A DNA stretch of 52,415 bases, the filler included, from Dimargaris cristalligena (Eukaryota): the NCBI GenBank assembly GCA_003614675.1. It is 2 parts of 2 records of this genome, joined end to end, with 100 filler letters (N's around TTAATTAATTAA, not from the genome) between each part and the next. Parts side by side here need not be neighbours in the genome. Positions count along the whole stretch, not along the records: positions 1 to 26,269 come from ML002546.1; 1 more part is not named here. One strand, written 5' to 3'. A model generated the notes under the pieces. That model was not told where the DNA came from. It did no database searches and was given only the letters and a program-made list of their open reading frames with translations. How positions within the stretch are numbered: the stretch's first letter is position 1; every line of letters begins with the position of its first letter. Below are positions 1 to 52,415 of this stretch, in pieces. The position numbers were made by a program, and so were the translations under genes.

Positions 1-70
1 CCTTTCCCTTTTATTATCTATCTTTTCAAATAAAGTTCAGTTTTCAAGGATTTGAGTTCAGTTCTTTACA
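1..70 (-). mobile_element. Terminal fragment of an LTR-like element (begins TGTAAAG on the minus strand), inserted into the DIRS relic; the contig ends inside it
   Basis: 18-70 is the reverse complement of 52362-52414 (52/53 identical). The shared sequence starts at TG(TA) at both loci and the flanks are unrelated. Confidence 0.6.
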
Positions 71-1690
71 ATAGCCATGCTTAGAAATTCCATAGCCTGG
101 GCTGGAGTAAGAATTGATTTCTTCCAGTTGATGGGAAATCCCAGTATTTGGAGATAATCAAGTACTGTAGCTAGATTGGCCTGGGCCTATGAGTAAGTGG
201 GTGAAATGATGGCAATGTCATCCAGGTAGTAAGACAGGATAATCCCCTAGGCAAATAATGGTTTGATGGCTGCTTTCATAATGTGTGAAAATACCTGGGG
301 GCCATAGCAAGACCAAATAGTAGTGACCGGTACTGGAATACCTGGTCCCCTGATTGGATAGACAGGTACCTATGGGAATCCACATGGATAGGTACTGTTA
401 AATAGGCATCCTTGATGTCTAATTTGGTGAGGTAGTTATTCTGGGTTACCATAGAAGTGAATACCCCTAAGCTCTCCATTTTGAAATGGAGGACTGTAAG
501 TTAATCAATGGGTAGTATTTTTCCTGTTCCTGTTTCATGAAGAGGTTAGAACAGTATACCTGGTTATCCACAGTGCCTCTCTCCAGAACTCAGTAAGTGA
601 TTAGCTGATTGACCACTGTATACAGTTCTGCTTAGTCCTATTTGGTAGTGTGGAAGGGGTGTGGAATCTCCTTAGTGGGAGTCAAGTTCTATGTTACCCT
701 GTACCCCTCCTGTACCACCTGGTGGACCCATAAGTTGTGGGTCAGTGTCTTCTAGGCTGGGTAAAAGTGGGCCAATCATCCACCAGGGGCAATCCCATCA
801 CTGAGTTGACTGTAGTGGTCAGTCATTAGTGGTGGATAGTGGGGCTGTGGTATCACCAGTGGTGAGGGGGGTGGATGTTCCTGGACTTAGTCAGACTGGT
901 CTGGTGGAATTGGCTTTAGTCATTGGCTGGTTTCCCTGATTTTGCACTCTGGAAGTTTTTTGGACTAGTAAACTTTCCTCTTCCTGGGAAATTTCCCCCA
1001 GTCTTGATCTGATTTTGGTTTTACCAGAGGGTGGACTTATTGATCTGCTGCTACACCTCTTGGGCTTCCTCCTTTTAGATAAATTCTAAGGCATCATCCC
1101 CAAAGAGACTTTCAGATTATCAGTTGGTGATCTACATGACTCGGTGGTGTAAGTCAGTGGGGACACAGGTCTACTGGAGCAGGTGCTTCTGTTGCTCCTT
1201 AGTGGTAATAGCGTACAGATGGGCATTGATGATGAACATGTACTGGATATGCTCCAGGTACTGTTTGAAGCTGATGTGTCCATCCCAAATACTGCAGGCT
1301 GAGATAACTAGTGCAGTAAGTCCTTCACACACTCCCTTGTATCATCATTGGGCCTATTCCATGATGGTATCCTGGCCTATGACCTTGATCCCTGGTTTCT
1401 TTTGCCAGTGTGGTTCCAGTTTAGGAGTTCACAGCCACTGCTCTAATAATTTTGGGATGCAGTCCACAAGCCCAGTAAAGAACAATACTGAGAGGATGTA
1501 CTGCTTGGGATCCTCAAAGCAGAGTTCAGTGATGGGTGGTGGAAGCTGGGGCCACTGCTCATTGGCTCATAAGATAATGTTAACAGGCTGAGGGCTGGTA
1601 ACTGCTTCCAGCTGTTGGTATAGTGCAGAGATGATTTCTTGGGTATCCTCCTGGGGTCGAGTTTCGAATTGGTAGGACGTTGATTCATTA
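71..1690 (-). mobile_element. Degenerate DIRS-like (tyrosine-recombinase class) retrotransposon: reverse transcriptase and upstream region, with stops and frameshifts
   Basis: Minus strand gives LDIKDAYLTVPI...FQYRSLLFGLAMAPR (276-479), ILSYYLDDIAII (~205-243, YxDD motif) and the DIRS pre-RT motif PGG*LAHFYPA*KTLTHNLWVHQVVQEGYRV (~695-790; consensus GGRLxxFxxxW...WV...GY). Only about 3 CpG in 1-1655. No recombinase domain is visible in the window. Confidence 0.85.
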
Positions 1691-1840
1691 TCAGCAGATA
1701 TAACGTATTTAAGATACCTGTCAGTTATATATAAGTAGTGGTATAGTATCCCGGTGTATATGTTTATATATAAGAAAATACACTAGTTTCGACTATATAG
1801 TTTATTATTATTAAGTTAACATGAGTGAAATAATAAAGAA

Positions 1841-1984
1841 TATGAGAGTAGTTCAACCAGGCTGTATAACGAAAAATCCACTTGATGAGGCAAATACTAC
1901 TGGTTGAAAATAAACATCCCACCGATTTTCCCATACGCATAACAGTTAAAACCTTATACAACCGAGCTGAACTTCACCCATATG
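1841..1984 (+). repeat. Dispersed ~140-bp repeat, with an inverted copy at ~30966-31110
   Basis: ggctgtataacgaaaaatccacttgatgaggcaaatactactgg...aaaaccttataca...cccatatg aligns with the reverse complement of 30966-31110. Confidence 0.75.
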
Positions 1985-2953
1985 AAGAAAAAGGCAGGCT
2001 CTCTTTTTAAAACGCAATAGTCGTAGCTTCAAAAGGGTCTAAGGCTACCAGTGAGGCAGGCCCGATCCATATATATGGGTATGAGCGCTCATATGGACGA
2101 AAAAATTACTAAATAAAGCAGTGCGCGGCCTCAAAAGCCGTCATTCCCATGATGAAAGGCATAACTCAGATTAAATAAGCCGGGCGATGTTTAATACTCG
2201 TTATCCCCCATTTCTGCACCCACATCTATTAATAATAAGTAGGTCTAGCACCACCAAAACATACCCTCTCACTCAATCCAGCTTCCCCTCTCCTGTAGGC
2301 CCGAGATCCTCCACATTAACATTAAAACTTTCTGAGAAGGATGCCGAGTCAGTATCCCGTATTCCCAGGCCTAGTACGCCCAAGGCGGGGCCACCTAGCA
2401 CTAAAAATAATTATTTAGCCAACCTGATTGAACCATACCCATATCTAACCACTTATGTTTGTGTTCTTTGATCTATCCTTTAGAGCTACTCGAAATGCAC
2501 TGCGGTCAGTATTGTCAATAGTAGACCGCATAGTCGAGCCCACTGGGGTTTGTAGATTTAATGGAGCATTCTTCGATTGGTAAGTTGAGTTAGGTGGTAC
2601 CCATATTTTCCAATTAAAATATTGTAAAAATGGAAACGACAATACCCACAGTTGGCTATGTTAATTCGTGTGGTAAATATATGATCTGGGAGGCCCAATT
2701 AATTGCAAATCTACGTAAGGTATTATAAGGGGGCCCTTCAAAACTGCAACGCCAGCCTGGAGAAAGGATTTGGGGTTTATAAGGAAATATATAAAAATGG
2801 AGTACAATAAAAAGAGAATCTAGCTCAACGCATCCAATGACGGTAAGAAGAAGGTCAGAAAGCAGGCTCAAACTGACCAGGAGCCCTGGGGCCTAAACGA
2901 GCAGTCGAGTTAGTTCTCCAGTGACGTGGGGATTAAGCAGCTTCGGGTGCTCT

Positions 2954-3510
2954 TTAATGGCGGGGCGCGGGAGGAGGGGGCAACTTGTTGGCCGGTCCGG
3001 AGACGGTCTTGTAGCCCTTCAGGCCGTACACCTGAACCATATCCAGGTACAGTTCACCCAATTGGCGGCAGTTTTGGATATAGTTGACGCCCTCTTGACG
3101 ATAGCATTGCTGTAACCGCTTCTGAAGGATACGCAGCTCCATAAGCTGGACCCAGCTGTCCCTAAGATACTGGTCACGGGCGCGGCGGAAACCTAGAGAT
3201 TCCCGAGGCAAGGTAATAGGTTTAAATAATAGTATAAGCGGCGTAAATAGGTGGGCTGGACCAAAGTGGTGTTAGAGGATGCGCGGAGCGAATCAAGAAC
3301 CAGACCAACGAACCATTACCGCGATCCAGGGCGGGGCCTCAATAAATAAGGGTAGGTTAGAAAAGGGTCTACCCGCGGTAGCTGGGCTGAAAGTTTGGTA
3401 CGGGGGCCATCTGGAGACAGCAACCTACCGATGAGATCGCCCTTCTCGAGTTCGTCGAAATCGGGCACACGGGGAAACTGACGGTGGGCGGGATCGGGAT
3501 AATTGGGCAT
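2954..3510 (-). CDS. NDUFB10: Mitochondrial complex I accessory subunit NDUFB10-like (fungal 12-kDa subunit); exons 3510-3429 and 3192-2954
   Basis: Spliced product MPNYPDP...DFDELEKGDLIGFRRARDQYLRDSWVQLMELRIL...QCYRQEGVNYIQNC has the CYxxEGVNxxxxC motif; the GT..AG intron is in the correct phase. Confidence 0.85.
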
Positions 3511-4030
3511 GGTTGGGGCGTGGGATTGAACGAAATGATCGGACCGGGAAGGCAGGCCTGCTCCAAAAGTGTTAAATAAATAAAGAGATTGGGAATGTAG
3601 TGAGAGTCGAGTTAATAGTGGGAGGCTGGGGAAAAGGGGAGCAGCAGGTACACACAGGGCAGAATCACCCCAAGCTACAGGAATGGGAATAGCCGTGGTA
3701 GGTTGGTTTCAGTATATAGGGTTATCCTCCTCTCATTACAACACAGGCTTAGTTAGGGCCAATATTACCAAAGAACCCCCCCTTCTCTCATATTACTTAT
3801 CTATCCACACGCCAGAGTGCGCGCTGTGCCACATTCCTCCTGTCGCTTTGTTAATACTATTCGAGCTCTTCCTACTGACTTGCCCTAAATCCAATTTAAC
3901 GTGTAAATTGGACGCCCATTAAGTGCATTCCTAGCTTCTAGTGCAAATCCCTGTCACCCCCTCTATCCCTTCTTTTCTTGGGAACAAGTATTAGTTAGTC
4001 CAAGACTCCCTAGCACATCATATTCTTGCC

Positions 4031-5324
4031 ATGGACGACGACTCCAAATCCCTGGACAGTGCCGTCACCGATTCGGTCCAATGGACGCCCCAAATGGAGG
4101 TAGCATTGTTCAATGCCATGGTGGGGCGAAAACCAGTAGGTAAGGAAATCCCCTATTTTGTCTGTTTTACCAATAATCATGCTAGTTAGTCAGCAATTCT
4201 CAATTGCGGTTACCCGTCCTCTGCTAAACTTAGAGTGATGTAGCCGCCAATGACCTTCCCTCTGGCTACAGTCCCCGTATTCAAATTGGCATGTATCATT
4301 TTCGGTTTACCCTAATCGACTTATACTATACCTATTCCCCCCCCCCCAGGTATCCACAAGCACTTTCGCATGGTGGCTATTTACCACCATTTCCTCAATA
4401 GCGGTATCCAGCCTTGCACTACACAGGATATATGGGAGAAGCTTGATGAACTATTCGACCTCCAGGTTCTCGATGATATGGTAAGTCATCCAAATCCTGC
4501 CTCTGGTTTATACTTTTGTTGGCCCCCTCCCAGTGCCAAAGCCGTTCCCCCGATAATGCCAAAAAAAACCTTCTTACGTCGGCTTTACCCTGTATCCGAT
4601 ACACGACCCTTTCCGTATCACCCACCCTCCGATAATCTAGGAATTTAATAGTGATGAGGATGACGAGGATACTAAATCGAGGAAACACCCTTCAGAACCC
4701 AGCTCGCCCACCATCCGCTCGCGAGTCAGCATTCACCATCCCCAATTTTGGAAACACTCGTTCGATTTCGAATTGCCGTGGGATGAATATGAGGCCATTA
4801 TAGCTGAACATGGGCGGGACCCCGATGACCACGCGTCAATCAAGGAGCCCGCGACGCCCACCCCGGTTCCTCTAACTAGCGCTTCGTCGGCACGCTCCTT
4901 ACGTACTAGAAAAGGATCTCCCACCCCATCGACCGAAAGTGTACGGACGGTATCCCAAGAAGGTAATAATTGCCACCATGGACCCGTACACTGGGTGCAC
5001 CCTTCCCTACCTGCGTGTATGTAAATACCTGCCAGATTAAACGAAAAACGTATATCAAGCCTTAGGTTTGCCTACCATTATTTCTAACATGTTCTTTATA
5101 CTGCCCCTATTCCATTCCAAACAAACCCCTTAGCTCATGCCCCCAAAAAGACCCGCCGAACCGTTTCCAGTACTCGGAAGGAGATGGTGGCCCTTTTAGC
5201 GGACCCCAAAATGGGGCCCACGTCGTCGTCACGACGGAAAACCAGCCGGACCAACCTTCCTTCTCCTACATCCAGCAAGGCCCCCCCGGCCATTGGCACT
5301 CGTCGCACTACTCGCAAAAACTAA
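4031..5324 (+). CDS. EAF7: NuA4 subunit Eaf7/MRGBP; exons 4031-4139, 4350-4480, 4641-4962, 5134-5324
   Basis: WTPQMEVALFNAMVGRKPVG|IHKHFRM...IWEKLDELFDLQVLD and DFELPWDEY motifs; canonical splice sites in phase. Confidence 0.9.
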
Positions 5325-5765
5325 CCTCGCGTCGGCTCTCCGTAAACAGTCGCTGATGGATCCCCCATTTCCGCTGTTTTCGATTAATTGGCTGACTTTA
5401 CACCCACTTTAGTGCTCGCGAGTCCCATCGGTTTCCTTGCGGCTCTACCTAATGCAGAAAACGCTTTACTTCTCTAGGTTGTACCAGTGTCTCTATTGAT
5501 TCGACACCACCCTGCTCACTTTCTTATGATTGTATTAGTATAAAATTTTGTTATTTATCTAATAGCCTGCTGTGATGGTTGGGATAGTGGATTTTTTACT
5601 ATGTAATAACCGATTCCCCGTAACTATTTACGTTAACCACTGTACCGAGGCTGGGGAAGTCAGACTAATTGAAAAATGAGTAAGAGGGGCAGATGGCCGT
5701 CGGTGCCCCAAATGAAGACTGGGTTGCGAATAACTGCTGCACCTTTAGGTCTAAAATCGAATAAA

Positions 5766-6576
5766 CTAGGCAGTCGTGGATTTACTCGGCGAGTTCGTGT
5801 TGTCCACCACTTCGGAAAGTCGCTCCATTTCCTTAAGGTTGTCACCCATTTTCTCGAGGCGCTGTTCGATGGCACCGACTAATCAGAAAGGTAATGGCAC
5901 GTATGGGATCATAATCGTCAATAGGTTGGGTGATAGAGAAGCAAAGTGTAGCGCCCCTAACCTGAAGGGCACCTCTTAAATCAGGCTAAGTTACAATGGG
6001 GTTTTTCTAGGCGGGGGCCAACCAATCTCGATACTGATAAGCCAACTTACATTTGTCGGAGGAGTTACGGCTAAAGTCATTCAATTTGTTTTCCTGGTGG
6101 ATTGTAATAAATCGTCCAAAGGCGCATTTGGTATAGGGAATTAGTAACTCGACGGGATTTAAACTATCCAACGAGATAAAAGGACATAACAACACTGTCA
6201 ACCATATGAGAGACTGGGTGACTTACCATTTGCGATAAAAGGGACTCTAGCTAAGATGTGTCGAAGAGGCAGTTGGAACATAGTATTATCCTAGGAATAT
6301 GGTTAGGGGTAGAGGTACTGTCGAGTATAATCCAGGGGAGAAATGCCTCATTGCATAGCTAACTTCCTCGATTTGCTTGATACAAGCGTGATAAATAAGG
6401 GCTCCCGAACGAATACATGGTTAACTCCCTAGTCAACAATCGGCTTTAACGAGCGGCCAGGTCAAATAGGGTTTCCAGGGGCTGGGTCTTACCTTTTCCA
6501 CCACCTCGAGAGGGGAGCGCTGTTCCGCCGAGTCCTTTTCGGCGGGACGCTGAGCGGCGGCGGTAGGGTCAGACAT
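5766..6576 (-). CDS. HSBP1-like small coiled-coil protein; exons 6576-6493, 6250-6227 (24 nt), 6093-6051, 5878-5766
   Basis: Spliced product ...LEVVEK LESLLSQM ENKLNDFSRNSSDKFGAIEQRLEKMGDNLKEM resembles the HSBP1 heptad pattern; all introns are GT..AG and in phase. Confidence 0.65.
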
Positions 6577-6947
6577 GGGAACGACGTAGACTGGGGGGAC
6601 AAATGCACAGAAGTGACTCGGAGGCCAAGGTAATAAAGGTATGCTAATCACAATGGCGATGGGTAGGGATGGTGGCTATACCGAGCAACGCACGAAATGG
6701 AAGTAAACGAATAGAAGCAATCTGCGAAGGCGATGGGCCGTTTAGCATATAATAACCACAGAGAGTGGGGTAGTAACCTGTGGCTTTGGTCCAAATTACC
6801 TTCATACCTTGTATGCGTCCGCAGTGCTTCGCAGCAACCACCGGAGAATCGCACCATTATAAAGGGAGCATACGCATAGGGGTTGCTCTAATACTTTGTT
6901 TTACCTTTTATAATATAATTTACAAAGGAAAATTTATTCCAATAGGC

Positions 6948-7018
6948 GCGCAGATGGTTTAGTGGTATAATTACCGCCTGCCACGCGGTAGACCCGGGTT
7001 CGATTCCCGGTCTGCGCA
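6948..7018 (+). tRNA. tRNA-Gly (GCC), intronless
   Basis: Acceptor stem GCGCAGA/TCTGCGC+A, anticodon arm ACCGC-CTGCCAC-GCGGT, T-loop GTTCGATTC, T-runs just downstream. Confidence 0.97.
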
Positions 7019-7678
7019 TCCTTTTGACTTTTCAAAATCTCCTGTGGCCCTAGGTTGCTGGCCTCACTTGTTATAGAGGACACTAGTGGCGGGTGGGGGT
7101 GAAGGAGGTGGTGGTTGTTGGAGATTGAGTTGATCAGTTGCAGAGTTTACCCCCCGTCATTTTTTTTTTTCGTTTGATGCTGACGTCGAGTACCTCCACA
7201 TCCAGATGGGGAGGCCAATAATATGGGCGGCATGAGGGTAACACAGTTCACACCCTGCCTACCAGTCGGAAACCATGGAAGGGTGGTAGGCATATTTTCT
7301 TGTACAATGCCTGTGTACGGGGTCATTGGTTTGTGGATAGGGAATTCCTTGCCATAGACTCAAGCGTGCTGCCAAGAGAAAAGTACAACTTCGGGGAATC
7401 TATCCACTACCATTTGACATACACACCCTCAATTTTTCTAGAGGCATCCCAACTATTGGTAGTGGCCTTTGAACAGTGTCCTTCAACAACAGGTAAAAGG
7501 CTATATAAATACACCAAAATCACCCTTCCTTCTCCATTGCCAGGGAATTAATGTTCTTGATTTAGCTTCCTTTTTTCACAGCAGTGACCATCATTTCCTT
7601 TGTTCCTACTCTATATACCCCGGTCTATTTGGAATTACCTAGCTTACTTAAATTTAAACCGCATTAGGCAGGATTGTG

Positions 7679-8392
7679 ATGGCATTTTCATTTCGTTGGG
7701 TGGTCATCAGTGTTGCTCTGGTGTGCCTAAATACTTGGGTGCTGTGCGACCCAACACCGGCCGACAGTACACCGGCTCCAAAGGGTATTTTACGCCCACT
7801 CAACGCCGAACGGATCACTCCTGCGAAGACAGTTAAGTTTGCAGATAAAAAAATGGTTCTTTCTTTTAGAAAAGCTACACCAATCAACATGATTAAAGTG
7901 GATCCGACAATCGGCCCTGGGAATACAGCCAAGCCCGGTGCTAGCAGTAAAAGACTCGGGGCGCATAATCCACTGCACAAGTCTCCGCCGGTGGTATCAT
8001 CTAGACAGGTACCGCCGACAGGAACTGGTGGCTTATCCGAGCGTGGCACAAATGAACCTCACCCCCCATCCCGACTGCTTCAACATGCGGAGAAATATCA
8101 AGAGCGGCACAGCCAATCAGGGAACGGGGCACCCAAACCGATTGAACTGGAGCACCCATCTCAGATTTCGGTGAGTCCTAGTCATTTGCCAGTAGCTCTA
8201 ACGTCCTCAAAGTTCATGATTCGCCCTAAACCAACAGCCACTGCTGCCAACATTCCCCAGCTATTACGTACAAAATCCCGACTAAGCAGCTCAGGTCTGC
8301 GGCAGCCCAGTAGATTTGTGCGTCCAAGCCAAACCTGCCAGGTCACTAATCCCGCTGTCTCTGGTCATACCAAACGGTTCACCACTTCTTAA
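7679..8392 (+). CDS. Hypothetical secreted, basic, Pro/Ser-rich disordered protein with GILR and KTVKF (PP1-docking-like) motifs
   Basis: Single-exon ORF; hydrophobic N-terminus MAFSFRWVVISVALVCLNTWVLC; TATATAAA at 7502. Confidence 0.7.
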   Translation: MAFSFRWVVISVALVCLNTWVLCDPTPADSTPAPKGILRPLNAERITPAKTVKFADKKMVLSFRKATPINMIKVDPTIGPGNTAKPGASSKRLGAHNPLHKSPPVVSSRQVPPTGTGGLSERGTNEPHPPSRLLQHAEKYQERHSQSGNGAPKPIELEHPSQISVSPSHLPVALTSSKFMIRPKPTATAANIPQLLRTKSRLSSSGLRQPSRFVRPSQTCQVTNPAVSGHTKRFTTS

Positions 8393-9054
8393 TAGAACTC
8401 TAAGGCCTTTCAAAACCAGGGATTACCAGGTTGAATAAGGTTTCCAGCAACTCCCAGGTATTTGGGGGAGTTGGTTAGGCATGGGTGCCAAATATATGTG
8501 CTACTCGCCCAGAAGTCTAGCTAAACGGTTAATTTATAGTCGGTCCTACATGGTTTGGCCATATTGTTGGATTTTTTTATTTTCCGCAATCTCTTACTTT
8601 TGAGCAATCGATCCTCTATGCTACTAAATTCATAGTCTCTAAGTACTATTGCCTAAAGTTATTACAAGTTTACTGGGGTAGCTGAGATTCATACTCTCTT
8701 GAATTAAATTAGTTAAAAGGCGTGCATGCTAACTCTATTGGCACTGTTTAATCACATGACCTGGGTTAAACAGCTCTTTATGTAAGTGGTTGTGAATGTG
8801 TGGACATCGGAAAGGGGGAGGAGGGGTTTGTTTACTCCATTAGATAGATTCATGGGTAATTTCCTTGGGGAGTAAGAGCCGGGTTGTGTACAGTCGAGCA
8901 GTACCTATAAGCGGTGGTGGTACTGCACATTTACCCTGCCTCGCTGACCTTAACTATACCATTCCTCATTTGCATTCCTAGTTTTTAAAGCCCTGTCATA
9001 AAACCTACTTCGACGCCCCCGCCTACATCCAGCCTCCCAGCTTTCGTCAACCCC

Positions 9055-12000
9055 ATGAAGGCCAAAACATTCCAAATCAACTGGCACGACAATTTGGCCG
9101 TATTCTCGGTCGATTTTGATCCCAGCCGACCCGGACGCTTTGCAACCGCAGGTGGCGATAGTAATGTTCGCGTAAGTATTCGCAATTTGGGAGTAGGGAC
9201 CCGTACCATGGCGCAAATGGCATGGAACTACGTGCCTGGTAATATTGGGCACGTGTTTTTATGAAGGACCCAAGCTGGTCTGTATACTGTAACCGGCTAC
9301 CACCCCCTTCTGAAGTCTTATTGTAAATTGTGCCTAAATCTATCATCTGCTAATGTAATGATATAGCTTTGGCGGTTAATGGAGTCCAGCAATGGCAATG
9401 TCTCGGTCAATTTCGTTGCAGAGTTAGCCAGGCACTCCGCCGCCGTCAATGTGGTTCGGTTTTCCCCAGCCGGTAAGCTTTCTATGCTAATCAATTTAGA
9501 CATTCGGTAGTTATTCATAGCTGCATGATCAACCGCATGGTTAATGGATCCGATACAAATGTTGGTTTTGCATACTCATTATTTATTCCAGCGGTATATT
9601 ATATTCCCGGGATATATTCCTCGTATAGATTCGTTGCTTGCCTCGTCAGGGGATGGTAGGTTATTTTTGAAAATATATTTGTTGAGGTTTGCATACACAT
9701 CGAGCCGATAAGCTATCAAACCGTGTTATTTAATATTTCAAATTCTACTCGTATCCTTGGTATAATGTTAGGAATTGCTAATCCATTGATATATAAATTG
9801 CATTGGCTTGTAATAATGTAGATGGTACCATCATAGTTTGGAAACAAAGCCAGGCCGCATCGGGTTCGCTTGAAAATGCCAGTGTTGCGGGCGCTGAGGA
9901 AACTTGGAAGGCCGTATCTTTATTGAGGTAATCAATTGACCATGCGGAGACTTTCGCCAATACTAAGCCATGTACAATAATTCAAGCAACCGCTACGTAT
10001 GAGCCGAAAAGTCGTGAATATAAAAAAATACGTACGTATTTAGATAACAATACGGAATTCTGACTATGAGCAGTACTCTAACCAACTCATACCACCTACT
10101 TTATGTATATATTTTTGGGTTAAATCACTAGAGGATCCCTGGCCGATATCTACGATATATCCTGGTCGGCCGACGGCCGGTTTATAATCAGTGGATCAGT
10201 AGATAACACTGCCCGGATCTGGGATGTTAAGCAAGGTCAGACTCGCATATATTCATGTTTGAGATATTAGAAAGACATGCTTCTTGATATTAATGTGACA
10301 AATTCTAGGAAAACTTGTAATATATACATATTCCAAAATTATGTTTGACGTCCCCATTATAACTTGGACCGATTTCCGCGTTAAAACGCCAGCTAATCCT
10401 TCCCAATTATTCGAAATCCCACTTTATTACCGTACCGATATTAGCCAAATGTATACACTGTATTGCTGACCATAGCAATTATATCCAGGGGGTTGCATGG
10501 GACCCCAAAGGTCATTTTTTTGCTACGCAGAGCAGTGATCGGTAAGTCATGGTGTTTGGCGCAGCTTCAAACCGGTAATTTTAATGAGCTAGATATATAT
10601 TCTTTCTCGAGTTAACGGAGTTTTACTCTGGTATTCGTAGTTATCCTGATTGAAGTATCACATAATTCCAGATACTTACTGCTAAACCAAATAATTGTTT
10701 TCTGAAAAAAATATGGACTTATGATAGAGCGGTCAATATTTATGAATGGACGGTAAAGACACTTAATACTACTAAAAAATCGCTGTTAGTAAAACACTCT
10801 CGGCTGGAAGTCGAATCTCGCACCCCGACCAATGCTGCCAATGAGCCTCAGGAAACTACAGCCCCACCTGCCCCGCAATCCGGGCAGTTAGCCGCTGACA
10901 AAAAGGACAAATCAACTGGTGACGGCCCGTCTAAACCCCATTCCCTCTCGGGCCAAACAGGCGGTCCTCAGTACGTCCGGTTATACCACAGTGAAACGCT
11001 GACCTCCTTTTTCCGACGGTTGTGTTTTACCCCCGATGGGTCAGTTTTACTTACACCGGCTGGAATTCACCGAGTTCATGACTCCTCCACGACTAAATCT
11101 GGCTCGTCGGCGGATGAGCAGACTCAAAATGCAGTATACATTTACGCCCGGGATCGTTTGGCTGAGTAAGTGAAATGAATTGTGTGTATTTTCCCATTAT
11201 ATTCGTACCTTCCCATTAGGTAATTGGCCACGTAGCGCGAATTACAGGCATTGAGCTACTATATTCTTGGGACTGGTATTTGGAAAAGTTACTGACTGGT
11301 ACTGCATACCACTGTATGGCTCGGATTGCGTATATTCACCATTTTTTATAATTAGAGCTCCAGTGGCGATGCTCAGCGGCTTTCAAAAACCGGCCATCGC
11401 GATTCGGTGTGCCCCGCATCGGTTTTGTAAACGACCTCCAGCGAGCTCCGGCAAACCAAGCTCTGAATGGCTGGGCCTTCCTTACCGGCTCGTTTTTGCC
11501 GTGGCTACCCAGGATGCCGTGATTCTTTATGATTCACAACAGCACGAACCGCTGGCCTATTTGGCCAACTTTCATTACGCGACGCTAACCGATCTGTCTT
11601 GGTAAGTCACATCTCGATTCCACAAGTAGTGTCTTGAGCGTCTCACTTAGTCTACATCATGATAGATGGATCAGCTTATACCGGGGGTATATATTTATAC
11701 ATATCATTGAGCGCTGTGCCCATTTTACTGGCATTTTTTTTTATTGATTTTGAGAACTATCCTTTACCTCTATTTTGGTTCACCATGTCCATTATGGCAC
11801 CGTTTCTAATGGATCCATCAGGTCGCCTAACGGCCGTCATTTATTGATGACATCCTCTGACGGCTACTGCTCGGTTGTGATATTTGACGAGGGAGAACTG
11901 GGTGAAATCTATGGCCAGCCTATTTCGACCTCAGTTACCACCCAGGTCGAGCCAGTGAAGCCGGCTGCCCCATCAACGCCTAAGCCTGTTTCAGGTATGG

Positions 12001-12101
12001 TTAAGGTCGAGGCTACTCCATCAGAAATTGCGAACCCAGTCACAACAACCAAGACTGGCAAGAAGCGGATCCAGCCCACTTTGATTTCGTCTATTAATTA
12101 A
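9055..12101 (+). CDS. CAC2: Chromatin assembly factor 1 subunit B (WD40 repeat), about 9 exons
   Basis: [110 protein letters not shown]-terminal KKRIQPTLI. Confidence 0.95.
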
Positions 12102-12414
12102 CGGTGTATTTTGTTATCCACTACCAATAAGCTGCTATCAGTTAAGCATCGTCTTTCTGTGGGGCCGGCGATGTTCTTTCTGTCACTCCTGGGCCAGCCT
12201 TTCCTTTTTTTATTTCTTAGGCTGGATAGCCCCCATTCCCATGATGTTTTACGGAAATTTATTGTTATTTTGGTGCATTGGCTACACTGCACTATTCCAC
12301 TGTTTTTAATGTTGTACAAATTTCGCGATGTGGGTCGACTCACTTCAGCAGCCGCCCATCGAATCAATAAAAGTCTATTATTATCGATTGCTTTGGACAT
12401 CGGGTCCAATACCT

Positions 12415-12984
12415 TTAACTTATATCAAGGGTTCGCCAGTCAACCGTCTCGTCAATATAACTTTCGCTGTCGGAATCGTCACTGCTGCCTTCATTTGGTG
12501 GTTTGGATACATGCTCGTTGCTGAGCATACTGCTGGTTGGATTAGGTCTGGCCGGCGGAACATCTACGGCCATAGTATCGGACGGTTTGGGGGCCTGTCC
12601 CTGGCGGAAGCCTTTGAGATGCTCGATAGTTCGGTATAGCTGCTGTTGGCTGGCCAGCTCACGTTCTTGGCGCTCCAGCCACTCTACCTCGTCATCGTCC
12701 AGGACCTGTGGAAGCGGAGGTGCAGAATTAGGTTCAGTCGTCGTATCCGGCCGTGATGGAGTGGCGGTTGAATGCGATGGGCTCGGGGGATAAGGATGGG
12801 CGACAGTTGGCTTGACTGAATTGAGGGAGGATTTGAGTTTTTTTGTCGGGACGGTGGAATCGCTTCCTGGTTTAGTGGATGGTGTATTCAGGGAGGAATC
12901 AGAACCGTCATTGGACGAATGGTCGTCCTCGTCACTACTATAGCCGGCGACTAAGGATGTAAATTTTCGTTTAGGAGTGTCCAT
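12415..12984 (-). CDS. Hypothetical protein with a ZNF830/CCDC16-like C-terminus
   Basis: DDDEVEWLERQERELASQQQLYRTIEHLK, then an acidic stretch and terminal DWR, resembles the ZNF830 C-terminal coiled coil and DWR tail. Confidence 0.55.
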   Translation of the reverse strand: MDTPKRKFTSLVAGYSSDEDDHSSNDGSDSSLNTPSTKPGSDSTVPTKKLKSSLNSVKPTVAHPYPPSPSHSTATPSRPDTTTEPNSAPPLPQVLDDDEVEWLERQERELASQQQLYRTIEHLKGFRQGQAPKPSDTMAVDVPPARPNPTSSMLSNEHVSKPPNEGSSDDSDSESYIDETVDWRTLDIS

Positions 12985-13451
12985 GGCTATTGGCACTGAA
13001 ATGAGGGCTTATAGAATTGGAAATAAAAAAGAACTACAAAAGGGGCTGATGGGTTGGAAGTCGATTTTCCCGAGTGGGGTGAGTCTCGGTTAGTTTTAAA
13101 TACTCCCATACTGGAGTACAGAGTGCCATAAATATCATCCCTTATAGCGTCCACCCTAGACCAACAGCAGTGCATTTCTTTTTTCGCTATTGATTGAGGT
13201 TTCCACCCTCTACTCCTTAATTAAAGATTGGCAGGTTCAACAATACCGGTTGGCAACTACTAGGTTCGTGAAAGTTGATGTTATAGCGGAGTAGGCCTAT
13301 TTATTTGGCAAAATTAACCGACAGTTCAGTAGAATACATTAGTTTCCCATAAATTAACGAAAGGGCAACTTAAAAATCGAATAAAACTCATAAATAACGT
13401 GGATTGCAGTTAGTCTTAGTGCGTCGAGGGCTGGGCGGGGGATATCATCGG

Positions 13452-15488
13452 TTAATTGCCCTTCGATCCAGGGGTGGACCCGCCACTGTTCGGATTATTT
13501 AAATTGCTCATGTTGTTGACGTTGGACGCCCCCGGATTCATCATGCCGTTCATCATGTTCATCGACATCATCGGGTTCATATTAAGCGGTAGACTCGTTG
13601 GGCTGTTGCCCCCTCCGAACATCGCCATAGGGAAATTCGGGTTTATACCCCCTTGTTGGGAGGTATAGCCTCCCCCCATGGGATGGCTGTGGGAATGGGA
13701 GTTGGCTCCGGCCGGATGACCGGCACTCATACCGGGGTGGCGATTAATCTGGGTGCCCATATTATTGAGGTTCATGGGCATCGAGAGGGCGGGATTAACT
13801 GCTGCATTCGAGGTACCGCCCATACCCAGGCCGAGATTGACCCCCGCCTGGGGATTTAAATTATAATTGGCACCCGAGCTCAGCATGTTGAGATTCATGC
13901 CCATACCCATGCCCATCGCCATGGCCATTTGGGGATTAATACCCGATGATTGCATTCCACCGGCTCCGGCATTCGCCGCCATAAGAGCCATACTGGCTAG
14001 CGCGGGATTCACGTTGCCCCCGCTGGAAATACCCATACCATTGGACATGGGCATACCACCCTGTTGCAGTTGCTGCATACGCATTTGGTGGAAATATAAT
14101 TGCTGGGCCTGTGAAAAGTTCATGAGGTTGGGCTGGCCCGAAGCAAGGGCCTGGGCTTGAATCTGGGCTTGTGCTTGGGCTTGGGACATAACCATGGTAT
14201 GGTGGCTGCCTAGAGGAGGGGCTGTGGATTGGATGGGCGCCGAAACGGTTGGAGACGAAAGGCCAAGGCTAAGGGGGCGCGGAGCGATTACACCCGGGCC
14301 TGATGCACTAACCGATACCGGGGTCGAGACTGAAGTCGAGGTGGGGTAGGGAGATGCGGTCGCCGAAGAGGGCTGTTGGGGTTCGGAGTTGATCGCGGGG
14401 GAGCCCATTTGACTGATGGGGGTGCCCACATTACTACCCCCCTGTTGGCTCACCTTGGGTGAAGCCACGGGGGGCTTATTCGCCTGGGCCGACAGGTGCA
14501 TCTGCAGTATTCGTTGGCGTTTCAATTCCTGTTCCACCAAAAAGTTGGGCCGACTGGGTTGGGGTTGGATATTTTGGGTCTGGAAGGGCGGCAGGGGAAC
14601 GAACTGTTGGATATCGAACGCGGGGCCGCCAGTACTAGTGGCCTGGGAGGAGCTGCCGAAATTGAGAATGAGCGGAGTATTTCCCGTTTCAGTGGGGGTG
14701 GCTGTAGCTAGTGGGGCCGGTTCGCCGGCGGCCGGAGCCCCGGAAGAAGTCGCGGGGCTTTCCACGAGCGGTGGGTCAATCACGCGACAGGTGGGGGGCA
14801 AGGTCAGTCGGGAATCCTCGGCAGTTGTCGCGGCCGGTTTGGCCGTGGAACCCCCAGGGGCCGTCGATTTGGTGGGCGATTGCAGGTTCGCTTCATTCGG
14901 GTCGACCCGAGCCGGGGCCGGTTGCAATTGCTCGAAGGCCGTCCGACTGTGTTCCAACATGGCGGGCAGGGCCCGTTTTTCTCTGGCTTGGAAATGGTGG
15001 ACCGCGTCGGTTAGGAGGGCCTGCAGTTTACGCCCTGCGGGGGTTTTGGGGGTGGGTAGGTCCGCCAAATTGGGTGCTTGGAGCATTTGGGTAGCTTCCC
15101 CTTGGGGATCGAGGGACCCAAGCGTCTGGGCCATGGCCGACGCGGCTGAGCCACGGTTACCGGCCGGGGCACCCCGCGAGTACGCGGGGGAAGACTCGGT
15201 GGTAGCTTCGGAGCGGCCGGACTGTGTACCAGCCGGCCCGGCCTGGAGGTCTGGATGGGCAGCTAGGGGCTGGGAAGTTTTCAGGTAATGGTCGGCGATG
15301 TTGGCTAAGTAAGCCAGATTGGATTGTAATCGGGCCTGATAAACGGCGAAATCGGGGTATTGGAACCAGCCGCGATTCTGGAATTCAATGCATACTTGAA
15401 TGAGTTCGGCGTTGATGTCCAGAACAAGTTGTACGCATTTAGCGTTGAATTCGGGAATGTAGGAGGTATCACCGACTGAAGCGACCAT
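13452..15488 (-). CDS. SSXT-domain (SS18/GIF family) protein with a long Q/M/G/N/P-rich low-complexity C-terminus
   Basis: VQLVLDINAELIQVCIEFQNRG...YQARLQSNLAYLANIAD matches the SSXT/SNH signature; 678-aa ORF. Confidence 0.85.
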   Translation of the reverse strand: MVASVGDTSYIPEFNAKCVQLVLDINAELIQVCIEFQNRGWFQYPDFAVYQARLQSNLAYLANIADHYLKTSQPLAAHPDLQAGPAGTQSGRSEATTESSPAYSRGAPAGNRGSAASAMAQTLGSLDPQGEATQMLQAPNLADLPTPKTPAGRKLQALLTDAVHHFQAREKRALPAMLEHSRTAFEQLQPAPARVDPNEANLQSPTKSTAPGGSTAKPAATTAEDSRLTLPPTCRVIDPPLVESPATSSGAPAAGEPAPLATATPTETGNTPLILNFGSSSQATSTGGPAFDIQQFVPLPPFQTQNIQPQPSRPNFLVEQELKRQRILQMHLSAQANKPPVASPKVSQQGGSNVGTPISQMGSPAINSEPQQPSSATASPYPTSTSVSTPVSVSASGPGVIAPRPLSLGLSSPTVSAPIQSTAPPLGSHHTMVMSQAQAQAQIQAQALASGQPNLMNFSQAQQLYFHQMRMQQLQQGGMPMSNGMGISSGGNVNPALASMALMAANAGAGGMQSSGINPQMAMAMGMGMGMNLNMLSSGANYNLNPQAGVNLGLGMGGTSNAAVNPALSMPMNLNNMGTQINRHPGMSAGHPAGANSHSHSHPMGGGYTSQQGGINPNFPMAMFGGGNSPTSLPLNMNPMMSMNMMNGMMNPGASNVNNMSNLNNPNSGGSTPGSKGN

Positions 15489-16953
15489 GGCGCTGGTATA
15501 AAGTCCTAAAAACTACACAGAGGAAAAGAGAAACGCGTGTGCTTGGCCGTAAAAATAGACAATACGAGGACTAGGTAGGCTATGGCTGGAAGACAAATGG
15601 AGGTGCTGTACAGGGCTGGGTGAATGAAGTCGTATATGCACGGTTAGGGGAAACCGAAGTGAGGAAGTAATATAGTGGAAGTGAAAAGATGTCCAAGAAG
15701 TAACGAATGAAGCTGGTGCACATGCGTAGGACTAAAAGGAATGTGCTATCTCTCTTGGGAAATTGGGTGGAAAATTGTTCCCCTGACTTGGAGACCTCCG
15801 CCTTAGCGAAAAGCCGATGTCCCACGTCCGAATGATCTGGGATTAATTTTCCGAATGTTAACGGTTCTTTGGCTAAATATGGTACCCGACAAATCGATGT
15901 AGTATTTCCTGGTCTCTAATAATTATCCCGATGTTGTGGGTATAATGCTGTGTTCTTATAGTCTATCAACCGTGGAAAGAAGCTGTAATACTCCAGAATT
16001 GACACTAAAGGGTGGTGTTCCTGGGGATGCTAATCCTAGATAGCGGTCAGTCTTGCCAGAGAAAGCAGATGAATAATAACCCACAGGAGTAAATACCAAG
16101 TGTGCCTACCAGCATTGGACACGTCGTAGTTCGGGGGTGGAGGTTGGGGGGTTATGGATAACGAAGATGAACCCCCCGAGTATTAGCAGCCCTTTAGCGT
16201 GGATGGGATGGCTAATAATAATATGGCTTGGTGGCATTTTACCTGTGGTGCCACTGCCAGACGTAAATAAGCCCCGCTTTTCCTGTCATCCTTAGGCGTC
16301 AGCTTGGCCAGAAGGAGCATGGTGTTCGAGTCTCACATCTTTCTAGCTAAAGCAGCCAAATGGGCTCCCCATTATCGTGGTTGTACTAAAGGCAATGAGT
16401 GTGATGGTCCTTGGTGGCGACGGTTTGTCCAACCCATTCAGCAGATGTTCATGATGGATGGGGGTTGTCACCTTATGATAGCCAGCAGCCCCACAATCCC
16501 AACCTAACCCTAATTCCAGTTGCACGCTAATAGAAAATGGCCTAAACGGGAATCTTGCTTAGTCTGAAATGCTGACCTGTTAAACAGGACTATGAATTGG
16601 GGGTTTCTATTTTGGTCCTTGACATGTAGCAGGGTCTGGAAATAAAGTGCGCGGTGGTTACTGGTGCGACACAGCCAACACGCCTCGGAAGACAGCACAA
16701 GTAGTCCATGCTATATTATGGATTCCATAATCCAAATCCAGGATAAAGTAGGAGCGCCGGGCTGCAGTCAGCCCTTTCCCTAGGCTATAAATACTGAAGC
16801 TATGAAGTCAATATACTGGATCATCTATCCAGCCCCCCCAGCCTTAGTCCCCCGCAGCGCCAGATATACCCTGACTATCGTTAGGTCCCATTCCGTATTA
16901 TTCCACCTGCCTCCCTTAGCCAGAGATTGATCTGGCGTGGTTTGTCATTCAAT

Positions 16954-18442
16954 ATGAAATGGCCTATTTTGTTCATCGCCCTGGTTACTACCCAGCTTAC
17001 CGTGGTCCGTGGGGCATCAATTCTCCTCCCGCCCATTTCAAAATTACCTGCTCGTCCTGCTATCACCATTGACCGAATAGCCGGAGAACTTCGCCAACAA
17101 ATCCAATGTTTTCTAAGCCTCAAAGACCTTTTGGAGCTGCGCAAGGCCTGTAAAGGGCGCCATGTCATTGTAGATTCAGTCTTGATAGATAAGGTAGGCC
17201 CGCCAACGTAACCAAACACACAGTAGAAGGACTGCTAGACCCTACCCCATGTAATCATACTTGAATCCACCAGCTATATCAAGAATTTTTTCTTGGACCA
17301 TTATTGATACGAATGGGCTACTAATATACGACATAGCCCACTCTATATTCGGTCGATTTGTTTAGGTGTTTACTCACTGGGATGACGCCATGTCCCTGAG
17401 CCGGTACATCTTTACGAACCAGGTCTACTGGGAGAGTTTTGCTCCTATTTGGTTTGCGGTAGCTCCCCTGGAAACCTGGGATTCCTGGTTCATAGATATT
17501 GACACCGGTCTCGGCTGGGCGTATGCGCACTGTGCGACAGCCGACTGTCAGCACGGCGGCGGTTCACAAACACGGGGTTATTGGAACCAGGCCACCGCCT
17601 TTGATCGATTTCTTGGAGCCAATCCGGTTCTGAAAGACCACCAGAGGGTCTACATATCCCTGGGCCAGCTTGGTCACGGCGATCTGCGGGCCGAATTTCC
17701 TTTTGTCTCTAAGTGTACCGGCTCGATCCTCAAGGACCTGCTGGTGATTTTGGGACATTCGATGAAATTAACAACCCTATCGTCGGTTTTACCTACCGAC
17801 CCCAGCCACTACCTCGACTTCGATCCGATCAAGGCCCACTTTGACTTAGCAAAAAGCATGGCGGGAGCTATTACAACCCTCCTAACAAGCAGCCTATGGC
17901 ACCTGCATCGTACCGACCAAGTCGAGCAAATCAGTCTCTATTTCCAAGAAGCCATCGGGGTGGTAAAAACAAGTCTCAATATCAATCCGATTGCCTACAT
18001 GTACCAATGTAAAACGCTCCATAACCTGGCCTACTTGGTCATGACCCTCGCGGCTATTAAGGGGGACCAAAAGGACTTCATTGATTCGATTATGGCCACC
18101 ATGGCTATATTGGATACCGAGACTCAACCGGACCCGGACATGGTGTTCAAGACCACTCGGGTGAACTATTTGCGAACACTCACTCTAAACCAGCTGCACA
18201 CCCCACTGGCCTACTTTCGATCCATATGGCCCGAGCTAAAGAACAAACCACTGGACCGGTACGAGCCTCTCGATTTCATAGACATGCAGAGGCAATGGCT
18301 GACCAACCAGGGAGACTTGCATCAAGCGGTACCCCTTGCGATGCTTCACGACCCCACCCGAGTATTGGCAATAGCCAAGGTTGATTTTCCACCGGGACAT
18401 GGCCAGGCCGACTATTCCTTCGCCAACCAATTCAAACTGTAG
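16954..18442 (+). CDS. Hypothetical secreted protein with an N-terminal F-box-like motif; exons 16954-17193 and 17366-18442 (438 aa)
   Basis: Signal peptide MKWPILFIALVTTQLTVVRG; IDRIAGELRQQIQCFLSLKDLLELRKACK; phase-0 GTAGGC..TTTAG intron; TATAAATA at 16786. Confidence 0.75.
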
Positions 18443-19549
18443 GGGTTGCATTTGATATCGAAAGAAGGTACAACAGTATCTAGTTCGTCAAAGTCATAAT
18501 TTGACAGTATTTTATCCATTGGACATGGCAACAGGGAAATAGAGACATATCACACTATTTGAACTCCGTCTGGATTCCTCGGATTAAGTCACACCTGTCC
18601 GTTTAAAGGTAGCGTGTGTTCTAATTAAATTTCATCAAACTATTTATAAGATAATATCAGACTGTAATTATATGCATAGGTGAGTAAATTGCAGTTTGTG
18701 TTTTACGCCGTAGGTTTTTAATGGATGAGGTACATCAATGTGCGGGCTTACAGTGCCAAATAACAACACCATTAGCCTAATACTAGCCCCATTGGCCTAT
18801 TTAAAAGCAGACCTTTAAATAAGGAAATAGTCGGCATTTTAATTAAAGGAATAGGGGAATAGTTCTTGCGGATTTTCAATATAGCTCAGAGGTGTCTACT
18901 TGGCATACCTAAATATCGCTTTGAGGGTCTGGCTTTAGGGTACCCTTACGGCTAATATTAAAACCTGCATCCCCCAACTAGCGGTGCTCACCACTATACG
19001 TAGCCCCCCCAATTCACTGTATGATCGACCACGACCATATCGCTAAAGGCATGGTTATTTGGGTCGGGTACCCTCTCGCCCAGCTTTGTGAAGCACAGTG
19101 TTTTCTCGGCAGATTCCCTCTTCCTTCCAACCAACGGGCTCGCGGGGAGAAGGGAAGTCCGCTGCTGGGTTGGACCAGTTAACCTCGCCGCCATAGGCCA
19201 AACCCTCCCAGCTCCAACCTATCCTTCCGCTCATCCGCATTCTTTACTTCTACGTTTTCCTCCCTTCTTTCCCCATTGTATAGTCAGTGCCCGTATTTCC
19301 CTAGTTACAGTGCCCACTATCGGCATCTTCGTAATTCCTTCCGCTTTAGTACTCATAGCAAGCTCCAGTCCTTTCTGTCCAGCACGTAAATGCACTCCTA
19401 TTTCACTGCCCACCACCCAACACCGCCTTTTTTTATTTTGTTATCTCCTCAGTTTCCCGCCCACCGCCAGGCCATTGTAGCTAGCCCGCGCCACCGCTTC
19501 CATACCTCCCTCGTTCCTGCGGTCGTCGACCTTACTCAAGACTAGGAGA

Positions 19550-21991
19550 ATGTCCAATGTCTTTCACAATGCCGAAGCCCAAAAGTACCTCGTCACAAAA
19601 CTGCCCCATACCGCGTTCAATGCCACCGATTTAGCCCAGTATGCGGGGGTTATCCCCGTCACCGAAAGTGGTGAAGGCGGCATATTTTTCTGGCTAATGT
19701 ACAACACCACCCTGATCCCGGATATCCGGGCCCCTCATAATCCGCACAAGAAACTCGTCGTTTGGTTTAACGGGGGACCTGGGTGTACCAGCTTGGACGG
19801 GGTGTTCCTAGAGAATGGCCCTTACCAGTTTACCGGTACCCCTGACAATATTCAAATCGTCCCCCGTGATTGGAGTTTCACCCAGCAGGCGGTTATGCTC
19901 TACGTGGACCAGCCCCTGGGTACGGGCTTCTCGTATGCGCCCGAAGAGGAGTACAGCACCCATTATGCCGACCTGACCTACCGGGTCTTCCGATTCCTGA
20001 CGGGGTTCTACGCGTTATTCCCCGAACTCGATCCTTTTGATATCTACTTGGCGGGCGAAAGTCAGGCCGGCGTGTACATCCCCTACATCGCCCAGGATAT
20101 GCTCCGGCGGTCCGACGCCAAGGTGGATGGTCATACGTTTGCCCTTAAAGGTCTTATGATCGGTAATGGCTGGCTAGACCCCCTGCCGCAGTACCGGGCC
20201 GTCCTGGATATGGCCCGGGCCCAGAACCTTCACCCACCCGCCGCGGAGGCCGCTATCCAGTCCCACCTCGACACTTGCGTCAGTGACTACTCACACAGCC
20301 CCCCGCGGATAATCAGTCACCAGTGCGAGGCCTACATCAACGAATTCATCAAACTGGCGGCCCCTGAACCAGGCAAATGCTATAATAATTTCGACTACCG
20401 GAAAGTTGACACGTACCCGGAGTGCGGCATGAATTGGCCGCCCCAAATCCACACCTTCACCGCCTATTTCCGCCTCCCGGCAGTGTGGAAAGCCCTCCAC
20501 GTCGATGGTCGGACTTGGTCCGATTGGTCCGAGTGTAATAACGCCGTGGGGACCCGCCTGGAAAATAGCCCCGATCGGCCCAGCATCGAAATCCTACCGA
20601 ATCTGCTAACCCGGTTGCCCGTTCTTCTAGTCCACGGTGACAAGGATCTGCTGTGTAACTATATGGGGGCCGAAAAGATGATTTCCCAATTGACCTGGGG
20701 CGGCCAGCAGGGGTTCATGCAAGGGGGCCTCCAGACTTGGCAGATTGATAGTGCCGACGTTGGTCTGTACCAATCCGAACGAAATCTCATATACGCTCGG
20801 CTTTTCGATGCTAGCCACATGGCAGGTGTAGATAAGCCCCTACCCATGTTCGACCTCCTTGTGCGGCTCACCGGAACGGATGTATCAACGCTTTCCTACA
20901 ATTCCATAGTTTTACCCGAGGTAAGCCGACTTCTCCCCCATCCCTTCTTTTTTTGTCGGGGGTTACCGCAGTAGCAGTCACATTGATTGAGACGTGGGTG
21001 GATTGGCCTCCGTCGGTATTTTTGCGGATTTTCTAATTTTTGTTAAGCCCTTCATCGCGTTTAATGGAGGGACGGTTATTGAATTGGGCATAGCTATTGC
21101 ATTGCTGAAGAGGAGTCATATTCACGACTCTCCTATTCAAGGAGGGCTCTCAAGGATATAATGGCTAATACCACCTCTGGTTTGTACGATCCACCTTAAA
21201 TATCGGGCCTATAGGTTCTTGACGTGAGTGGTCCTGTTACTCCCTCGTTGGCCCGAGGCACTCGCTTTGTGTAAGTATTTCAAATTTGTATCACAGCGAT
21301 GCACTGCCTGCTTTATTCCCCTCTCCTCCATGCTCTCCAACAAATACCACCTAGACTAACCACACCCACCTATTCGCTCCAACCCTCTGGTGTCCATACA
21401 TCTCTAGCCTGGGCAGTCTTATTGTCACCTGTATTATCCTTTTCGCATTCGCCTACGCCTTTATCCGGAAGGCCCGATACAAGCGGAAACACCCGGAAGA
21501 CTACCAGGAATACCACCAGATCGTTAACCCGATCGGCCTTAATGGGCTACCCCGTCTCAGTCAGGATATAGCTGAAGAGGAAATTCATATGACCCAACTT
21601 GGTATTTTTGGTCTTCCTATAACCGAGGAGCCTCTAAGTGACCATTACAACAAACCCACAGTTCGTATTTTTGATTACCAGAGGTAGGCTAGGAACCGTC
21701 GAACTCTTTAATGGTGGAACTGGGATTTTTTACTGTCCACCCCCGCATTAGCAGGCTGAGCCTGAATGGCGGATGTACATACCGTAGCCCCAGGGTATCT
21801 AACTGATTGTGTTTATTATCCACATGTGTAACCACTCCCCTTGCTCGATTCGTGGCTACGCTTCCAGTGATGGGTCGGGCGATGATCGCTCCGCACGTCG
21901 ACCCCTCCGCCCGGCAAACAAGCCCGCACGGGCCAAGTCGAAGCAGCCACCCAAGTCCAAGAAGGCGCGTGGTAAACGACCTGACATATGA
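19550..21991 (+). CDS. KEX1: Kex1-like serine carboxypeptidase (S10) with a C-terminal TM helix; exons approx. 19550-20920, 21215-21270, 21408-21683, 21868-21991
   Basis: WFNGGPGCTSLDG, VDQPLGTGFS, GESQAG, GDKDLLCN, ASHM; ECGMNWP motif; TM segment LGSLIVTCIILFAFAYAFI followed by RKAR. Confidence 0.85.
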
Positions 21992-22461
21992 TCCAAGACA
22001 TCAGCGGCCGCTAATCGAACCCCGGCATAACATCCATCGAGTATGACACTGGGTTTTCTCCCAGGTATTGTCGGCATCAACATTTTGATTGATGCACTCA
22101 GGCTCGTGGGTCCTCCTTTGCATCCTCACTAACCAGTGCATTGACAAGCATTCTCACAAATTAGACTGAATATTTCGAGACCTCGCCTGGTTTACTACTT
22201 TAATGAATCGTCAAAGAAGATGGGATTTGGTGGGAAAACTGGTAATCGCTTTTACTAGAATTGAAATACACGGTTTATTTGGTACATGGGTGCGCTGGTG
22301 AGCCGGGGTGGATTCCGGCCCAATTATTGGTAGCAGGGGTACCTTAGCAGTAGGCGGTGGTGACTAGGGTGAGTTTGTCGATGATTCGGGTAAGAAGAAA
22401 TAAGTGGATACAGAAGGGGTGCGCGGTGGAGAGGGGCGGGACCAATAACAATGGGGCTATC

Positions 22462-23083
22462 TTAGCGGCCGTATCTAGATAGAATGGAGATTAGCGTAGT
22501 GGAAGGGGTATAATGTAGAATATATCCACACGGTAGACGGTTAGTTGTATGGGTGACAATGGTCCCTTATCGCACAGGTGTAAAAGGTTAAGCACAACTT
22601 CAATCGGCAACTAGTCTAATGGGAGAGTGTAAAACAAAGGTGTGGTAAAGATTAGCCCGGGATAAATACCCCGGCACCCGATCCCGCAAAACGTTCAGCT
22701 TTGGGCAGCGCAGCAGGTTATGGGCGGTACACTTACTTTTGGAATTCCCATTCACGGTTATCGAGGGGACACACCTGGCGGGTTTTGAGCCACCGGGAGA
22801 TGCAGTGGAAATGAAAGGCGTGGTTACAGATACCCCAGGCCACGTTGCATTCCTCGCTGGTGGCGGATGACTGGTTAGCCTGGCATTCGATGCAGAGATC
22901 CATGATATGGTTACGACAAATGGCACAATTGTCAACCACAATGTCCCAGGCCCACAAGGCAACGGCATTCCATTCCTTGACCTCGAAACGCTTGGGGCCA
23001 CCGGAGGCTGGCTTGGAGCTACTACTGGGGGCGGTGGAGCCCTCCGGACGGGGGGTCTCGTCAACATCCATAGCCGACGACAT
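22462..23083 (-). CDS. RBX1: RING-box protein 1 (SCF/CRL E3 ligase subunit); exons 23083-22737 and 22474-22462
   Basis: [34 protein letters not shown]...[32 protein letters not shown]. Confidence 0.98.
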
Positions 23084-24086
23084 GGTTAGAGAGTGAGATG
23101 TATGGATTAGGTATAAAGGAAAAGTGGGAGGGGGATGAGGGACTTGAAGGGAATCGCAGCCGCACAATGGAAAAAAGGATACACCGTCTGTTAGTGAAAT
23201 TCCGAATGAAAAGACTCAAGAAAATCAGGATTAGATGCAGGAAGGAGAAGTGAGCGTGGGTCTTCCGCTGCGGGGCGGTTCAAAGTGAGGTCAATAACCC
23301 TCTTGGGCAGCTAGCCACTGACTAGCGGAGGTTCTTCCAGGTGCCGACTGGTGCACCTACAGCTAGAAGATGAAGGTGATGAATATCACTCCCATTCATC
23401 AATTATCCCCGCACTAGAGTCCTCTCTGAAGGCTAGTCTAACACTACCCTTTAGTATTTTGGGTATGGTGCTAGAGGCATTGAATTTATTCCAAGGCTTA
23501 ATTCGACTATAAGTGAACCCGGCTGAGCACCATTAACCTGGGCGTATATTTTGAAAGAGTTGCCTAATCACCACCACAAATATCCGTAGCCCGATATATA
23601 AACCCAAGCCAAAGAATGGTGGGCCACAGGACTCGGAAGGCCAATAGGGCCAATCACGTGAAGCTCTACCAACTCCATCTGGGGGAAGGGCGCACATTGA
23701 CTTCTCTTGGCTTTGCTCTTCACTTACTTAATGCCAACTTTCCCATTATACTACAGCAAAAGTGGGCTGAGGAAGAGGTGGAGGAGTGGGGAGTTCAGCC
23801 TAATTGTATATGTGCATATATGTAACAGTTTCTACTATGCGGTATTACGAAGGCTTGAATGGAGTGGATGGGCAAGGAAGTGAACAGGCGGAACCTACGT
23901 AGATGAGCTTCATTCCTCCCTCTGCATCTCTTTAACTATATACTAATACTATAAGGTTCGCGTTTTTTTTTATTAACGCCGAGACCTTCATGGCCCCACC
24001 TCATTCTCCCGGCTAATAGTTTTCCTTTGGTTTGACCGCTGCCCATCTAAGTCTGGTCCGAACGTTTCGCCACCCCCTCCCCGCAT

Positions 24087-26269
24087 ATGCCGATGGAGGA
24101 GAAAACGCCCACCCCGCCCGCTTCGCCCCCGGCTTCCCCATCCGCTGGCTCTACCGCAGGCGATGGCCCATGTCCCGACCCCGTTTCGCCGCCAAGGGAG
24201 GATGGCCCATGTCCCGACCCCGTTTCGTCGCCAAGGGAGGATGGCCCATGTCCCGAACCTGTTTCGCCGCCAAGGGGGGATGACCCGGCCCCTCCTCTCC
24301 CATCGGACACTATTTCGGACAGCAACAATAACGACGACAACAATAATAACAACAGCAGTAGTGGCGAGGGTAGTAGCAGTAGCGAGAGTAGTAGTAAAAG
24401 CAGCAGTAAAGCGACCTCCTCAGCCCCCAGTGACTCGGGCTGGTTCTCCCTATGGGACCACATTCAAGCCGAGCTGGACCTCAAAGAGTACGATAGTCTC
24501 ATGGACGTACAGCACGAGCGGGTCAGTAATTTTCTGCAAATTCCACGCCAGGTGGAAAAATTGATGATATTCGGGGTCTTTGTTGCCCTGGACGCCTTCC
24601 TCTACCTATTCACTATATTGCCCGCCCGGATTGCCCTCACTCTATGGACCATTGCCCGGCGCCCCTTTCTGCCTTCCGACCACATTCTCCGCCAACGCCG
24701 TGCCTGGCTATTCCCCAGTCAGCGGTGTGACCTCATGAAGGGATTCCTTATCCTGGTATGCTGCCTCATGCTACAGTCATTCGACTCGGCCCAGCTCTAC
24801 CATATGGTCCGGGGCCAGTCCACCATTAAGGTCTACGTCATTTTCAACATGCTCGAAGTCTTCGATCGGCTGTGCTCTGCATTCGGCCGGGACATTTTGG
24901 ATACTCTGTTATCCGAGATTTCGTTTTATCCCCAGGCATGGGAACAACAGCCCGATCAGCAGTGGCGACGGTTCGGTCAAATTGTGCAGCACACCGTTAT
25001 CGCCATAATCTATATGTTTATTCACGCCATGGTCCTCTTCTACTACCTGGTTACCCTCAATGTCACCATTAACTCCTACGACTATTCCCTGCTTACGCTC
25101 CTACTAAGTAACCAGTTCGCCGAAATCAAATCCAATGTTTTTAAGCGGTACGAAAAGGAAAACCTGTTCCAAATTTGCTGTTCCGATATCGTCGAGCGGT
25201 TCCAGATTGGTATTATGCTCACCATCATTACTCTGAAAAATTGGATTGAATTGTCATCAGGAACCATCCAGGCCGATACCGGCTTCTCCCAAATTGCGCT
25301 CCCCTTTTCCTTTTCGCCCGTACCCCTTCCTTGGTCCTGGGAGTGGCAAACCCTGGTGGTGGGCCTATGGACCTGGCTGCGGTACATGGTGTTCGACTGG
25401 TGGTTCGACTGCCTGGTCCTCCTGCTCGACTGCCTGCCTATCCCACTCGGTCCGTTTAGCACTGGGGTGCCGTCCAACCCCCACCGGGCCAGTCAAGCCA
25501 TCGCTCTATTCATGCGGAACCTATTTGATTTCCGACAAGCATGGGCCATTCTTACCCGAGTCTTAACCCCGGCCCTGCTGGTCTACTGCTCCGAAATGTT
25601 GGCCGATTGGACCAAACACGCCTTTATCACCAAATTCAACCAGGTGCGGCCCGAGGTCTACGGTCGCTACACCGATATTCTCTGCCGCGACTTAGTCGGT
25701 ATCGACCAGAATAACCCCAGCCCGACGCGGTCATCAGCAGCCGAACCTTCGTCTCGCCCCCCGGCTAATCAACACCGGATACGGATCGAGCGCTCCTTGG
25801 CTGTCGGTAACCGAATGGGCCTGGCCACCCTTCCCCTAGCCTGCATTGTAATCCACAACTCCATCCATATTCTCCGGATGGTGTTCCAGTCAGACCCTAG
25901 TAACAATAATGGTCTAGGGGACGAACTCGACCACGTAACCCCTCCACTGGACGGGGGGTTAGCGTCACCCCTCTTTTATGAATGGGTTGGTCTGGATTTG
26001 CACCACCACAGCTACCTATTCTCCCCCCTTTTAGCCGTCGTGGAATACGGGGGCTGGGTGCTCTTGGCCATGATGGCCTACGCCTGTTTGGTGTTTATTA
26101 AGCTACTCCTCGGCATTAACCTGGTTCAGTATGCCTGGAACCGGTACGAAGGCCTCCAGAATCGGCAGCGGGAAGAGGAGGAGAGGACCCGCACCTCCAT
26201 CTCCCGGGCCGAGGCTCGGCGGGAATGGTCCCAACTGCAAAAAGACGTGAGCCATTCCGACAAAAAATT
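24087..26269 (+). CDS. TAPT1: TAPT1/Emp65 (DUF747) ER membrane protein, 3' end truncated at the contig end
   Basis: ERVSNFLQIP..VEKLMIFG, YHMVRGQSTIKVYVIFNMLEVFDRLC, LLLSNQFAEIKSNVFK, SDIVERFQ, DWTKHAFITKFN. Confidence 0.92.
24162..24278 (+). repeat. Coding tandem repeat, 39 bp x3 (DGPCPDPVSPPRE)
   Basis: Near-identical units start at 24162, 24201 and 24240 (gatggcccatgtcccga...ccaaggg). Confidence 0.95.
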
Positions 26270-26369
26270 NNNNNNNNNNNNNNNNNNNNNNNNNNNNNNN
26301 NNNNNNNNNNNNNTTAATTAATTAANNNNNNNNNNNNNNNNNNNNNNNNNNNNNNNNNNNNNNNNNNNN
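26270..26369. other. Artificial contig-joining spacer
   Basis: 44 N + TTAATTAATTAA (stops in all six frames) + 44 N = exactly 100 nt. Confidence 0.95.
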
Positions 26370-28104
26370 ATAGATTCTATGATGGGACAAATTGAGGGGG
26401 GAAAAGTCCCAAGGAGCCATGGGAACAAGGCAAACCGACTGCTGTGGAAGAGGGTGTATGGCTTGCACGAATAATACGTACACACAAGGCTGCCCATATA
26501 TAAAAGGGAGTGAGGCAGTGAGGAAATCGTCGCATCACGTGATCAGTTATTGTATTTATCAGCGATTGGTTTCTATACTCCTTGGCCTTCTGGATATTTC
26601 AAAGGTGCTCCAAAATAGTAAGGGGACCGAAGAACCAATTCATCCTGCTGTTAATTCAGGCTGATTAAGAATAATGATGCTACCCAAAAAGTAGCACCCC
26701 ATTGCAGTCGAAATCTATATCTACTGGGATTATATAGTTATATGTGGACCTCTCACCTAAGGAGATGATATATGCAAGTAAAAACCGACATTGACCAATG
26801 CCCCCCATTGACTATTTTCCGAAATAACAAATCATGGATAAAGCGGCCATTAACTATATAGAATATATATATCCTCGTCAGGGCTGGCACCCTAACCATA
26901 TACCACCTACAGGCTCACAGACACCAGTGTTACGGACATTGAGTTGCAATAGTACCCTGCTATTTTCTCAGAACATAAGCTGGCAGATATCGGATATTCC
27001 ATCTAATCCACTTGCTTGATCACGATACCCACGACGTCTCTCGTTTAGCAAAATGCCGGTGAAGAATGTACCCATATACGGTCAACAATATTCAGGATAG
27101 TCTTATACAGCTTAGTTTAGATTTCCAACAGCCAGGGTATTGAACAACGAATAGTAATACAATTCATCCCAAGTCTCAGTGTCACCACTACAGTGTATAC
27201 CATGTGAATATAAATTAATGGGTTTTGTTTGACAGCTGTGGTTTCTGGAAATGCCTAAGATTTGGGCGCAAGGGGATAAACAATTCATGTATGTATCTTT
27301 TCAATAATAGCAGTACGCTGTCTATCATACCCGGCACGCGTTCTTAGACATAGAGGAGCCGCATACCAGCACTACCATATCGTACATGATAATTATCTCG
27401 TCGGGATAGCGTACTTAATCAACCCGAATCAGGATCCGTGGAAGGTATTCGTATGTTATCTACATTCGGTGCCCTGTATCAAATATAAAGCTTCATATGC
27501 GCAATAACCACGCCACTAAATTAGTTGAACTTCACTCTCCGTTGTAGATGCCATTAAAGCAATAGGAATTTCTAAAAATATTACCTTAACTATATACCGC
27601 ATAGTTGGATATTAATGCATGGTCGACATTCGAATTAGACAACTTTAATACCCGGCGTTCATTGTATAATGTAGATGCTAACTTCAATATATGTGTAATT
27701 CTGCTTAGCTGTACGAGGGTTTAATTGATGCGTGTATGGTAAAATAGACGGGTGATGAACTTTCAACCAAAAATTCTTGCCCCATCCAGATGATTTTTTT
27801 ATTTATATAGCCTAGTTGAGCCTCTTCTAAATACAAATAATGAATAGATTCGGATCGGAAGGTAAGATCTTATTGAGGTAGATGTTTTAACTATGCTTCG
27901 TATCTGATTTTCCGTTGTTTTATTTGATTACAGTGAGCCCTCACGCCAAATATTATGACTAGGATCGACGAGTTAGTTAAGACACGGAGATGAATAAGAC
28001 AGGTATACTGAGCCATCTGGAAACCTAATAAAAAATGCTTCAATTGAATTTGTAGGTATATTAGAGGCATCAAGTCTGAAAACAATAATGCCCAAGAGAA
28101 CGTC

Positions 28105-29800
28105 AACTATATAACCAAAGGTGGCTTTATTAGAAATCGTAAATCAGAAATTGCAATGTGGTATCAAAGGGTACGGGAAATTCGGTAGTATAAATGCCTG
28201 TAAAATTGCCATCCGAATTATTCACTGGATTCGGTTTTGTCACAGCATTCCCAGAAACAAGGATTAAAGGTAGTGCAAAAGCATGAGAAACAGTCGCTGA
28301 TACCCTTCCCAATCTCATTAAGAGCAGCGGACATACAAAAGCATGGGCAGCAAAGTAGGTTTTGGACAGGATTATCTGATGGACAGCATGCAGCACAGTC
28401 ATCGGATGCACCAGCATCATCATCGTCATCATCGCGTCGGAAAAGTTTGGGGGCCTGGTTCTCGGTTGACGGGGCGATAATGGTTTTATCCACTTGGGGA
28501 GTCAGGGTTTCTCGCAGATATTCGGCAAACCCAGCCAAGTTGGGAGTAGTCTCTCCGGAATTGGCCTGTGCGCCAGTCAGGGAGAGGTGGTCCCGCACAA
28601 ACGACTTCATGGCAGCCTTGAGGGTTTCGCAGTCAGTATTGGCCGTTTTGACGATTTCCAGGATTTCTTGAACTTCGGGCATACGGTTCTCGCAGGACAC
28701 CTTGGGGCAGGCGCTGGCGACCGGGAAGAGCGGCTGAATACCAGGAGCGGCGCCTAAACTAGCGGAAAATACCGCGGGTACAGCCAGGGCCAAGAGGCCA
28801 ACAGCGAACAACTGCATGGCAGGCAAAGTGATATTATTGGTAACGGGGTTAGACGTGGGGTCAAAAAAGAACCGGTGAGAGGGGAAGAGAAAAGTGAATT
28901 GAAGCAACTCAATAATCGCGTGAGTAGTGGAGAAAGGATTCGTATTTTGCAAATGATATTTTCCGGTAGCAGGTATAGAGGCCATTTATATATCTCTGTG
29001 AGGAACCAAATGGGGAGTGTAGTTTCAATAACCACTCGCCTGGTCCTATCTCCCTACTTTTCAATCTATTGAAGCATTGCAATCAATACCGGGGACTAGT
29101 TGATGGCTTCGATGGTAGAGTAATACCCAGAAAATAGTGTAACAGCTCGTCAAAAAAGAGCTTGGAAGTCCATTCTCCCTAATAAACCAAGCCAACACAA
29201 TCGGTATCTTTCCCCCTTTCCCGATGGCACCACTGCTCTAGCTGGGGTTTCAAAAAAAATCATAACATGACCATAGTAATTTGGTAATTACCTACCGCGC
29301 CTTGTCCGTCGACTGTCCAAGAGGTTCCCCAACCAGCCAGTCCATAAAGTAAACAGCCTCCAGGGAAATGTATAAAGACTGTTCTCAGCTGTTGGACCAT
29401 CCCGTTTTGTTATCACAATTCTGCCCGAAATGATGCACAAGTCCAACCGAGAGGGTGAATTGGGGAAAACGGCCAGGCTCCTTCAATTATTTGAGCACGC
29501 GCCTAGTTCGCCGCTTTAGGCCTTTCTTTATATTTCTCAAATGGTGGAACTACTTGCCGATACTAGCCAGCCATAGAGTGTGTTGGCCAACCCCTGTCTG
29601 GACTCCTTTTCATATCACAGTGCCTTCCAGTTAGTAGTAACACAATTTTCGGACCGCATGGCTTTTGTTAGAGCCAGCATGTGTCCATGTTGGACAAAAA
29701 TCAAATATGCAGACGAGCATATTGTATTCGGCCTGGGTCTTATTATGATGAGTTTCCCTCCATTTGCCGCGAGAACTATTTATCTCTAGTCCACATCAGC
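28105..29800. repeat. Tandem segmental duplication unit A (paralogous to ~33085-34785), covering the gene and ~1 kb of upstream sequence
   Basis: Long colinear identity, e.g. ccatagtaatttggtaattacctaccgcgc vs ccatagtaattcggtaattacttaccgcgc; weaker similarity resumes at ~31115-31440 vs ~34787-35080. Confidence 0.9.
28218..28817 (-). CDS. Secreted prepro-protein with a Cys-rich C-terminal peptide (copy A)
   Basis: Signal peptide MQLFAVGLLALAVPAVFSA; pro-region ends KLFRR; acidic tail with 13 Cys; TATA box at 28985-28992. Confidence 0.85.
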   Translation of the reverse strand: MQLFAVGLLALAVPAVFSASLGAAPGIQPLFPVASACPKVSCENRMPEVQEILEIVKTANTDCETLKAAMKSFVRDHLSLTGAQANSGETTPNLAGFAEYLRETLTPQVDKTIIAPSTENQAPKLFRRDDDDDDAGASDDCAACCPSDNPVQNLLCCPCFCMSAALNEIGKGISDCFSCFCTTFNPCFWECCDKTESSE

Positions 29801-31114
29801 AGCTTTTCCCGCCCAGTTTTTTTTGGGGGGGGGTATGGACAATTTTAGACACCCCGACCACTACCATTACCACTTTGTTATCGCATATATAGAATGGTAG
29901 GAATATTAAAACCTCAGCCAGTTTGGTCTTCTATATTCTATTCCGTTTTTTTAAAAAAAAATCCATTAAAATCAGATACTATTGCTGGGATAAACAATGT
30001 AATATATTGTCATTATGAAACCGCGAGGGGAAGTTACTCCACTGAAATGGAACCCTGTTAAGTTATAGAGGCCGTTGATGCCAATGGATCCTCGCAAGTA
30101 TCCATGTGAACCTTTCCAAACCAGACCTATTCAGTTTTCCGTCCAGCATATGTATACCCTTGGATTTGGGACGTAAATGATGTATGCTGAGGTATGTTTA
30201 ATAGCAGTTATATTAATATCCACCATATTCGGATACCTTTAAGTCTCTTTCAGTAATAGCCATTCACCATTAAATGTAAAGATTTTGGCAGTTTGGTAGT
30301 CAAATAAACCTGGCTTCTTAGGTTCTAGACAATAATTAATTCAGTAGCACCAGGACCTAGGATGGTTTAGCATATTTCCATTAGATGGAGTTGGGCTGGG
30401 CCTGGACTTGGTGATTGACTCAATCCAACTATCCACAGTAGATTAAAACGGGAAAGATAGGAGGGATGACAATATCATTGTTTTTAGCAAAGATACAGTG
30501 CTGTTGCCTGGGTTTACCACTCTTAGTCCATTAAGAGTCCCAAGGATAGGCTTCTGATGGTAGGCGGGGCATAGACTTAGCCAAGTGGGCTACTAGTATC
30601 AGGTATGGGGCACAGTACTAACCAATAAAGGCCTTAGGCAATCAGTTATGCAAGGGACATGCAGTGGACACACTTATGGGTTAGTATAAGGGGGTAAGCA
30701 TATATAGAGATAATTAAGGTAAACTAGGGGGTAGGAATAAGCTAAGGAATCTAACTGGTATGGCAAAGTGAAGTGTCCCCTTAATTACTACAGGTATAAA
30801 TTATTATTATTTGACTATTATATTTATATACAAGGTATGAAGTGGCTTTTTAGTCTGGTATAACCAGTTTTTTCCCTTCCCTTTTAACCCATTCCTTCCA
30901 TATAAATTTTTCCTTTAGTCTTATTTATATTTCTATTGGTAGATGCATGCTATCCCTATGATTGGATATGGGTAAAATTCAAACTAGCTGTATAAGGTTT
31001 TACATAATATATGTATGGGTAAATATATGTGAGAATAACTTTTAGCCAGTAGTATTGGCCTCATCTAATGGATTTTTCATTATACAGCCTAAATGAACTT
31101 CTCCCATATGTATA
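29800..31114. mobile_element. ~1.3-kb insertion in duplicate A that is absent from duplicate B; largely CpG-depleted, probable TE relic
   Basis: The A/B alignment breaks after tctagtccacat (~29797) and resumes at tgtagtgccgtgag (~31115). About 2 CpG in 30235-31120; ends in the repeat shared with 1841-1984. Confidence 0.65.
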
Positions 31115-31744
31115 TGTAGTGCCGTGAGAAGGTTGGCCAAAAGCCTTTACCATCCGGCTATCAATTTATCCGCCGATTCTTATGTTGATTTAACGATTAT
31201 CAACAAATTACAATGCTTATGACGGCTTTCTCTTATCTGATTCTAACGATTGCAACTGATATGACAAATTTCATGAGAAATAGACCATGCCTTTTGGGAA
31301 GTTAATCCCTGTTTTGTTATTTGTATTATCATGTTAACGGCCATACTTTATGATGAAATTATGATGAAATTCAACCCATTAATGTTATTTGAAATTATTT
31401 ATAATGATCGATTTGCAACCTCTGTTCGGAGAGCCCTCTTCCTGCAACAGGAAAACAATACTTTGTTCATAATTCCTATTCTCTTCACGATTACAATAAA
31501 TAAATAAATAAAAATAATAACCTATTATCAATTTTCTTTACTCGAAATACTTAACACTTGTAAACCTCTCCCTTCAATGTCACGCCTCCCAACTCGTTCC
31601 TCTGGACCTAGCGTCCCACCTTCGTCTGGCCCGGGCACACCACCGTCCACGCCCCAGCGTTCTGCACTTGAACAGGGGACGGCCATCTGTAATCCGAATC
31701 CTAGCGGTGGATTTGAAGACCCCGATGCCAACACACATACACAT

Positions 31745-33085
31745 GCTTGATTACTAGTGGTTAGTTGGTTTTATTCCTATCCTTTCTTTAATTAGTTTAC
31801 TATGTGAATTCTCACTTTCCCTATAATTGGTTATGCAGGTTCACTATAGTCTTATTAGTTTTAACTAATCTCTATCCTATACAGAGAATGGCTTGGCACT
31901 CTTTGCTGTAGAGTAAAAAGTCTTAGCATTTTTTGAGGATAATATGTACTATTAATGCAGGTAATCAGGCCATGCATGCAGTCAATCAATATACTCATGC
32001 AAATGATCAGTATATGCATTAGTGTCCATTTTCATATATAAGGGAAACTTATTTCCCTCTTTTTTTTTCTTTGTGTCAAATTTTGGAGGTCAATTTCTTT
32101 GTATCAATTTTTATGTATCTTTTCTTTTATAATAAAAACTATCTTTATTACTACTCTGGTTATTGGGATTTTATACTTCAAGTTATGGTTACCAAGGACT
32201 GACCTCTTGAGCTTCCAAATAAGTATTTATTATATTGGATTATTTTAGTTAAAACCTTTATACAGTTAGTTTTATTTATATATATTTTTTATTTAAGTGA
32301 CAAACTAGTTCACCTGGAGAAGCCACCCTGCCCTTTTGATAGTATTTTATTGTTCATTTTAGTAGCTTGATACTACCACACTGTGACACCAGTCCCAAGG
32401 GGGCCCAATTATATATATGTGGGGACAGTTCCAGAGGGAGGTCCCAAGGGGAGATGCTACTAGACTACAGTATAGATAAATAGACCAACTGGATGGGCCT
32501 TGTATCTGGAAGACTCTCATGGGAACCAGAAGGGTCTTTGGATCAGCAGGTTGAGTGCTTTGTGTGAAGTATTGGGGCCAGAAGGAGAATGATTATATAA
32601 TTAATGATGATCCCATAGTACCAGGGGTGACCATGGGAGGGTTAATATGGTGCTATAAGGCCTAATAAGGGCAGACAATTGTTATGTCTAGATTAAGCCA
32701 GATTAGAAGGGCTGACAAGTACAGTAATGAGTAGAATGAAATAAAATAATAATAATGTATTCAGGGAATTACAGCAACTACTGTTTTTGTTCATTTATAA
32801 AAGAAGGAATTGATAAGGTTGGTTACAATAAAAGATATCTATTCAAAATAAGTTTATATATTTATTGGAAATACTAAGAACTTATCAATAAAACTGGTTG
32901 AAAGAGATGATAGCAGTTAGTTAATAGTAGGTACCTACAGGTGATTAGTTATACTTAATAGTGTAGCCAGAAGGGGTCATTTTAAGAGTGTAAAATGAGT
33001 AGTTACAGGATGGCTAAATAAACTAGCATAATTGTTCAGAAATTGGCTATAATAATAGACCCATTAGGACATATTTTCCAACAAA
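31745..33085. mobile_element. CpG-free AT-rich TE relic between the duplicated genes; possible chromodomain remnant at ~32450-32570 (+)
   Basis: No CpG seen from ~31725 to 33220; NWMGLVSGRLSWEPEGSL resembles the chromodomain W-x-G...WEP motif. Confidence 0.5.
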
Positions 33086-33197
33086 TTATAGGTCCAAAGG
33101 TTGCTTTATTGGAAAATGTGAATAAAAAAATTGGAATATGATACCATAGAATAAGGTAAATTCAATAGTATAAATGTTTGAAAAATTGATAGCCATT

Positions 33198-33803
33198 TTA
33201 TTCACTGGGTTCAATGGATTCGGTGCTGTCAGGCTCTTCACATATGCAACAATTAAAATTATTGCAGAAAGATGATAAACATTCCCCTAAACCATTCAAA
33301 CACTGATAAATCATATAGGACATACAGAGGCATGGGAAGCAAAGGCAGTTTTCGACAGGATCGCCTAATGTGCAGCACGGTGCACATTCCTCAGGTACAC
33401 TAGCACTATCATTATCATCACGTCGGAAAAGTTTGGAGGCCCGATTCTCAGTTGACGGGGCGATAATGGTGGTATCCACTTGGGGAATCAAGGTTCCACG
33501 CAGATAGTCGGCAAAACCGGCCAAGTTGGGAGTAGTCTCTCCAACATTGGCGTGTGCGCCAGTCAGGGAGAGGTGGTCCCGCACAAACAACTTCATGGAA
33601 GCCTTGAAGGTTTCGCAGTCAGTATTGGCCGTTTTGACGATTTCCAGGATTTCTTGAACTTCGGGCATACGGTTCTCGCAGGACACCTTGGGGCAGGCGC
33701 TGGCGACCGGGAAGAGCGGCTGAATACCAGGAGCGGCACCCACACTAGCGGAAAGTACCATGGGTACCGCCAGGGCCAGGATGCCAACGGTGAACAGCTT
33801 CAT
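33198..33803 (-). CDS. Secreted prepro-protein with a Cys-rich C-terminal peptide (copy B)
   Basis: Signal peptide MKLFTVGILALAVPMVLSA; pro-region nearly identical to copy A, ending KLFRR; divergent tail with 13 Cys; TATA box at 33971-33978. Confidence 0.85.
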   Translation of the reverse strand: MKLFTVGILALAVPMVLSASVGAAPGIQPLFPVASACPKVSCENRMPEVQEILEIVKTANTDCETFKASMKLFVRDHLSLTGAHANVGETTPNLAGFADYLRGTLIPQVDTTIIAPSTENRASKLFRRDDNDSASVPEECAPCCTLGDPVENCLCFPCLCMSYMIYQCLNGLGECLSSFCNNFNCCICEEPDSTESIEPSE

Positions 33804-36049
33804 GGCAGGCAAAGTGATATTATTGGTAACGGGGTTAGACGTGGGGTCAAAAAAGAACCGGTGAGGGTGGAAGACGGAAGTGAGTTGAAGCAACTCAGTA
33901 ATCGGGTAAGTGGTGAAGAACGTATTGTAATTGTGCGAATGACATTCTCTGGTAGCGGGCATAGAGGTCATTTATATACATCTATAGGAAACTAAATGGG
34001 GGTGTAGTTTCAATAACCACCCACTTCACCTCATCTCCCTACTTTTCCGTCTATTGAAGCAGTGTATTTCATAACAGTGGTTAGCTGATGACCCCGATTG
34101 GAGTATTATCCCCCAAAAAATGTGTAACAACCCTCCTAAAAAGGGCTCGGAAGTTGATTCATATGAATTGCCGAACCAGCACATTTGATCCCTTCACTCC
34201 ATTATCGATGGATCCACTGTACTAGCTGGGCTATCCGATCGGAACTAGATACTTACATAGCCATAGTAATTCGGTAATTACTTACCGCGCTTTGTCCGTC
34301 GACTGCCCAAGAGTTTCCCCAACCGATCAATCCATAGCGGAAATAGTTTATAGGAAGTGGATAATTACTGGCCTCAGTTGTTGGATCATCCCATGATGGC
34401 ATCACAAGTTCACCTTAAGCGATACACATGTCCGACTGAGGGGGTGAATTGGGGGATACGGCTAGGTTTCTTCGATTATCAGAACATGCGGCTAGCTCAC
34501 CGCATTAAGCCTTTCTTAACATTTTTTAAAAGGCGGGAGTACTTGCCGGTACTAGCCAGCCAGAGAGGGTGTTGGTCAACTCCTGTCCGAACTCCTTTTC
34601 ATACCACAATGTCTTCCAACAAGTAGTAACACAATTTCTTGACCATATGGGATTTGTTAGGGCCAGCATGTGCCTTCGTAGGACAAAAAAATTAATACGG
34701 ATGAGAATATTGTATCCGGTATGGACTTTATTATGAAAAACTTCCCCCAGTTTGTTGCGAGAACGATATCTCTAGTTCACATTAGTGTATTGCCATGAGG
34801 CGGGCACCAATTGGCTTCGAATATCCGGCTATCAGTTCTGCTGATAGTCATGATGACAATCGATGGATATCGATTAATTGGATGTTGACTAATTTTTTTC
34901 AAGGAAATGTCGATTCTGGTGGATATTTACAAGCCATTGGTTAGTCTCTGCCCCGATTTTTGTTTTCAATACCGCTCCAATCATCATATACTACTAATTT
35001 TATAATGTCTTTTTGAATTGTAGAATGTAATTCAATTATTTACAAAAATTATTTTGGAATTTCTATTTGAGAGCCCTCTTAGAGACAGATAGTGACGATC
35101 TGCGTATATCTGTTCTTTCATTTTTTGATTCATCATCCTACTTCAATGATTGTTAATCCAACTAAATATTTTACAAATCGGCACATTCCTATTGTTTACG
35201 AATTATTTCTATAGTTCGATTGCTATCCTGTCTCACCTACCCCATATTTCTTCTTTTCCAGCCAACGTCGTTCTCTCTGCTGGCCAGGCTACGCCCTCGT
35301 CGATGCCAGTTTGCCCTGTACCAGAGCCCGCGAATCCCAATCCCATCCCCCAACTTGGCGCCATAGGAAATGATCCAGGCGGCCACACGTAGGCTGCCCC
35401 TACCGCCAAGTTTTATTAAGTTTGTGGGTGTGGGTACATACACGTTTGGCCATCCCAACCACTGGTGGCACTACTTTTTAATTGTATTGTTCATGGTGGC
35501 GGAGAGGTTCAAACCTCGGCCAGTTTGGTCATCTACAACTAGTCCAAAAAATAGTTGTGTTGCAGTTAAAGAGGCATTTTCGCTGAGTCAGTCGATATAA
35601 TATATCACCGCACCTGGTACAGCAGTAGGAAGGTAGTGCCCCAAAGCAAGGCCCTGTTAAGCTGTAGGATCCGCTGATTCAGTTTACCACGCAGTAGATT
35701 TAACACCACAGATTTTGGGCACTAATGGAGGTGCACTAAGCAAGATTCAATAGTGGTTTAATAATTGTCCACCACATCCGAATCCTACGAAGGCCTCTCC
35801 CAGCAATGCGATTTTACTATTCTATGAGAAGATATCAGTGTTAGTGAAGGAAAAAATAGTCAGAATTGCCTAGGTTCAAGATTACTGTCGATTGCACTAA
35901 ATAAATTGAGCCAAACTCATTTTTATAAATACATGAGTAGGTCAAGGCATTTTTTTATTGGTATTCTTTGTTCTGTCTGTTGGTTGTCCGCTTAACTTTC
36001 GGCCGATGCCCCATCCTCCTCAATCCTTCAGGTCCGCCATTAATCCTCC

Positions 36050-36470
36050 CGAAACCCAGGGCCTTGGTAACACAGATTGTATGACATACAACAAGTTTGG
36101 ACTCCTCCCCATGTCGAAAACTGCATTATAGGGTCGCTGAGAAGTACCATGCTGGGCCAGAGTCTCTTAGCATGCTTGATGCATAATAACCCCCTGTTGT
36201 TCCAAACTGTGCATTTAGATAGAGAAGGGTGTCGTCTAGTATGGCGTATGCCTATACCTTACACCATTGGGATTCCTTTGGCTATAAAAAGGCATTGGCA
36301 GCGGATATATAGAAACTTGGGTGGCATGTGTGATCATGATAAATGTATGATTAACCTGGCTATCAACTAAGACCCTCAATGCTAAAGCCCTCCTGCCTCG
36401 AGAAATAAGTTTCGAGGTCGACTGCCTTACTAGACCCCATACCCTGGTCCTATCCAGGGCCTTTTCCACC
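36050..36470 (-). pseudogene. Possible Ty3/gypsy-type aspartic protease relic
   Basis: LRVLVDSQVNHTFI resembles ALVDSGAxxxFI; followed by LPMP...NG and a later PW; multiple stops. Confidence 0.35.
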
Positions 36471-38482
36471 TTTTTCTTCCCACTACTGTCTCATATCAAT
36501 TAAGACTAAGTCCCCATCGGTGTAGATATCCGACCCAAGCGATTATTCCACTGACACGGGCAGTCAAGAGTATTGCGTCCGGCTCAAATAGCCAAATCCT
36601 CCGGGTTACTTAACGCCAGGAAACTTTATTCGGACCTTAAATGGGTAGGTTATTGGTTACTATTACCAGCTGCATGCGTGAGTTCCAACACTTTTGTAAT
36701 GACCAACCGCAGCTGAAATTTGGACATGTATTGATGATATGGGAGGGGTTCGGCCTGGCTATATTGCTAAAATCCCGTTTAATGAGACAGGCTAGCAATA
36801 AATATACTACATAGCTTCCCATCGGAAATTCTATTTAGGTCGACCTAAAAATAAAAATGGCAACACTTGGAATGGTCTCCTCGTAAAGTCTCCATCGTGT
36901 GTACCCTTTAAAAGGTAGCTGATTCATTATATTGCCCTGAATATGGCTCGGCACTTGCGTGTTCCTTTTAGCCTACACATTATTTACACTTCATCCCTTC
37001 TTCTGGTAATGGGGGGGGGGTATCTACTGGAATTCAGAAGACTATAATAATATCCAAGTATCATTTATTATGCGTAGAATTATCAGCCTACTTAGGTAAA
37101 CTAAACAAGGGTTGTCGGAACGATACAATTCCTTGGAAATATAGGAATGGGTAGTCCTTAATTGTTAGCCAAAGAGCAAGGGAACCATCGACGGGATGGG
37201 AATATGCAAAGTTGGAAGTGGCATTGTCGTTGAGTATACGATATTGTATTGTAAGTAATTTTTAGAGGGGTCGGTATTAGAATATTGGAGTTATTATTAA
37301 TCACCTCTAACGGAGTTCATTTGACCAAGGCTTACTCCAGAGCGTAAGTAGTTGACACAATCCAGCTTAGTTTCCGCAAGACTCCATTAGGGAAAATTAA
37401 CCCGACGGGCAAGCAAACTTCTAATAAATCAGGAAAGGTGCCCAACCTGCTGACTAGGTCGTCTAACCCAAATCCCATCCTATTTGGGACCTTACCGAAA
37501 TTTCCGAATTCCCATTTTATCACAACAATTCCCCCATCTTATTTATTTACTCTCACGGAATATGTTTAATAACAAAACGTAAAAATGATGACGTTCCCAG
37601 GGGTTACTTATTCCATGTCTGGTGCTCAGCCATAGACCATTCCATATTCTGCTAGATTGAGTCCAAGCCTAGTCGCCACAAAAAAATAGTAAACGGTATA
37701 TATACAAATTACAGCTGTAGTGTTATGAGATTTATGCCAGAGGGCGAGGTAATCAGGACAGAGGTCTTGATTTCTGTTATGCCGGATCTAGTAAGTGGAA
37801 TTCGGAAACCTACAGCTCGGAAGCGCCATCGAGAAAGAGACAATGGTGAAGATTAACCGGCGATACACTGAATTGGCCTCAAGGCTGGATCAGTTGATGA
37901 AAAGGTAAGGAAGGGCATTTAAAAAGACCGGCCCAGTCAGGCGGACCATAGACTTCACATCATTAAATAAATATTGGGCTGCCGATAAAAATATTGTTCC
38001 GTAGGGTAAAGTAGCGGATTCCCAAGCGTAAACATAGGGTTGGTGAATATTCCCCTATGGTAGCAAGCTATGCCGCGTTTAACCATACTGTATTATCCAC
38101 TACCACCAAATTGGTCGTTGGGACTGTATAACCACATTGGACGTCGATTTATCATGGCCTGGAACTAATGCGTCGGAATTGAACTATTTGTCTGCATTTA
38201 GTTATTTCCATTCTGCAAGAAAACGCCGCCATCGTACATACTCGAGTTGGTCAACTCAGTCCACCGAACATAAACAACGCCATAGTATAAATACAGAAGG
38301 TGGCAAGCGCCCAATTTCCTTTATACATATACTACCACAGACTATCCCTACTTGCACGGTTTGAAGTCCACTTTTGTTAAATTATCACCATTATTTAGTT
38401 CGAGACTACACTTACTAGACTATCAGTTTAATTTAAATTTTGTATCGCCCCCCCTCCCACATTAAGTTTTCCTCACTACACT

Positions 38483-39508
38483 ATGTCTTTTCAACTCCTC
38501 TTACGCGATTTATTTACTATTGTCTTTAGTGGGGTTCTACTTATAAATATTTCTACCTGCGCGGTACTTTCCAATCCACACCCTGATTCGACGTTGCCTG
38601 CCAACATCTCCGATTATTTGCGAGTCTACGGTGGTCAGGCTGTTTCTGAGGGCTATCCCTTTTTGGCCCGTGTAGTATCACTTGGCCCTCAAAACACCCT
38701 CTGTTCCGGCAGTGTTCTGAATCAGCACTGGATTCTAACCGCTGCCCATTGCGTAACCCAATGCTCCCAACCATATGATTGGTACGGTGAGTGCAGGGTA
38801 AGCGACCCTGGGTTCACTTACGTCACGGTTGGCACTTCCGACCCACGTACCACCACTATCTTCAACGCCTCCCAAATTATCGTTCACCCCGACTACCATA
38901 CCGATCAAGCACCCGAGGCCGATATCGCAGTCATCCAGCTTCGGACCCCCCTCACGTATTCAAAAGAAGTCCAACCTATCAAAATCTACACCGGTCAGAT
39001 TGCTGATAATGCCGCTGCCCAAGTTATCGGTTGGGGCCAAATCGAAGAGGGCCAGTCACCCACTGCGTCAGCCCCCTACGAAGCGGATATACGGATGTCT
39101 AATGACCGCCAACTTTGTAATGTTGTTGAAGGCTTGAACTTCCAGAACTCGAATGGGCCTCTCATCTGTTCGGCCAAAGACAACTACAAAGGTCCGTGTT
39201 TGGGGGATTCCGGGGGTCCTCTTCTGGGGCGATACCAAGAGACGTGGGCTCAACTCGGAATTACCAGCTTCGGCACCAACCCAGGGACCAATATCACCTG
39301 TGATAGTCCCAACAAAACCTCCTATTTTACACACGTGGCCTATTTCCTGGATTTTGTACTCAATGCCACTAGGCTCGGCCACGATGAAATAGTATTAACC
39401 ACCAATGGTGTCGGTCGTCTGGTTGAAATGCAGTCAAGTGTAATATTTATCTCATTTTTCTTTTCCATCTTTACTGCCAATGTTTTGTTTACCAATGTAT
39501 TTCTATAG
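38483..39508 (+). CDS. Secreted S1A (trypsin-fold) serine protease with a hydrophobic C-terminal tail (possible GPI signal)
   Basis: Signal peptide; R|VYGG activation site; TAAHC, DIAVI, GDSGGP; tail SVIFISFFFSIFTANVLF; TATAAATA at 38286. Confidence 0.95.
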   Translation: MSFQLLLRDLFTIVFSGVLLINISTCAVLSNPHPDSTLPANISDYLRVYGGQAVSEGYPFLARVVSLGPQNTLCSGSVLNQHWILTAAHCVTQCSQPYDWYGECRVSDPGFTYVTVGTSDPRTTTIFNASQIIVHPDYHTDQAPEADIAVIQLRTPLTYSKEVQPIKIYTGQIADNAAAQVIGWGQIEEGQSPTASAPYEADIRMSNDRQLCNVVEGLNFQNSNGPLICSAKDNYKGPCLGDSGGPLLGRYQETWAQLGITSFGTNPGTNITCDSPNKTSYFTHVAYFLDFVLNATRLGHDEIVLTTNGVGRLVEMQSSVIFISFFFSIFTANVLFTNVFL

Positions 39509-39691
39509 ATACGCACCAGGACCGACATCTTTCCCAAATTAACTGGAGGATTCGACGAAAACTGGTATAATACACCTTCCCAACTAAGATAATATACTGC
39601 ACAAAGTTTTGAAGTTCAATAAATAATGAATTGTATAAGCGATAGTCTGTGGGCGATGAATGTAAACGGAAGTAGAGAGGAGTGTGTCGGT

Positions 39692-42600
39692 TCATTCGGG
39701 ATTCGTCGATTGTAAATACGGCCAGCACACGTTGATCGGGAATAGTGGACTGCCATAAATAGACTTTGTCTTTTGGTTTATCTTCTCGAAACACCCGCGG
39801 AGGGCATCAATCCAAGCGATTACTTTACAACCGGGCGGAACCTGCGTATATACATTACAAAGGGACCCAATTAATTATTAGAAATAGACAAAAGGCAAGC
39901 TGCCGGTTAAGGAAACACCCCAAATGGAAACTTATGCTAAATTAGTACCATGCCTGTTATCAAAAGAAGAGTCGCCATATTGGATGATAAAGTATGACTA
40001 CTGACTTGCTGAACAAGGATAGTGGGTTCTAGAAAAATAATTGCAAAAATGAGGATATTGTGTCCAGTATCGAATTAGTAATTCTACACGCTCCATGTCT
40101 TGGTAGTCGAGTAGCCCTTCCAAGTAATTAGTGAAGTCTTCCACATCCTCGGGTATGGGCCCTTTCGGGAAGGTATGCACCCATTCGGTGATCAACATCC
40201 GTTGGTCGGCCAAACCGGTTTGACCTAGCAGATCGGGGTAGTTATTAGGCTTAAAAACAAAAAGCCACAGGGATAATTGATAAAGGCGTAGTTAGATATC
40301 CAGAAAATTCCGATAGATTGCATAGCGTGGGCTTAAATATCACCTTTACGGCCAATGGGGTGTGGAACGGAGTAATAACGTTTCCTAAGTGAGAATGGCC
40401 GGCACTGAGCTAGCTTAATGAGGAAGTGTGAAGGGAAGAAAAGAAAGGGGTATGTAGTACTCCCTGGATGGAAACTGACCTGAGATGGCAATAACAAACC
40501 TCCATTAAGGTCTCCAGGGCCATGCGAATCAGACGGGATTGGCAAAGGCTGGCGATGAATTTTTTCTTCCAAGCCGGGTGGTTTGGGCTTGGATCGGAAG
40601 CATTCTCGTAGAATATCGGCCTTAATATCTTTCAAAGGTAACAACATATCAAAAGAGATGAGAAAATATCGAACTATTATGTTATTAGTCAATAAGCATA
40701 CCTTAGTCCAGGTCCACTGGTGGAAAATTGGTTAGCCCGGGTGAGAGAGTCGAAATCCCTATGCTAATGAATGTCGATTTTACATTGCAACCGATATCCG
40801 TGGACCAAACTTCCACTCAACTGGATCATTCCCACTGGAAACCCATCTAATGAGTCGACATTAGCCAGCTAACCCGATAGCGCTTACCATCCGGAAATGC
40901 TCTGATTTCGGCCATATTAAGGGAATCGCGATATGGTGTCAAGGGTTCCATTTGGTCAAATAAATCGGCGGATGAGTTCGAGCTAGGTCCAGCGCGATTA
41001 AACAAAGCTACTATTGATGGTGCCGATCCGTGGTCAGGTCGATTTCGGAGACCCAGTACTGTATTCGGGGGTGGACACAGAGGCCGAGGTGAGCGTGATG
41101 CCCGTTTTTTCGAACCGGGCAAGAATTTTTGGAACCCACTTCGATTCAGGGCGGTAATCTGCACTTCGCGTTGGAGTTCGGGGGGTAGAGCGCCCAAAAC
41201 GGCGGGATCGATTTGGGACGGGGTGGGGAATTCCTGCGACCGGGCCAAGGCCCGCCGCTGGGGAGTCGTCGCCCCTCCACCAGCTGCCCGGGTGGCCCGG
41301 GGCGTGGGCGAGTCGGGCGGATCATGGGAAGGGGCGGTAAAATTCGGGTCAAGCAACTGACTGCGGGCACCGACGGGATGGGCCCGGAATTGCGTTCGTA
41401 TTTCTTTCTTGACACTCTCCGGCAAACTTCGCCACACGTCCCGACTAATTTGCGAGGAAGGGGCGGAGATGGGTGACTGATCAGCTTGGGTCCGTACCGG
41501 TGTACACAATTGTATTGGGTATTCCGGGGGACAAACATCTAGTGACCGGTTGCCTTGTGGACCAACCAGAGTACGGGGCAATGTCGGCGTGGCAGTAGTG
41601 GCAGCGGGCCTATCGTTAAAAAAATGGGACAGGGGTCGGTGAGACGAGTCCCTGGGATGATCGGCGGAGTGCAGTTCAGCCGATCCCGAAGGGTCGTCGG
41701 AAACTAATTTCTGTACCTGTATGCCCACGGCCCGGAGGTCCACCGGGGGCACCGCCAATTGACCAAGAAGCCGACTGCACGTCTGGTAGAGAGCGTCAGC
41801 CTCCCGGGTGAGCTGGGGGAGAGTTGCTGATTTTGAAAAATTATCGCACAGTCCATGGCCCAAATGCTTACGGGCCTCCCCCGCACCCTCCTGCCGACGT
41901 TTGAGTCGTAGGGTGACTGATTTGCCTCGAACACTGGCTGTGGCCATTCGGGTGTGAACTTCCTGGCAGAGATCGCGGAGAAACTTGTCCACCTGGGCGG
42001 GTGTTTCAAACCGAACCCCCCAGCCAATTTCAGTTCCCACTGAATGTCGAGGGGGGGAAGTGACTAGTGGCCGGTCGTCCTGGCCGAGGGCCATGCGCTG
42101 TATATTAAGGCCAGCCTTAGGTCCCAGCATATCTTGTAGGCGAGCAAGCGGCTGGTTACGAAGGTCCCTGATAGTAGTGATCCCCGCATCAGCCAGCTTC
42201 CGGGCGGTGGTCTCACCAATGCCGGGAATATGTTTAACCGGTAGTGGAGCTAGCCGGGTAGGCGCATCTTCGATGGGGAGGTAGTACTGGCCATGTGGTT
42301 TAGCCCAGCGGGTGGCCAGCTTCGCCAATAGAATATTCTCGGATATACCCACACTAACTTGACATTGGGTAGCCTCCCACACCTGCTGACGAAGCGATTC
42401 GGCCATCTTAGCACAAACTGACTCGCGACTTACACCCTTGGTCTGGGCACCTTTATCGGCGCTCTGATCATTAATAAGGTTAGTGACGTCCAGAATAGCC
42501 TCGTCCATACCCCCGACCTGAACTTGGGGAGTGGTCGCGACTAAGATCTGGTAGAGAGTGCGGGATGCTTCCCGGTATTGTTCAAACTCGTAGGGAATCA

Positions 42601-43887
42601 CAATAAGGTTGGGGCACAATTGCCTGGCCCGCCCCACCACCATTCCATTAGAGACTCCCGCGGCACGAGCCTCGTAGTTACACGAGGCGATATCACTCGA
42701 TGAGGCCTCCGATGGATTCTGGCAATGGCTAACGGCCACGGGTTTACCTCGAAGGTCGGGTCTGGAGCGTAGCCCCACTGCCACAAAAAAGCAGTCAAAG
42801 TCAACGTACATGATACATCTTCGACCGGATGCCCTGGCTGATCCGGTGGATTCGCTTGTGAGTCCCCGTTGGCGACGAAGTTCTATGACATAGTTCTGGA
42901 GTTCAATTTTAAAGGTGGACAGGTGGTGTAGGCGGGAAGAAGCGTAATAGTTCTGGATAAAGTTGGCATCGGTGGAGCGATGGTTGGGGGGACCAGGTTG
43001 GGGCACTTTATGGGTCGGGTATGGATCAGCCAAAGACCGGTCACCCTCGGGGTTCTGAAGCAGTGGTTGGACTGTGCCTAGTTCAAGGTCGCCCAGGCTA
43101 TTATCACTCGCCCTCGAGGCCTCTGGTTCTTTCCAGTGAGAGGACAGTGTCCCTTTGGTTGGTATCCGCATGCTGTCTAGTGGATAGTTTTTCCAGGGTA
43201 GGGCCTGGTTAGCTGCAATACTCTCTAACAACCATGCTGGGGTTACAATTCGGTAGTCAGTCCGCTGGCCCCATTCTTTCACTTTGGTGGGCGTTAACTG
43301 CGTGGCGATGATATAAGTGGGCCGATCAGACGGGGTTAGGTGATGAATATACTCGCCCCCGTGGAGAAATACCAAATGTCGGATTTCAAAGTTAGAAGGC
43401 TGAGTGTACCCAGTGACGTATACGCGAATACCTTGAAGAACAACTATAATTTCCGGGAACCCATCAACGGGTTGGATACGAATTTTCAGTCGTGAGAGAA
43501 TACTAGTTGGTAAGAATCCGATTAATCAACGCATAAGCAACAGTTACTTGATATTATAGCATAGTATGACAAGCATCCGTGAGGGCAGCCAGCCAAGTGA
43601 AGGGTCAGGGGAGTATTGCCTATGTAGTAAGCGATAATCCGGCGATAGCGTTAGCCTCATGGAATGAGGTCCGCCAAGTGGGAAGGGCTTGTAGGAGCAG
43701 GTTCATTCAGGCAATGCATGGGTGCGAGAATAGCTTCCCGTCACTTACAAGAGATGCGCTGCCTAGATTCAGAAGAATCTCTACCCGATGGGGAGTCTGC
43801 GTCGAAGATGGTCTGGATTTGCTCCCCTTGCTGTTGCAACTTGCGTCGCTTGTCGCCCATGTAGTCACGAAAGGTGTACTCAGCCAT
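39692..43887 (-). CDS. REV1: DNA repair protein Rev1 (BRCT, Y-family polymerase, UBM-like motifs, C-terminal domain), multi-exon; 3' exon boundaries approximate
   Basis: FRDYMGDKRRKLQQQ; BRCT VYVTGYTQP..HGGEY; YYASSRLHHLS; YVDFDCFFVAV; IASCNYEAR; KHLGHGLCD; CTD ITEWV...PIPEDVEDFTNYL..DMERV and a final exon WIDALRGCFEKINQKTKSIYG. Confidence 0.95.
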
Positions 43888-44508
43888 TCTGAAGACAAAT
43901 GGAATCAGAGTGAAAAAAAAAGAGGCTATCAATAGAGACTGGCCGTATAAAGCCAATTGTAAGAAAATAAGGCGGAGTTTATGCGTAGTAGCCCCCGAGG
44001 GCTTGTTTTTAAATACATGTGAGGGACTAGTAATTAAGATCCCATTTGGGAATATAGGTGCTCTGCAATATATAGCTTAGAGGCATTCCAGCCAAATTTA
44101 ATAACCTTATTTCTCACTAGACTCGCCATTCGGGCATACTGTCATCCACCTGCTACGCGCTGTTACGCCCTCAGGGGAATAATCATAATACATACCCGCT
44201 TGGATACAAATATAATATCATTAATAGATGGCTGTGCTTTTCGTTTAATTATCCACTTATCAATGATAAGAGCTGATTTGGCTTTCGGCCTAATTCTAAT
44301 ACCATCACCAATAAGTTTGCCAGGGTGAAAAACTAGTTACTCGTGGCCAAGATAGTAACTATTCTGGGCCGGAATAACGAATATTAATTGAAAAATGGTT
44401 TATTTAGGAGCCGAAGTGCAAAAACGGCGAGAAAAGCGAACAATATCAGAGGCAATTTAGGTGGAAGCTAATAGTTTCGATACTCGCTTTTAAATCAGGG
44501 ACGGACAA

Positions 44509-45369
44509 TTAGTACCAGCGGTGGTTATTGAATTGGCCGCGGCTATTGCCACCGTGGCCTCCGTCACCACCATCACCGCCGTTTCCGCCGCTACCGCGAC
44601 CATAGCTGTTACCACCATCGCCGCCGTGACCACCGTCACCACCATCGCCCCCGCCTCCACGACCGTGTCCAGATCCATGGCCACGATAGCGACGGTCATA
44701 GTCATCGTAATATCCTAAGCCGCGGCGATACCGGCCGCCGGCATTGCCCCCGTCACCACCGTCGCCGCCGTCGCCACCGGAACCGCGACCGCGGCTGTTT
44801 CCGCCGTGGCCACCATCACCACCGTCACCGCCATCGCCCCCGCTTCCACGCCCGTGTCCGGATCCGTGGCCGCGATAGCGACGGTCATAGTTGTCGTAAT
44901 ATCCTAAGCCACGACGATACCGGCCGCCGGCATTACCACCATCTCCACCATCTCCTCCGTCACCACCGGAGCCGCGACCGTGGCTGTTTCCGCCGTGGCC
45001 ACCATCACCACCGTCGCCGCCGTTGCCACCCGGGCCCGAGGAATGACCGTGGCCCCAACGGTAATCACGGCCATTTCCACGATGACGGTAATCATCGAAA
45101 TTATTGTAGGGGCTGCGGCGGTGAACGCTTCCACCATGACCGCCATCGCCACCGTCGCCGCCGTCACCACCGGAACCACGACCACGGCTGTTTCCACCGT
45201 GGCCCCCGTCACCGCCATCACCACCGTTTCCGCCTGACGAGTGCCCGTGGCCGTGGTGATGATTGTTGTTGGACCAGCTACGAATGTTCAGGTCCGAGGT
45301 GGTCGAGGCCTGCGCTTGGGAGGCCAAGACGGTGACCAAGAGAGCAGCGATTCCAACGTTGATCTTCAT
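44509..45369 (-). CDS. Secreted glycine-rich (GGD/GGH/GGN) repeat protein with four modules separated by R/RR sites
   Basis: Signal peptide MKINVGIAALLVTVLASQAQA; modules end VHRR, RYRR, RYRR; internal 189-bp (63-aa) duplication (44685 vs 44874). Confidence 0.85.
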   Translation of the reverse strand: MKINVGIAALLVTVLASQAQASTTSDLNIRSWSNNNHHHGHGHSSGGNGGDGGDGGHGGNSRGRGSGGDGGDGGDGGHGGSVHRRSPYNNFDDYRHRGNGRDYRWGHGHSSGPGGNGGDGGDGGHGGNSHGRGSGGDGGDGGDGGNAGGRYRRGLGYYDNYDRRYRGHGSGHGRGSGGDGGDGGDGGHGGNSRGRGSGGDGGDGGDGGNAGGRYRRGLGYYDDYDRRYRGHGSGHGRGGGGDGGDGGHGGDGGNSYGRGSGGNGGDGGDGGHGGNSRGQFNNHRWY

Positions 45370-47475
45370 GTTGTTGATAGATAAAGAGGGGAGTTGATTG
45401 AGAAGTTTAGGAGACTTATTGGAGTTATCCGTCGAGGATGAGTTGGACTGAGATACCAAACAGCTGACTGATAAGAGTTACTAAAAGGATAGAGGATAAT
45501 TGCACTAGAACCAACTTGGGAACTAATGGTCACTAAATAGTTGGGTATATAGAGGGATTATATGTGTAGGTCAAGGGTTAAACTTTGGAATATATATTGA
45601 GAGGTGAGAAGGCGGAGAGCACTGGGCTTGATGCTTTAGAAGAGGGCTGCTAGGTGGGTATTTATAATGGCTGGGCTCATTAGGATATCTGAATTTACTG
45701 GTACTCCTGGTCACTTTTTTGATGGCAACATCTTTGAGCCATTGCAGCTGAAGGTTCAATAGCGGGTTATCGGCTAAGCGAGGCACTAGCATGAGACATT
45801 GACTAGCTGGTCTCTTGTTCTACTTTGGCTGGATTATTTTGAACTACACCAGATGAGCTAATTGAGCAGCGGTCGGACTTCCGGGCAACTTAATTGCGTA
45901 AGCTGCTGCACCAGCTTCTTCACTGGTACTCCTGAATCTATTTCCGGAGTCCTTAGTGATGCCGGATTCCTCACGAGCACTATTTAGGTATTGGAACAGA
46001 CTCGTGTTCAGGGGGGAGGGGCGGCGGCAACAGTGCCTGGATACCCTCCCCCCACATACATGGCGGAATTCCCTCGCCATTAGATCCAAGCACGCCTTCA
46101 TGCATGGCTTAATTAACGTAACTCCTGACAGTATACTATATCCTTGACCAGTGGGGGCTCTGCCAGTTATTGGCTCTATGATGATAAAGCGGAGAAGCAT
46201 CAATTTGGACTAATTCGAATACTAAAAGCGTGGTGCGGGGAACTGCATTGGGTCACTGATGGCCCCGGAGCCTCTGCATACCCTATACTGTTCAAGGAAC
46301 AGACGTGGTTTATTACATGCCCGCCACGGTTTATTTACCGGGGGTTAGCGACAGTATCTTGCAGGGCAGTGCTGCTTCTCAGGACTATATCTATCCTAAG
46401 TTAATAGAAGCCTTCTAAAGAAACATCGGTCGGACTTAAATACGCCATTTCGTACTAAAAAGGTGGCACGCAGTAGCAGCGAGGGAAATTCTCCGGATTA
46501 ATATATTAGTTAGGCTGACGCGTCCCTCGTTCAAATCGTTATTTTCCGTCCGGAGTGACTGTCCCGCATGCGGGTTTTTAACTGGTGGTACGCAACCCAA
46601 AATGAACCGTAATAGATTGAGGAACCGAAGCCGCTCTATACCAGCATCACAGTTGCCCCTGGATCTCACTGGGTCAGAAAACACGACTATCCTGGCCACG
46701 GCATTTCCTCCTTAAAGCTTATTGAAGTAAACAGCGGGAGAGCGGATATTCAAGTTTGGCAAGTTACCATCCCGCCATGTAAAGCGGAATTTCCCAGAAT
46801 ACGCATCGGTATCCCATGAGGTACAAGGGTTCCCCTACCGATGGTGTTCCTAATTACAACCCAATGTGTATTAATAAGCCCATTTGCCGCGATTGTTATT
46901 GCATAACGGCCTAGGCCTGAGCTAAATCGGCAGCGGATTATTACGTATAGCCACCTATTCCCTAAATGGCCGCTTAATTTAGAACCCCGCAGTCACAGTA
47001 CACCAGAGTGCGTTCATCAGGTTACCAACACTGTTGGTCAGGCGGAACTTTCCCTCCTGATACCTGTTTCATTGGGTGCCATCACAAGCCAACGTCTATA
47101 ATTCTATATCACACCTCCATTTACCCTAACCACTGTCACCCTCTGCAGCATGGTATTACAACAAGACACATGTTCTTATTCGTTTGGTGGCCTGTGGTTA
47201 ATGTCATGAAAATACGTTAAGAGTTAATTGCCATGGATCGACATTGAAAACATCATTTTTTAACATTTAATTAAGATCGAATATCCAATAAATAAAACAT
47301 TAACTCGTCAGTAACGCTGGGTTCCCCGGAAAGAAAAAAAAAATAGCATTTGTATACCCAGCAGGAACATAATAAGCGAATAAAGTAAATCATGCGATTG
47401 CAAGAAACGTACAGAAAAGATGGGAGTATTTTAATAGGCAGGCTGAATCCATAGGCATCGCAGAGCGATATCCGA

Positions 47476-50469
47476 CTAATGCCGCGTCCGCTTGCGCTTC
47501 TTTTCCCGTTCGGCAATCCGATCCAATTTGGTGAGCTCCTTCTGCTGTTCCTGCAGCGACCCCACAATACCACCGATGCGGCGCTTGTAATCCGTATCGG
47601 CTTGTTTGGCTTCCTTGAGCCGTTCGGTTTGGATGAAATCCGTATCTTTGCGTAGTTCGCGGATGGCGCCCCGCATTTCCTTCTTATACACCCGTTGGAG
47701 CCGTTTGTGTTCGGCGCGGGCCCGGTCGGGGTCATAGCTACGGTCCAGGTTATAGTTCTCCTGGAATTTGGGTAGGTATGAGGGGATGGGAACGGCCTTG
47801 TGCTTTTGGAGTTGCAGGGGTTGGCGGCGGTCGAAGTGTTGCTGGAGGAAGTTTCCGAGGGTGGTCCGGGCGTTCTGAATGACCTTCATTACACTAGGGG
47901 AGAGGGAGGCCGCCGGTAAGAGACGGAGGTGATTCACAATGGGGCTAAAAAGTTCGATAAAGCTAGGGAAGGCCATGTAGGTCCGGGCGGATATCACCAG
48001 AAGCTGGACGGTGGTACCGAGTATACCGACCAGAGTCGCGGACCGTTCAGCGTCGGTGGTGGGGAGAGTAGACTCGTCAAAGAATTGCATCAGACGGGGT
48101 TTGGCGTATTGCACCTGGTTCAGCTTGGTGTTATTCGAAAGGATATTCAGGAACGAAAATTGCTCCAATCCACCGTTGGGCAGGGGGAACAAACCGCAGT
48201 CAGCCCAGGTACGAGTGATACTGGGTCTACCTTTAATTTTGGTTTCCGACATGACAGGGTCGTGGAGAGCGGCCAGAACCAATTGGAGATAGTTATGTAC
48301 CTCCGGGCAAAAGCGGCGGGACAGTCGCTGCATGTCCAGCATGAGGTGGCACACAAAAAGCCCGGCTACGATATCGGTAAAGCTACGGGGGGTGTACTGC
48401 TGCAAATACTGACTGAGGACCAGTTGGAGTGGGGTAATAATAGGGTGCTGGAAATCGGACACGGAGAGCAGCTGCGTCAGCAGCTTGAATTGAAGCAGGT
48501 CGGTGGCCTCGGGGAATACGTCGGCAAATTGACCGGCGGGGCTCTGGAGTCGGCTGGTGAGTTCACCGTGGAAGTTGCGGAGTTGCTCGGTAGCCAATTC
48601 ACCAAGTAATTCGGGGAACATAGGGGCTAGCTCGGTTAAGTGGCGCACAAACACATCAAGATGCTGTAGTGGGGCCTGGGAATCATCCGATACGCGAATG
48701 TGCACATGGACATAAAGGGCCCGGAAAAGGTTGCGTAGATGCTGCTTGTTCTCGGGGGCCAGCTGGACGTGATAGAGGACCCGCAGGCGCTCCAGGATAA
48801 TGGTCTGCTGATCGATGGTGCGACCTTCCAGCAGATCGGCGAACTGTTCGTAGGTCTCGGGGGCCGGGAACGTGTAGGGCATTTCTTCGACGGCGGGGCG
48901 GGGAATAGGTCCCTTGGGAGTGCCGGCGGCTGGGCCGGTGGCTTTGGAGGTACCGGCGTCATCGGCATCGGCATCGTCCTCATCAGAGTCGGAAAGACCC
49001 TCCTGGTCAAACACCGCTCGAGGTAAAGTGTCCATTTCCAAATCACTGGCGTTCATATCTTCGGAGTCAGAATCACCTTCATCCTCGTCACTCTGGTCGT
49101 CACCGCCGGACTCCTCCTCATCGTCGTCTTCGTCATCCTCGCTATCTGAAGCCGCGTCGTTAAGCTTTCCTTCCTTCCGTAGTTGGAGGCCCCGGCTGAG
49201 CATACCCTCCAGCGGATGACTGGCCCCCTCCGCGAAATCGCCATCCAAGTCATCCCCCTGGGGCAGTCGCTTAGGACCGGCACCCCGCTGATTGGACTTG
49301 GATCCACCAAAGGCATCATTATCGCCGCCGTCGTCGTCATCACTATCACTTCCCTCGGTGTCGGAGGCCTGGCCCGCCATACGCCGGACGCGATGACGTT
49401 CGGCCCGTTCGAGCTTTTCCTTGGCCTCCATCAGCAATTCCTCCTCGGTTTTCTGACGGTCGGTCGCCGGGGCACGGCGTTCTAGAGCCAACTGCTGGAG
49501 GTATTGGTTGTAATCGTCGTCTTGGTCGGGAAGGGTTTTGAGCATCCGGTCCTTGGCACTGGCACCGGTTAAGTCCAGGTCGGTGTCATCAGTCGGAGGA
49601 GCCACCACCCCTTCCCCGGAGAGCAGTAGGCTGCGGATATCCTTGAAATCATCGTCCAGTTCATGACGTAGATCATCGTCCTCTTCGCGGGCCTGTTGGC
49701 GCTCCATCTTGTGCATTTTACTCTTGGCGATCAGCTCCTTCATGACCTCGGCCTTGGTTTTGTTCTGCTGGTGGGCTTCCATGGGGCTCTGTTCGTCAGT
49801 GTGGAAGTTGCCGAAATGGGCGGATCGCACCGTGGTTTTGTCAATCCCCTTCCGGTCGGCGAGGGCGCCGACCCCCCCATCTTCGCCGTCATCGCCCTCC
49901 AGTTCGGGGCCGCGCAAATCAATTTCATCGAAGTCGTCGATTTCCGTGAGGGGGCGGCCTTTATGGGTAAGTACGTCATCCTGGTCGAGGTTAAATACGT
50001 CGCCACCCCGGAGGTGCTTGAGGCGTTCCTGGGTATACCGCTCGGCCATGCGTTCGTCGGCGGTCATATGGGGATTATGCTCACCCAACCGGTGGTCGAC
50101 GAGCCCACCCGCCTTGTTACGATTCTGCCACTCCACCAACAGGGTCTTTTTACGGTTATCCTGACCAATCTGTTTGGACATGGCCGGCCGACCCTTTTCC
50201 CCCTTGCGGTTCTGGCCGAGAACCTTGGCCTTGCTGGTTTTGTTGTGTTTGATTTCGAAGGGGTTGAACATGGCCCCGATGGCGTTGAGTTTGGCCGCCC
50301 GTTGTTTGGCGTTGGGAGTGTCGGCAGCGGCACCTGGACCACCCTTCTTTTTGTTACCCGGGCGCTTCTGGACGCGGGATTTGCCGCCCGTGATCCCGGA
50401 CTCGCGCAGACTCGCGCGCAGCCGCTTGAGGGCCGATTGGTTGCTCTTGGGTGCTTCCGGCTGGACCAT
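47476..50469 (-). CDS. NOP14: Nucleolar protein Nop14 (SSU processome)
   Basis: FNPFEIK, RKKTLL.E...NK.GG..D.R.GE, LTHKGRPL, KTKAEVMKELIAKSK, YTFPAP, LSRRFCPE, PKFQE, KKEMRGAIRELRKD; 997 aa. Confidence 0.96.
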   Translation of the reverse strand: MVQPEAPKSNQSALKRLRASLRESGITGGKSRVQKRPGNKKKGGPGAAADTPNAKQRAAKLNAIGAMFNPFEIKHNKTSKAKVLGQNRKGEKGRPAMSKQIGQDNRKKTLLVEWQNRNKAGGLVDHRLGEHNPHMTADERMAERYTQERLKHLRGGDVFNLDQDDVLTHKGRPLTEIDDFDEIDLRGPELEGDDGEDGGVGALADRKGIDKTTVRSAHFGNFHTDEQSPMEAHQQNKTKAEVMKELIAKSKMHKMERQQAREEDDDLRHELDDDFKDIRSLLLSGEGVVAPPTDDTDLDLTGASAKDRMLKTLPDQDDDYNQYLQQLALERRAPATDRQKTEEELLMEAKEKLERAERHRVRRMAGQASDTEGSDSDDDDGGDNDAFGGSKSNQRGAGPKRLPQGDDLDGDFAEGASHPLEGMLSRGLQLRKEGKLNDAASDSEDDEDDDEEESGGDDQSDEDEGDSDSEDMNASDLEMDTLPRAVFDQEGLSDSDEDDADADDAGTSKATGPAAGTPKGPIPRPAVEEMPYTFPAPETYEQFADLLEGRTIDQQTIILERLRVLYHVQLAPENKQHLRNLFRALYVHVHIRVSDDSQAPLQHLDVFVRHLTELAPMFPELLGELATEQLRNFHGELTSRLQSPAGQFADVFPEATDLLQFKLLTQLLSVSDFQHPIITPLQLVLSQYLQQYTPRSFTDIVAGLFVCHLMLDMQRLSRRFCPEVHNYLQLVLAALHDPVMSETKIKGRPSITRTWADCGLFPLPNGGLEQFSFLNILSNNTKLNQVQYAKPRLMQFFDESTLPTTDAERSATLVGILGTTVQLLVISARTYMAFPSFIELFSPIVNHLRLLPAASLSPSVMKVIQNARTTLGNFLQQHFDRRQPLQLQKHKAVPIPSYLPKFQENYNLDRSYDPDRARAEHKRLQRVYKKEMRGAIRELRKDTDFIQTERLKEAKQADTDYKRRIGGIVGSLQEQQKELTKLDRIAEREKKRKRTRH

Positions 50470-51960
50470 AGTGCTGGTTTATAATACGAAAATTTCACGG
50501 GTCTGGCCCAATGCAAGGGCAGGTGGCGATCAGGTTAAGCGGAATGCTATCGGGATGCTATGCGGGCAAGGCTCGGGTGAATTAAAAAGACAGTAGTGTT
50601 CAACCAAGAGCGGCAAGGTTAACCAGAGACGAAGTGAAGGCACAATGGCTAGGCGGCTGTTAATAGAATCGAGAAATGCACTAGAAAATAACCGAACTAC
50701 GATGCCGAGTAGCAGTGAAAATATATCGGAATCGAATAAAGGCTCAGTTTTACGCCCGTCCTTCTGTAAGAGTGGGTTTCTGCCCTCTGGTGACTCTTCG
50801 CAAAGTTACCCGCAGCTTGGCCTTGCGCTTCAAAGTCTAGTTAAATTTTCGACAATGCATACCAATAAAGGCCATAAGAAAAAAAAAAGAATTGGTTAAT
50901 TTGGGACTAACTATTGACTGGCAGTGGTGAAGTGAGTGCAAAAGAAATTGCGACTGCATGGTCACGTGATTTATAAGCACAGCTTATCATGTTGAGGAGA
51001 TTTCTTTCAGTATCGCCAACTATAATGGAAAGGTAAGTCTTGCCTATTAGTCGTAAACAATACCAATATAACATGAAGCATCATTTAGAACCTAACCCAA
51101 GTCATAATGTGGGATTGAATCTACTGAATTATTTAGCCAAAAAGCCATTAGCTAAGACGTTTGACACTAAAAAATATAAACCATTCGACTGCTCCCATCC
51201 ATGCTTTATCCAAAATACTATACCTTTGGGTTGGATTTCACCCATATGATGCTAATTAAGGGAGGTAATCGGAAAAATGATGTGGCTTATTCGTTTCCGC
51301 TCGGCCAATTATCAATTAAAAAATGCAAGGACTAAGCCATTCCTTCTGTAACTCTCCACAGTGGTATTATTCCCAGAAAAGATTTGTTCATGGCTTTTAT
51401 TCTATTTAGGATGGGTGGTCTATTTATAGCCAAGGCATCGAGAAATACCCGAATTAAGCTATTGACTTTGTTAACTAGGGAAACAGATGACCAAGCCAGG
51501 AATTTCCATATCTGCATATGTTACTCCGACAACACTGAGATGACCAACCAGCCATAAATGGAAAGAGGCCAGTCAGAACAAAGTTGGTGCAACCCGACTA
51601 TGAGTAGGGCCAAAATCCTGAAATATACGCCACTTGAATATAAAAACCTGGGTATGCCTTCAAAACCACCAACCGGGTGTTAAGCATAGCACCATTTATC
51701 TTTAAACAGTCAGGCTTATCTCATTTCTTTTTTGGGTTTATTTGAATCCCCTCCCCAATTGATGCCTAATAGCATATATGTCCTACTCTATCAATTCACT
51801 CCTCATTTCTCCCAGTACCTATTAGGCATCTACTTCATCGTATGTGTATCTCTCTTTTTAACCATCTCGATTTTCACACACAAGCCCTAACCTTTATAGG
51901 CATTTACACTTAAATTGGCCCAGTGCCCGGGTAAATTTAAAACAAGAATCCCCACAAAAC

Positions 51961-52185
51961 ATGAAGGTATCTTCTATTGGGTGTGTCCTTATATTCATTG
52001 CACTGGTACTTTTGGTGCCATCAACTAGCAATGACGCTAAAGTCAAAGACCTTGCCAACATGCCATATGAAATACAGGAACAGGTTCTGAAAGAAATTCC
52101 TATCAAAACACTGTATGCCAGTGCCACAGCTAACTCCAAATGATGGGATATGATACTGTTATATAGGCACACCACAGTGGACTCG
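51961..52185 (+). pseudogene. Decayed secreted F-box-like gene (exon 1 with an internal TGA), lying just upstream of an LTR-like insertion
   Basis: MKVSSIGCVLIFIALVLLVPSTS + LANMPYEIQEQVLKEIPIKTLYASATANSK*WDMILL...S|gtaagt; the region is CpG-depleted. Confidence 0.6.
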
Positions 52186-52361
52186 GTAAGTACCCCTGTC
52201 ATATATAAGTAGATTCCCCCATTCTGCATGCTATTGGGAAGCGAGTTGGGTAAGAGCAAAGACACGCATTAAAATGTGGGGTGATGGTTCTTACCTGGTT
52301 ATTCCAGTTTATTCTAGCTTACTGGGGAGTAGCATTGTTACTTTGGGAATAGTATAGCCAG

Positions 52362-52415
52362 TGTAAAGAACTGAAATCAAATCCTTGAAAACTGAACTTT
52401 ATTTGAAAAGATAGT
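52362..52415 (+). mobile_element. Start of an LTR-like element (TGTAAAGAAC...), same family as 1-70; the contig ends inside it
   Basis: 52/53 identity to the reverse complement of 18-70. Confidence 0.6.

Follow-up and report, generated by a model that had tools for sequence, protein, structure and literature searches.

A putative secreted, disordered protein of Dimargaris cristalligena carries a PP1-docking-like motif series that may be coincidental

Four motifs for docking to protein phosphatase 1 (PP1), namely RVxF, PhiPhixF, SILK and Arg, are named in the excerpted account of PMC11536154. The RVxF motif of PNUTS reads KTVTW, and a designed peptide in which SILK, a linker, RVxF, PhiPhixF and Arg follow each other binds PP1 at 4 nM (PMC11536154, in excerpt). 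SILK always locates N-terminal to RVxF, and the residues flanking RVxF are usually basic before and acidic after it (PMC3792071). Parasites exploit this mode of docking as well. Pi04314, an RXLR effector of Phytophthora infestans, binds host PP1c via KVTF and mimics a regulatory subunit (excerpt of PMC4740116), and viral proteins are described as recruiters of PP1 (excerpt of PMC10807198). The Dimargaritales, including Dimargaris cristalligena, parasitize other fungi by means of an appressorium and a biotrophic haustorium (excerpts of PMC9866270 and PMC6784888).

In our literature search, no paper was found that joins mycoparasites, effectors and RVxF. Fungi contain lineage-specific candidates for secreted effectors, as well as young (de novo) genes, which are short and single-exon, encode a signal peptide and have neither homologs nor a recognized domain. 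Weak or absent codon adaptation and predicted disorder are further traits of such genes. On the other hand, a folded structure or a high cysteine content is common among characterised fungal effectors. Here we describe an open reading frame (ORF) of D. cristalligena whose predicted product, judged from its sequence, would belong to the PP1 interactors at the level of motifs only.

The window, by which we mean the whole stretch of 52,415 nt that was analysed, derives from the public assembly of D. cristalligena. It is eukaryotic: its long ORFs correspond to Nop14, a Rev1-like Y-family polymerase, DUF747, an S10 carboxypeptidase, a trypsin-like protease and SSXT, and the same window also holds a multi-exon CAF1B/HIR1 WD40 gene. 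The Nop14 ORF is 98% identical over its full length to Nop14 of D. cristalligena, with the next-nearest relatives (Tieghemiomyces, Dispira) reaching only 47–49% identity. The window is divided by two N runs (26270-26313 and 26326-26369), which leaves one piece of 26,269 bases and another of 26,046. The focal ORF shares its contig with an annotated CAF1B-like protein (P0122), and lies between a tRNA-Gly(GCC) and the CAF1B gene, which is located 660 bases downstream and aligns in eight blocks separated by gaps of roughly 160–320 bases. The sole Rfam match over the window is a tRNA. Upstream of the ORF, we read by eye two putative promoter-like elements on the plus strand, TATATAAA at 7502..7509, 170 bases ahead of the ATG, and a second TATATA at 7612-7617.

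The ORF (P0001) is found on the plus strand at 7679..8392, where the earlier note had placed it. It starts with the ATG at 7679, its stop codon ends at 8392, and it comprises 237 codons plus the stop, giving a product of 237 aa. Residues 1–23 (7679..7747, plus strand) form a signal-peptide-like N-terminus, in which R6 precedes a hydrophobic run from W7 to L17, followed by NTWVLC. By our reading, cleavage is predicted after C23, with V at −3 and C at −1. The segment passes a crude n/h/c rule for signal peptides that includes the −3/−1 positions; the h-region begins at residue 7 with a mean Kyte-Doolittle value of 2.8, and the first cut that the rule itself permits falls after residue 16. The AlphaFold2 single-sequence model places a helix at residues 5–21. 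The earlier note had called this region a signal peptide. The reading stands insofar as the rule is satisfied and the helix is modelled, yet 9 of 95 six-frame ATG-ORFs of at least 60 aa pass the same rule, and therefore the signal-peptide-like start weighs little.

According to the positive-inside rule, the charges flanking a hydrophobic stretch set its orientation. With R6 on the N-terminal side of the stretch and D24 and D29 on its other side, the C-terminal part is predicted to be luminal. The sequence thus suggests a product that is more likely secreted than anchored with a cytosolic tail, and the same charges disfavour the alternative, raised beforehand as a way in which the proposal might fail, of a retained anchor exposing a cytosolic tail.

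Helix 5–21 is the sole secondary structure in the AlphaFold2 model, whose mean pLDDT is 49.4, with values below 50 for 160 of the 237 residues. Residues 27–60 have pLDDT below 50 and no secondary structure, although low confidence in a single-sequence model is not proof of disorder. As far as the model goes, it is compatible with the disorder proposed for the protein, with no predicted fold beyond the helix. The predicted mature part has 214 residues, is rich in basic residues (31 K+R vs 11 D+E) and consists of P, S and T to 34%. A single cysteine is present, whereas N-glycosylation sequons and a hydrophobic tail at the C-terminus are absent. Two dibasic KR pairs, at residues 91–92 (7949..7954, plus strand) and 232–233 (8372..8377, plus strand), are possible Kex2-type processing sites. 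RXLR is absent from the ORF sequence, and no WY fold is predicted. The product is not an oomycete RXLR effector, as it has neither RXLR nor a predicted fold and the organism is a fungus.

No tandem repeat was found at the ORF. Three hydrophobic-hydrophobic-R-P motifs, a pattern that we picked post hoc and that occurs in shuffles at 7e-5, had suggested an internal repeat. This candidate was dropped, since an unbiased self-alignment scores 32, at the mean of the shuffles (32.3 ± 4.6). Post hoc p-values near 1e-4 are thus cheap in such sequence.

The motif series lies close behind the predicted cleavage site. GILR, a SILK-type motif at residues 36–39 (7784..7795, plus strand), is preceded by K35 and lies ten residues before K50. 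KTVKF, an RVxF-type motif at residues 50–54 (7826..7840, plus strand), matches both a loose and a stricter RVxF pattern. C-terminal of it are the hydrophobic residues M59-V60-L61 (7853-7861, plus strand), and the usual spacing of PhiPhi is 5–8 residues beyond RVxF. The three elements are therefore present in the order that the earlier note claimed, with the hydrophobic pair starting from residue 59. We notice that the cassette is longer than was reported there: V60-L61-S62-F63 forms a PhiPhixF-type motif (VLSF, residues 60–63) five residues after F54 and is followed by R64, the two together spanning 7856..7870 on the plus strand.

GILR obeys the rule that SILK is N-terminal to RVxF. KTVKF matches the published pattern [KRL][KRSTAMVHNQ][VI]{FIMYDP}[FW] (PMC3792071), but fails the strict form [K/R][K/R][V/I]x[F/W] given in the excerpt of PMC4740116, as T51 is not basic. 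Its flanks fit the basic-before, acidic-after tendency only partly, as D56 comes directly ahead of K57 and K58. Within the cell that makes the protein, the cassette would not share a compartment with PP1, as the N-terminus and the flanking charges place it in the secretory lumen. Pfam scans of ORFs found no PPP phosphatase within the window; beyond 13 kb, the scan covered 50 of the 126 ORFs of at least 75 aa, leaving out those that overlap scanned ORFs or lie inside known genes.

For estimating how often such a series arises by chance, the basic cassette was defined as SILK, then RVxF, then a hydrophobic pair 4–8 residues on. It appeared in 131/400,000 shuffles of the whole protein and 60/400,000 shuffles of the mature part; an earlier run with 200,000 shuffles each had given 3.7e-4 and 1.1e-4, respectively. 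Taken alone, the SILK motif occurs in 1.6–1.7% of shuffles and the loose RVxF in 10–20%. The real six-frame translation of the window contains exactly one basic cassette, the one at 7679-8392. Among 200 windows simulated with an order-2 Markov model, 8.5% held at least one basic cassette when spacing was limited to 110, and 6% when it was limited to 30. Meanwhile, none was seen in 125 real proteins (112,897 residues, from two families only). All these figures refer to this cassette alone, and many other short motifs could have caught a reader's eye. We read the motifs as a probable coincidence, because 6–8.5% of the simulated windows hold the basic cassette and the predicted topology is non-cytosolic.

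The extended cassette with PhiPhixF is much rarer in the same shuffles. It was reached in 3/400,000 for the whole protein and 0/400,000 for the mature part, which counts against coincidence, although the extension was chosen after seeing the sequence.

Several properties of the DNA argue that the frame is coding. An ATG-ORF of at least 237 codons arose in 2 of 150 simulated 52-kb sequences with the composition of the whole window, and in none of 150 with that of its AT-richer parts. Across the span of the ORF, the other five frames contain 7–17 stops. The 3-base periodicity has a chi2 of 23.3, compared with 7.9 ± 4.4 for random stop-free sequences of the same composition, and 5 of 1000 nulls reach this value. 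C is abundant and T scarce within the ORF (C 0.29, T 0.22), whereas its flanks are reversed (C 0.22, T 0.31–0.32), and this switch of composition coincides with the ORF ends. In composition, this C-rich, T-poor island is similar to the sense strands of other genes in the window. At codon position 3, base frequencies match those of the non-coding flanks (chi2 0.9, p 0.83), whereas codon positions 1 and 2 depart strongly from the flanks (p 8e-7 and 1e-4, respectively). Only the positions that determine the protein thus account for the island. Such a position effect is expected of a frame that is translated but not under selection for codon usage, and not of a non-coding island. We also considered whether the signal is the shadow of another frame and rejected this, since no other frame here has coding statistics (best −0.038). 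We conclude that the ORF is probably a real, translated gene.

The codon statistics point in the other direction. The synonymous codon score is −0.17 per codon and equals the background (−0.195 ± 0.049). With codon usage as in the genes of the window, a score of 0.187 ± 0.046 would be expected, and 0 of 2000 simulations on that basis fell to the level of the ORF. The reference set of seven ORFs, of which all but one belong to a Pfam family, scores 0.027–0.222; across all our codon analyses, the ranges are −0.17 to −0.19 for the ORF and 0.027–0.225 for reference ORFs. With the full codon score, the own frame (−0.09 to −0.18) does no better than the other five frames, which places the ORF among the window's spurious ORFs. 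The amino-acid composition is close to a random translation of its own bases (chi2 23.9 vs 19.1 ± 6.3, p 0.20), with chi2 of 60–395 for six ORFs that have coding statistics, a test that carries some circularity when the protein is of low complexity. The charged residues behave similarly, K+R being 0.135 and D+E 0.046 against background expectations of 0.127 and 0.065.

Searches for relatives returned nothing usable. The ORF product matches 0 Pfam families, and phmmer gave 0 matches among 1.84 billion representative proteins. A word-index search of 5.8 billion proteins, with 372 candidates of 130–415 aa, found no homolog at E up to 0.01. There is no usable match in the ESM Atlas, and the single match among PDB sequences, at E 1.1, is not meaningful. 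Within the window, we found neither a paralog nor a DNA repeat of the ORF, the best other tblastn match having E 0.14. As no homologs are available, no evolutionary constraint is shown for the ORF. However, their absence in turn says little about constraint, because identity to the nearest sequenced relatives is as low as about 48% in Nop14 itself, a divergence at which the sequence of a disordered protein could no longer be recognised. Neither protein library holds an annotated protein for the ORF, though CAF1B and Nop14, both from the window, are annotated. The absence of annotation is not independent evidence, as the annotation pipeline probably weighs the same codon statistics.

Taken together, we give roughly even credence to the reading that the ORF encodes an orphan secreted disordered protein whose cassette is coincidental and which resides in a compartment without PP1. 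The gene would be real but unannotated and confined to the Dimargaris lineage; it would be of recent origin or evolve fast, and its expression is probably low. Translation would start at the ATG at 7679, and residues 1–23 would act as a cleavable signal peptide. The secreted chain of about 214 residues would be basic, Pro/Ser/Thr-rich and intrinsically disordered, possibly O-glycosylated and cut at the two KR sites, and its action may be extracellular, at the wall or where parasite and host meet. The SILK-RVxF-PhiPhixF cassette would then face a secretory lumen devoid of PP1 and represent a chance combination of degenerate short motifs. In this scheme, the ORF with its motifs and composition statistics, its position in the public assembly and the absence of homologs are observed, whereas we infer that the product is expressed and secreted, where it is cleaved, how it is processed and where it acts.

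Alternatively, the 714 bases may be a non-coding spacer that is free of stops by luck, with the signal peptide, the disorder and the motifs as by-products of C/A-rich DNA. We regard this as a serious possibility, though a doubtful one. It accounts for the synonymous codon usage at background level, for the own-frame codon score that resembles spurious ORFs, for the near-random amino-acid and charge composition, and for the lack of a homolog or an annotation in two protein libraries; signal-peptide-like starts are also frequent among six-frame ORFs. When simulated windows are given the base composition of the ORF, 18 of 150 contain an ORF this long, and by arithmetic from the simulations a genome of 20–30 Mb should hold a few such ORFs. 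On the other hand, the length is improbable at the composition of the window, the periodicity exceeds the effect of stop avoidance, and the island coincides with the ends of the ORF and affects codon positions 1 and 2 alone, whereas an island in non-coding DNA should alter the composition at all three positions alike. A different gene model, in which the ORF or part of it belongs to a spliced gene as one of its exons or is what is left of a gene in decay, and the 237-aa product is not the real protein, appears quite improbable to us. Local genes do carry introns, CAF1B with its eight blocks being an example, and a periodicity like that of coding DNA, paired with absent codon bias, is what a gene in decay might show. 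By eye, an intron-like GTGAGT...CTCTAAC...AG also lies in frame at 8171-8212. However, the introns of CAF1B are much longer than this stretch of 42 bases, the flanking ORFs show neither a Pfam family nor coding statistics, and the open frame begins only 7 codons before the ATG.

The remaining two explanations give the cassette a function. In one of them, the haustorium delivers the protein into the host fungus, where residues 35–64 dock into the SILK, RVxF and PhiPhi grooves of host PP1 (Glc7). Host regulatory subunits would then be displaced, or the phosphatase would be retargeted. Such an effector is biologically coherent, because D. cristalligena is a haustorial parasite of other fungi; still, we consider it unlikely. 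SILK N-terminal to RVxF, then PhiPhixF and Arg, are all present in the right order, and this is the series of the 4 nM engineered peptide, with KTVKF close to the KTVTW of PNUTS (PMC11536154, in excerpt). The extended cassette is scarce in shuffles, the cassette region is modelled at low pLDDT, and Phytophthora and viruses offer precedents for the use of PP1 docking by parasites (excerpts of PMC4740116 and PMC10807198). Against these points, the gene is itself only putative given its lack of codon bias and of annotation and its near-random amino-acid composition, the strict RVxF pattern is unmet, and the flanks of KTVKF fit only partly. Moreover, the basic cassette turns up by chance in simulated windows, the PhiPhixF extension was added post hoc, and there are no homologs in which the motifs could be compared. 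Nor do we know of a route by which Dimargaris could translocate proteins into the host, and this too speaks against delivery. In the other explanation, the N-terminal stretch is a retained membrane anchor that holds the cassette in the parasite's own cytosol as part of an endogenous PP1 adaptor. The hydrophobic stretch from W7 to C23 does measure 17 residues, and the cassette starts 12 residues later. However, the charges of R6, D24 and D29 point to a luminal C-terminal part by the positive-inside rule, N18 and T19 interrupt the stretch, so that a short h-region is followed by a c-region as in cleaved signal peptides, and no homolog was found among known PP1 regulators. This makes an endogenous adaptor hardly credible. 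Our findings favour the orphan secreted protein with a coincidental cassette.

If the ORF is expressed, a missed gene would be added to the D. cristalligena annotation, and a concrete candidate effector would be at hand in a fungus-on-fungus biotroph; none is described in the excerpts of PMC6784888 and PMC9866270. If the cassette binds PP1, the mimicry of motifs that target a conserved phosphatase hub would extend from viruses and oomycetes to interactions between fungi. The cassette series is the one found in the tightest known PP1 binders, and a 30-residue peptide would in that case become testable. Should this unlikely outcome hold, it would be, as far as our literature search shows, the first described PP1-docking mimicry by a fungus-on-fungus effector. 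If the ORF is silent, it provides a caution that a random-looking ORF can display a signal peptide, apparent 'disorder' and a textbook cassette together.

Among the known systems, Pi04314 offers a close parallel, in that it is a secreted protein of a haustorium-forming biotroph with an RVxF-type motif (PMC4740116, in excerpt), as the ORF product is predicted to be. It comes from an oomycete that attacks plants, however, and bears an RXLR translocation motif, whereas the D. cristalligena ORF has no RXLR and no detectable sequence relation to it. Binding, relocalisation and an effect on virulence were established for Pi04314 by experiment, whereas the product of the D. cristalligena ORF is a predicted one; in turn, the excerpt of PMC4740116 mentions the RVxF motif alone, whereas the ORF has three motifs in series. 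The viral recruiters of PP1 are likewise parasite-encoded, carry an RVxF-type short motif and take over host PP1 (excerpt of PMC10807198). They differ in being made inside the host cell, where they need neither secretion nor translocation, and they are unrelated to the ORF in sequence.

In the arrangement of its motifs, the ORF product resembles Inhibitor-2, PNUTS and the engineered PhosTAP, which show the order SILK, linker, RVxF, PhiPhixF and Arg (excerpt of PMC11536154); the cassette of the ORF product lies in a putatively disordered stretch. In contrast, Inhibitor-2 and PNUTS are cytosolic or nuclear proteins without signal peptides, and their homology to the ORF does not go beyond the motifs. 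PP1 binding was measured for Inhibitor-2, PNUTS and PhosTAP (PMC11536154, in excerpt), whereas the ORF presents a motif match only. With the lineage-specific effector candidates and de novo genes of fungi, the ORF shares the lack of homologs and of a recognized domain, as well as a signal-peptide-like start, a short length, an apparent single exon, weak or missing codon adaptation and predicted disorder. It departs from many characterised fungal effectors in that the mature part of its product has a single cysteine. In this comparison, the ORF product is a lineage-specific candidate secreted protein and at most a motif-mimicking PP1 recruiter.

In P0001, the focal ORF encoding a putative secreted disordered protein, three hydrophobic-hydrophobic-Arg-Pro motifs are found on the (+) strand, namely ILRP (residues 37–40, positions 7787–7798), MIRP (residues 180–183, 8216–8227) and FVRP (residues 213–216, 8315–8326). 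Two of the three take the form S[KR]F..RP. Such a set of three is rare among shuffles (frequency 7e-5), for a pattern picked post hoc, and an unbiased self-alignment of P0001 was not significant. GILR, read in the earlier note as a SILK-type docking element for PP1, could instead be a member of this pattern.

An intron-like stretch of 42 bases (GTGAGT ... CTCTAAC ... AG) lies in frame inside the focal ORF at 8171–8212 (+). It is probably a chance occurrence, because the aligned exons of CAF1B, the annotated multi-exon gene downstream, are separated by gaps of approximately 160–320 bases. On the upstream side, a tRNA-Gly(GCC) locates at 6948–7018 (+), which is the sole tRNA and the sole Rfam match within the window. 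The focal ATG lies 660 bases downstream of this tRNA on the same strand.

The ORF scan also revealed an Rbx1-type RING-H2 exon at 22736–23215 (-) and, downstream of the Rev1-like polymerase ORF, a REV1 C-terminal domain exon at 40001–40291 (-). Both belong to ordinary housekeeping genes. Runs of N at 26270–26313 and 26326–26369 divide the window into pieces of 26,269 and 26,046 bases.

A pair of paralogous ORFs (255 and 257 aa, 71% identical) occupies 28218–28985 and 33198–33971 on the (-) strand, within the more AT-rich portion of the window. Their codon statistics are coding-like, and the Pfam search assigned neither of them to a family. A strongly signal-peptide-like stretch comes after an internal Met57, and the C-terminus is cysteine-rich. 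The pair look like better candidates for secreted effectors than the focal ORF.

Among the other ORFs with a signal-peptide-like start is one of 286 aa at 44509–45369 (-), which begins with MKINVGIAALLVTVLASQAQA and matched no family in the Pfam search; its base composition is very skewed (sense-strand G of 0.385), and it shows very strong periodicity (chi2 of 322). Another, at 38483–39508 (+), encodes a trypsin-family protease. Papers on these mycoparasites emphasise proteases (PMC6784888, PMC9866270), and the trypsin-family protease of Dimargaris cristalligena fits this emphasis.

Follow-up and report, generated by a model that had tools for sequence, protein, structure and literature searches.

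A Dimargaris cristalligena protein family with signal-peptide-like leaders, a helical solenoid and, in four members, an F-box-like segment

Positions 16954 to 18442 of the analyzed stretch of Dimargaris cristalligena DNA (52,415 nucleotides, hereafter the window) hold a real two-exon gene, whose 438-residue product P0001 combines a signal-peptide-like leader, an F-box-like segment and a predicted helical solenoid. By sequence comparison, P0001 belongs to a lineage-specific, expanded and fast-diverging paralogue family, so far seen only in D. cristalligena. Our favored, if tentative, reading is that this is a secreted, effector-type family of F-box-protein descent, in which the P0001 copy possibly docks on host Skp1.

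Introduction

Passages of PMC9866270 and PMC6784888 describe D. cristalligena as a biotroph that parasitizes other fungi and feeds through haustoria, and those of PMC9866270 describe feeding by the Dimargaritales via an appressorium and haustorium. Our literature search found no report of an F-box-mimic effector from a fungus, nor of Dimargaris in connection with F-box proteins. The words or word parts 'effector', 'secret', 'F-box' and 'transcriptom' do not occur in the main text of the genome paper (PMC6784888), neither 'Dimargaris' nor 'F-box' occurs in the main text of PMC9391592, and where PMC8146833, PMC11051474 and PMC11040782 discuss F-box proteins, these belong to hosts or have housekeeping roles, none of them being secreted fungal proteins.

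Results

Gene structure and product

The features of the gene and of a second gene near the end of the window are as follows.

16786..16793, plus strand: TATA-box-like element TATAAATA, about 160 nt 5' of the ATG, read from the sequence
16954..18442, plus strand: two-exon gene of D. cristalligena, product of 438 aa
16954..17193, plus strand: exon 1, 80 codons, coding for the signal-peptide-like leader and for the greater part of the F-box-like segment
16954..17013, plus strand: signal-peptide-like leader MKWPILFIALVTTQLTVVRG, residues 1-20, with a candidate cleavage site after G20
17068..17154, plus strand: F-box-like motif IDRIAGELRQQIQCFLSLKDLLELRKACK, residues 39-67, no Pfam match
17194..17365, plus strand: intron of 172 nt, GTAGGC...TTTAG, phase 0
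17366..18442, plus strand: exon 2, 358 codons plus TAG, coding for the family-defining all-helical solenoid domain
51961..52188, plus strand: first exon-like ORF of the second gene, with hydrophobic leader MKVSSIGCVLIFIALVLLVPSTS and F-box-like motif

The in-frame join of exons 1 and 2 gives 438 amino acids identical to the database protein P0001 (D. cristalligena), and tblastn of P0001 matched at 100% across both exons, so that the gene model of the earlier note holds, coordinates included. A second, independent annotation, made on another D. cristalligena assembly, contains the same 438-aa model (P0042, 435/438 identical). The ATG at 16954 has an A at its -3 position, and the exon 1 ORF, which opens at 16885, contains no other ATG. 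A separate ATG at 16803, 5' of 16954, starts a short ORF that ends at the stop at 16930. Leader and F-box-like motif share one exon and one ORF, which makes their adjacency independent of splicing, while the likely third helix of the F-box-like segment extends to about residue 85 and spans the intron.

A paralogue family in D. cristalligena

An exhaustive HMMER search of 1.84 billion representatives returned 24 matches at E ≤ 1e-3: P0001 itself, five TPR-repeat proteins, and 18 relatives that match domain-wide, with E from 1.9e-34 to 2e-4. All 18 relatives, each a paralogue cluster, come from D. cristalligena, a one-species range that may only reflect missing Dimargaritales protein sets; they are 18-28% identical to P0001, and the median terminal branch of the solenoid tree measures 1.07 changes per site. 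The earlier note had guessed at a family from the second gene, and these 18 further clusters, together with signal-like N-termini in 14 of the 19 models, bear the guess out. Word-indexed protein searches with exon 2 found nothing beyond P0001 itself, and neither did the family profile among 8000 scored candidates. Two functions suggested by UniRef names, MpaB/Lcp oxygenase (PF09995; P0031 and P0032) and alginate lyase (P0036), were rejected, with 0/19 members matching either at E ≤ 1; the family profile likewise found nothing among PDB sequences at E ≤ 10, and thus no solved MpaB/Lcp or alginate lyase.

The second gene, at 51961, had been described as having the same layout. Its hydrophobic leader and F-box-like N-terminus, the leader being followed by MPYEIQEQVLKEIPIKTLYASATANSK, are indeed present, but an in-frame TGA lies at 52141-52143, directly before WDMIL, and the gene continues, with a GTAAGT donor at 52186, beyond the window end. 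It has no Pfam F-box match, gave 0 PDB sequence matches when read through with X at the stop, and scored E 24 as an ORF against a leave-one-out HMM of the paralogue segments. Compared with longer proteins in a word-indexed search, its 60-aa N-terminus found nothing at E ≤ 10, so that no annotated protein starting in this way was found.

Signal-peptide-like leaders

The leader of P0001 (residues 1-20) consists of MK, WPILFIALVTTQLTVV and RG, and is followed by AS. It has a basic n-region (K2), a 16-residue uncharged core and a V-R-G ending at -1 (V/G at -3/-1), an n/h/c layout that upholds the cleavable-looking signal peptide of the earlier note as signal-peptide-like. Comparable hydrophobic leaders begin 14 of the 19 family models, the other five appearing N-terminally truncated or differently started. 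A K or R precedes the hydrophobic core in 11/14 leaders, mostly as MK/MR at positions 1-2, which favors an N-in orientation with the C-terminal body lumenal or outside. The cores are mostly 10-16 residues long, and small-x-small sites, a weak criterion, occur past the core in 14/14. Over 19 residues, the maximum Kyte-Doolittle mean is 1.72 for P0001 and 2.56, within the membrane-helix range, for the second gene; the family leaders split around the classic threshold of 1.6 (8/14 below, 6/14, including P0001, at or above), so that hydropathy is unable to tell a cleaved signal from an anchor.

These values bear on an alternative that we regard as improbable, namely that P0001 is an endogenous F-box protein, whose N-terminus is an uncleaved anchor or is not translated as modelled and whose F-box acts in the parasite cytosol, possibly on a membrane-tethered receptor of its own SCF. 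The role of F-boxes is known only where Skp1 is, in the cytosol and nucleus, which would suit such a protein, as would the leaders at or above the threshold, the Pro-rich stretch and basic residues (R19, K30, R34) that follow the core, the five models that have no leader, and a 5' gene end that is modelled from sequence rather than fixed by transcripts. The charge distribution, however, would place the protein body in the lumen and not in the cytosol, the cores are short for a membrane span, and candidate cleavage sites, by the weak criterion above, follow every core. A fast-evolving expansion within one species would also be unusual for housekeeping receptors, although F-box families do expand in some lineages. 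We treat the leaders as putative secretion signals that would be cleaved and direct the proteins out of the cell.

Helical solenoid domain

Residues ~85-438 are predicted to form an all-helical solenoid (AF2 model pLDDT 83, pTM 0.82; pLDDT mostly >90 over residues 75-438), with the motifs W..APLETWD, N.RV.I.L, FPL, LW.LY, W.P and Y.LT..G.L.Q.VP in exon 2. The earlier note had not recognized this downstream domain of ~360 aa, and it matches none of the Pfam families even at E ≤ 10. At E ≤ 0.001, Foldseek found no PDB match to the solenoid model, the top-ranked structure being an armadillo repeat (E 0.044, TM 0.14). A wide structure search had a designed repeat protein as its best match (Z 8.0), with HEAT, ARM, TOG and Not1 structures at Z 5-7, within noise for helical proteins, and none of the 50 structural matches listed was an F-box, Lcp or alginate-lyase chain. 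As for TPR repeats, P0001 matched no Pfam TPR family at E ≤ 10, residues 238-340 gave weak matches to five TPR_12/TPR_10-rich proteins (E 9.5e-7 to 3.7e-4), and the ESM Atlas look-alikes of the whole protein were F-box/TPR_27 clusters from plants, with scores (0.75-0.78) within chance range. Family proteins contain 0-6 cysteines, often an odd number, unconserved and with no invariant Cys, a pattern that would fit a reducing cytoplasm better than an extracellular site.

F-box-like segment

The F-box-like motif of P0001 (residues 39-67) lies N-terminal to the solenoid, as in F-box substrate receptors, which as a rule have their F-box at the N-terminus and a helical-repeat domain C-terminal to it. 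Leu-Pro at the start of helix 1 is an F-box feature; P0001 has I42-A43 at this place, confirming the missing LP noticed earlier, and keeps the pattern of the second and third helices well (DLLELRKACK). Membership in the Pfam F-box families is defined by a PF00646 or PF12937 score at or above the gathering score, and P0001 had no match to either, or to any Pfam family, at E ≤ 10, whether searched whole or as a 58-aa segment. Across the family, 1/19 members matches PF12937, at E 0.1, and the isolated segment of P0040 reached 16.1 bits, below the Pfam F-box cutoff of 24.3, and aligned only to positions 2-17 of the 47 in the profile. UniRef labels P0001 as well as P0040 'F-box domain-containing', a designation of the source that Pfam profiles did not reproduce. 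Among PDB sequences, the P0001 segment had two matches at E ~0.6, both herpesvirus ICP27, the four-segment paralogue profile had two, neither of them an F-box protein, and the P0040 segment had none. When a leave-one-out HMM of the three other paralogue segments was run against the 1024 ORFs of the window, exon 1 was absent among the matches listed (to E ~35). AF2 with the family alignment placed helices at 39-53, 56-66 and 75-83, at low confidence (pLDDT 36-51 over residues 37-72).

Comparisons based on ESM-type models pointed the other way. For residues 30-95, the ESM Atlas look-alikes had a top feature score of 0.93, and every listed cluster was named F-box and, with one exception, has a Pfam F-box family. 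The structure rows were 10/10 F-box proteins (TM 0.58-0.66, from a low-confidence model and over a short stretch, for which TM says little). The top match shares only 133/256 features, which is the range of chance matches or distant relatives, and in calibration shuffled proteins reached 0.9 in 4-10 of 100 cases, and a third of them showed ten concordant families. In an ESMFold2 co-fold, residues 33-90 with a fungal-type Skp1 (the metagenome-derived L055 ORF, Pfam Skp1 match 6.9e-31) scored 0.56 versus 0.02 for the best of three controls, a result graded 'weak support', with contacts agreeing by at least 77% between runs and a partner pLDDT of at least 54. The co-fold mark was reached by 51/78 solved complexes and 2/108 mismatched pairs; only five of those 78 complexes, and all four passing mismatches (of 180), reached it with a score ≤ 0.60. 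Because Skp1/F-box complexes have already been solved, the co-fold score expresses likeness to an F-box and not binding, and the two signals, both coming from ESM-type models, are not independent.

Could the segment be no F-box at all, but a chance look-alike, such as an amphipathic helix pair capping the solenoid or a linker, with a UniRef name that reflects a borderline profile match? The HMM-based tests (Pfam, PDB sequences and leave-one-out profile) were all negative, as this would predict, and the partial feature overlap, the shuffled-protein calibration and the low-confidence AF2 helices are in keeping with it. We nevertheless consider it quite unlikely, given that the Atlas matches named exactly the family proposed beforehand, out of thousands, that the co-fold scored above its controls, that the segment is located where F-boxes are, N-terminal to a repeat domain, and that three paralogues show the hallmark start of helix 1 at the same position. 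The F-box pattern read by the earlier note thus survives in part, through the UniRef name, the look-alikes and, weakly, the Skp1 co-fold, and not through Pfam, the PDB, the leave-one-out profile, the LP or AF2 confidence; together, these sequence and model comparisons weakly support an F-box identity of the P0001 segment.

Four of the 19 family members hold such a segment, 70-76 residues ahead of the APLE.WD motif: P0001 and the three below, in which a hydrophobic-Pro-x-E-hydrophobic start occurs at a common position.

P0040: F-box-like segment LPPEIHSKIFSYIGED, LP at helix 1 start
P0033: F-box-like segment IPLEILDQILSYSSKD, IP at helix 1 start
P0027: F-box-like segment FPPEVFRNMFSHVDK, FP at helix 1 start

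No recognizable motif is present in the other 15, several of which show seemingly decayed remnants in the same columns (LPPKRF, WPTKLY, IPSKEV). On the solenoid-only tree, the four F-box-like paralogues are deep-branching and scattered (four changes are needed, of which the starred branches force at least three), which suggests that the segment is ancestral, and the repetition of the same layout in paralogues makes the leader-plus-motif arrangement more than chance.

The same distribution admits a reading that we find somewhat unlikely, in which the family is secreted, but the F-box of P0001 is a dead relic and the solenoid alone acts, outside cells or in the host, as a binder, inhibitor or decoy without Skp1 or SCF. 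Several F-box proteins no longer bind Skp1 once their LP is changed to AA, and P0001 has IA for LP and no Pfam F-box match. The 15 paralogues without the motif, remnants included, indicate that the family works without an F-box, and the weak Skp1 co-fold score may reflect memory of solved complexes. Hessian fly SSGP-71 effectors offer a parallel, some members likewise having no F-box according to passages of PMC4617103. Selection is argued for, on the other side, by retention of the motif in four deeply separated lineages with branches of about one change per site; the second and third helices of P0001 remain well patterned, and both the look-alike and co-fold signals indicate F-box likeness. 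Between the two strains, moreover, the N-terminal 125 residues are identical and all three differences fall in the solenoid, albeit in a very small sample.

Discussion

The explanation that we prefer for these observations, a secreted effector-type family of F-box-protein descent, would start from an ancestor that was most likely an F-box substrate-receptor protein and that gained a signal peptide. In its descendants, a variable linker would connect a secretion signal at the N-terminus to an all-helical, TPR-like solenoid of ~350 aa; within this linker, four deep-branching paralogues, P0001 among them, would retain a degenerate F-box that the others would have lost. The protein would be exported from the parasite and then enter the host hypha at the haustorial interface, where some host protein may be bound by the solenoid. 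If a copy has a competent F-box, this module would dock on host Skp1, and the host SCF ligase would then ubiquitinate the bound target. The haustorial, mycoparasitic way of life of D. cristalligena suits this reading. A bolder version, which we consider unlikely as a whole, holds that an ancestral cytosolic F-box/TPR-like receptor was captured by the Dimargaris secretory pathway and gave rise to a haustorially delivered effector family of ~19 members, the copies with an F-box turning host SCF on host proteins and those without one serving as decoys or inhibitors of the same targets.

Effectors of biotrophic fungi that live on other fungi have hardly been studied. Were the bolder version true, no fungus would have had an F-box-mimic effector family described before this one, nor would any such family have been known to act between two fungi. 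If our preferred reading is true, the family would offer a testable entry point, in that a defined module (residues 39-85) would have a defined and highly conserved host partner, Skp1, as well as a new target-binding fold and natural paralogues with and without the F-box for comparison. If it is wrong, a family of solenoid proteins with signal-like leaders that had no annotation has still been defined, and the UniRef label 'F-box domain-containing' is shown to depend on a match below threshold.

Pathogen proteins that mimic F-boxes are known from viruses, among others. Passages of PMC4617103 describe such proteins, which redirect host ubiquitination, from bacteria and one insect. Like the insect proteins, the SSGP-71 effectors of the Hessian fly (Mayetiola destructor), the P0001 family is a large expansion specific to one lineage of a eukaryotic parasite, with an N-terminal F-box (in P0001, F-box-like), a C-terminal repeat domain expected to choose the host target, and a part of the family that has no F-box. 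SSGP-71 effectors also carry a signal peptide. The two differ in setting, an insect on a plant versus a fungus on a fungus, and in the repeat domain, which is built of LRRs in SSGP-71, whereas P0001 has a new, predicted all-helical TPR-like solenoid without a Pfam family. They differ further in that interaction of SSGP-71 effectors with host Skp proteins is reported (in passages of PMC4617103), whereas the F-box of P0001 is below HMM thresholds and its Skp binding is putative.

The Ralstonia RipG/GALA type III effectors resemble our interpretation of P0001 in that an F-box protein made by a pathogen is proposed to join the host SCF and to select its target through a repeat domain, and Agrobacterium VirF and Legionella AnkB are further bacterial F-box effectors. 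These proteins are bacterial and injected by secretion machines, whereas P0001 is eukaryotic with a predicted ER-type signal, and they have no sequence relationship to the P0001 solenoid. The F-boxes of RipG/GALA-type effectors are recognizable to domain models, unlike that of P0001. For RipG7, passages of PMC4617103 report binding to Arabidopsis SKP1-like proteins and an F-box that is required for virulence.

Cytosolic F-box receptors with helical or TPR-type C-termini, such as plant F-box/TPR_27 proteins, have the same module order as P0001 but are without a signal peptide and give no significant sequence or structure match to it, and the P0001 family is known to date from a single species, with most of its members lacking the F-box. 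Finally, oomycete WY/LWY effectors likewise form a large, all-helical, Cys-poor and fast-evolving paralogue family in a haustorium-forming parasite, with signal peptides where the P0001 family has signal-peptide-like leaders. One such filamentous-pathogen effector complex (9j5i_D) appeared among the generic structural matches of the solenoid, at Z 5.5, the noise level for helical repeats. They share no motifs with P0001, in which no RXLR-type motif was seen, so that the resemblance is a likeness of kind and not of family.

Gene model and paralogue family

The gene was read from ORFs and splice signals in eukaryotic DNA whose GC content ranges from 38 to 57% (2-kb windows), with the following features:

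16786-16793, plus strand: TATAAATA, upstream of the gene's ATG
16954-18442, plus strand: two-exon gene
16954-17193, plus strand: exon 1, 80 codons
17194-17365, plus strand: intron, 172 nt, GTAGGC...TTTAG
17366-18442, plus strand: exon 2, 358 codons and TAG

An A lies at -3 of the ATG, and the exons join in frame into 438 aa that equal, without any difference, the database entry P0001 (hypothetical protein, Dimargaris cristalligena, at NCBI; 'F-box domain-containing protein' at UniRef). The coordinates agree with the two-exon model of the earlier note, and a second, independently annotated D. cristalligena assembly holds the same 438-aa model (435/438 identical), all three differences (D126G, L218Q, A242E) lying in the C-terminal domain. 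The predicted splice 17193/17366 rests on canonical signals, the two agreeing annotations and paralogues that hold the same modules in one protein; the word 'transcriptom' is absent from the main text of the genome paper (PMC6784888). The adjacency of the leader and the F-box-like motif is independent of this splice, since both share one exon and one ORF.

We searched 1.84 billion representatives exhaustively with HMMER and obtained 24 proteins at E ≤ 1e-3, namely P0001 itself, 18 domain-wide relatives and five TPR proteins. All 18 relatives come from D. cristalligena, in one assembly or both; paralogue identity to P0001 is 18-28%, and the motifs W..LAPLETWD, N.RV.I.L, FPL, LW.LY, W.P and Y.LT..G.L.Q.VPSA are common to the paralogues. 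Family cysteines are scarce, frequently odd-numbered and unconserved, from which we infer that the final location is better sought in a cytoplasm than outside the cell. Many members carry Lys/Arg-rich tails past the solenoid (P0031, P0038, P0040, P0032, P0011 and P0026; examples are ...SRKKKLSQYFRRIFRISK and ...RLIQASKKK), the window's gene being without such a tail; these might be nuclear-localisation, membrane-binding or uptake signals.

A helical solenoid behind a signal-like leader

The large domain that had gone unrecognised in the earlier note (residues ~85-438) gave no Pfam match at a cutoff as loose as E ≤ 10. AF2 with the family alignment gave a mean pLDDT of 83 and a pTM of 0.82 (residues 75-438 mostly above 90), the model being a solenoid built of helices throughout, apart from a small beta hairpin around residues 390-403. 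Foldseek of the solenoid model against the PDB gave zero matches at E ≤ 0.001, and an exhaustive structural scan returned generic helical-repeat matches only, the best Z of 8.0 being at noise level for helical proteins. As residues 238-340 gave five weak library matches, all to TPR_12/TPR_10-rich proteins, and no structural match was specific, the domain is best regarded as a TPR-like solenoid that represents a new family.

Residues 1-20 of P0001 read MK-WPILFIALVTTQLTVV-RG, followed by AS, the start being basic, the 16-residue core uncharged, and positions -3 and -1 occupied by V and G. The n/core/cleavage-like layout of the predicted signal peptide, as first noticed in this gene, recurs in the family: a hydrophobic leader opens 14 of the 19 best models, K/R lies ahead of the core in 11 of these 14 and a small-x-small site follows it in all 14, while the N-termini of the remaining five models look truncated or differently started. 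A proline is found in at least 70% of members near column 41 of the family alignment (A1), about 8-10 residues past the leader; it could mark a cleavage or maturation context, or be an alignment effect.

The leader orientation is predicted to place the protein body either in the lumen of the ER or extracellularly. Eight of the 14 leaders fall under the classic hydropathy threshold of 1.6 (P0001, 1.72), and hydropathy alone does not discriminate a cleaved signal from an anchor. To our knowledge, F-box function is known only beside Skp1, in the cytosol or nucleus, and an ER-routed protein would be out of reach of the producer's own Skp1; we consider it improbable that the gene encodes an endogenous F-box receptor, possibly membrane-anchored.

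The F-box-like segment

Residues 39-67 of P0001 (IDRIAGELRQQIQCFLSLKDLLELRKACK), preceded by a Pro-rich stretch, match exactly the motif letters originally quoted. An F-box-like segment occurs in four paralogues, 70-76 residues ahead of the APLE.WD motif, namely in P0001 and in the following three:

P0040: LPPEIHSKIFSYIGED, UniRef name also F-box domain-containing
P0033: IPLEILDQILSYSSKD, F-box-like
P0027: FPPEVFRNMFSHVDKVKLVELRQ, F-box-like

On a tree built from solenoid columns only, the four carriers are scattered and four changes are needed, at least three of them forced by well-supported branches; all 500 of 500 shuffles clustered the segment label at least as strongly. The simplest reading of these patterns is that the segment would be ancestral and lost in most lineages. 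Decayed-looking remnants lie at the same A1 columns in several paralogues, an impression possibly produced by MAFFT.

Residues 30-95 listed only F-box-named clusters in the ESM Atlas by features (0.93, 0.87, 0.85...) and F-box proteins in 10 of 10 rows by structure (TM 0.58-0.66). Co-folding of residues 33-90 with a fungal-type Skp1 from metagenome contigs (an ORF of locus L055, Pfam Skp1 at 6.9e-31) scored 0.56 (runs 0.61, 0.54 and 0.56) against 0.02 for the best of three controls, a result graded 'weak support' that indicates likeness rather than binding, because Skp1/F-box complexes are already solved. Contacts agreed at ≥77% between runs, with a partner pLDDT of at least 54. In calibration, 51 of 78 solved complexes and 2 of 108 mismatches reached the mark; with a score of ≤0.60, only 5 of the 78 solved complexes did so, and all four passing mismatches (of 180). 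The Atlas and co-fold results are not independent, since both come from the same model type.

Pfam searches pointed the other way: the HMM check proposed in the earlier note (PF00646/PF12937) failed for P0001, which had no F-box match; PF12937 was touched by only one of 19 family members (E 0.1), and the P0040 segment reached 16.1 bits versus a cutoff of 24.3, in the first helix only. F-box proteins were absent from four PDB sequence searches (motif segments, segment profile, second gene), and when a leave-one-out profile was built from the paralogues' segments, exon 1 was not recovered. AF2 confidence is low across residues 37-72, and I-A stands at the expected L-P position. In our estimate F-box ancestry of the segment is probable, and a chance look-alike with no F-box at all has a small chance. 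Retention of Skp1 binding by this copy is somewhat doubtful; a secreted family in which this copy's F-box is a dead relic is a somewhat unlikely account.

A second gene and the surrounding genes

The ORF opening at 51961, initially proposed as a second gene of the same layout, does carry leader and motif in one exon, as in the 16954 gene, the leader being strongly hydrophobic (19-residue mean 2.56); the leader is followed by MPYEIQEQVLKEIPIKTLYASATANSK and then by an in-frame TGA immediately before WDMIL, and the gene may be a pseudogene.

52186: GTAAGT donor of the second gene (window end at 52415)

It had no F-box match in Pfam or PDB, no annotated proteins sharing its N-terminus were found, and its leader starts none of the 18 family clusters.

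Genes with export-signal-like starts are abundant across the 52-kb window, whose genes include:

7679-8392, plus strand: Pro/Ser-rich ORF, signal-like start (MAFSFRWVVISVALVCLNTWVLC)
13452-15512, minus strand: SSXT-domain protein
19481-20974, plus strand: S10 serine carboxypeptidase (PF00450, 1.4e-78)
24051-26321, plus strand: DUF747 membrane protein
28218-28985 and 33198-33971, minus strand: two closely similar ORFs, ~5 kb apart, in an AT-rich part (GC 0.38-0.45)
38483-39508, plus strand: trypsin-family protease, hydrophobic N-terminus (PF00089, 8.8e-30)
40847-43525, minus strand: Rev1/Y-family DNA polymerase with BRCT
44509-45369, minus strand: ORF with signal-like start (MKINVGIAALLVTVLASQAQA), then long Gly/Asp/His-rich repeats (GGDGGDGGHGGNS...)
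47476-50478, minus strand: Nop14

The two similar ORFs have an internal Met, then a signal-like stretch (MQLFAVGLLALAVPAVFSAS and MKLFTVGILALAVPMVLSAS) and a Cys-rich C-terminal tail, and their sequences suggest a tandem duplication of a gene for a small, cysteine-rich, secreted protein; neither they nor the ORF at 44509-45369 matched a Pfam family. The genes at 7679, 19481 and 38483 are of secretome type. Given the housekeeping neighbours (at 13452, 24051, 40847 and 47476), the candidate effector genes lie among ordinary genes and form no isolated island. At 952-1433 of another metagenome-contig locus (L046), the Skp1-motif pattern matched exactly seven times in tandem with 76-nt spacing, a repeat unrelated to the gene family.

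Proposed role

Dimargaritales are described in an excerpt of PMC9866270 as parasites of Mucoromycota and some Ascomycota with an appressorium and a biotrophic haustorium, and an excerpt of PMC6784888 places D. cristalligena in a sequenced set of 'biotrophic mycoparasites'; its hosts are fungi rather than humans, animals or crop plants. Our literature search found no link between Dimargaris and F-box proteins and no description of secreted fungal F-box effectors, and the main text of a zygomycete secretome paper (PMC9391592) mentions neither Dimargaris nor F-box. The family, known so far from one species, expanded, fast-diverging, signal-bearing, cysteine-poor and built of helical repeats in a haustorial biotroph, has features that are expected of host-translocated effectors. 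Because an F-box needs Skp1, and given these features and the SSGP-71 precedent, we tentatively read the genes as a family of effector type that is exported and descends from an F-box receptor, this copy possibly working on the host's SCF as its substrate adaptor. At present the gene is a candidate well defined in silico, whose F-box scores below threshold.

The SSGP-71 proteins of the Hessian fly have a signal peptide. They offer a direct precedent from a eukaryote: according to an excerpt of PMC4617103, an F-box is combined with LRRs in these proteins, which bind to Skp proteins of the host, although the F-box is missing from some members. If our reading is true, the Dimargaris family would represent this known strategy in a new kingdom pairing and with a new target-binding domain.

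What the first reader, a model, noticed from the sequence alone, without database searches (positions are those of the whole stretch)
28218..33803. Duplicated prepro-peptide genes: conserved pro-region, hypervariable 13-Cys peptide after LFRR
Seen: the two paralogs are almost identical up to KLFRR, then diverge sharply. A: DDDDDDAGASDDCAACCPSDNPVQNLLCCPCFCMS...CFSCFC...CFWECC; B: DDNDSASVPEECAPCCTLGDPVENCLCFPCLCMS...CCIC. Each tail keeps 13 Cys with partly shifted positions. Known: a conserved prepro region plus a dibasic site plus a variable Cys-rich mature peptide is typical of toxins and defensins under diversifying selection. Inference: an undescribed secreted toxin, effector or metal-binding peptide family. 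Gene conversion homogenising the 5' part is an alternative explanation.
Basis: partly seen in the sequence, partly recalled or inferred. Interest (0 to 1): 0.75.

Follow-up and report, generated by a model that had tools for sequence, protein, structure and literature searches.

The report
Duplicated secreted cysteine-rich protein genes
Two neighbouring copies of a gene for a small secreted, cysteine-rich protein known only from the fungus-parasitic fungus Dimargaris cristalligena look "conserved head, variable tail" mainly because recent gene conversion made their front halves alike, not because the tail is evolving unusually fast.

Summary
Two minus-strand paralogs, A (28218-28817, 199 aa) and B (33198-33803, 201 aa), share a signal peptide, a ~105-aa head ending in LFRR, and an acidic tail with 13 Cys each (9 shared columns). 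The "hypervariable peptide under diversifying selection" reading is not supported. Tail dN/dS is 0.75 (bootstrap 0.37-1.58). Tail dN (0.38) is close to the neutral divergence of the duplicated non-coding flanks (K about 0.31).

The head is the outlier. Codons 25-80 have no synonymous difference, and a 65-nt stretch at the 5' end (62 nt of 5'UTR plus the ATG) is identical. Runs of 129 and 65 identical bases compare with a maximum of 60 in 5000 random placements. Another strain shows clustered differences in exactly that stretch.

Among distant paralogs the tail (21-42% identity) is no more variable than the head (27-36%).

The genes belong to an unnamed family of at least 8 sequence-distinct members, found only in Dimargaris cristalligena. 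It has no Pfam, PDB or other match. L-[FYH]-R-R, a textbook Kex2 motif, is present in 7 of 7 members. The most likely reading is a lineage-specific, Kex2-processed secreted Cys-rich protein. Its function is untested, and public gene models wrongly splice out the tail.

The parts
28115..29796 (-). Duplicated block, copy A: promoter region, gene A and its 3' flank
   Evidence: Self-blastn pairs 28115-29796 with 33094-34782 at 78.8% identity over 1712 columns. The MAFFT alignment has 351 mismatches in 1673 aligned columns.
33094..34782 (-). Duplicated block, copy B
28218..28817 (-). Gene A coding sequence (199 aa plus stop), no intron needed
   Evidence: Translation. Other paralog models start at the homologous MKL[FL].
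33198..33803 (-). Gene B coding sequence (201 aa plus stop)
   Evidence: Translation. Public models P0004 and P0009 cover this gene but cut the tail.
28752..28817 (-). A signal peptide (codons 1-22, ending ...SASLG)
   Evidence: Mean Kyte-Doolittle hydropathy of residues 3-17 is 2.57. Small residues precede the likely cut. This is the best-conserved segment among distant paralogs, at 59-77% identity. No dedicated predictor was available.
33738..33803 (-). B signal peptide
   Evidence: Mean Kyte-Doolittle hydropathy 2.53. dS is 0.38 between A and B here.
28434..28751 (-). A head domain (codons 23-128): 3 Cys, predicted helices at residues 42-59, 63-77 and 94-108
   Evidence: Family alignment. 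AlphaFold2 secondary structure at low confidence, pLDDT 41-42.
33420..33737 (-). B head domain
28434..28445 (-). A L-F-R-R, a Kex2-type site (P4 Leu, P2 Arg, P1 Arg)
   Evidence: The motif is present in 7 of 7 family members. Motif definition read in passages of PMC8528282.
33420..33431 (-). B L-F-R-R site
28221..28433 (-). A acidic Cys-rich tail: 71 aa, 13 Cys, D+E 15, K+R 2, 6 aromatic residues
33201..33419 (-). B acidic Cys-rich tail: 73 aa, 13 Cys, D+E 14, K+R 0
28623..28751 (-). 129-nt run identical to B 33609-33737 (inferred gene-conversion tract core)
   Evidence: The longest run in 5000 random placements of the mismatches was 60. There are 0 synonymous differences in codons 25-80.
28815..28879 (-). 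65-nt run (62 nt of 5'UTR plus the ATG) identical to B 33801-33865 (second tract)
   Evidence: In run X5, 4 of the 14 differences in the A-locus contig fall here; binomial P = 0.0013.
28985..28992 (-). TATATAAA, 168 nt upstream of the A start codon. It overlaps the upstream ATG that public models use.
   Evidence: The B copy is at 33971-33978.
28126..28131 (-). AATAAA downstream of the A stop codon, in a conserved island
   Evidence: The B copy is at 33105-33110.
30464..32827 (.). High-copy repeat (transposon-like) separating the two copies
   Evidence: Summed contig depth is 10 to over 1000 times that of the flanks in runs X1, X2 and X5, with many joints and loose ends.

Best explanation
A and B are tandem paralogs, 5 kb apart and separated by transposon-like repeats. 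They belong to a family of small secreted proteins found only in Dimargaris cristalligena.

Each precursor has four parts:
- a conserved signal peptide;
- a ~105-aa helical head with 3-5 Cys;
- an invariant L-[FYH]-R-R site that fits the Kex2 (kexin) preference;
- a strongly acidic, aromatic-rich tail with 9-13 Cys on a shared framework.

Most likely the precursor enters the secretory pathway and is cut after RR in the Golgi. The disulfide-knotted acidic tail would then be released, or stay linked to the head. The head would serve as a folding pro-domain or as a second product.

The striking contrast between A and B (head 90% identical, tail 46%) comes from recent, patchy gene conversion of the 5'UTR and head. 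The duplication itself is old (neutral K about 0.3). The tail has simply diverged at about the neutral rate while keeping its cysteines.

Shown: gene structure, family, motif conservation, conversion signature and dN/dS. Inferred: secretion, cleavage, disulfide bonding and any role in mycoparasitism.
For: Family:
- The only homologues are D. cristalligena hypothetical proteins from two assemblies.
- At least 8 sequence-distinct members: A, B, P0005, P0006, P0010, P0007/P0011, P0008, P0012/P0017.
- No Pfam hit.

Architecture:
- L-[FYH]-R-R in 7 of 7 members, inside an otherwise variable linker.
- The motif matches P1 Arg, P2 Lys/Arg, P4 Leu as described in PMC8528282 (passages).
- Signal segment: hydropathy 2.5 and 59-77% identity among distant paralogs.
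- The tail is coding: 13 in-frame Cys codons, 0 of 20000 shuffles reach that.
- The Cys framework is shared by 5 tails.

Gene conversion:
- Non-coding flanks K = 0.31 and 0.32. Tail dS 0.50, dN 0.38. Codons 25-80 dS = 0.
- Synonymous differences 0 of 38.8 sites against 14.4 of 39.3, Fisher P = 2.9e-5.
- Identical runs of 129 and 65 nt, against a maximum of 60 in 5000 randomisations.
- The 65-nt run is 62 nt of non-coding 5'UTR plus the ATG, so protein-level selection cannot explain it.
- Strain differences cluster in that run: 4 of 14, P = 0.0013.
- In the other assembly, B's signal peptide carries A-like residues (P0004 ...PAIFSASLG; window B ...PMVLSASVG; A ...PAVFSASLG).
- The P0006/P0010 pair is uniformly 96-97% identical in head and tail. 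Distant pairs show head 27-36% and tail 21-42%.
Against: - There is no RNA or protein evidence. No RNA run was listed. Transcription, the start codon, secretion and cleavage at RR are all inferred.
- Both public gene models of B remove part of the tail as an intron (P0004, P0009). A consensus-looking GTATGT lies inside the conserved C-M-S codons, so splicing of the tail's second half cannot be excluded.
- The head is large, helical and Cys-bearing, and it makes up 64% of the precursor. That is unlike typical short, disordered Kex2 pro-domains.
- Cys counts per part are odd in A and B (3 + 13). This could mean a head-tail disulfide rather than a free peptide.
- The signal-peptide stretch between the two identical runs is as diverged as the flanks (dS 0.38). 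The conversion must therefore be mosaic, or made of two events.
- Nucleotide-level constraint on the 5'UTR is not formally excluded.
- The structure models are unreliable (pLDDT 41-42).
Confidence: 0.6

Rival explanations
1. One reading: a conserved prepro region plus a hypervariable mature toxin or defensin-like peptide, driven by diversifying selection as in conotoxins.
For: - A against B: head 90% identical, tail 46%.
- Cysteines tend to be kept while other tail residues change: 9 of 13 Cys against 23 of 57 non-Cys identical, Fisher P = 0.07.
- The signal peptide is the most conserved part among distant paralogs.
- The organism is a mycoparasite (PMC6784888, passages).
Against: - Tail omega is 0.75 (0.37-1.58). 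Without the shared Cys codons it is 1.01 (0.54-2.09), indistinguishable from neutral.
- Tail dN of 0.38 is close to the non-coding K of 0.31.
- The head has dS = 0 over 56 codons and an identical 5'UTR, which selection on protein cannot produce.
- Distant paralogs show no excess tail divergence.
- The tail is strongly acidic (net about -13 to -14), unlike cationic defensins.
Confidence: 0.12
2. The protein is not cleaved. It is a two-domain secreted or cell-wall protein whose Cys-rich acidic tail binds something such as metal ions or a wall polymer. The RR is structural.
For: - Head and tail are equally conserved across the family.
- The head looks like a folded domain with conserved Cys.
- Odd Cys counts in each part (3 + 13) fit an inter-domain disulfide.
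- The tail has 18% Cys and 21% acidic residues, with CC, CxC and CPC motifs.
- Two other family members lie next to genes for small secreted proteins with two chitin-binding (PF00187) domains.
Against: - L-x-R-R matches the Kex2 preference exactly in 7 of 7 members, within a variable linker.
- Aromatic residues are abundant (5-7 per tail), unlike classical metallothioneins (recalled definition).
- No similarity to any known binding domain.
Confidence: 0.2
3. The Cys-rich tail, or its second half, is not part of the mature mRNA, as the public gene models imply. The real protein would be the head with a short C-terminus.
For: - P0004 removes B codons 136-197 as a GT..AG intron.
- P0009 uses the GTATGT inside the C-M-S codons and a 3-codon last exon.
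- P0007/P0011 has only a 15-aa tail in its model.
Against: - 13 in-frame Cys codons in each copy, against 1 and 4-6 out of frame. None of 20000 shuffles reaches 13.
- The frame is open in both copies at about 35% nucleotide divergence. The gaps between the two coding sequences are 3 nt and 9 nt, both multiples of three.
- Copy A has no AG at the acceptor that P0004 uses.
- The models of P0005, P0006 and P0010 keep the tail.
- The genome paper has no occurrence of 'transcriptom'. The other assembly was part of a low-coverage survey with RNA described for another species only. The models are therefore probably ab initio.
Confidence: 0.08

Closest known systems
Kex2-processed pro-domain (K2PP) fungal effectors such as SnTox3, SnTox5 and ToxA (PMC8528282; bioRxiv 10.1101/2021.02.26.433117; passages read)
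   Same: A signal peptide, then an N-terminal region ending in a Kex2 motif (P4 Leu, P2 Arg, P1 Arg), then a Cys-containing C-terminal part. They are small, intron-poor, lineage-restricted genes of a parasitic fungus. SnTox5 is even described with a TATA box about 170 bp upstream.
   Different: - No sequence similarity.
- The 'pro' part here is about 105 aa (64% of the precursor), helical, Cys-bearing and as conserved as the tail. K2PP pro-domains are short, disorder-prone and lie in the first half of the protein.
- The released part here is only 44-73 aa, extremely acidic, and 18-24% Cys.
- The host would be another fungus, not a plant.
- Cleavage is untested.
Conotoxin- or defensin-type precursor superfamilies (recalled general knowledge)
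   Same: A conserved signal sequence across paralogs, a pro-region, a basic cleavage site, and a Cys-framework peptide at the C-terminus.
   Different: - There is no excess divergence and no dN/dS above 1 in the peptide part.
- The head/tail contrast in A and B is due to gene conversion.
- The peptide is anionic.
Lineage-specific small secreted proteins of zygomycete fungi (PMC9391592; passages)
   Same: Under 300 aa, with a signal peptide and no Pfam domain, and restricted to close relatives. That paper reports that over two-thirds of shared SSP orthogroups lack Pfam similarity.
   Different: This particular family is not named there ('Dimargaris' has 0 occurrences in the main text; supplements were not read). 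It has a defined internal architecture with an invariant dibasic site.
Metallothioneins (recalled definition)
   Same: High Cys content with CC and CxC motifs, and small size.
   Different: It has a signal peptide, many aromatic residues and many acidic residues. No Pfam metallothionein hit.

Membership tests
K2PP (Kex2-processed pro-domain) effectors | N-terminal secretion signal | tested here: met
   Hydrophobic core with mean KD 2.5, and small residues before ...SAS-LG. The segment is conserved in all members. This rests on a rule of thumb; no SignalP-type predictor was available.
K2PP (Kex2-processed pro-domain) effectors | Kex2 motif (KR or RR, or LxxR) after the N-terminal region | tested here: met
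   L-[FYH]-R-R in 7 of 7 members. Motif as described in PMC8528282.
K2PP (Kex2-processed pro-domain) effectors | Pro-domain short, disorder-prone, within the first half of the protein | tested here: not met
   The site is at residue 128 of 199. The head is predicted to hold three helices, at low confidence. It has 3-5 conserved Cys.
K2PP (Kex2-processed pro-domain) effectors | Pro-domain absent from the secreted mature protein; effector activity on the host | not testable with these tools
   This needs secretome mass spectrometry and bioassays.
Hypervariable Cys-peptide superfamilies (conotoxin-like) | Mature region with dN/dS above 1, and far more divergent than the prepro region across the family | tested here: not met
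   Omega 0.75 (0.37-1.58). In distant pairs the head is 27-36% and the tail 21-42% identical.
Hypervariable Cys-peptide superfamilies (conotoxin-like) | Highly conserved signal sequence | tested here: met
   59-77% identity among distant paralogs, against 27-36% for the head.
Metallothionein | Cys-rich (about 15-30%) with CC and CxC motifs, few or no aromatic residues, cytosolic (definition recalled) | tested here: not met
   The Cys content fits (13 of 71). However, there are 5-7 aromatic residues per tail and a signal peptide is present. No Pfam hit. Metal binding itself was not tested.
Hydrophobin and other named fungal Cys-rich families in Pfam | Match to the family profile | tested here: not met
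   No Pfam family at E<=10 for the 2 window proteins, nor for 5 of the 6 family proteins or the 2 isolated A and B tails scanned. P0012 hits PF00187 only in its merged neighbour part.

The most novel reading that the evidence does not exclude
A Dimargaris-specific precursor family that Kex2 cuts to release a new kind of very acidic, aromatic- and Cys-rich knotted peptide (9-13 Cys in 44-73 aa). A haustorial mycoparasite would use it against its Mucorales host, as an anionic toxin or effector or as a metal scavenger. At some loci it is encoded beside secreted double chitin-binding lectins. The head would act as an unusually large, conserved intramolecular chaperone or as a second product.
Probability: 0.3. 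Interest if true: 0.55.

Novelty: new member of a known kind. Interest (0 to 1): 0.3.

Why it matters
Effectors of fungus-on-fungus parasites from early-diverging lineages are almost unstudied. This family is a concrete candidate with a clear, testable processing site, and it sits beside chitin-binding proteins at other loci.

There are two practical points. First, both public gene models for copy B cut the Cys-rich tail. No model of copy A turned up in the protein searches other than the window's own ORF. Secretome surveys based on those models would therefore miss or mis-describe the family. Second, the case is a clean warning. A "conserved pro-region, hypervariable peptide" pattern between two tandem paralogs can be produced by gene conversion alone, so it should be checked against flank divergence and dS before positive selection is claimed.

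Tried and rejected
- Pfam scans found nothing at E<=10. This covers A and B and, five of six further family proteins plus the two isolated tails. The sixth, P0012, hit only PF00187 in its merged neighbour part.
- The PDB sequence search with the family profile gave only chance hits: MS2 coat protein constructs with per-stretch E of 68-70, and a nucleoporin.
- The ESM Atlas gave no usable hit, for the whole protein or the tail.
- AlphaFold2 with 2 and with 7 sequences gave mean pLDDT 42.1 and 41.2. That is too low for a fold search, so none was run.
- No whole genome is held for the window. No genome-wide DNA search for further copies or for Kex2 was therefore possible, and the DNA of the other family loci could not be read.
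- No RNA holder was listed among the sequencing runs, so splicing and expression could not be examined.
- tblastn of the chitin-binding neighbours against the window found none.
- tblastn of the family found only A and B in the window.
- Earlier-findings look-ups returned nothing.
- A recalled resemblance of the tail's CC...CPC motif to PLAC8-type proteins was considered. It was dropped because Pfam gave no hit.
- A recalled resemblance to hydrophobins was dropped because the Cys pattern and Pfam do not fit.
- The upstream in-frame ATG used by public models (28985, 33971) was rejected as the start:
  - it lies inside TATATAAA;
  - the extension diverges at the neutral rate, 24 of 108 nt;
  - six other models start at the MKL[FL] signal peptide.
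- Literature searches for a description of this family found none: 'Dimargaris cristalligena' + 'secreted', 'Dimargaris' + 'cysteine-rich', and 'Zoopagomycota' + 'small secreted proteins' + 'mycoparasit'. The supplements of those papers were not read and might list the proteins in bulk tables.
Full report
**What is there**

Window 28218-33803 holds two minus-strand genes. The long ORFs 28218-28985 and 33198-33971 are 71% identical over 255 aa. Read from the second in-frame ATG, they give protein A (28218-28817, 199 aa) and protein B (33198-33803, 201 aa).

I take that ATG as the start for three reasons:
- The upstream ATG lies inside a conserved TATATAAA (28985-28992 and 33971-33978).
- The 108 nt of ORF extension furthest upstream (28878-28985) diverge like non-coding DNA, at 24 of 108 nt.
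- Six models of other family members begin at the homologous MKL[FL].

A conserved AATAAA follows each stop codon (28126-28131 and 33105-33110).

The genes sit in a duplicated block of about 1.7 kb: 28115-29796 against 33094-34782, 78.8% identical. A stretch between the two copies (30464-32827) has summed contig depth 10 to over 1000 times that of the flanks in three DNA runs. That marks a high-copy, transposon-like repeat.

The rest of the window carries ordinary eukaryotic genes: Nop14, a REV1-like polymerase, DUF747/TAPT1, an S10 carboxypeptidase and a trypsin-like protease.

**Check of the observation**

The quoted sequences are right. Each tail after LFRR has 13 Cys, and 9 Cys columns are shared. 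Amino-acid identity is 95 of 106 in the head and 32 of 70 in the tail.

The tail is real coding sequence. It has 13 in-frame TGY codons, against 1 and 4-6 in the other forward frames. None of 20000 shuffles reaches 13, in either copy. The frame is open in both copies. The gaps between the two coding sequences are 3 nt and 9 nt.

The divergence does not begin with a step at RR. It follows a gradient: 100% identity at 28722-28633, 93-85% at 28602-28423, and 60-73% in the tail.

**Why head and tail differ between A and B**

- The duplicated non-coding flanks give the neutral distance: K = 0.31 upstream (203 of 805 nt) and 0.32 downstream (27 of 103 nt).
- The tail has dS 0.50 and dN 0.38, so omega is 0.75 (bootstrap 95% 0.37-1.58). 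Without the nine shared Cys codons omega is 1.01 (0.54-2.09). The tail has therefore diverged at about the neutral rate while keeping most cysteines. Positive selection is not shown.
- The head is the outlier. Codons 25-80 have 0 synonymous differences in 38.8 synonymous sites, against 14.4 of 39.3 in the tail (Fisher P = 2.9e-5).
- The longest identical runs are 129 nt (28623-28751) and 65 nt (28815-28879). The 65-nt run is 62 nt of 5'UTR plus the ATG. Placing the 351 mismatches at random over the 1673 aligned columns gave a median longest run of 26 and a maximum of 60 in 5000 trials.
- An almost wholly non-coding identical run, and dS = 0, cannot come from selection on the protein.
- The signal-peptide codons between the two runs are as diverged as the flanks (dS 0.38). 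The homogenised DNA is therefore mosaic.

Strain data point the same way. In run X5, the contig covering the A locus differs from the window at 14 places over 28742-30530. Four of these fall in the 65-nt run (binomial P = 0.0013). In the other public assembly, B's signal peptide carries A-like residues (P0004 ...PAIFSASLG; window B ...PMVLSASVG; A ...PAVFSASLG).

Assemblies of all three DNA runs that hold the locus (X1, X2, X5) also break at the homogenised segment (table 8). That is expected for a near-identical repeat.

I conclude that recent, patchy gene conversion explains the pattern.

**The family**

A HMMER scan of 1.84 billion representatives found 5 proteins. A profile search of 5.8 billion proteins added one more cluster. 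All named hits are hypothetical proteins of Dimargaris cristalligena from two assemblies.

With A and B this makes at least eight sequence-distinct members: A, B, P0005, P0006, P0010, P0007/P0011, P0008 (a fragment) and P0012/P0017.

All share the signal peptide, which reads MKLF...AASLG in most members. All share a head with conserved Cys, and L-[FYH]-R-R is present in 7 of 7 members that reach it. The full tails carry 9-13 Cys in 44-73 aa on a common framework. They are strongly acidic (A: D+E 15, K+R 2; B: 14 and 0) and have 5-7 aromatic residues each.

Among distant pairs, identity is 59-77% in the signal peptide, 27-36% in the head and 21-42% in the tail. The close pair P0006/P0010 is 96-97% identical in both head and tail. 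So the family as a whole does not show a conserved pro-region with a hypervariable peptide.

Other searches gave nothing: no Pfam family at E<=10, only chance PDB hits and no ESM Atlas lead. AlphaFold2 models are unreliable at pLDDT 41-42. They suggest three helices in the head and a helical hairpin in the tail. No fold search was run on them.

**Gene models**

Public models of B disagree with each other and with the sequence evidence:
- P0004 splices out codons 136-197 as a GT..AG intron.
- P0009 uses a GTATGT inside the conserved C-M-S codons and ends after three more codons.

Copy A lacks the acceptor AG that P0004 uses. The genome paper has no occurrence of 'transcriptom' (PMC6784888, term search). 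The second assembly comes from a survey in which RNA work is described for another species (PMC9866270, passages). The models are thus probably ab initio. No RNA run was available to settle this.

**How it most likely works**

The motif fits the Kex2 preference as described in PMC8528282: P1 Arg, P2 Lys or Arg, P3 free, P4 Leu or another aliphatic residue (passages). I therefore favour a secretory precursor that is cut after RR in the Golgi.

The closest known kind is the K2PP effectors, such as SnTox3, SnTox5 and ToxA. The differences are substantial:
- The part before the site is about 105 aa, helical, Cys-bearing and as conserved as the tail.
- The site lies at 64% of the precursor, not in the first half.
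- The C-terminal product is small and extremely acidic.

Odd Cys counts (3 in the head, 13 in the tail) leave room for a head-tail disulfide, or for no cleavage at all.

Function is open. D. cristalligena is one of the biotrophic mycoparasites sequenced in PMC6784888, so an effector or toxin aimed at the host fungus is plausible. The Cys- and acid-rich composition also makes metal binding plausible. Neither was tested.

One lead comes from other loci. Family members lie next to genes for small secreted proteins with two chitin-binding (PF00187) domains. H4R33_005793 is next to H4R33_005794. H4R33_002546 is merged with one such gene and is followed by H4R33_002547. The window holds no such gene.

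**Verdict**

The diversifying-selection interpretation is not supported, and the gene-conversion alternative is. The genes are new members of a known kind: lineage-specific small secreted Cys-rich proteins with a Kex2-type site. Such proteins are abundant in zygomycete genomes, and most lack Pfam domains (PMC9391592, passages).

My searches found no description of this family in print (supplements not read). Interest is moderate to low. The main value is a corrected gene model, a testable processing site in a mycoparasite, and a cautionary example for reading head/tail contrasts between tandem paralogs.

Noticed in passing
window 30464-32827 (also 1840-1983): A high-copy repeat lies between the two paralogs. 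Summed contig depth is 10 to over 1000 times the flanks in runs X1, X2 and X5, with many joints and loose ends. Parts of it are also held at low depth by a run labelled as another organism (X6). A 145-nt piece at 30966-31109 matches 1840-1983 in inverted orientation at 77% identity. No ORF of 130 aa or more lies in it, so it may be a non-autonomous or decayed transposon.
   Followed up: partly
window 18-70 and 52362-52414: The two ends of the window are inverted copies of each other: 53 nt, 98% identical. This could be a terminal inverted repeat or an assembly or amplification artefact.
   Followed up: no
other loci of D. cristalligena (proteins P0012, P0015, P0016, P0017, P0013, P0014): At two other loci, family members are immediately followed by genes for about 131-aa secreted proteins with two chitin-binding type-1 (PF00187) domains. 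Two public models (P0012, P0017) merge the two genes into one protein. This may be a recurrent gene pair.
   Followed up: partly
window 33198-33971 and 28218-28985: The two public models of gene B differ from each other, and both remove part of the Cys-rich tail. Both also start at an upstream ATG that lies inside the TATA box. No public model of gene A turned up in the searches apart from the window's own ORF.
   Followed up: yes
window 28331-28336 and 33320-33325: A consensus-like splice donor, GTATGT, sits inside the conserved Cys-Met-Ser codons of both tails (codons 161 and 160, phase 1). P0005 also has C-M-S at this place. It is not known whether this reflects a protein motif or an alternative splice site.
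   Followed up: partly
window 44537-45234: Tandem direct repeats of about 190 nt, 82-89% identical, lie inside a 322-aa ORF (44509-45477, minus strand) with no Pfam hit.
   Followed up: no
window 24162-24286: A short tandem repeat with a 39-nt period, 91-93% identical, lies near the 5' end of the DUF747/TAPT1-like ORF 24051-26321.
   Followed up: no
window 19481-20974 and 38432-39508: A serine carboxypeptidase (Peptidase_S10, E = 1.4e-78) and a trypsin-like protease (E = 8.8e-30) flank the gene-poor, AT-richer region (GC 38-45%) that holds the paralogs. S10 enzymes include the Kex1 type, which trims basic residues after Kex2 cleavage (recalled). No link was tested.
   Followed up: no
window 28100-28494 in run X5: The other strain's contig shows 9 gap letters and 2 substitutions against the window, across the A tail and its 3' flank (table 8). 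The exact place was not shown. If it lies inside the coding part, it would be an in-frame length change, for instance in the Asp run.
   Followed up: no
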